The notes under the pieces: generated by a model
Databases searched by the model: none
The model's input: the letters and a program-made list of their open reading frames with translations, nothing else
Told to the model about the DNA's origin: nothing
Position numbers and translations under genes: made by a program
Part shown: in pieces, positions 1 to 20,000 of the stretch
Position numbering within the stretch: position 1 is the stretch's first letter
Layout of the letters: each line of letters begins with the position of its first letter
Source of the DNA: an uncultured virus (IMG/VR IMGVR_UViG_3300021400_000153)
Taxonomy: Duplodnaviria > Heunggongvirae > Uroviricota > Caudoviricetes
Direction: 5' to 3' (one strand)
DNA length: 20,000 nt
Virus record (IMG/VR): IMGVR_UViG_3300021400_000153

Positions 1-981
1 TCCAAGTATAATCGTAGCATGTATAAGAAGGATGTGACGGTCATTAAGAACTGTTACGGCTCAACCTATACATTCTACTGCTTCGCATCATCATCGCCGA
101 ATTCAGATCCTATGGGATACACAGCTGACGCATATAAAAAGAAAAGCGGAGCGGAGTCAACGCAAGCAGTTAAAGCGGTATCGTCTGCTATCGATGTGAG
201 TAAAGTGATTGCTGTGGCGAGTGCGGAAGTCGGATACCTTGAGAAAAAGTCAAAGGCCAGTTTGGACAGCAAGACCGCCAATGCCGGATCTGGAAATTAC
301 ACAAAGTATTGGCGTGACATGAAACCGTCATATCAGGGTCAGCCGTACTGTGATTGCTTCGTTTCGTGGTGCTTCAAAAAAGCGTATGGGGAATCTTTAG
401 CCAACAAACTGTTATGCGGCGGCCTGAATTCCTTCTATACGCCTGAGTCGGCACAGAAATACAAAGACAAGGGACAGTGGTACAAAAAGCCCAAGCGCGG
501 AGATCAGATCTTCTTCAAAAACGACACACGCATATGCCACACAGGAATCGTCTATAAGGTCGATACATCGAAGGTATATACCATAGAAGGAAATACGAGT
601 GCCAGGTCGCAAGTCATTCCAAATGGCGGGTCAGTATGCAAGAAGTCTTATGCGCTGACCGACCCCAGGATAGCGGGATACGGAAGACCCAATTATGGTT
701 CAACTGCTTCGTCAACTGCGTCAAACCCTCCCTCAACTAAGTCAACGCCCACCAAATTGACGGAGCAAGTATCGTGGTATGGCACAGTGACGGCATCGAG
801 TTTGAATGTTAGAAAATGGGCAGGAACCGAACACGATACCGTATCTTTTTCTCCGCTGAATACGGGAACGAAGGTGGGAGTGTGTGCCGCCATAAATGCC
901 GATGACGGCACTAAATGGTATTACATAAAGTACGATAATAAGTACGGTTTTGTAAGCGCGAAATATATTGAGCGGTTGTGA
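1..981 (+). CDS. Endolysin, CHAP-type peptidoglycan hydrolase with C-terminal SH3b cell-wall-binding domain (5'-partial)
   Basis: Frame is open from base 1, so the start probably lies upstream. CHAP motifs QPYCDCFVSWC, CHTGIV and TIEGNT; S/T/P-rich linker; SH3b-like end VTASSLNVR...WYYIKYDNKYGFVSAKYI. Confidence 0.88.
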   Translation, partial: SKYNRSMYKKDVTVIKNCYGSTYTFYCFASSSPNSDPMGYTADAYKKKSGAESTQAVKAVSSAIDVSKVIAVASAEVGYLEKKSKASLDSKTANAGSGNYTKYWRDMKPSYQGQPYCDCFVSWCFKKAYGESLANKLLCGGLNSFYTPESAQKYKDKGQWYKKPKRGDQIFFKNDTRICHTGIVYKVDTSKVYTIEGNTSARSQVIPNGGSVCKKSYALTDPRIAGYGRPNYGSTASSTASNPPSTKSTPTKLTEQVSWYGTVTASSLNVRKWAGTEHDTVSFSPLNTGTKVGVCAAINADDGTKWYYIKYDNKYGFVSAKYIERL

Positions 982-1002
982 TTATGACACGAATTATGAC
1001 AT
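981..1002 (+). repeat. Integrase arm-type site pair, left (ATTATGACAC-N2-ATTATGACAT)
   Basis: 10-mers at 981-990 and 993-1002, 12-bp period; same arrangement at 1198-1219. Confidence 0.8.
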
Positions 1003-1082
1003 GAGCCTTAAAAAATGGCTTAAAATCAACGTTTTTAAGATGTTTACATAGGGTTCAAGTCCCCCCCTCGCTATTTTCGCAG

Positions 1083-1125
1083 AAAGCCCGATTTTTAAAG
1101 AAATCCTTTAGAATCGGGCTTTTTT
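1083..1125 (+). terminator. Rho-independent terminator, probably bidirectional
   Basis: AAAGCCCGATTTTTAAAG (1083-1100) pairs with CTTTAGAATCGGGCTTT (1106-1122) and is followed by a T run. It sits just 3' of the tRNA-end core, between convergent genes. Confidence 0.8.
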
Positions 1126-1197
1126 CATGTTTTTGGGATTGCACCAGATGAATAATAATTTCACATACGGAATATTTTTTGCTGTCTGTGCAATTAA

Positions 1198-1219
1198 ATT
1201 ATGACACAGATTATGACAT
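1198..1219 (+). repeat. Integrase arm-type site pair, right (ATTATGACAC-N2-ATTATGACAT)
   Basis: 10-mers at 1198-1207 and 1210-1219, same orientation and spacing as 981-1002. Confidence 0.8.
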
Positions 1220-1278
1220 AAAAACGTGCGTTATTTCGTGTTCAGCTATATACGTTGTTTTTCGTTAGTGGCGTATGT

Positions 1279-2295
1279 CTATTCAAACGCCATTTCCATA
1301 TCCTTCACAATCTTTTTGTTTATTTCGGCCTGTTCGGACGCGAGTGCATGACGATACACGTTTTTCATGATTCCGTCCGTAGACCATCCCCCTCTCTCCA
1401 GAATATATTCTTCCGGCACTCCTTGAGCATGAAGCCATGACGCACAGAAGTGTCTCAAGTCATGAAATCGAACTCCTTCAAGTCCGCATTTTTTAACCAA
1501 TCGCTCAAACCGTAACGTGAGCATCCGTGGCTTATCCGTGTCGGTGATATGCCCAACCTCGTTAATCCTGTCGATGACAAATTCCGGCATAAGAATATAA
1601 CGGTCACTGTCGTATGTCTTTGGTGACTTTTCTACGAGATTTCCGCTTACATCTTCCACAATCGCTCTTTTCACATGGATCACGTTTCCTTGGATATCTT
1701 CCATCCGTAAAGCAACGATTTCTCCTCTTCGCATTGGCGCGAAAGCCGCAAGCATGATCGGTATTTCCATTTCTGTTCCGCGAGACATTTCCAGTAATTT
1801 TTTCACATCATCCGTATCGGGAATCCGAAGATTCGGCTTGATGCGGTCAGGCAACTTAACCACAGGGGGCATATAACCTTTGTAGCGGATAACAGATGTA
1901 ATAAGACCGTGCCTGTTCCGAATGGTTTTCGGCGAGACGAACATGGTCATTTCGTTGATTAGCGTCTGCAACAGCTGCTGATTGATATCCTGTACGCTGA
2001 CATCGCAGAATGCGCTGTACTGCGTTTTTAACTGCTTCTGGATATTTCTGTACCCTCGAATGGTAGATGGGCTTAAAACGGCTGTGCGCGAATCTATATA
2101 CGCATTCATCGCATCTCCGAAAGACAGACCGTCTTCAACCGTCCTGTGCGTATCGGCATACTCAGCCGCCATGCGTTCACATCTTTTCTTGTCCGATGCC
2201 GTGAATGATTTATAAACGTATTTTCCGTTTTTATCTTTTCCGAGACAGATCCTTATTCTCCATGTTCCCGATGGGAGTTTCTTCGCTTTTGCCAT
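1279..2295 (-). CDS. int: Tyrosine recombinase / phage integrase
   Basis: 338 aa. N-terminal arm-binding-like segment (KKLPSGTWRIR). Catalytic motifs MRRGEI, PKT, FHDLRH, RGGW (Trp at the H/W position) and VYRH. SD AAGGAG upstream. Confidence 0.95.
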   Translation of the reverse strand: MAKAKKLPSGTWRIRICLGKDKNGKYVYKSFTASDKKRCERMAAEYADTHRTVEDGLSFGDAMNAYIDSRTAVLSPSTIRGYRNIQKQLKTQYSAFCDVSVQDINQQLLQTLINEMTMFVSPKTIRNRHGLITSVIRYKGYMPPVVKLPDRIKPNLRIPDTDDVKKLLEMSRGTEMEIPIMLAAFAPMRRGEIVALRMEDIQGNVIHVKRAIVEDVSGNLVEKSPKTYDSDRYILMPEFVIDRINEVGHITDTDKPRMLTLRFERLVKKCGLEGVRFHDLRHFCASWLHAQGVPEEYILERGGWSTDGIMKNVYRHALASEQAEINKKIVKDMEMAFE

Positions 2296-2306
2296 TACGG
2301 ATCTCC

Positions 2307-2768
2307 TTACAGAATTTCCATGATACTCAGGTGTGGTATGAAATACACAATATAGTTATCACACGTTTTGTACTCGCCGTATTTTTCGCGGTAGCAATCC
2401 ACGGCATCTTGCAAAAATTCTTCTGTCACTTCAAGATATTCAGCCGCTTCATATCGGCTCTTGCATCCCGCCTCAAATGCGGAGATAAGTCCCCTTATTC
2501 CGATACGCTTATTGTATGCGTGGAACCTGGCGATGTTCTCCTGTTTCCTGTTCTCAGGAACGCTCTGGTCAAGGATGTTCCCGACCGTGTACTTATGGTG
2601 CATCAATTCTTCCGCAAGCACATCCGCTTTCTGTATGGATGTGTCAATTGTTTTGCGGATCCCGATTTTTCGATTGCGGATCAGACCGTCAAAGAATACC
2701 ATTGGCAATTCCTTCACGGTCAGACCTTCCCCATTCGCTTCATTAAGAAGACGCTCATACGCAGTCAT
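2307..2768 (-). CDS. immA: ImmA/IrrE-family metallopeptidase (anti-repressor protease)
   Basis: Probable start MTAYERLL at 2768 after SD AGAAAGGGG. VLAEELMHH metal motif, RKQENIAR and C-terminal HTH-like EAAEYLEVTEEFL. Located between repressor and integrase. Confidence 0.85.
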   Translation of the reverse strand: MTAYERLLNEANGEGLTVKELPMVFFDGLIRNRKIGIRKTIDTSIQKADVLAEELMHHKYTVGNILDQSVPENRKQENIARFHAYNKRIGIRGLISAFEAGCKSRYEAAEYLEVTEEFLQDAVDCYREKYGEYKTCDNYIVYFIPHLSIMEIL

Positions 2769-2880
2769 AGCATCACCCCTTTCTACAAGAGCGTATAAGT
2801 CTATGTTATCAAAGTGGGTATCATGTAATTTACACATGAATTGAGAATGTGTGCATTTAGCTACACACAATGCAGACAGG

Positions 2881-2911
2881 GCATAAAGCCACTGGGATGT
2901 GGCTTTATTGC
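2881..2911 (-). terminator. Hairpin immediately after the repressor stop codon (weak terminator or attenuator)
   Basis: Perfect 10-bp stem ATAAAGCCAC (2883-2892) / GTGGCTTTAT (2899-2908). No long U tract follows. Confidence 0.45.
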
Positions 2912-3364
2912 TTATTCTTTTATGAGATCTATGTCATTCTCCGGCGTGTCGCCATCTCCGGCATCGGGATTCGCGTTTTTGTGCGCGGCGGCGAGATACG
3001 TTTCGTGACTGGTTATGTTCAGAGTGACATCCACTATATTTCTAGTGTGCGGGTCGGCAGATCGATAGTTCTGAACAAGCTGCTTCTCTTTCTCCGATAA
3101 ATCAAACATATCGTATTCTGCGTTTTCAAGAGATTCACTAACACGCCTTGCGCTTTCAGAAAGCCTTTTTGCCCATCCCATTAAATCTGCCGGCGTAGTA
3201 TCCAGAGCATCCGCAAACCTAACCACATCAGATTGAAAAATGTCACTCTTGTTTTTCTCGATTCTGCTGATAGAGGTTTTGTGCTTATATCCGACCTTTG
3301 CCGCAAGTTCTTCCTGCGTCATACCAAGTTCTTCTCTTCTAGCCTTGATCCTATCACCGATCAT
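2912..3364 (-). CDS. XRE-family HTH prophage repressor (CI/ImmR-like)
   Basis: IGDRIKARREELGMTQEELAAKVG...ISRIE HTH. C-terminal YLAAAH resembles motifs in repressors paired with ImmA proteases. Strong SD; divergent from the Cro-like gene. Confidence 0.9.
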   Translation of the reverse strand: MIGDRIKARREELGMTQEELAAKVGYKHKTSISRIEKNKSDIFQSDVVRFADALDTTPADLMGWAKRLSESARRVSESLENAEYDMFDLSEKEKQLVQNYRSADPHTRNIVDVTLNITSHETYLAAAHKNANPDAGDGDTPENDIDLIKE

Positions 3365-3393
3365 TCCATTTCTCCTTCCCTCCCCTTGAACAC

Positions 3394-3422
3394 ATTATAA
3401 TATGAAGTAAAATATTTTTCAA
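3394..3422 (-). promoter_or_regulatory. Lysogenic (leftward) sigmaA promoter
   Basis: Minus strand TTGAAA (3422-3417), 17-bp spacer, TATAAT (3399-3394), upstream of the repressor SD. Confidence 0.75.
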
Positions 3423-3492
3423 CTTTTTTCGCTCAAGTTGTTGACAAATATGCTACTATGCCTTAATATATCGAGTAGAAAATAAATCTACT
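3406..3492. promoter_or_regulatory. Three 19-bp palindromic operators of the genetic switch
   Basis: AGTAAA-N7-TCAACT (3406-3424), TGTTGA-N7-GCTACT (3439-3457) and AGTAGA-N7-TCTACT (3474-3492, perfect). The first two overlap the two -35 boxes. Confidence 0.75.
3441..3469 (+). promoter_or_regulatory. Lytic early (rightward) sigmaA promoter
   Basis: TTGACA (3441-3446), 17-bp spacer, TAATAT (3464-3469), upstream of the Cro-like gene. Confidence 0.7.
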
Positions 3493-3514
3493 TAAGAAAG
3501 GTGGTGAGCGCAGA

Positions 3515-3760
3515 GTGACAAACACAAAGCTACTTCGTGAGATTGTGGACAAAAGCGGTCTGAAGTACAAACACATCGCAGAAAAGATGGGCTTATCCCG
3601 GTTCGGACTCATGAAGAAGATCAGTGGCGAGAACGAGTTTAAGGCCAGTGAGGTCGATAAACTGTGTGAGATTCTCAATATTGATTCGGTAAACGACAGG
3701 ATGGATATTTTTTTTGCCAAAGAGGTAGAAAACGAATCTACCAATGAGGGCGAGGAATGA
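3515..3760 (+). CDS. Cro-like HTH regulator
   Basis: 81 aa, GTG start after AAAGGTGGTG. HTH SGLKYKHIAEKMGLSRFGL...EFKASEV...IFF. First gene of the divergent early operon. Confidence 0.85.
   Translation: MTNTKLLREIVDKSGLKYKHIAEKMGLSRFGLMKKISGENEFKASEVDKLCEILNIDSVNDRMDIFFAKEVENESTNEGEE
3724..3742. promoter_or_regulatory. Distal operator within the 3' end of the cro-like gene
   Basis: Perfect GGTAGA-N7-TCTACC palindrome with the same core as 3474-3492. Confidence 0.7.
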
Positions 3761-4266
3761 ACGAGAAAGACGATGGGCTTGAATATACCTATACGCCTGA
3801 TGCGTATTTCCTTCAGTACCTAGAGGTTGCCTCTACTTGGAATGACGAATATTACAAAAAAGAAATGCTAAAGACCATCAAGTCCTATAGGCAGAAGCAA
3901 TTACAGAACGAAGCAAGGAAGATTAAGAAAAACATTGTCAATGAATCTGGTGTGTGTTCTATTTGCGGTTTCGCATTTCAGCCTATCCTGCAAATTCATC
4001 ACGTTCTTCCAATTAGCCAATGGGGAAACAACAGTGATGGCAATGTGATTTGCGTTTGCCCTAATTGTCACAAGACACTTCATTACCTATATGGGAAGTT
4101 TGGACAAAAAAAGGAAATAAGCCTTAAAAATTTTGAATTCTTCAATCAGCCAACCGCTCTCAAGGAAATGTTAGATACGTGTCTTCGATACATTAAAGGA
4201 CGGTGCGCGGTATATGAATATGCCATGAGTTTTGCACCTTCTGGAATTCCCGGCTTTTGGGAGTAG
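3757..4266 (+). CDS. HNH endonuclease
   Basis: CSICG...LQIHHVLPISQWGNNSDGNVICVCPNCHKTLH zinc-HNH motif. ATGA overlap with cro. Confidence 0.88.
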   Translation: MNEKDDGLEYTYTPDAYFLQYLEVASTWNDEYYKKEMLKTIKSYRQKQLQNEARKIKKNIVNESGVCSICGFAFQPILQIHHVLPISQWGNNSDGNVICVCPNCHKTLHYLYGKFGQKKEISLKNFEFFNQPTALKEMLDTCLRYIKGRCAVYEYAMSFAPSGIPGFWE

Positions 4267-4284
4267 TGAAAGCGAGGCAAAAAA

Positions 4285-5337
4285 ATGATTGTAGATATTG
4301 AAAAAGTTGTGGTTAGAGATCGAATCCGAAAGGACTTCGGAGATATTCAGGAACTAGCTGATGACATTATGCAGAACGGCCTCATTAACCCACCAGTGGT
4401 CAACAAGGAGTATGAACTGTTAGCCGGAGAGCGAAGACTCAGGGCGTGTAAGTCTCTTGGATGGTCACAGATCGAAGTCAGAATGATGGATACGCGAGAT
4501 GCGGAGCATGAACTGAATGTTGAAATCAGTGAGAACGATGTCCGCAAAGGATTCACAAAGTCCGAGCGTGTCGATTATATGAAAAGGCTCCTGCGAATTG
4601 AACAGGCAAAAGCGAAAGATCGAATGGCTGAGAGCGGTGGAAATATTTCCACACCTACTGGCAAGTCGAGAGATATCACAGCCGAACAATTTGGCATTAG
4701 CGGAAAAACGATGGAAAAAGAAATGACCATCGTTGAAAACAGAGATCTTCTCGATCCGTCAGATTTTGCAGATTGGGATGAAGGAAAGTTATCGACCAAC
4801 AAAGCATTTCTCAAGGTCAAGGGCAGACAGAAAGAACTTGAGGACGAGAATAAGAGACTCCGCGAAGCCATTTCCAGTCAGGGGGTCGAGAACGCAAAAC
4901 TCAGGCACGAACTTGAAAATGCTCCCGCAAAAGAAACGGTGAAGGAAGTAGTCAAGGAAGTCCGTGTTGAGGTTGTCCCGGATGACTACGAAGAGAGTAA
5001 GAAACGGCTCAAGAGTCTGGAGTCCGAAAACCGTCTTCTGGCAAAAGACAGAGAGGATGCCATCGAGAAGTATAACAAGGCAGACGAAAAGCTGAAGGAT
5101 CTTGAGAGAAGTATCAATAGTCCGAAGGAAAAAGCACTCAGAGATGTCGAAGGAAGGTGCATTGACCTCACAACAGCGATCAACGCTTTTCTGGCGAATC
5201 ACGGCGGCAAGACGATTGCGAAGGAAGAGTTTTCTCAGTTATCGAAATACGAAAAGCAGTCATTGGAACGAGCAACAGAGAAACTCAGAAGATGGCTTGA
5301 CGAATTATTAGACGAAGTAGAGGTGACAATAGCGTGA
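4285..5337 (+). CDS. ParB/Srx N-terminal domain protein with coiled-coil C-terminus
   Basis: RIRKDFGDIQELADDI..NGLINPPVV...LLAGERRLRA...ISENDVRK ParB-N signature, followed by an HTH-like segment (ITAEQFGISGKT) and a coiled coil. Confidence 0.85.
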   Translation: MIVDIEKVVVRDRIRKDFGDIQELADDIMQNGLINPPVVNKEYELLAGERRLRACKSLGWSQIEVRMMDTRDAEHELNVEISENDVRKGFTKSERVDYMKRLLRIEQAKAKDRMAESGGNISTPTGKSRDITAEQFGISGKTMEKEMTIVENRDLLDPSDFADWDEGKLSTNKAFLKVKGRQKELEDENKRLREAISSQGVENAKLRHELENAPAKETVKEVVKEVRVEVVPDDYEESKKRLKSLESENRLLAKDREDAIEKYNKADEKLKDLERSINSPKEKALRDVEGRCIDLTTAINAFLANHGGKTIAKEEFSQLSKYEKQSLERATEKLRRWLDELLDEVEVTIA

Positions 5338-5861
5338 GTTACGAAGTGAAGAAAGTGGAAGAGACTTCCATCAACAAGGAATACGCAGATATGCTTCAGC
5401 GGCTTATCGAAATTGGGATGATGACCAACAAGAAGGTCGATAACATCGAGCAGGACATGAATACAATGCGGAGCGATCTTGGGACGGTAAGAACCAGAGT
5501 TGACAAGATCGAACGCAACGAGGAAATCACTTACGAACAGCAGAACATGATTAACAGCCTTATCAGCAAGCGTGTGTATCGTGTTCTTGGGCTGAATGAG
5601 AGTCCTACCAGATGGACAGAAGAGGAACAGCTTACATACGCGAAGTACGGAAGAACATTCAGGCGTAGGCTTCGTTCTGAAGTGTCGAACAAAGGTCATC
5701 TGGCGTATCCGTTCAGAACAACGGCGAAGGGTAACTATGATGCGGCTTGCCGAGATATCGAGGCGTGGCAACCCAGAAACGGGATTGACGCATTGAAGGA
5801 AGAAATCGATATGAAAGCACAGGCCAACAGAATCGCGAAAGAACAGGGCTACGAAGTTTAG
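5334..5861 (+). CDS. ORF6C-like domain phage protein (antirepressor-associated family)
   Basis: GTG start with SD GAGGTG. Short coiled coil followed by EEITYEQQNMINSLISKRVYRVLG, which resembles the ORF6C pattern. Confidence 0.55.
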   Translation: MSYEVKKVEETSINKEYADMLQRLIEIGMMTNKKVDNIEQDMNTMRSDLGTVRTRVDKIERNEEITYEQQNMINSLISKRVYRVLGLNESPTRWTEEEQLTYAKYGRTFRRRLRSEVSNKGHLAYPFRTTAKGNYDAACRDIEAWQPRNGIDALKEEIDMKAQANRIAKEQGYEV

Positions 5862-5877
5862 ACAAGGAGGCTGAGAC

Positions 5878-6093
5878 ATGACAAGCCAGGTTCAGATATT
5901 TCTTAACAACATGCTCGATTCCGGGGAAAAGAAGAAGTCCGTGTCAGGGCTGAACTACATCGACTATTTCGGAGAGCAGTTCGTTCATATTGAGAGAAAG
6001 ATGGGGTTCGCTGATGTAAGTATTCCAGTTTTCGACACGGACACATATGACGATATCCGCAAACGGATTGAGTCTCACCCGGCATATTACTGA
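5878..6093 (+). CDS. Hypothetical phage protein
   Basis: 71 aa, perfect SD AAGGAGG, fills the operon gap. Confidence 0.7.
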   Translation: MTSQVQIFLNNMLDSGEKKKSVSGLNYIDYFGEQFVHIERKMGFADVSIPVFDTDTYDDIRKRIESHPAYY

Positions 6094-6101
6094 GGTGAAA
6101 T

Positions 6102-6380
6102 ATGCCGAAAGTAACTGATAAGTATTCTCGCTACAAGGCGAGGACAAGAGAAATTGAAGATGTATTAAAAATTGCTCTTAAGGCAGAGCATCTGACACAG
6201 GCGGCGGCGGCAAAGAAGATCCGTATGGATCAGAGTACGCTGTCGAGAAAACTGAGGAACATTGACAAGTTCACACTAGGGGAGCTGCGAACATTCGCAG
6301 AAGTGGCAGGACTTGAAATCATCATAAGGGGGAAAAGAAGTTATGAAGGGGAACAATTGGAAGGAAAAAAGAAAACTTGA
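6102..6380 (+). CDS. XRE-type HTH DNA-binding protein
   Basis: LTQAAAAKKIRMDQSTLSRKL...FTLGEL; SD GAGGTG. Confidence 0.8.
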   Translation: MPKVTDKYSRYKARTREIEDVLKIALKAEHLTQAAAAKKIRMDQSTLSRKLRNIDKFTLGELRTFAEVAGLEIIIRGKRSYEGEQLEGKKKT

Positions 6381-6561
6381 GTTAATCCGGCACATCAATT
6401 CATTCATGGTTGGCATCGTGCTGATACTCATTATCGGCATGGTCGGCTCATGGGACATCAGGGAAGTAAGACCTGGAGAGATGGAGATTTTCATCGCATC
6501 CACGACTTACATCGTCTTGTACGGAGTGATTGTGCTGAGACGGAGATTTGAAGGAGAGTGA
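6343..6561 (+). CDS. Small membrane protein, two predicted TM helices
   Basis: Hydrophobic stretches FMVGIVLILIIGMVGSW and IFIASTTYIVLYGVIVL; purine-rich SD. Confidence 0.65.
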   Translation: MKGNNWKEKRKLELIRHINSFMVGIVLILIIGMVGSWDIREVRPGEMEIFIASTTYIVLYGVIVLRRRFEGE

Positions 6562-6562
6562 A

Positions 6563-6805
6563 ATGGCGATTTACAAGGGAGAAGACACACCATATGCGAA
6601 GACACAGAAGACGGCAGATACTACGGAACGGATCACAACGCCGGAGTTGACCGTCAACAGATCTCTGGAGGAGATCATCACGCTTTACGCAAAGGCAATT
6701 GACCTGATGGAAAGAATTAGCCAGACGGCAAGAGCGTATTACATGGATGACAAGACGAAAGTCCTTTGGATTAAGGACGCGACTAAGGAATATACGGAGC
6801 AGTAA
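6563..6805 (+). CDS. Hypothetical phage protein
   Basis: Probable ATG at 6563 after AAGGAGAG; 80 aa. Confidence 0.65.
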   Translation: MAIYKGEDTPYAKTQKTADTTERITTPELTVNRSLEEIITLYAKAIDLMERISQTARAYYMDDKTKVLWIKDATKEYTEQ

Positions 6806-6815
6806 TGGTCAACGC

Positions 6816-6909
6816 CATCCGCATAGTTGGTGGCGAGAACAGCTACAAACATTACTAAGCACGAATGCGCTATGCAGATAAGAACATAACAATACAACTT
6901 ATGCGGATG
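6816..6909 (+). ncRNA. Intergenic long-stem/large-loop structured element
   Basis: CATCCGCATAGTTG (6816-6829) pairs with CAACTTATGCGGATG (6895-6909), 14 bp with one bulge, closing an A-rich 65-nt loop with inner hairpin GTGGC/GCTAC. Confidence 0.5.
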
Positions 6910-6928
6910 AGATTAATTAGGAGGTTTC

Positions 6929-8875
6929 ATGTCAACATTATCGTTCAACCATGTTTCCATATCCCAGTTCAAGGGATTTCACGACAGAGAATTTAATCTG
7001 TATCCGCGAACGGATGTCATCGGTGCGAATGGTCGCGGGAAAACCACATTGGGAATGACTCTGGCGTTGCCTTTTACAGGCAAGGATCTTGCCGGACACA
7101 GCAATCCCGAAATCCATCCTGATGATATGCCGGAATCGGAGCCGCACATCACCATCAGCGGAGATATTGACGGCAAGCCCATCGAAATCGAGATGCTTCA
7201 GCGGGATCTTCGGACTAAGAAAGACCGGGCAGAAGATAAGCCGCCAAGGATCGCAAATAAATACAAGATCAATGCGGTCGATAAGTCCGCAAAGGCATTC
7301 GGCGCGGATCTTCTTGAGCGCGGCATCGACATCAGCAAATACGAACAGCTTACGAACCCGAACTGGTTCAATGGGCTGAAAGAAGCTGACAAGCGCAAGG
7401 CCGTATTTGAGATGGTTGGCAACATCACAGACAAGGATGTCGCTGAATCCATCAAGGATGATGTTCCTGATGTTTTAGAGAAACTTGAAAACTACAGGCT
7501 CGATGAAATTGAGTCAATGGCAAAAGCCCAGAAGAAAACGTCCTCTGAAAGACGGGATGCCATCCCGGAGCAGATTATCGGGATGGAAAAGACGAAGATT
7601 GATCTTTCTGACATCCAAGAGTTGAAAGCCAAAGCGCAGAGGCTTGCGGCTCAGATTCAGATAGGGAAGGAGGAATTTAACAAGGTTCCTTCAGTGACTA
7701 AGGAATCAATCCATCCGCAGATCGTGTCTCTGCGGCAGAAACAGAGAAATCTCGTGGCTGATGCCAATTCCGCGATTCATGACGAACTGCGGAAAGCGCA
7801 GAGAACCCTTGACGAGAAGAACCGCCAGTACGAAAGTATAGGCTTTGAGATCGAGACGATTACTTCACGGATTAAGCGGAAAGAGTCGGATATCTCCTAT
7901 CAGAAGGAGCAGCTTCAGAAGAGGCTTGCCGAGTACGAGGAGAAGAAAAACTCCACGTTTCCGGCTGATGAAGAGATTTGTCCGAGATGCGGTCAGAGAC
8001 TTCCGAAGAAGGACATCGCAAAAAAAGCTGAAGATTGGGAGAAGAAAAACGAGTTGGATCTCAAGGCTATGCGCGATGAAGGAAACAAACTTCACTTGAA
8101 GATCAAGTCTCTGGAGTCAGAGGTCGAATCTCTGAAGAAGGAACACGCAGATAAAACTGCGGAACGCGAGTCTCTGGAAAAGGCCGTATCAAAATCGAAG
8201 AAAGCGGTCGATGCGGCTGAGAAAAAGCCATTGGAAGACGGCAACGGCATTCCTGAGTATGTCGAGTGCGACAAGCAGATTGCCGAACTGGAACGGCAGA
8301 TGGAAGACATCGACAGAATTGAAGCGGAAAGAGCCGTGAAGCTGAAGAACCTGGATTCGCTCACTTCAGAACTCGATGATGTCCGCAGAGAACTGACCAA
8401 AGAAGGTTTCAATGCTCATGTGGATGAGCAGATCGCAGAACTGAAGAAGGAACTGCGTGAAGTATCACAGAGTTACTCATCGGCTGAATCAATCCTGTAT
8501 CAGGTTTCTTTGCTGAATAAGCGGAAGAACGAAATGCTGACGGATGCCGTCAATGCGAATTTCCCGGAGTACATTCGTTTCAAGCTGTTCGACACATTAA
8601 AGAACGGTGAACTGAAGGATTGTTGCATCCCGCTCATCAGGAATGAATTTGGAGAGTGGAAGGAACTTGGAAAATCGGCAAATACCGCTCTGGAAATGAG
8701 AGCGAAGATCGCCATTCTCGATGCGTTTCAGCGTTATAACGACATGTATTTGCCGATCGTCATTGACGGCGGTGAATGCCTTGATACTGAGAACAAGATG
8801 AGAATTGATGTGACGGGGCAGCTTATATTCCTGTCGGTTAAGGATAACGCCAATTTGACGGTAACTGAAATTTAA
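6929..8875 (+). CDS. Rad50/SbcC-like SMC-family ATPase (phage recombination module)
   Basis: 648 aa. Walker A GANGRGKTT, long coiled coils with central zinc hook CPRCGQ, Walker B IVIDGGE. SD AGGAGG. Confidence 0.88.
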   Translation: MSTLSFNHVSISQFKGFHDREFNLYPRTDVIGANGRGKTTLGMTLALPFTGKDLAGHSNPEIHPDDMPESEPHITISGDIDGKPIEIEMLQRDLRTKKDRAEDKPPRIANKYKINAVDKSAKAFGADLLERGIDISKYEQLTNPNWFNGLKEADKRKAVFEMVGNITDKDVAESIKDDVPDVLEKLENYRLDEIESMAKAQKKTSSERRDAIPEQIIGMEKTKIDLSDIQELKAKAQRLAAQIQIGKEEFNKVPSVTKESIHPQIVSLRQKQRNLVADANSAIHDELRKAQRTLDEKNRQYESIGFEIETITSRIKRKESDISYQKEQLQKRLAEYEEKKNSTFPADEEICPRCGQRLPKKDIAKKAEDWEKKNELDLKAMRDEGNKLHLKIKSLESEVESLKKEHADKTAERESLEKAVSKSKKAVDAAEKKPLEDGNGIPEYVECDKQIAELERQMEDIDRIEAERAVKLKNLDSLTSELDDVRRELTKEGFNAHVDEQIAELKKELREVSQSYSSAESILYQVSLLNKRKNEMLTDAVNANFPEYIRFKLFDTLKNGELKDCCIPLIRNEFGEWKELGKSANTALEMRAKIAILDAFQRYNDMYLPIVIDGGECLDTENKMRIDVTGQLIFLSVKDNANLTVTEI

Positions 8876-8882
8876 GATTCGT

Positions 8883-9164
8883 AAGTCATCAATCCGAATC
8901 CTCCTCACAGTGCTGATTGTGATTCGACCCCTTACGATAATCCATATGCCATGTGTATCTCACTCATACGGATTGGTGACTTGACATACAAATTGGTCTG
9001 CGGGAACGGCGATCCTCTGAATTTATACCGCGTCAACCTAGGGGATGATTTTAAGTCGGGGCTGACTCCTTTCTTTGTAAGACAGACGGTGGGAAAGACC
9101 ACACAGACTGGTTTGTTAATGAGCATTAAAGTGCGGTCGAAGGCCAAGATCGCCGCCAGTCATT
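8883..9164 (+). ncRNA. Structured non-coding region (multi-domain candidate ncRNA) upstream of the tRNA-like element
   Basis: Stems 8883-8896/8969-8982 (14 bp), 8988-9000/9104-9116 (13 bp) and 9106-9112/9155-9161, plus inner hairpins. G-U pairs only work on the + strand. No credible ORF. Confidence 0.55.
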
Positions 9165-9165
9165 T

Positions 9166-9256
9166 CGGAACGTAGCACAATGGCTAGTGCTTTTGGTGGT
9201 AGAAATGCCGCTTCACCATAACGGCGTTGATGTAGGTTCGAGTCCTACCGTTCCGA
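9166..9256 (+). tRNA. Atypical tRNA / tRNA-like RNA with aberrant anticodon domain (isotype undetermined)
   Basis: Acceptor CGGAACG/CGTTCCG plus A; TA linker; D-arm GCAC-AATGGCTA-GTGC; T-arm GTAGG-TTCGAGT-CCTAC. 41 nt between D and T arms with no canonical 7-nt anticodon loop. CCA not encoded. Confidence 0.8.
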
Positions 9257-9305
9257 TTCGTGTTTTTACATAAACAACACACACCACATGAGAGGAGTAC
9301 ATCGC

Positions 9306-9494
9306 ATGAACAAGATCTCAATTTATTACTGCCGGGAACGCGAGAATTCAAAGGGAAAGAAGGTGCGTTCTGACAGACACAGAGCCACTTACAGGACAGC
9401 AAGTATCAGTGCTGCTTGCAAACGTTTCTACGCATCGCGCCCTGATAACGATTGGTCGATCTATCGGATCGAGGAAGTAAAGGAGCGCGGATGA
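9306..9494 (+). CDS. Hypothetical phage protein
   Basis: Probable ATG at 9306 after GAGGAG; 62 aa; ATGA overlap with the next gene. Confidence 0.65.
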   Translation: MNKISIYYCRERENSKGKKVRSDRHRATYRTASISAACKRFYASRPDNDWSIYRIEEVKERG

Positions 9495-9817
9495 GTGTGA
9501 CTAGGAATCCTTGCAGATACTGTGTGGCGGCGTTTCGCGATAAACGGACTGGACACCATAGACCGAATTTCACGGTGGAATGTCAGTTGTGCGGAAATCG
9601 CAAGGAATATAATCGCCATCTGGAATCCAAACGGATGTTTGAGCCGGGTGATCCAATCACCGAACTGAGCGAATTGCTGAAGCAAGAGTGGGTGATCTGG
9701 CACGGACGGACAAGACACATTGAGATGTTTCGTAGCATGTCCGTGCGGACGGTAGAAGAATTCTTGAAGCATGGAACATTCCGAAAAGCGATAAGGAAGG
9801 AGAATAACGATGGCTGA
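9491..9817 (+). CDS. Hypothetical zinc-binding phage protein
   Basis: ATG at 9491 after AAGGAG; CRYC...CQLC motif; 108 aa. Confidence 0.7.
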   Translation: MSVTRNPCRYCVAAFRDKRTGHHRPNFTVECQLCGNRKEYNRHLESKRMFEPGDPITELSELLKQEWVIWHGRTRHIEMFRSMSVRTVEEFLKHGTFRKAIRKENNDG

Positions 9818-10559
9818 GAACAGCTTCAGCTTGGCACTGACAACAGAATTGGAAAATCAAAGGTCTGCACTTCCGGCAGACTTTAACATCAACAGATTCG
9901 TGCAGAATTCTGTCGCATTGCTTAATGGCAATGACACGCTGATGAAGTTCGCCAGAGAGCATGGCACTTCCCAGATCAAGGCCGGACTTATGCGCGGTGC
10001 ATATCAGGGACTCGATGCCTTAAACGGCGAAATGTATCTCGTTCCATACGGCAGTACACTCAACTTCATGCAGTCCTACAAGGGCGATGTGAAGATGGTG
10101 AAGAAGTACAGTCAGCGCCCCATCAAAGATGTTTACGCAAAACTCGTCAGGGAAGGTGATGAATTTGAAGAGGGTGTGATAAACGGAGAACCTACGATCA
10201 ACTTTAAACCCTTGCCGTTCAATGACGGAAAAATCATTGGGGCATTTGCCGTTTGCCTGTATGTGGACGGCGGCATGGTATACGACACGATGAGCCTTAA
10301 AGATCTTGAAAATACAAGGTCTTCGAGCAAGGCGAAGAATTCCCCCGCCTGGTCAAAATTTACAGGACAAATGTATCTTAAGACGGTTCTTCATCGCCTC
10401 TGCAAGCATCTATCAATCGATATGGACGCAAACGCCAGAGAAGCGTTTGATGCAGGAACGGAAATCGAAACAGATCCGTCTGAGATCGCAAAGTCAGAGA
10501 TCGCCGAGAATGCCAATTCTGAAGAACTTGTAGTGGATGCCGAGGAAGTCATCGAATGA
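9810..10559 (+). CDS. recT: RecT/Redbeta-family single-strand annealing recombinase
   Basis: GLDALNGEMYLVPYG, MQSYKG, VREGDEF, IIGAFAV and PAWSKFTGQMYLKTVLHRLCK match RecT motifs. Confidence 0.92.
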   Translation: MAENSFSLALTTELENQRSALPADFNINRFVQNSVALLNGNDTLMKFAREHGTSQIKAGLMRGAYQGLDALNGEMYLVPYGSTLNFMQSYKGDVKMVKKYSQRPIKDVYAKLVREGDEFEEGVINGEPTINFKPLPFNDGKIIGAFAVCLYVDGGMVYDTMSLKDLENTRSSSKAKNSPAWSKFTGQMYLKTVLHRLCKHLSIDMDANAREAFDAGTEIETDPSEIAKSEIAENANSEELVVDAEEVIE

Positions 10560-11302
10560 AACTAATCACCGTTAATTCAGGATCGTCCGGGAACTGCTAT
10601 TTTCTGCAAGATGACAACGGTCATTACCTGATGCTTGACTGTGGAGAAAAGCTGAAATGGCAGAACGTCTTATGGGGATGTGGCTTCAATATCTTGATGG
10701 TAGACGCAGTGCTGTTTACACACTGGCACAGGGATCATTTGGGAAACGTGAAGAACATTCATCTATCCGGCATCCCTTCGTTTTCCAGTGACGAGGTGGA
10801 GACATTCGTCAGAGAATCGCATGGAGAGATCGTTCGCGGACTCCGTGAAAAGGCGCCCACGAAGCTGCCGGGAAACTGGCAAGTGGTTCCGTGGTATGTG
10901 CCGCACACAGGGAATGATTGCGAGAATGTGCCTTGCTACGCATATTACATCAGGTCGCCGAGCGGTTACAAGTTGGTCTACATCACGGATTTTCTTTATT
11001 CGCCTGTGACTTTTAAGACCTTCAAGGTTAATGGCATTCTGTGTGCATGTAACCATGATGACGATATCGATCTGGAAGAAAACGAGCAGAAATACAGACA
11101 TGTCGTGATGGGGCATTCTTCTCTGTCAACCGTAAATGAGATGATTAAGGTTAACATGACCGATGACATGAGAGACATTATCCTCTGTCATCTATCTGCT
11201 GAAAATGCAACGCCAGACGTGATGATCCATACCATCAAAGATACGGTCGGAGATTCTGTAAACGTCAATATCGCCCGAAAGGGCGTGATATTAAATTTAT
11301 AA
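10556..11302 (+). CDS. Metallo-beta-lactamase-fold hydrolase (likely exonuclease partner of RecT)
   Basis: SGSSGNCY, LDCG, THWHRDH, YITD, CNHD, GHSS and LCHLS motifs. Confidence 0.9.
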   Translation: MKLITVNSGSSGNCYFLQDDNGHYLMLDCGEKLKWQNVLWGCGFNILMVDAVLFTHWHRDHLGNVKNIHLSGIPSFSSDEVETFVRESHGEIVRGLREKAPTKLPGNWQVVPWYVPHTGNDCENVPCYAYYIRSPSGYKLVYITDFLYSPVTFKTFKVNGILCACNHDDDIDLEENEQKYRHVVMGHSSLSTVNEMIKVNMTDDMRDIILCHLSAENATPDVMIHTIKDTVGDSVNVNIARKGVILNL

Positions 11303-11312
11303 CAAGAAGGGA

Positions 11313-11750
11313 GTGGTAATCATTAACTCAGTTTGTATCACGGGGAGACTCACGAGAGATCCCGACATCAAGCATTCAGAAAAAACCACATATGGCTCGT
11401 TTGGGATTGCCGTAAACCGTAACTACAAGAACAATGAGGGAAAGTACGAAACAGACTTTTTTGAAGTTCGCGTATTCGGAAGAAGTGCTGATTTTGTGGA
11501 AAAATACTTTAAGAAGGGCATGAAAGCCGATATTATCGGCAGACTTCAGCAGGAACGGTGGACTGACAGAGACGGAAAAAACCAGAGCGCCACAAGAATT
11601 GTCGCGGATACGGTGGAGTTCGGGGAATCAAAATCCGCATCGGGGCAGAACGGCAGATCGTCCGCGCCGACAGCAGATGTCAACAAAGGCAGTGATGATA
11701 ATTTCATGGCTATCCCGGACGGAATTGACGAAGAACTCCCGTTCAACTGA
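11313..11750 (+). CDS. ssb: Single-stranded DNA-binding protein (true start possibly ATT at 11322)
   Basis: NSVCITGRLTRDP, IAVNR, TDFF, GRLQ and acidic tail DEELPFN. Confidence 0.95.
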   Translation: MVIINSVCITGRLTRDPDIKHSEKTTYGSFGIAVNRNYKNNEGKYETDFFEVRVFGRSADFVEKYFKKGMKADIIGRLQQERWTDRDGKNQSATRIVADTVEFGESKSASGQNGRSSAPTADVNKGSDDNFMAIPDGIDEELPFN

Positions 11751-11751
11751 C

Positions 11752-11994
11752 ATGACGGATGAACAGGGAAGGAAAGTTTACCGCCTAATCGACAAGAACC
11801 TGGCGTTGAATCCAGTGGCATACTGCCGAGTGCATCACGGATACCTTACTAAAGGTTTGATGAAAACTCATCGCTGCATGCAGCGGCAGTGCCGTGGATT
11901 CTCCAAGATTAATTGCCGATATTGGGATGAGAGACGCAAGCGCAAGGAACTGTCAAGACAGAGAAAACACAGGAGGTTGAATGACAGACTTTGA
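11752..11994 (+). CDS. Small Cys/His-rich basic phage protein
   Basis: ATG at 11752, one base after the ssb stop. AYCRVHHGYLT...HRCMQRQC putative zinc site; 80 aa. Confidence 0.6.
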   Translation: MTDEQGRKVYRLIDKNLALNPVAYCRVHHGYLTKGLMKTHRCMQRQCRGFSKINCRYWDERRKRKELSRQRKHRRLNDRL

Positions 11995-12325
11995 AAAGGC
12001 CGTGTCTGAGACACAGGAAGACATGGACATGCAGAGTTATCAATTCGATTATGAAAACGTGATTGAATTCACCAGAAACGCGAAGGTTGCAACTGTTACA
12101 TCCTGTCAGGGAAGGTACGTTACCAAGATTAAAAAATACGCAGAAGAATATCCTGACGATGTGCAGATCACATCCGAGAAGAAGGGAACGATTGTCGCAC
12201 ACGTTCCGACAGATTGGGTGAAAATCTCCCCGCCTAGAAAGGTTAATTTTACGGACGAGCGTAAAAAAGCGAGTATTGAACGCCTCCGCAAGTGGAGAGA
12301 GGAACAGAAATCTGCCGAACACTGA
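11981..12325 (+). CDS. Hypothetical phage protein
   Basis: 114 aa, SD AGGAGG; ENVIEF...ATVT...AHVPTDWVKISPPRK. Confidence 0.75.
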   Translation: MTDFEKAVSETQEDMDMQSYQFDYENVIEFTRNAKVATVTSCQGRYVTKIKKYAEEYPDDVQITSEKKGTIVAHVPTDWVKISPPRKVNFTDERKKASIERLRKWREEQKSAEH

Positions 12326-12436
12326 TTACAGATAAGAAGATCGTGGTCAATTTCGCACGAAAGTACCTTAATAGTACATCCGATAGGGTACGCACTTTAG
12401 ACTGCGCTTAATAACATTTTTACAAAGGGAGTAAGT

Positions 12437-12868
12437 ATGCCGCCTAAATTTATAAATGCAACGGAAATCACCATCGGAGCATTGCCGGATACAGTTGGAA
12501 CAGATCAACCTGTCACATTTAGCACGGAACCTGTTGAGTTCACCGCAACCATTAAAGATCCTTCAAGCGTCAAGGCCGTCAGAAGGTTAATCATGGATAC
12601 GCTTTCCGAGTCAACAAAGATATGTTATACGCCAGAGCATATCTTTCACAACCGCAAGACAGCGGAAACTATCGTCATCTGGAAGGACGGATCTAAAACA
12701 ATCGTAAAACCGATGGACGGAATGCCGGATTCCGAAATGAGTCACTACGCTGCATTTACCGCCGCTCTGGCTAAAAAGATATTCGGCTCAAACACTCAGG
12801 TCAACAAGATAGTCGGAATGACTAGGGAACCTGTGAAAAGGCAGAAGAAAAATGGTAATCCAAATTGA
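12437..12868 (+). CDS. Hypothetical phage protein
   Basis: 143 aa, SD AAGGGAG; C-terminal TIVIWKDGSKTIVK...AALAKKIFG segment. Confidence 0.75.
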   Translation: MPPKFINATEITIGALPDTVGTDQPVTFSTEPVEFTATIKDPSSVKAVRRLIMDTLSESTKICYTPEHIFHNRKTAETIVIWKDGSKTIVKPMDGMPDSEMSHYAAFTAALAKKIFGSNTQVNKIVGMTREPVKRQKKNGNPN

Positions 12869-13364
12869 CACGAGACAGCAGATGAACAAGAAGCACCACA
12901 AAGTCAAGGAGCAATGGTTCATCGATCACGGTCATCAAGTTGTGAAAAGCAAATGTCTTGTCGGAGATTATGTGTGTCCGTCAAACGGATCCGTTTCCGT
13001 GGATACGAAGAAGGATTGTACGGAGTTATATGCCGATCTGATTCAAGACCATGCCAGGTTTCACAATGAGTGCGTTCTCGCAAAGGACTGCGGCATTCGT
13101 CTCGTTATCCTTGTCGAAAATAAGGACGGATTCAAGAAGCCGGAGGACATCATCAAGTGGAAGAATCCGCAGATGTATCGATACTGGAAAGCGAAGCGGA
13201 TAGCCGAGCGTGACCATGTGAAGCCGCCAAAGCCTCCGGCATCAAACGTGCAGCTGTTGAAGATCATGCACTCAATGAGCAGAGACTACGGCGTGGAATT
13301 TATGTTCTGTACAACCGAAGAGGCCGGAGAGAATATTATAAGAATCCTGTCTGGAGAAATTTAG
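12852..13364 (+). CDS. ERCC4/XPF-domain structure-specific nuclease (resolvase-like)
   Basis: IQIDTRQQ, VGDY, SVDTKKD..EL, RLVILVE and YGVEFMFC match phage ERCC4-domain proteins. Confidence 0.75.
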   Translation: MVIQIDTRQQMNKKHHKVKEQWFIDHGHQVVKSKCLVGDYVCPSNGSVSVDTKKDCTELYADLIQDHARFHNECVLAKDCGIRLVILVENKDGFKKPEDIIKWKNPQMYRYWKAKRIAERDHVKPPKPPASNVQLLKIMHSMSRDYGVEFMFCTTEEAGENIIRILSGEI

Positions 13365-13401
13365 TCAAAGTGCTGAAATTTTAGAAATCAGCCGAGGAAC
13401 A

Positions 13402-13429
13402 TTGATTTAAGATAGTTGGGATGTATAAT
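13402..13429 (+). promoter_or_regulatory. Possible internal sigmaA promoter for the replication genes
   Basis: TTGATT (13402-13407), 16-bp spacer, TATAAT (13424-13429). It overlaps an inverted-repeat arm. Confidence 0.4.
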
Positions 13430-13520
13430 TAAAACAACAACATATATCTTTGGCGTATGGCTCAATGTATCTCTAATTCCTATCTGTGTATCTTAGGAGT
13501 TATACGCAATCCCAAATCTT
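13409..13520 (+). ncRNA. Intergenic nested stem-loop with TATC-rich loop
   Basis: Outer AAGAT..TTGGGAT (13409-13422) / ATCCCAAATCTT (13509-13520). Inner GCGTATGGCTC (13453-13463) / GAGTTATACGC (13497-13507) with two G-U pairs. Confidence 0.5.
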
Positions 13521-13556
13521 TTGTTTGAAAATTGAATACTGGAAGGTGGTGAAAGA

Positions 13557-14108
13557 TTGAAAGCAATCGAAACTATCTACAATGGCTATCGGTTTAGGTC
13601 AAGACTTGAAGCGAGATGGGCAGTGTTCTTTGATGCTCTTGGTGTGAAGTACGAGTATGAGCCGGAAGGTTTTGAACTGTCCGATGGAACATGGTATCTA
13701 CCCGACTTTTATCTGCCTGACTTAAAGATATGGGTAGAAGTCAAAGGATTGATGTCTGGTGAAGACTTAAAGAAGATCGATTTATTCCGCAAATGTCTAA
13801 GTGTAGACAGCGGACAATATCTATGGGTTGTTGGGGATATTCCTACTGGCAGTTGGTTCCGTACAGAGGGACTCGCGTATAAGTATGGCGATATCTTCTC
13901 CATAGGCAACGAATTGGTATGGGACGTTGAGTATCTCCCGTGCGTCTGTCCGAAATGCGGAAAGGTTGGAATTGAGTTTGAAGGCCGCGGTGCAAGAGTT
14001 TGCCCCAATCATTGTCCAGAGAGTGACAAGCTATACTCAGCTGATGATCCAAAAGTACTTAACGCCTATAACAAGGCGCGACAAGCACGTTTTGAATACG
14101 GGGAGTAA
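13557..14108 (+). CDS. PD-(D/E)XK restriction-endonuclease-like phage nuclease with Cys cluster
   Basis: TTG start after GGAAGGTGGTG. YNGYRFRSRLEARWAVFFD...YEYEPEGF...YLPDF...WVEVK, then CVCPKC...CPNHC. Confidence 0.75.
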   Translation: MKAIETIYNGYRFRSRLEARWAVFFDALGVKYEYEPEGFELSDGTWYLPDFYLPDLKIWVEVKGLMSGEDLKKIDLFRKCLSVDSGQYLWVVGDIPTGSWFRTEGLAYKYGDIFSIGNELVWDVEYLPCVCPKCGKVGIEFEGRGARVCPNHCPESDKLYSADDPKVLNAYNKARQARFEYGE

Positions 14109-14113
14109 TGATA

Positions 14114-14893
14114 ATGGCTGAAAGAAGAATGTTTGCGAAAACAATAGTTCTGTCAGACGAATTCCTTGATATGCCATTATCGGCAAGATGCCTGTATTTC
14201 ACTCTTGGGATGTTAGCGGACGATGACGGATTTGTGAATAATCCAAAAAGCATTATGCGGCAATGCGGTGCTTCACAAGATGATATGCGAATCTTAATCA
14301 GCAAGCGATTTGTTATCCTGTTCGAGAGCGGAATCATTGTGATTAAGCATTGGAGGATCAATAACTATCTCAGAAGTGACAGATATAGCGAGACTAAATA
14401 CCTTGATGAGAAAACGCATCTTTCGGTCAACGAAAACGGCAGCTATCATCTAAAATCGCAAGATTCTGGTATACCAGGTGGTATACCCAATAACGGTATA
14501 CCCAGTATAGGTAAGGATAGTATAGATAAGGATAGTAATAATATTGGCGATTTTGATGAGGATTTTTCTTGCGATTCTGTCGATTACTCAGATGATAAAA
14601 ATCCGAAAAAGAAGGATGTGGATGAGTTTTTCGCAAAGATCTGGAAAGCATATCCGAAGAAAAAGGGCAAAGGCGCTGTATCCGATGCCAAGAAGAAAAA
14701 ACTGTATGAAGACGTTGGCCTTGATCAGATGCTTAGATGCATCAACAGATACAGTGATTACGTTCGCGGAAAAGACGAACAGTATATCATGTATGGCAGT
14801 TCATTCTTCAACAGTGGATATGTTGACTATCTTGATGAGAACTACGGGAGCGAAGCATCCGCAGACGAAGAAGATGCTCTGCCGTTTAGGTAA
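14114..14893 (+). CDS. Replisome organizer / replication initiator
   Basis: MAERRMFAKTIV..DEFLDMPLSARCLYF.LGM.ADDDGF N-terminus, IVIKHWRINN, internal iteron repeats, and C-terminal IWKAYPKKKGK...YIMYGSSFFN domain. Confidence 0.9.
   Translation: MAERRMFAKTIVLSDEFLDMPLSARCLYFTLGMLADDDGFVNNPKSIMRQCGASQDDMRILISKRFVILFESGIIVIKHWRINNYLRSDRYSETKYLDEKTHLSVNENGSYHLKSQDSGIPGGIPNNGIPSIGKDSIDKDSNNIGDFDEDFSCDSVDYSDDKNPKKKDVDEFFAKIWKAYPKKKGKGAVSDAKKKKLYEDVGLDQMLRCINRYSDYVRGKDEQYIMYGSSFFNSGYVDYLDENYGSEASADEEDALPFR
14466..14545. repeat. Iterons / putative replication origin inside the initiator gene
   Basis: Palindromic GGTATACC three times (14468, 14480, 14495), then the 15-bp repeat AGTATAG(G/A)TAAGGAT twice (14504, 14519) and an AT-rich tail. 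Confidence 0.7.
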
Positions 14894-14899
14894 TGGACA

Positions 14900-16948
14900 A
14901 TGGCTAAACAGTTTTTAGACGAAAATGAAATACGGAAAGCGATATCCATTATCAAGAAAGATTCCGTAACAGGAGTTTTTGAGATCAGGATACTGGAGTC
15001 CGGGCGAAAAGATGCCACGGTCGGATACTTCACTGATGTGGACACGATGCTCGACAAATTGAGGAGGCAGCGTCTACAGGGGAAAAACGTATACATCGTT
15101 CTGAATGAGATTAATAAAGCCTGTTACGCCAAGACAGCAAGAGATGAATTTGTCCCGAAAGCATCATCTACAGGAGATAAAGACATCATTGGCAGATGGT
15201 GGATATTAATTGATTTAGATCCCATCAGGCCGTCTGACACATCATCGTCTGATGAATCAGTTGCGAAAGCAAAAGTCAAGGCTAAACAGGTGTATGACTT
15301 TCTGAAGCAACAAGGCTTTACGGAGCCGCTGATTGGCTTTAGCGGAAATGGATATCATCTCTTATACAGGGTTTGTGTAAAGAACACGGATCAGGTAAAA
15401 GATACGATACAACGCTTTCTCAACACACTGAATGTTCTTTTTACGGATAGCGACACGAAAGTCGATACCGCAAACTTTAATGCGGCTCGTATATGTAAGC
15501 TATACGGAACTTTGGCACAGAAGGGAAGTGATACGGAAGAGTACCCTCACAGGATGAGTAATATCATCAGAGTCCCGCAGGAATTCGCACCAGTGCCAAT
15601 CGAATACATTGATAAGGTAAACCAGATTATACCTGATAAGCCAGATACTCCGCAGAGGTACAACAACTACAACGGCAAGTCTTTTGATCTCGTAGAATGG
15701 ATGAATAAGCACGGAATCCATTATAACCCGATCAAGGTTGGTGACGGCACAAGGTACATACTCGATCACTGTCCATTTAATCATGATCACACTGGGAAAG
15801 ACGCGATGATTTTCCAGAGCAATTCTGGAGCAATCGGATTTCACTGCTTTCATGATTCATGTCAGGACAAGACATGGAAGGACGTGCGGATTCTCTATGA
15901 GCCGGATGCGTATGAGCGCAAGTGGAAACAACAAGACGAAAGGATGTATGGTCATTTCAGAAGGAATGAACCAAAGCCGGAGCCACAGCCGTTAGTCCAA
16001 AAAGAGGGTAACCCGATATGGCTTACGCCGATGGATGTATTCAATGAGCCGAGGAGAGAAGTTCATTATATCAAGACCGGGTACACTGGCGTTGATAGAA
16101 AAATGTACGGACTCAAAAAGAAAGGCCTGTCGGTATTGACAGGATTGAGATCTGCGGGAAAGTCAACGTGGTTAAGCGGTCTGATTCTGAATGTTATCCA
16201 GGACGGCAACATTGTTGGATGCTATTCGGGCGAATTGGATGAACAGGACTTCATGCGTTGGATTATTCAGCAAGCAGCCGGAAAGACAGGGGTTGAACCC
16301 GGTCGGTATGAAGGGCAGTACAATGTGCCATTGCGAAACAGAAAGTTGATAAGTGAGTGGCTACAAGGGAAATTATTCCTGTACAACAACAGCTACGGAA
16401 ACAATTTTCAGCAAATCCTGATTGAGGTCGAGAAAAAAATCAAAAGTGACAAACTCGATTTAGTGGTTCTCGACAACTTGATGGCACTGGACATTGATGG
16501 ACTCGATTACCAGAAACTGGACGCTCAGAAGAAATTCGTCCTGTCACTGAAGAATTTGGCTGTTGCAGAGGATGTCCACATCATGTTTGTAGCGCATCCG
16601 AGAAAAACAGTAAGTTTTCTGCGATTGGAGGATATAAGCGGTTCCGGCGATCTTGCCAATGCTGTTGATAACGCATTCCTGATTCATCGGTGCAATGAAG
16701 ACTTCAAGACGAGAAGTAAGGAAATGTTCAAATGGAAAGATGACCATATCGCATACTCAGGCACAAACGTCATCGAGGTGGCGAAAGACAGAGAGAGCGG
16801 TACACAGGATTGGTTTATACCGATCTGGTATGAAAAAGAATCCAGACGAATGAAAAACAGTATAGCTGAAAATGTCCTGTACGGTTGGCAAGAGGACAAT
16901 GACGGCTTTGTAGATGTTCCAGAAGGAGATGGTATAGACTTCAGATGA
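14900..16948 (+). CDS. Primase-helicase: AEP/PrimPol-like N-domain, Zn-binding domain and SF4 (DnaB/Twinkle-like) helicase
   Basis: WILIDLDP and FSGNGYHLLY (AEP motifs I/II); CPFNHDH...CFHDSC; Walker A GLRSAGKST, VVLDNL, FVAHPRK and DISGSGDL. Confidence 0.85.
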   Translation: MAKQFLDENEIRKAISIIKKDSVTGVFEIRILESGRKDATVGYFTDVDTMLDKLRRQRLQGKNVYIVLNEINKACYAKTARDEFVPKASSTGDKDIIGRWWILIDLDPIRPSDTSSSDESVAKAKVKAKQVYDFLKQQGFTEPLIGFSGNGYHLLYRVCVKNTDQVKDTIQRFLNTLNVLFTDSDTKVDTANFNAARICKLYGTLAQKGSDTEEYPHRMSNIIRVPQEFAPVPIEYIDKVNQIIPDKPDTPQRYNNYNGKSFDLVEWMNKHGIHYNPIKVGDGTRYILDHCPFNHDHTGKDAMIFQSNSGAIGFHCFHDSCQDKTWKDVRILYEPDAYERKWKQQDERMYGHFRRNEPKPEPQPLVQKEGNPIWLTPMDVFNEPRREVHYIKTGYTGVDRKMYGLKKKGLSVLTGLRSAGKSTWLSGLILNVIQDGNIVGCYSGELDEQDFMRWIIQQAAGKTGVEPGRYEGQYNVPLRNRKLISEWLQGKLFLYNNSYGNNFQQILIEVEKKIKSDKLDLVVLDNLMALDIDGLDYQKLDAQKKFVLSLKNLAVAEDVHIMFVAHPRKTVSFLRLEDISGSGDLANAVDNAFLIHRCNEDFKTRSKEMFKWKDDHIAYSGTNVIEVAKDRESGTQDWFIPIWYEKESRRMKNSIAENVLYGWQEDNDGFVDVPEGDGIDFR

Positions 16949-17376
16949 CAGAAAATGAAATCAAGACCTACCAAAGGATCGTCACTGATTACTGGAATCT
17001 TATAAAAAAGCTGATTCCGAAAACTAAAGACGATGCGTTCTGGTCGGAAACGGTCGATGAGTTAGGAAAACTGCAAGCACAACATAAACATAGGTTTTCT
17101 GCGGCATTGAATTACTGCGTTCTCGATGAACTGGACAAGGTGTCAAAGCTGAACGACATGTCTGATGTGAAAATCTACTACAACGTGATGGTGGATTGCG
17201 GGTCAGCCATGAAATATGCGGATGATTTCAAGGCGTTCACGAAGGAACTGAAATCCAGGTTCGGGAAATACAACGGCAACAGATTTGCGATGGCAATTTT
17301 TGACAAGGCACAGGAAGAGTCGGCAAGGCTGACAACTGAGAGAGAGGGTGATGAAAATTTTAAAGGTGAAACTTGA
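16945..17376 (+). CDS. Hypothetical protein built from two similar roughly 70-aa halves
   Basis: 143 aa, ATGA overlap. EIKTYQRIVTD...HRFSAAL versus DVKIYYNVMVD...NRFAMAI. Confidence 0.7.
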   Translation: MTENEIKTYQRIVTDYWNLIKKLIPKTKDDAFWSETVDELGKLQAQHKHRFSAALNYCVLDELDKVSKLNDMSDVKIYYNVMVDCGSAMKYADDFKAFTKELKSRFGKYNGNRFAMAIFDKAQEESARLTTEREGDENFKGET

Positions 17377-17773
17377 TGAAGGGGCGTATAAGCCCGAAAG
17401 AGCCTATAGCACGGATGCCGGATATGATCTGCGTACACCGATAGACTTTACGGTTCCGGCACATGGATCAAGCGTGGTTGACAGCGGCGTTCATGTCCTG
17501 ATTTCAAAGGGATACGTTGGGATGCTGAAAAGTAAATCCGGCTTAAACGTAAAGCACAACATTACAGGCGAAGGAACGGTTGATGCTCATTATGTTGGGG
17601 CAATCAAAGTGAAACTTTTCAATCACGGAGATGATGATTATTCGTTCAAGCGCGGCGATAAAATCATTCAGCTTGTCATCATGCCGATTGCAACGCCGGA
17701 AATCGAAATCGTTGACGAACTGCCCGAAACAGATCGTGGCAGTAACGGCTTCGGATCCACGGGGTATCGATAA
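17351..17773 (+). CDS. dut: Trimeric dUTPase
   Basis: All five motifs present: AGYDL, KSKSG, GTVDAHYVG, IIQLV and RGSNGFGSTG. Exact start uncertain (17348, 17351 or 17357). Confidence 0.95.
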   Translation: MKILKVKLDEGAYKPERAYSTDAGYDLRTPIDFTVPAHGSSVVDSGVHVLISKGYVGMLKSKSGLNVKHNITGEGTVDAHYVGAIKVKLFNHGDDDYSFKRGDKIIQLVIMPIATPEIEIVDELPETDRGSNGFGSTGYR

Positions 17774-17950
17774 ATGAGCGATGCAGAACTCAGATGCTCA
17801 ATAGTCACAATTCTGATGAGTCAGGCAACGATACTGAGGATACTCAGTGGGCTTGTAAGGCAGACCAAAGCAAAGACGATTTTGGACTACGCGAAGGAAC
17901 TGGACAACTTTTCCAACGCGCTGATGATCGACATGGAGGATAACAAATGA
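17774..17950 (+). CDS. Small hypothetical protein (58 aa, not in the supplied ORF track)
   Basis: MSDAELRCSIVTILMSQ...MEDNK. It starts directly after the dut stop and ends in an ATGA overlap with the next gene, so it tiles the gap exactly. Confidence 0.6.
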   Translation: MSDAELRCSIVTILMSQATILRILSGLVRQTKAKTILDYAKELDNFSNALMIDMEDNK

Positions 17951-18159
17951 TATCCGCACACGAGGCACATAAGCTGCTTGTACGAAGCGGATACGAAGTG
18001 TTGATTAACTCCCCATACAAATACCCGGTAGTGTACAACACACCTTTTAAGGACGTGGCTGAATTCCTCCACAGCAACGGATATCAGGGGATGTTCCTGT
18101 GTATTAATGAATTGAAGAGTAAGAAGGGGAAAAAGACGGATGAAAGACCTAATCATTGA
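17947..18159 (+). CDS. Hypothetical phage protein
   Basis: 70 aa, SD GGAGG. Confidence 0.65.
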   Translation: MISAHEAHKLLVRSGYEVLINSPYKYPVVYNTPFKDVAEFLHSNGYQGMFLCINELKSKKGKKTDERPNH

Positions 18160-19558
18160 TTTGTTTGCGGGTGGTGGCGGGGCATCTGTCGGAATAGAAA
18201 TGGCTCTTGGAAGACAGGTAGATATAGCCGTAAACCACGATCCACAGGCAATTCTGATGCACAAGACAAATCATCCGCATACGAAACACATCACAGAAGA
18301 TATCTTTACGGTTGATCTGCAAAAGTACGTTAAAGGCAGAAAAGTCTCTCTGATGTGGGCATCTCCTGATTGCACACAGTTCAGTAAAGCCAAAGGATCG
18401 AAGCCGAGAATCAGCGGGATCCGTTCTCTTCCGTGGGCGGTATACGGACACGCCAAAGCAGTTAAGCCGGAAGTGCTGATAATGGAAAATGTCGAGGAGA
18501 TCCAGGATTGGGGTGCGCTTGATGAAAATGGTTATCCCATCAAGGAAGACAGGGGAAAAGAGTACGAGCGTTTCATCAAATCAATGTGTGACCTTGGCTA
18601 TGAATTCGATTGCCGTGAACTGATTGCCGCTGACTATGGCGCTCCAACGACAAGAAAAAGGTGGTATGCCATCTTCAGACGAGACGGACGAAAAATCGTG
18701 TGGCCTACGCCTACGCATTTCAAGAGCCTAAAGCCAAAATGGAAAGCATGTGGAGACTACATTGATTGGTCAGACCTTGGCACGTCAATTTTCGACAGGA
18801 AAAAGCCCCTCGCGGAAAAGACACAGGCACGGATTGCTTACGGCATAAAGAAATACATTCTGGATAACCCGGATCCGTATGTGGTGAAGGACAACAGAGC
18901 GTTGGCGTTCATGATTCAGTATCACAGCGAACAGAGAAACGGCGAAGCGCGAGGACAGCTTTTGACGGAGCCAATCAAAACGCTCGATACGAGCAACAGA
19001 TATGGGCTTGTAACTGCGTTCATCACAAAGTTTTACAAAACAGGAGTAGGGCAAAGCTGCGAGGAACCGATACACACAATCACAACAAGTCCTGGTCACT
19101 TCGGAGCTGTCACGGCATATCTAGTAAAGTTTTACAGTAATCCAGAGACGAACAATCAGGGGATGGAAAGGCCGCTTGATACAATCACAACCGTAGATAG
19201 GTTCGGACTTGTTTCGGTATTTTTGAACAAATACTACAGTCAAGATAGTTCCGGCATGATTGGAGTGATGGTCGAGATTGACGGGGAGAAATATATAATC
19301 GCAGATATTTTTCTGAGAATGCTGAAGCCGGAGGAATTGAAAGTACTTCAAGGATTCCCAGACGATTACATCATCGACAGAGATTATAAATGGCGTGTTT
19401 ATCCGAAATCAGAACAAGTTGCAAGAATTGGAAATTCAGTAGTCCCTGTGATGGCGAAGACGCTTGTTGAGGCGAACTGCCCATATCTGAAGGTCGGGAA
19501 CAGGCAACCAATACCAAAAACGTATTGGAATTCACAAGGACAAATGGCATTTGCCTGA
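18140..19558 (+). CDS. Orphan C5-cytosine DNA methyltransferase
   Basis: IDLFAGGGG (motif I), ASPDC (IV), MENV (VI), RKRW (VIII), LQGFP and IGNSV. Variable region has EPIKTLDT / EPIHTITT / RPLDTITT repeats. Confidence 0.93.
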   Translation: MKDLIIDLFAGGGGASVGIEMALGRQVDIAVNHDPQAILMHKTNHPHTKHITEDIFTVDLQKYVKGRKVSLMWASPDCTQFSKAKGSKPRISGIRSLPWAVYGHAKAVKPEVLIMENVEEIQDWGALDENGYPIKEDRGKEYERFIKSMCDLGYEFDCRELIAADYGAPTTRKRWYAIFRRDGRKIVWPTPTHFKSLKPKWKACGDYIDWSDLGTSIFDRKKPLAEKTQARIAYGIKKYILDNPDPYVVKDNRALAFMIQYHSEQRNGEARGQLLTEPIKTLDTSNRYGLVTAFITKFYKTGVGQSCEEPIHTITTSPGHFGAVTAYLVKFYSNPETNNQGMERPLDTITTVDRFGLVSVFLNKYYSQDSSGMIGVMVEIDGEKYIIADIFLRMLKPEELKVLQGFPDDYIIDRDYKWRVYPKSEQVARIGNSVVPVMAKTLVEANCPYLKVGNRQPIPKTYWNSQGQMAFA

Positions 19559-19581
19559 TCAAAACATAATAATTCACATCC

Positions 19582-19638
19582 ATCCCGTGGGGAACCGTAT
19601 ATCAAATTCCTATCTGTATCCCTATCGAACCCACGGAT
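19582..19638 (+). ncRNA. Intergenic stem-loop with four TATC motifs in the loop
   Basis: CCGTGGG (19585-19591) / CCCACGG (19630-19636) closes a 38-nt loop that shares AATTCCTATCTGT with the 13475-13487 loop. Confidence 0.5.
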
Positions 19639-19653
19639 ATTCAAAAGGAGAAT

Positions 19654-20000
19654 ATGACAAATACTTACGATTCGGAGTATCAGCGTAAGTATCACCGACA
19701 GCGGAGAGAAATCCTTCTGAAGATGCATATCTGTGTTTACTGCGGCAAAAATGACGCTTGCAAGGGTGAAACCATATGCGTTGAGTGCAAAGAGAAGAAA
19801 CGCGAATACGATGCACAGCGCAAGGAATCAGCCAGTATTAAAGCAAAGGAAAGGCGTGAACGCCTAAAGGCAGAAGGGATATGCGTACAGTGCGGAAAGA
19901 ACAAAGCTGCGTCAGGACATACGCTTTGCTCCACTTGCAAGAGCAAGAACAAGTACAGGATGCGGAGACACCGCAGAAGGAATCATGGCGGCCTGTACAG
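19654..20000 (+). CDS. Basic protein with two CxxC...CxxC zinc-finger repeats (3'-partial, not in the supplied ORF track)
   Basis: ATG at 19654 after AAAAGGAG. MTNTYDSEYQ...ICVYCGKN...ICVEC...GICVQCGKN...LCSTC; frame open to the window end. Confidence 0.8.
   Translation, partial: MTNTYDSEYQRKYHRQRREILLKMHICVYCGKNDACKGETICVECKEKKREYDAQRKESASIKAKERRERLKAEGICVQCGKNKAASGHTLCSTCKSKNKYRMRRHRRRNHGGLY

Follow-up and report, generated by a model that had tools for sequence, protein, structure and literature searches.

Small folded RNA modules beside a tRNA-like element in the early operon of a prophage, and their possible pairing with Shine-Dalgarno regions

The gap and the closest described RNAs

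The RNA known as ROOL was first found in rumen data. T4 RNAC and RNAD and T5 RNA1 are small stable structured RNAs of unknown function, which are co-transcribed and processed together with phage tRNAs. The C4 antisense RNA blocks a ribosome binding site (RBS) by pairing, and in the C-rich small RNAs of Bacillota, such as RsaE/RoxS and the loops of S. aureus RNAIII, several unpaired C-rich words pair with G-rich Shine-Dalgarno (SD) regions. PMC12286853 presents ROOL and GOLLD as phage or prophage RNAs that often lie near tRNA islands and whose function is unknown, and processing of the C4 antisense RNA of P1/P7 by RNase P is stated in the title of Hartmann et al. 1995, as cited in PMC4919922. 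A 2023 survey comprises 10,006 candidate phage RNAs (PMC10690425), and none of six contig ids of interest here was found in 6 supplement files of that survey. The locus described below is nearest to ROOL and GOLLD with respect to its setting, and nearest to C4 and the Bacillota C-rich sRNAs with respect to the mechanism that we propose.

The window, i.e. the whole stretch of 20,000 nucleotides that was analysed, carries a prophage with an endolysin (CHAP + SH3), an integrase (1279-2295, - strand) and a metalloprotease of the ImmA kind, as assigned with Pfam and PHROGs. Its long + strand early operon comprises HNH, ParB-like and HTH genes, an SbcC-like ATPase (6929-8875), RecT (9810-10559), an MBL-fold protein, SSB, a DnaB-like helicase, a dUTPase and a C5 methylase. 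The gap at 8876-9305 is the largest of this operon, as had been noticed in an earlier, sequence-only reading of the same DNA. For two open reading frames that follow the gap (9288-9494 and 9452-9817) no Pfam or PHROGs family was found, and the next genes encode RecT, the MBL-fold protein and SSB. Scanning of 6000-10500 detected promoter-like sites on neither strand, nor did it reveal a terminator-like site in + orientation, for which reason the gap is most simply transcribed with the operon, and release of RNAs from the operon transcript via processing is therefore plausible.

We hold, with moderate confidence, that the gap is a cassette of independent small RNAs, which would be processed from the early operon and whose C-rich words would bind SD regions in trans. 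In order, the cassette would consist of a P1 domain, a K module, what is left of a lost cloverleaf-like module, a three-way junction of 57 nt and a non-decoding tRNA-like element. It would be transcribed within the early recombination/replication operon of the prophage and then cut into stable pieces, presumably by host tRNA-processing enzymes acting at the tRNA-like element and by other nucleases.

Like ROOL and GOLLD, the RNA of the gap is non-coding, structured, phage- or prophage-encoded and tRNA-associated. Nevertheless, ROOL and GOLLD are single ornate folds of 500-800+ nt that form cages, whereas the units described here measure 57-100 nt and are independently shuffled, and cmscan returned no match to either RNA at E up to 10. 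With C4 of P1/P7 and the CI RNA of P4 the cassette would have in common that a phage regulatory RNA is excised from an operon transcript of greater length and that RNase P generates one of its ends. C4, however, is a single RNA of ~77 nt with specific targets in its own operon, while the putative RNase P site of our locus belongs to the neighbouring tRNA-like element, and Rfam gave no match to the C4 antisense RNA. In contrast to RsaE, RoxS and RNAIII, which are stand-alone genes with a promoter and a terminator of their own, the motifs studied here are part of an operon cassette whose processing we infer, and they display no sequence or Rfam similarity to those RNAs. Likewise, the modules have no sequence relation to the RNAs of the T4 and T5 tRNA clusters.

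A comparison with Rfam, GOLLD and ROOL included, had been proposed along with the sequence-only reading, and in this comparison no module matches any family. At the gathering thresholds of Rfam 15 only tRNA was detected in the window, in locus L001 and in 11 related loci, and a scan of 8700-9400 at E up to 10 gave chance-level matches on the - strand only, to ToxI (18.6 bits, threshold 50) and to SNORD110 (14.7 bits, threshold 64). A type III toxin-antitoxin system of the ToxI kind was considered but found no support in the window, which has a single K copy, no assigned family for the two frames after the gap, and a ToxI match that lies on the other strand and below threshold. Blastn with 8876-9290 found no match in 50,697 GenBank phage records. 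When the ATPase was used in a tblastn search of GenBank phages, 110 records were returned, all with <60% identity and with ~25% at best, and a protein scan of the genome collection returned no relative.

The closest relative on record is G001, an IMG/VR contig of 63.8 kb with an ATPase that is 98% identical in protein. A metagenome contig, L066, encodes an ATPase that is 51% identical and has a gap of 386 nt in the same place, without a tRNA. A metagenome scan with the ATPase subfamily yielded 2 loci, of which L065 is without the downstream part. In 59 IMG/VR loci with ATPases of 29-34% amino acid identity, neither nhmmer nor blastn found a match to the RNA and no tRNA was found; many of these distant loci carry an unrelated 324-nt insert instead.

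Modules, their conservation and their occurrence in RNA libraries

The P1 domain (8883-8982, + strand) is closed by a helix of 14 bp with one G-U (8883-8896/8969-8982), and contains an inner hairpin (8905-8911/8916-8922) and two unpaired C-rich words, CCTCCT (8900-8905) and ACCCCTT (8927-8933). The comparison of folding stability with shuffled sequences, which had been suggested as a check, came out in favour of this domain (z -4.22; 0 of 200 shuffles as good) and of the junction module at 9105-9163 (z -2.16; 6 of 200), but not of the whole stretch, 8876-9164 (z +0.41). The longest pairing run of the P1 5' strand is 15, a length matched by none of 1000 dinucleotide shuffles of the downstream sequence. 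In G001 a substitution, A8979G, converts a U-A pair of P1 to U-G. The counterpart of P1 in L066 (4946-4956/5001-5011) is an 11-bp helix written in other letters (AGTTACCGGAT/ATCCGGTGACT), with z -2.89 and a run test of 23/1000. The motifs CCGRATYCYCCTCAC, CCCCTT, GGTGACTTRACATA and TGACTCCTTTC are common to the window and L066, and so are AACACACAC and the RBS region before the next gene. Judged from these two sequences, the P1 helix is preserved via compensatory changes in the L066 phage, covariation counts being small, with P1 in two independent lineages and the K module in only three.

The K module (9000-9076, + strand) is composed of two hairpins, Hc (9000-9003/9028-9031, GCGG/CCGC) and Hb (9032-9038/9060-9066, GTCAACC/GGCTGAC), of the pairing Ha between the loop of Hc and the loop of Hb (9012-9018/9040-9046, ATCCTCT/AGGGGAT), and of a C-rich free tail, ACTCCTTTCT (9065-9074), with CUCCUUUC as the shorter tail word. 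ATCCTCT/AGGGGAT had been read as one helix among others; it exists and covaries, yet what it joins are the loops of two hairpins, Hc and Hb, that had not been listed. In L066, two tandem repeats of ~113 nt each align with 9000-9076 of the window. The pairs were tabulated for the window, G001 and the two L066 copies. Hc reads GCGG/CCGC in the window, GCUG/CAGC in L066 copy 1 and GCAG/CUGC in copy 2, so that the third pair is G-C, U-A or A-U; in the same order, Hb reads GUCAACC/GGCUGAC (one A-C), GUCAUCU/AGAUGAC and GGUCACU/AGUGACC, and Ha reads CCUCU/AGGGG, CUCCU/AGGAG and CUUCU/AGAAG. R1, a covariance model of Hc and Hb, led to a fifth copy at 599-679 on the - strand of L097, a contig of 129 kb (51.1 bits, E 1.5e-11), in which Hb is weaker (two A-C oppositions) and the tail, ...GCCCUCCUUUCU(U), directly adjoins a tRNA-Gln gene. 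All three helices covary across the five K-module copies.

The tails that follow Hb read GACUCCUUUCU in the window and GACUCCUUUCA and GACCCUCCUAU in the L066 copies, and CUCCU is kept in all five K tails. Since this word is retained although Ha has drifted to CUUCU/AGAAG, a partner of fixed sequence outside the module is suggested. Nested folding of the K copies gave z-scores of +1.05 (window, 9001-9076; 172 of 200 shuffles as good), +0.07, -0.21 and +1.37, a poor result that is expected if the loop-loop contact matters; nested folding does not favour the K module, and its support is therefore comparative and comes from three independent lineages. R1 found nothing in six distant ATPase loci with the 324-nt insert, and among the junction-module records it detected only L097's own, with none in five others. 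Pattern scans of IMG/VR for P1 and K led back to G001 or L097 and otherwise gave only two matches, in L068 and L069, which are situated in a divergent promoter region and were dismissed as chance. Two sequences of the genome collection, one from a Chlorobiaceae MAG and one from a Streptacidiphilus, fit the K-module pattern; their R1 scores were only 16.7 and 15.4 bits, and both were taken as chance. An open reading frame in the K module, with an SD-like AGGAG and an AUG, was rejected on the grounds that the AUG is not kept in L097.

At 9077-9104 (+ strand) the window holds GGAAAGACCAC, the remnant 5' flank of module B, a cloverleaf-like module of 104 nt that is absent from the window. In G001 this 104-nt insert (TTATGCGG...CCGCATAA) is placed exactly after GACCAC (after 9102), and folds as a closing stem with three arms. 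The same order, ...GGAAAGACCAC followed by GTTATGCGG..., is found in L097, without the GTGG strand, and in L097, L078 and L079 module B again precedes the junction. Its last arm covaries, with GUGAGG/CCUCAC in G001 and L097, GUAAGG/CCUUAC in L078 and GUGAAG/CUUCAC in a DNA contig of run X5. A hairpin GTGG-GAAAGA-CCAC (9089-9102) had been proposed within what is now recognized as the module B remnant, and is indeed present there, but the L097 homologue does not retain it, having ATAG for GTGG. A second extra block of G001, of 69 nt, lies between CCAGTCAT and the tRNA-like element, and there are also indels of 3 nt and 1 nt; both blocks are at module borders, and the RNA is otherwise 97% identical to that of the window. 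In the DNA run X9, 9075-9104 and the tRNA-like element are replaced by other sequence.

The 57-nt three-way-junction module (9105-9163, + strand) has an outer stem (9106-9111/9156-9161), a first hairpin (9113-9117/9122-9125) and a second hairpin (9133-9138/9148-9153) with the loop GAAGGCCAA (9139-9147). What had been listed as an alternative junction, GACTGGT/GCCAGTC enclosing two hairpins, proved to be a conserved three-way junction (GACTGG/CCAGTC) across a 12-row alignment. Two IMG/VR word scans were carried out for this module, one giving 8 stretches and the other 27, of which 16 were unrelated coding-like matches. The module occurs in 11 other IMG/VR contigs of 5.7-205 kb, the surroundings of which are otherwise unrelated, with a mean column identity of 90% and with the loop GAAGGCCAA invariant. 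Standard pairs occupy 99.0% of 194 cells of the alignment, and 4 of the 17 pairs change on both sides; the covariation score was reached by none of 500 shuffles, and slid controls were 14-63% paired. When G001 is left out, 10 of 10 junction loci have at least one Rfam tRNA match within 600 nt. In 4 of the 12 copies the tRNA match begins at most 6 nt from the 3' end of the module, and several other copies are followed by tRNA-shaped sequences that score below threshold. Unit A was not found in five junction-module records. Modules of the same kinds are found in tRNA islands of large phages of the ruminant gut, and they are gained and lost as whole units.

The tRNA-like element (9165-9257, + strand; Rfam tRNA, 45.4 bits; ARAGORN Thr-GGT with a 19-nt anticodon region) lies directly 3' of the structured stretch, 3-4 nt past the junction module, in agreement with the sequence-only reading, in which the two were said to abut. 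It possesses acceptor, D and T arms, and is probably a processing signal. L087 has a homologue, 79% identical, directly after its own junction module. Comparison of the window with G001, in which substitutions only were counted and indels left out, revealed 1 substitution in the 201 nt of 8876-9076, 44 in 975 nt of the 3' half of the ATPase gene, 14 in 189 nt of the next gene and 17 in the 93 nt of the tRNA-like element, the last including compensatory changes in the D and T arms. The structured RNA region is under tighter conservation than the flanking genes. Large RNAs, ROOL and GOLLD, are known in phage tRNA islands, and much smaller interchangeable folded RNAs travel there too; such small units have become part of a temperate phage's early operon, and are better conserved there than the neighbouring genes. 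The P1 domain, the K module and the junction module represent three new candidate families for RNA catalogues.

Contigs from two RNA libraries, of different studies, and from two DNA runs were mapped on 7800-10400. One RNA-library contig of 168 nt covers 8893-9060, and one of 170 nt from the other study covers 8894-9060 with the TGA insert of G001, whereas the DNA contigs (8702-9087 and 8559-9074) span both end sites. The two RNA-library contigs end at coincident sites with no loose ends, which is a weak hint at ends of RNAs, contigs showing neither strand, level nor true ends. If the ends are true, at 8893/4 inside the 5' strand of P1 and at 9060 before the 3' strand of Hb and the tail, the stable species would be without the tail and most of P1. 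The 8893/4-9060 species may be a processed core, or its ends may reflect assembly; the piece folds no better than shuffles (z +1.26), and neither a scan nor inspection by eye gave a promoter for an RNA starting at 8893. The RNA libraries also contain the junction module with foreign flanks, in contigs on 9106-9170, 9107-9142 and 9110-9147. In RNA libraries X17 and X19 no contig lies on 7800-8892, 9061-9105 or 9171-10400, a missing cover that carries no weight.

Possible pairing with Shine-Dalgarno regions in trans or in cis

Three anti-SD words had been picked out by eye in the unpaired parts, and all of them are there, each with a counterpart in the distant homologue L066; in the RNA, CCUCC(UCAC), CCCCUU and CUCCUUUC are the best-conserved unpaired parts. 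The motif at 8897-8910 pairs with 16 of 26 phage RBS regions at <= -8 kcal/mol, and only 1 of 200 shuffled motifs does as well on average. The motif at 9064-9077 pairs with 17 of the 26 at the same threshold, 9 of 200 shuffled motifs being as good on average, and for the middle C-rich word (8922-8935) the pairing with RBS regions does not exceed that of shuffles (129/200). We take the C-rich words and the K tail to resemble the 3' end (anti-SD) of 16S rRNA. A match to the RBS of immA is generic, as is SD complementarity in general, which is no proof of regulation.

From the sequence comparisons, we favour a general binding of SD regions in trans, with a cis role and a decoy role as the main rivals. 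The unpaired CCUCC and CCCCUU of the P1 domain and CUCCUUUC of the K module would, as their most likely activity, pair with the SD regions of mRNAs generally and damp translation initiation; trans action and the choice of targets are what we infer, with the unpaired C-rich words as the functional face of the modules. Should the 16S-tail-like words bind RBSs, or factors of the 16S 3' end, they would provide a general and sequence-simple tuning of host and phage translation.

Alternatively, the modules may act in cis only, as parts of the operon mRNA that serve its processing, its stability or the control of its translation and have no targets in trans, for example by guiding maturation of the tRNA-like element, by protecting the upstream ATPase message or by masking the RBS of the next gene. 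In fact, the RBS of the next gene, GAGAGGAGT (9290-9298), is a possible pairing partner of both ACTCCTTTC (9065-9073) and CTCCTCACA (8901-8909), the junction module is usually found directly 5' of a tRNA-like element, and the operon scans described above gave neither promoter-like nor + strand terminator-like sites. Nevertheless, we consider this explanation rather unlikely, as the K module of L097 precedes a tRNA gene and not an RBS, the RBS complementarity in L066 is down to 4-5 nt of generic SD/anti-SD pairing, and the RNA is far better conserved than its flanks and is found on short contigs of its own in RNA libraries.

Possible alternatives: one long RNA, ribosome mimicry or decoys

The sequence-only reading had described the gap as a single multi-domain RNA of ~280 nt. 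In such an RNA P1 and a long-range helix, P2, would close two domains, and the junction sequence would be the 3' strand of P2. All the helices on which this description was built exist where they had been drawn, and the G-U pairs do favour the + strand, as had been argued. The candidate helix P2 (8988-9000/9104-9116, + strand; 13 bp, three G-U) is present in both the MFE and the centroid folds of the whole stretch, its pairing run of 13 to the 5' strand was matched by 2 of 1000 dinucleotide shuffles of the downstream sequence, and G001 retains it with a change from G-C to G-U at one end. Pairing above chance in the window would tie the K module to the junction, and speaks against strict independence of the modules.

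However, it was not borne out that the helices, as one fold, account for almost all of the gap. RNAfold gave -76.3 kcal/mol for 8876-9164 on the + strand against a shuffle mean of -78.4, with 121 of 200 shuffles as good as the native sequence, and z -0.32 on the - strand; 8988-9116 (z -0.69) is equalled by 47 of 200 shuffles, and 9001-9076, as given above, has a positive z. In addition, the 3' strand of P2 is invariant in 11 junction contigs that have no P2 5' strand, one G of the 5' strand is missing in X9, and in L066 the corresponding pairing does not rise above chance (247/1000). Whole modules are gained or lost between near-identical phages, inside the supposed domain, as seen with the 104 nt of G001 and the replacement in X9, the final 57 nt are found by themselves in 11 further contigs, and the RNA-library contigs are separate pieces. 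A single RNA is on these grounds doubtful, somewhat more so than a role in cis. P2 takes as its 3' strand the conserved 5' half of the junction module, which makes it incompatible with the junction fold, and it would be either a competitor of that fold or a local adaptation.

Returning to the cassette of independent RNAs, a bolder version of it may be put forward, speculative though we judge it to be. The K module would be a portable mimic of the mRNA-docking tail of the ribosome, a kissing-hairpin body presenting ...CCUCCUUUCU, the 3' end of which would be freed in tRNA-island phages when RNase P cleaves at the neighbouring tRNA. It would compete with 16S rRNA for SD sequences, or would act as a decoy for factors or toxins of the 16S 3' end. 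P1 and the junction would also belong to this common 'RNA toolkit', which jumbo and temperate gut phages would exchange along with tRNA mimics. If this were true, phages would shut off or re-program SD-led translation by such means, and the K-module hypothesis is directly testable with an RNA of roughly 80 nt.

Less probable again, in our opinion improbable, is that the modules are decoys only, the K hairpin with its CCUCCUUUCU tail mimicking the 16S 3' end and the tRNA-like parts mimicking tRNAs, so as to absorb host nucleases or toxins directed at those RNAs in the course of infection. The tail of L097, ...CCCUCCUUUCU(U), stops exactly at the start of tRNA-Gln, hence cleavage by RNase P would leave it as a free 3' end, and phage tRNA islands carry the modules along with them. 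PMC12274833 describes a MazF toxin by which the anti-SD of 16S rRNA is removed. Against this explanation, the tail is internal and not terminal in the window and in L066, no similarity of the K module to the 16S 3' domain was found beyond the tail, and no defence gene is linked to the K module at these loci.

Finally, it is very improbable that the pairing arose by chance in a spacer, or that the stretch acts as a site in the DNA (origin or recombination) or encodes a small protein, for although the global folding energy is no better than that of shuffles on either strand and an ATG-initiated frame of 74 codons is present at 8951-9175, sub-domain z-scores are significant and accompanied by compensatory changes, the G-U pairs would turn into A-C mismatches on the complementary strand and have no meaning in duplex DNA, RNA-library contigs exist, and the frame has no Pfam or PHROGs match, is absent from L066 and is destroyed in G001. 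The gap had been claimed to be non-coding, and this agrees with the fate of the frame in that 97%-identical relative, where insertions of 1 nt and 104 nt break it, and where it diverges after ~34 codons and ends inside the inserted module.

Predicted contacts of the junction module and the tRNA-like element

The word UUGGUC (window 8993-8998), immediately 5' of the K module, is complementary to the invariant GGCCAA loop of the junction module (9142-9147), with six pairs of which one is G-U. The same word lies 5' of the K module on the minus strand of L097, a locus that also holds a junction module, and both word and module are missing from L066, a metagenome contig with a 51% identical ATPase; in run X9 one of the two G's of the word is missing. 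Judging from this complementarity, UUGGUC and GGCCAA could form a predicted long-range contact, in competition with the candidate helix P2 (8988-9000/9104-9116).

The tRNA-like element occupies window 9165-9257, and its counterpart in the nearest record, G001, lies at 1967-2057 of locus L001. A helix of 6-7 bp reads AATGCCG/CGGCGTT in the window and is replaced by the compensatory AACAGCG/CGTTGTT in G001. The TGGTG linker 5' of this helix is complementary to the helix's own loop, CACCA, and the two can be predicted from sequence to pair in a pseudoknot-like arrangement. A homologue in L087 (75-166, minus strand) is 79% identical, with different letters at helix, linker and loop. The normal anticodon arm is missing from the element.

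Further modules around the RNA

G001 carries a 104-nt cloverleaf-like module (TTATGCGG...CCGCATAA; L001 1732-1835) that is precisely absent from the window; it also occurs in L097 (about 340-480, minus strand) and, 5' of the junction modules, in L078 and L079. Its last arm covaries across G001, L097, L078 and a DNA contig of run X5, and neither ARAGORN nor Rfam called a tRNA in it. A 69-nt insert with its own hairpins, e.g. AGGCCTTTA...TAAAGGCTT, likewise found in G001 and lacking in the window, separates the junction module from the tRNA-like element (L001 1897-1965). In three contigs (L072, L076 and L077) a block of roughly 60 nt, GGGAGTGTAAGTGTAGRCAAAGGGT...GATGTGCTTGTTAGAGTATG, recurs on the 3' side of the junction module and may belong to the same tRNA-island toolkit as a further module. 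The K module of L097 (602-681, minus strand; also L115) ends in a tail (…CCCUCCUUUCU) immediately followed by base 1 of a tRNA-Gln gene, and hence predicted cleavage by RNase P at this tRNA would leave the tail as a 16S-like free 3' end.

Inserts downstream of the ATPase, and signals in the window

Of 55 loci from phages with an ATPase of about 32% identity, 16 carry a non-coding, hairpin-rich insert of about 324 nt (L027 5029-5352; L015, L023, L026, L029, L032, L034, L035, L038, L040, L042, L053-L056 and L058), at exactly the position of the window RNA, between the ATPase stop and the RBS of the next gene. In other loci, such as L007, the gap is 25 nt. This insert shows no sequence relationship to the RNA of the window, and R1, the covariance model of the K module, gave no match to it in a search covering six distant ATPase loci. 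The site between the ATPase and the next gene looks like a hot spot for non-coding inserts.

A scan of window 6000-10500 found no sigma-70-like promoter sites, against 5.0 expected from shuffles, and 15 terminator-like sites, all on the minus strand, against 4.4 expected.

Follow-up and report, generated by a model that had tools for sequence, protein, structure and literature searches.

Two intergenic stem-loops of a ruminant-gut phage as possible RNA hairpins presenting UAUC repeats

Two intergenic stem-loops, here called S1 and S2, form a real, non-random pair in the 20-kb stretch of uncultured phage DNA that we analysed (the window), and the pair is probably regulatory. Judging from sequence, we tentatively regard them as cis-acting RNA hairpins that show UAUC repeats to a putative factor, a reading to which we give somewhat less than an even chance. 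The intergenic signals of temperate gut-anaerobe phages are almost unmapped, and S1 and S2 offer a compact, testable case in which the same apparently exposed repeat motif fronts replication genes and a gene of nucleic-acid-binding type and has been kept through the exchange of neighbours. Should the UAUC repeats be read by a factor, this phage group would have a new switch, acting post-transcriptionally (or as a roadblock); should they bind nothing, the elements would exemplify small regulatory cassettes surviving mosaic exchange. The wider reach is limited either way by their narrow distribution.

The two stem-loops

Both elements lie on the + strand. The features at S1, where promoter, stem-loop and SD follow one another in that order, and those at S2 are as follows (G001 is the 63.7-kb record of a related phage).

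13277..13544, + strand: S1 island, 268 bp, 93% identity to G001, flanks unrelated on both sides
13402..13429, + strand: sigma-70-like promoter TTGATT-16-TATAAT ahead of S1, 10 of 12 matches
13453..13507, + strand: S1 hairpin, arms 13453-13463 and 13497-13507, loop 13464-13496
13467..13487, + strand: S1 copy of the shared 21-mer from the similarity tests, GTATCTCTAATTCCTATCTGT
13557..14108, + strand: first gene after S1, endonuclease-I / resolvase-like, TTG start, opening the replication module
19568..19643, + strand: S2 island, 76 bp, 92% identity to G001, non-homologous DNA on both sides
19585..19636, + strand: S2 hairpin, arms 19585-19591 and 19630-19636, loop 19592-19629
19597..19617, + strand: S2 copy of the shared 21-mer from the similarity tests, GTATATCAAATTCCTATCTGT
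19654..19998, + strand: gene after S2 (5' part), encoding a basic protein with repeated CxxC...CxxC zinc ribbons

The S1 stem comprises 11 pairs, two of them G.U, and closes a 33-nt loop with three TATC copies spaced 13 and 8 nt apart; in variants, a C-to-A change shifts the first TATC by 2 nt, one TATC still being kept. S1 folds at -14.5 kcal/mol (z -1.93 against shuffles), and its enclosing stem was matched in 4 of 2000 trials in which the motif was held unpaired and the flanks were shuffled. Because of the two G.U pairs, which work only on the + (transcribed) strand, folding is stronger there than on the - strand (-7.5 kcal/mol). Transcription from the predicted promoter would start near 13436. 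Both promoter hexamers are identical in G001 and in a second relative, L141, with differences at three spacer positions.

The S2 stem has seven pairs in the window and eight in G001, and its 38-nt loop holds four TATC copies spaced 11, 6 and 6 nt apart. Plain folding of S2 (-12.65 kcal/mol, z +0.29) was no better than that of shuffled sequences (116/200); the corresponding z in G001 was -0.16, and the stem is not part of the minimum-energy fold of G001 in a 150-nt context. In the flank-shuffling trials described for S1, the enclosing S2 stem was matched 3 times in 2000. A promoter scan combined with comparison to G001 gave no credible conserved promoter at S2, the weak candidate ATGGCA-18-AATAAT having its -35 part replaced in G001. 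In the close relatives seen, S2 is always followed by the basic zinc-ribbon gene. An AAAACA tract that the sequence-only reading had attached to S2 is not within the conserved island, and G001 has other sequence in its place.

The shared motif

The sequence-only reading had placed the arms and loops of both hairpins correctly, had counted three and four TATC copies, as we confirm, and had noted that the exact 13-mer AATTCCTATCTGT occurs in the window at 13475 and 19605, where alone we find it. Its caution that such a match could arise by chance was well founded. The window contains 4 repeated 13-mers against 5.35 expected (200 Markov-1 sequences), at least two matches to the 13-mer at up to two mismatches appear in 28/200 shuffles, and the 13-mer by itself is thus at chance level. 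The wider match between S1 and S2 covers 19 of 21 positions (13467-13487 against 19597-19617) and is one of three such 21-mer pairs in the window, where random sequences contain 0.1 on average (30 sequences). S1 and S2 also give the top local alignment among the 12 intergenic regions, a score reached by 0/2000 pairwise and 1/200 family-wise shuffles.

At least three TATC copies within 38 nt occur on the + strand of the window at S1 and S2 only, against a random mean of 0.19 such triples, and the same is true of the whole of G001; at both sites there are TATC copies beyond the shared 21-mer. The motif is asymmetric, intergenic and in the same sense as transcription at both sites, the two elements being oriented like the surrounding genes. 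By our own reading of the alignment, the stem arms lie at equal offsets from the motif, at most 1 nt apart.

Conservation and distribution

In a hand tally from alignments of a handful of closely related sequences (the window, G001, L141 and the contigs X5 and X11), variable positions number 0/36 in the stems, 6/71 in the loops and 13/70 in the flanks (stems versus flanks, Fisher p 0.003). The S1 arms are identical in G001, L141 and X5. There is no true covariation, as the stems never vary among these few relatives. No part of S2 is less conserved in G001 than the shared 21-mer, which shows three changes there over its 21 nt: a 1-nt deletion, present also in X11, and two substitutions found in G001 itself. 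The S2 motif is therefore not tightly constrained in these two relatives.

A dispersed family had been proposed, with a hairpin at 8883-8982 as a third member. Instead, each genome carries exactly two copies, as counted in the 20-kb window and across the 63.7-kb G001 record; the search for further copies yielded orthologues in relatives and no more paralogues. The third hairpin is a strong structure in its own right.

8882..8985, + strand: separate strong hairpin upstream of a tRNA, z -3.27, 0/200 shuffles

We rejected it as a member, since the 9-mer in common with S1 is one of seven chance-level matches of S1-loop 9-mers and its loop has a single TATC.

Scans of viral, genome and metagenome collections returned near-identical relatives only, and 185,579 species genomes gave one match, which is unrelated. 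Going by these scans, S1 and S2 are limited to a narrow lineage of ruminant-gut phages. More distant phages that share the neighbouring genes lack them, and no TATC cluster was found upstream of 12 more distant homologues of the zinc-ribbon gene. A cmscan search covering the entire window (E up to 1) matched neither element to any Rfam family, CRISPR repeats, riboswitches and leaders included, which gives no backing to a suggested link with CRISPR or type III TA repeats; it recorded a tRNA at 9166-9256, two noise matches elsewhere and nothing more.

Discussion

On our preferred reading, S1 and S2 would be a paralogous pair of cis-acting RNA stem-loops within rightward early/middle transcripts of the phage, a temperate siphophage of Firmicutes type. 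Their stems, different in sequence and near-identical in geometry, would each hold open a pyrimidine-rich loop of 33-38 nt in which three to four copies of (G/C)UAUC(U/C) surround a common 21-nt core. Such a loop may serve as a platform for a putative trans-acting reader of repeated short single-stranded RNA motifs, and this factor would determine how the following module is processed, how stable its transcript is or how well it is translated. The module would be the replication genes after S1, with S1 itself in the roughly 120-nt leader of the predicted promoter, and the multi-zinc-ribbon gene after S2. The analysis shows the shared motif, the stems around it, the clustering of TATC, the pattern of conservation and the positions; action at the RNA level, binding by a factor and the consequence of that binding are inferred.

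This reading gains support from motif similarity beyond chance, significant stems of different sequence at matching offsets, the G.U pairs of S1, orientation with the surrounding genes, TATC clustering and the keeping of a TATC in the shifted S1 variant, the invariance of the stems, the conserved hexamers of the S1 promoter and the retention of both elements while neighbouring genes were swapped. It is weakened by the unremarkable plain fold of S2 and the G001 fold that leaves out its stem, the lack of covariation, the small set of close relatives behind the conservation statistic, the alteration of the S2 motif in relatives, the lack of an Rfam match and the absence of the elements from distant phages with the same neighbouring genes. 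The idea of a single-stranded ligand had originally been drawn from a related loop sitting on unrelated stems. That much fits the tests, in which both stems are significant and, in every variant seen, invariant while loops and flanks change, and the G.U pairs of S1 work on the + strand only; the specific roles then offered found no support. As sRNA seeds, the loops have no partner in the window whose complementarity exceeds that reached by shuffled loops. We also considered a leader peptide, as both motifs lie inside short frames starting at the same alignment column (ATG 13457, GTG 19587), and rejected it because neither frame is preceded by an SD and that of S2 is disrupted by the 1-nt deletion that G001 and X11 carry.

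Alternatively, S1 and S2 could be double-stranded DNA sites whose TATC/GATA repeats are bound by a phage or host DNA-binding protein, which we consider unlikely. The protein could act as a roadblock just past the S1 promoter, silencing the replication module in a lysogen in the manner of mycobacteriophage stoperators, or it could be the adjacent multi-zinc-ribbon protein. Consistent with this are an asymmetric intergenic motif oriented with transcription at both sites, repeats that are short and clustered, the basic zinc-ribbon gene that always follows S2, and the position of S1 about 30-50 nt past a strong promoter-like site that a prophage would need silenced; stoperators, as described in the cited account, are a precedent for oriented intergenic sites (PMC9283540). 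However, DNA binding explains neither the significant enclosing inverted repeats of differing sequence nor the fact that conservation is highest in their arms. The TATC spacings (13 and 8 nt; 11, 6 and 6 nt) show no helical phasing, there are just two copies per genome, and the operator-like palindromes of the immunity promoters, GTAGA-N7-TCTAC at 3475 and 3725, bear no relation to the motif. The 12 more distant zinc-ribbon homologues with no upstream TATC cluster also argue against it.

S1 and S2 could also be junction linkers, that is, conserved cassettes of promoter, hairpin and ribosome-binding site that survive module exchange at their edges with no dedicated reader of the loop, like the T4-type PeSLs described at points of indels and replacements in the cited reports (PMC2839356; PMC4122927). 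The two islands, at 92-93% identity between unrelated flanks, fit this well, as does the order of promoter, stem-loop and SD at S1. The S2 edges recur in independent contigs, with the alignment of X6 starting only at 19568, the left edge of the island, and X11 switching to a G001-type right flank past 19643, while the right-hand S1 junction varies between 13544 and 13572 (near 13544 in G001, about 13552 in L141 and at 13572 in X11). We nevertheless judge linkers distinctly unlikely: junctions are equally frequent at element-free gene boundaries, e.g., the loose ends at 14113 and 14504-14543 in all four runs, S2 has no credible conserved promoter, and the stems lack both the G+C richness of terminators and a U tract. 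Two copies contrast with the approximately 50 PeSLs per genome given in one of these reports (PMC2839356), and the shared 21-mer and the TATC clustering are left unexplained.

The narrow distribution, with scans giving near-identical relatives only and phages with the same neighbouring genes having no such elements, would fit a relic, i.e., a short patch duplicated or gene-converted between intergenic regions of one lineage, functionless and with incidental hairpins. The decay of the S2 motif in G001 and X11 and the unremarkable z-score of its plain fold point the same way. A relic is nonetheless rather improbable in our view, as it does not account for the two enclosing stems, which are independent of one another and have a p of about 0.002 each, for the extra TATC copies beyond the shared 21-mer at both sites, for stems that are unchanged while flanks vary, or for the keeping of elements whose neighbours on both sides were replaced.

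The hairpin evidence given for RNA also applies to a single-stranded DNA hairpin extruded on the + strand in replication or recombination and serving either to prime synthesis or as the target of a nuclease specific for structure or sequence. S1 and S2 bracket the replication and DNA-modification region, and the phage encodes HNH, ParB-like, ERCC4-like and endonuclease-I-like nucleases, several of them in the conserved part of the genome. We hold this to be highly unlikely. The origins are likely the iterons inside the initiator genes (GGTATACC three times in the window, ACAGATA three times in G001), 33-38 nt loops on 7-11 pairs would be expected to extrude poorly from duplex, and no HUH-type nicking enzyme was found. 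The two initiators align from residue 71 only, their N-terminal 70 residues differing, yet S1 and S2 are unchanged; origin iterons were rejected as an identity for S1 and S2 on the same grounds, each initiator having its own. Least likely of all, the loops may be operators for the multi-zinc-ribbon protein encoded after S2, each of its three to four ribbons reading one UAUC (or GATA on DNA) so that the protein shuts down or times its own synthesis at S2 and the replication module at S1, which would make it a modular reader of short single-stranded nucleic-acid repeats of a kind not described in phages.

Comparison with known systems

Our preferred reading, RNA hairpins with a putative loop reader, can be set against several known systems. 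In the cited accounts, PeSLs are T4-type intergenic cassettes running from a stop codon through a sigma-70-like promoter and a stem-loop to an SD (PMC2839356; PMC4122927). S1 has the same layout, the stems similarly contain G.T pairs, and the elements sit where close relatives insert, delete or replace genes, element-free junctions being equally common here. Unlike PeSLs, which in those accounts number about 50 and are concentrated in hyperplastic regions, S1 and S2 are just two. A conserved promoter is missing from S2, and the short stems close loops of 33-38 nt without terminator features, neither element having been picked up by the terminator scan. It is the loop that is conserved here and not the promoter, and the phage itself is temperate, a siphophage whose host is of Gram-positive type.

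The lambda nut (boxA/boxB) and HK022 put sites act in antitermination, a role that had also been proposed for S1 and S2. As with nut and put, the genome carries two copies, each oriented with early transcription and one of them close behind a promoter, and the exposed part of a (here predicted) RNA hairpin is the conserved feature. The loop of 33-38 nt with repeats contrasts with the 5-nt loop of nut. Moreover, no convincing intrinsic terminators were predicted downstream on the + strand in the window or G001, which tells against antitermination; the one terminator-like + strand site in the window is at 2883, and two weak ones lie downstream in G001. Neither S1 nor S2 stands behind the immunity-region promoters at about 3390-3470.

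Stoperators, in the account cited, are numerous double-stranded DNA sites of mycobacteriophages that match the operator of the repressor, and like S1 and S2 they are short, asymmetric, intergenic and transcription-oriented sites in a temperate phage (PMC9283540). Compared with the sites of that account, ours are two, each enclosed by a stem and differing from the palindromes at 3475 and 3725.

REP/BIME elements are likewise hairpin-forming repeats between genes. They occur in many copies with the stems as their conserved part, whereas S1 and S2 are two copies with different stems and a shared loop. Among repeat-reading RNA operators, TRAP recognizes GAG/UAG repeats and CsrA recognizes GGA in loops; to our knowledge, UAUC matches no known reader of this kind. 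Like the targets of TRAP and CsrA, S1 and S2 carry several copies of a 3-5 nt motif, loosely spaced in what is predicted to be single-stranded RNA near a ribosome-binding site.

Genome setting of the paired hairpins

The window comes from a temperate siphophage of Gram-positive type and covers its lysogeny, early and replication region; the nearest record to it is the virus contig G001 (63,755 bp). Its features, in plus-strand coordinates, are listed here.

19-981, leftward: end of the endolysin gene; the other leftward genes are integrase, ImmA-like protease and cI-like repressor
near 3390-3470: divergent promoters
up to 13364, rightward train: HNH, ParB-like, ORF6C, HTH protein, SbcC-like, tRNA, RecT, metallo-hydrolase, SSB and ERCC4-like nuclease (12852-13364)
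13365-13556: gap S1, between the ERCC4-like nuclease and endonuclease-I-like genes
13453-13463 and 13497-13507, plus strand: arms of hairpin S1
past gap S1: endonuclease-I-like, DnaD-like initiator, DnaB-like helicase, dUTPase and C5 methyltransferase (18140-19558)
19559-19653: gap S2, after the C5 methyltransferase gene; the next gene exits the window
19585-19591 and 19630-19636, plus strand: arms of hairpin S2
19654-19998: zinc-ribbon gene, continuing in L139, a locus of a relative, at 3-503 (minus strand); the G001 allele is at 8952-9551 of locus L142

S1 and S2 are oriented the same way as the genes, and the G.U pairs in the S1 stem are functional on the transcribed strand only. A sigma-70-like promoter (13402-13429, 10/12 matches) lies 24 nt upstream of S1; its hexamers are identical in G001 and in the S1 variant locus L141, with three spacer positions differing. 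By inference, a leader of 120 nt would have the S1 hairpin at about +17 to +71. S2 starts 27 nt past the stop codon of the methyltransferase gene, with 17 nt between its end and the next start codon, and no conserved promoter was found for it when gap S2 was compared between the window and G001. The gene after S2 is present in both as divergent alleles of one family (29-34% identical). It encodes a basic, Lys/Arg-rich protein with three to four CxxC...CxxC zinc ribbons, which has a weak Pfam DZR_2 match and phage 'double zinc ribbon' clusters as its Atlas neighbours.

Other repeats were seen elsewhere in the window. Two 17-bp palindromes at 3475-3491 and 3725-3741 (GTAGAAAATAAATCTAC and GTAGAAAACGAATCTAC), the former overlapping the rightward early transcript start, are likely repressor/Cro operators. 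Between the endolysin end and the 3' end of the integrase gene, a 21-mer pair beyond chance (981-1001 and 1198-1218; ATTATGACAC..ATTATGACA), itself an internal repeat of ATTATGACA, probably represents integrase arm-type or attachment-site repeats. Another 21-mer pair, with two mismatches, joins 4184-4204 in the HNH gene to 8588-8608 in the SbcC-like gene, both coding.

Chance tests on the shared loop and the stems

The sequence-only reading had proposed a family of stem-loops with related UAUC loops and unrelated stems. Every coordinate that it gave was correct. The exact 13-mer that it found in both loops carries no weight by itself, as the window has four repeated 13-mers against 5.35 expected, and two or more matches to it at ≤2 mismatches occurred in 28 of 200 shuffles. 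The match lengthens to 19 of 21 positions (13467-13487 and 19597-19617), and the window contains three 21-mer pairs of this quality, where 30 random sequences averaged 0.1. The S1-S2 alignment is the top one among the 12 intergenic regions, equalled in none of 2000 pairwise and one of 200 family-wise shuffles.

For the stems, the motif was kept unpaired, the 30-nt flanks were shuffled separately, and pairing across the motif was compared with that observed. The enclosing stem was equalled in 4/2000 shuffles for S1 and 3/2000 for S2, whereas plain folding gave a modest z-score of -1.93 for S1 and showed nothing for S2 (+0.29). In an ungapped, motif-anchored alignment read by eye, the arms of the two hairpins coincide in column within one position. 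Three or more TATC copies within 38 nt on the plus strand occur in the window at S1 and S2 only (200 random sequences gave means of 0.19 triples and 0.01 quadruples), and these two sites are also the sole plus-strand clusters in all of G001. One or two copies per site fall outside the shared 21-mer, and these therefore count independently of it. Because of the extended match, the enclosing stems, the TATC clusters and the arm geometry, the pair is not attributable to chance: as a pair of loop-presenting hairpins, S1 and S2 are real and have statistical support.

The wider family did not hold up. With up to six mismatches allowed, neither the window nor G001 yields a third motif copy, which leaves a pair only. 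The proposed third member at 8883-8982 is linked to S1 by a 9-mer that is one of seven chance matches, and TATC occurs once in its loop. This hairpin, with arms at about 8882-8902 and 8969-8985, folds strongly (z -3.27) and lies in a different conserved non-coding stretch, ahead of the tRNA. The AAAACA tract ahead of S2, which the sequence-only reading had noted, falls beyond the edge of the conserved island, and G001 has other sequence in its place.

The stretch at 8876-9257, with its G001 counterpart in locus L157 (2585-3140), consists of the 8882-8985 hairpin followed by a long class II-like tRNA, which ARAGORN calls as a 93-nt Thr(GGT) in the window and a 91-nt Ser(AGA) in G001. The T-arm differences are compensatory, and G001 has insertions of 104 and 69 nt in the stretch.

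Comparison with relatives

The window aligns with G001 over 1-9102 (97%), 9164-12850 (85%), 13277-13544 (93%), 16900-18131 (95%) and 19568-19643 (92%), and the sequence in between cannot be aligned. This makes islands of S1 (13277-13544) and S2 (19568-19643), each bounded by non-alignable DNA. Different replication genes follow S1 in the two phages, and S2 is preceded by the methyltransferase gene in the window versus a Mom-like gene and an HNH gene in G001. The 3' part of the ERCC4-like nuclease gene (13277-13364, last ~29 codons) is near-identical to that of G001, against 44% identity over the remainder of the protein, which places an exchange point inside the gene.

Half of the stretch is present in roughly 20 ruminant-gut runs. 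Variant contigs came from four ruminant-gut runs. The one from the isolate-like run X11 has a left side of window type followed by an S2 and a right side of G001 type, with the switch at 19643, and the alignment of that from run X6 begins only at 19568. S1 of the X5 contig has loop changes at 13474 and 13494 and flank changes at 13430, 13435, 13438, 13439, 13508 and beyond 13510. By hand tally over all variants, 0/36 stem, 6/71 loop and 13/70 flank positions vary; the stem-flank difference (p 0.003) comes from few, closely related sequences with no stem change, hence no visible compensation. In G001 the 21-nt S2 motif differs at three positions, one of them a 1-nt deletion common to X11, and these count against a tightly constrained loop.

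Distribution

Exact or degenerate patterns were scanned over viral contigs, species genomes and metagenome contigs. Among the viral-contig matches listed, compared by eye, S1/S2 flanks were seen in none of at least 119 loci; a further viral-contig scan gave 13 loci, the one related being S1 of G001. The species-genome scan gave one unrelated locus. The four metagenome loci comprised one unrelated, two on a contig that matches the window exactly, and the S1 variant L141. With both gaps as queries, blastn over 50,697 records of named phages returned noise only. Both elements were absent from the examined loci of phages with homologues of the upstream ERCC4-like or downstream zinc-ribbon gene: among 12 ERCC4-like loci, one is G001, ten have the next gene abutting, and one stops at the contig edge. 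Relatives of the ORF at 16945 were limited to one weak genome match, G001 and a short contig. Across three large collections and the named phages, the sequences point to a lineage-specific pair confined to near-identical relatives.

Discussion

The best explanation, offered tentatively, is that S1 and S2 may be RNA hairpins presenting UAUC repeats to a putative factor. It is suggested by the shared exposed sequence, the differing stems, each significant and invariant, the G.U pairs on the transcribed strand and the gene-sense orientation. Judged from sequence, a regulatory role would be plausible.

The elements may instead be double-stranded DNA sites, either for a stoperator-like roadblock or for binding of the zinc-ribbon protein; against this, no TATC cluster lies within 260 nt upstream of the zinc-ribbon gene in 12 non-G001 loci. 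They may also be junction linkers of the PeSL kind (PMC2839356; PMC4122927), and both are islands between exchanged genes. The pair may also be a relic duplication, or may have single-stranded DNA roles. The idea of special recombination points is weakened because exchange junctions are equally common at element-free boundaries, e.g., 14113, where, as at 14504-14543, many metagenome contigs end or switch.

Several candidate functions were rejected. An antitermination site, raised in the sequence-only reading, would lack a target, as no convincing plus-strand terminator was predicted downstream, and the sRNA-type partner raised with it found no support within the window, where the best loop duplexes with either strand did not exceed those obtained with 10 shuffles of each loop. 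A leader peptide is broken by a frameshift in relatives. Loop pairing with the Shine-Dalgarno sequence is inconsistent (eight pairs in S1 of G001, four to five elsewhere, by eye). A 25-aa small hydrophobic ORF antisense to S1 is kept in G001, with no credible promoter/SD spacing and no S2 counterpart. An origin function was discarded, as each initiator gene has its own internal iterons and the initiators differ in the N-terminal 70 residues. The window gene has origin-like repeats at 14465-14545 (GGTATACC three times, then AAGGATAGT twice and an AT-rich run), and that of G001 has ACAGATA three times (L142 4140-4200).

No known RNA family matched, and S1 and S2 stand outside every described family, as a pair of narrow distribution.
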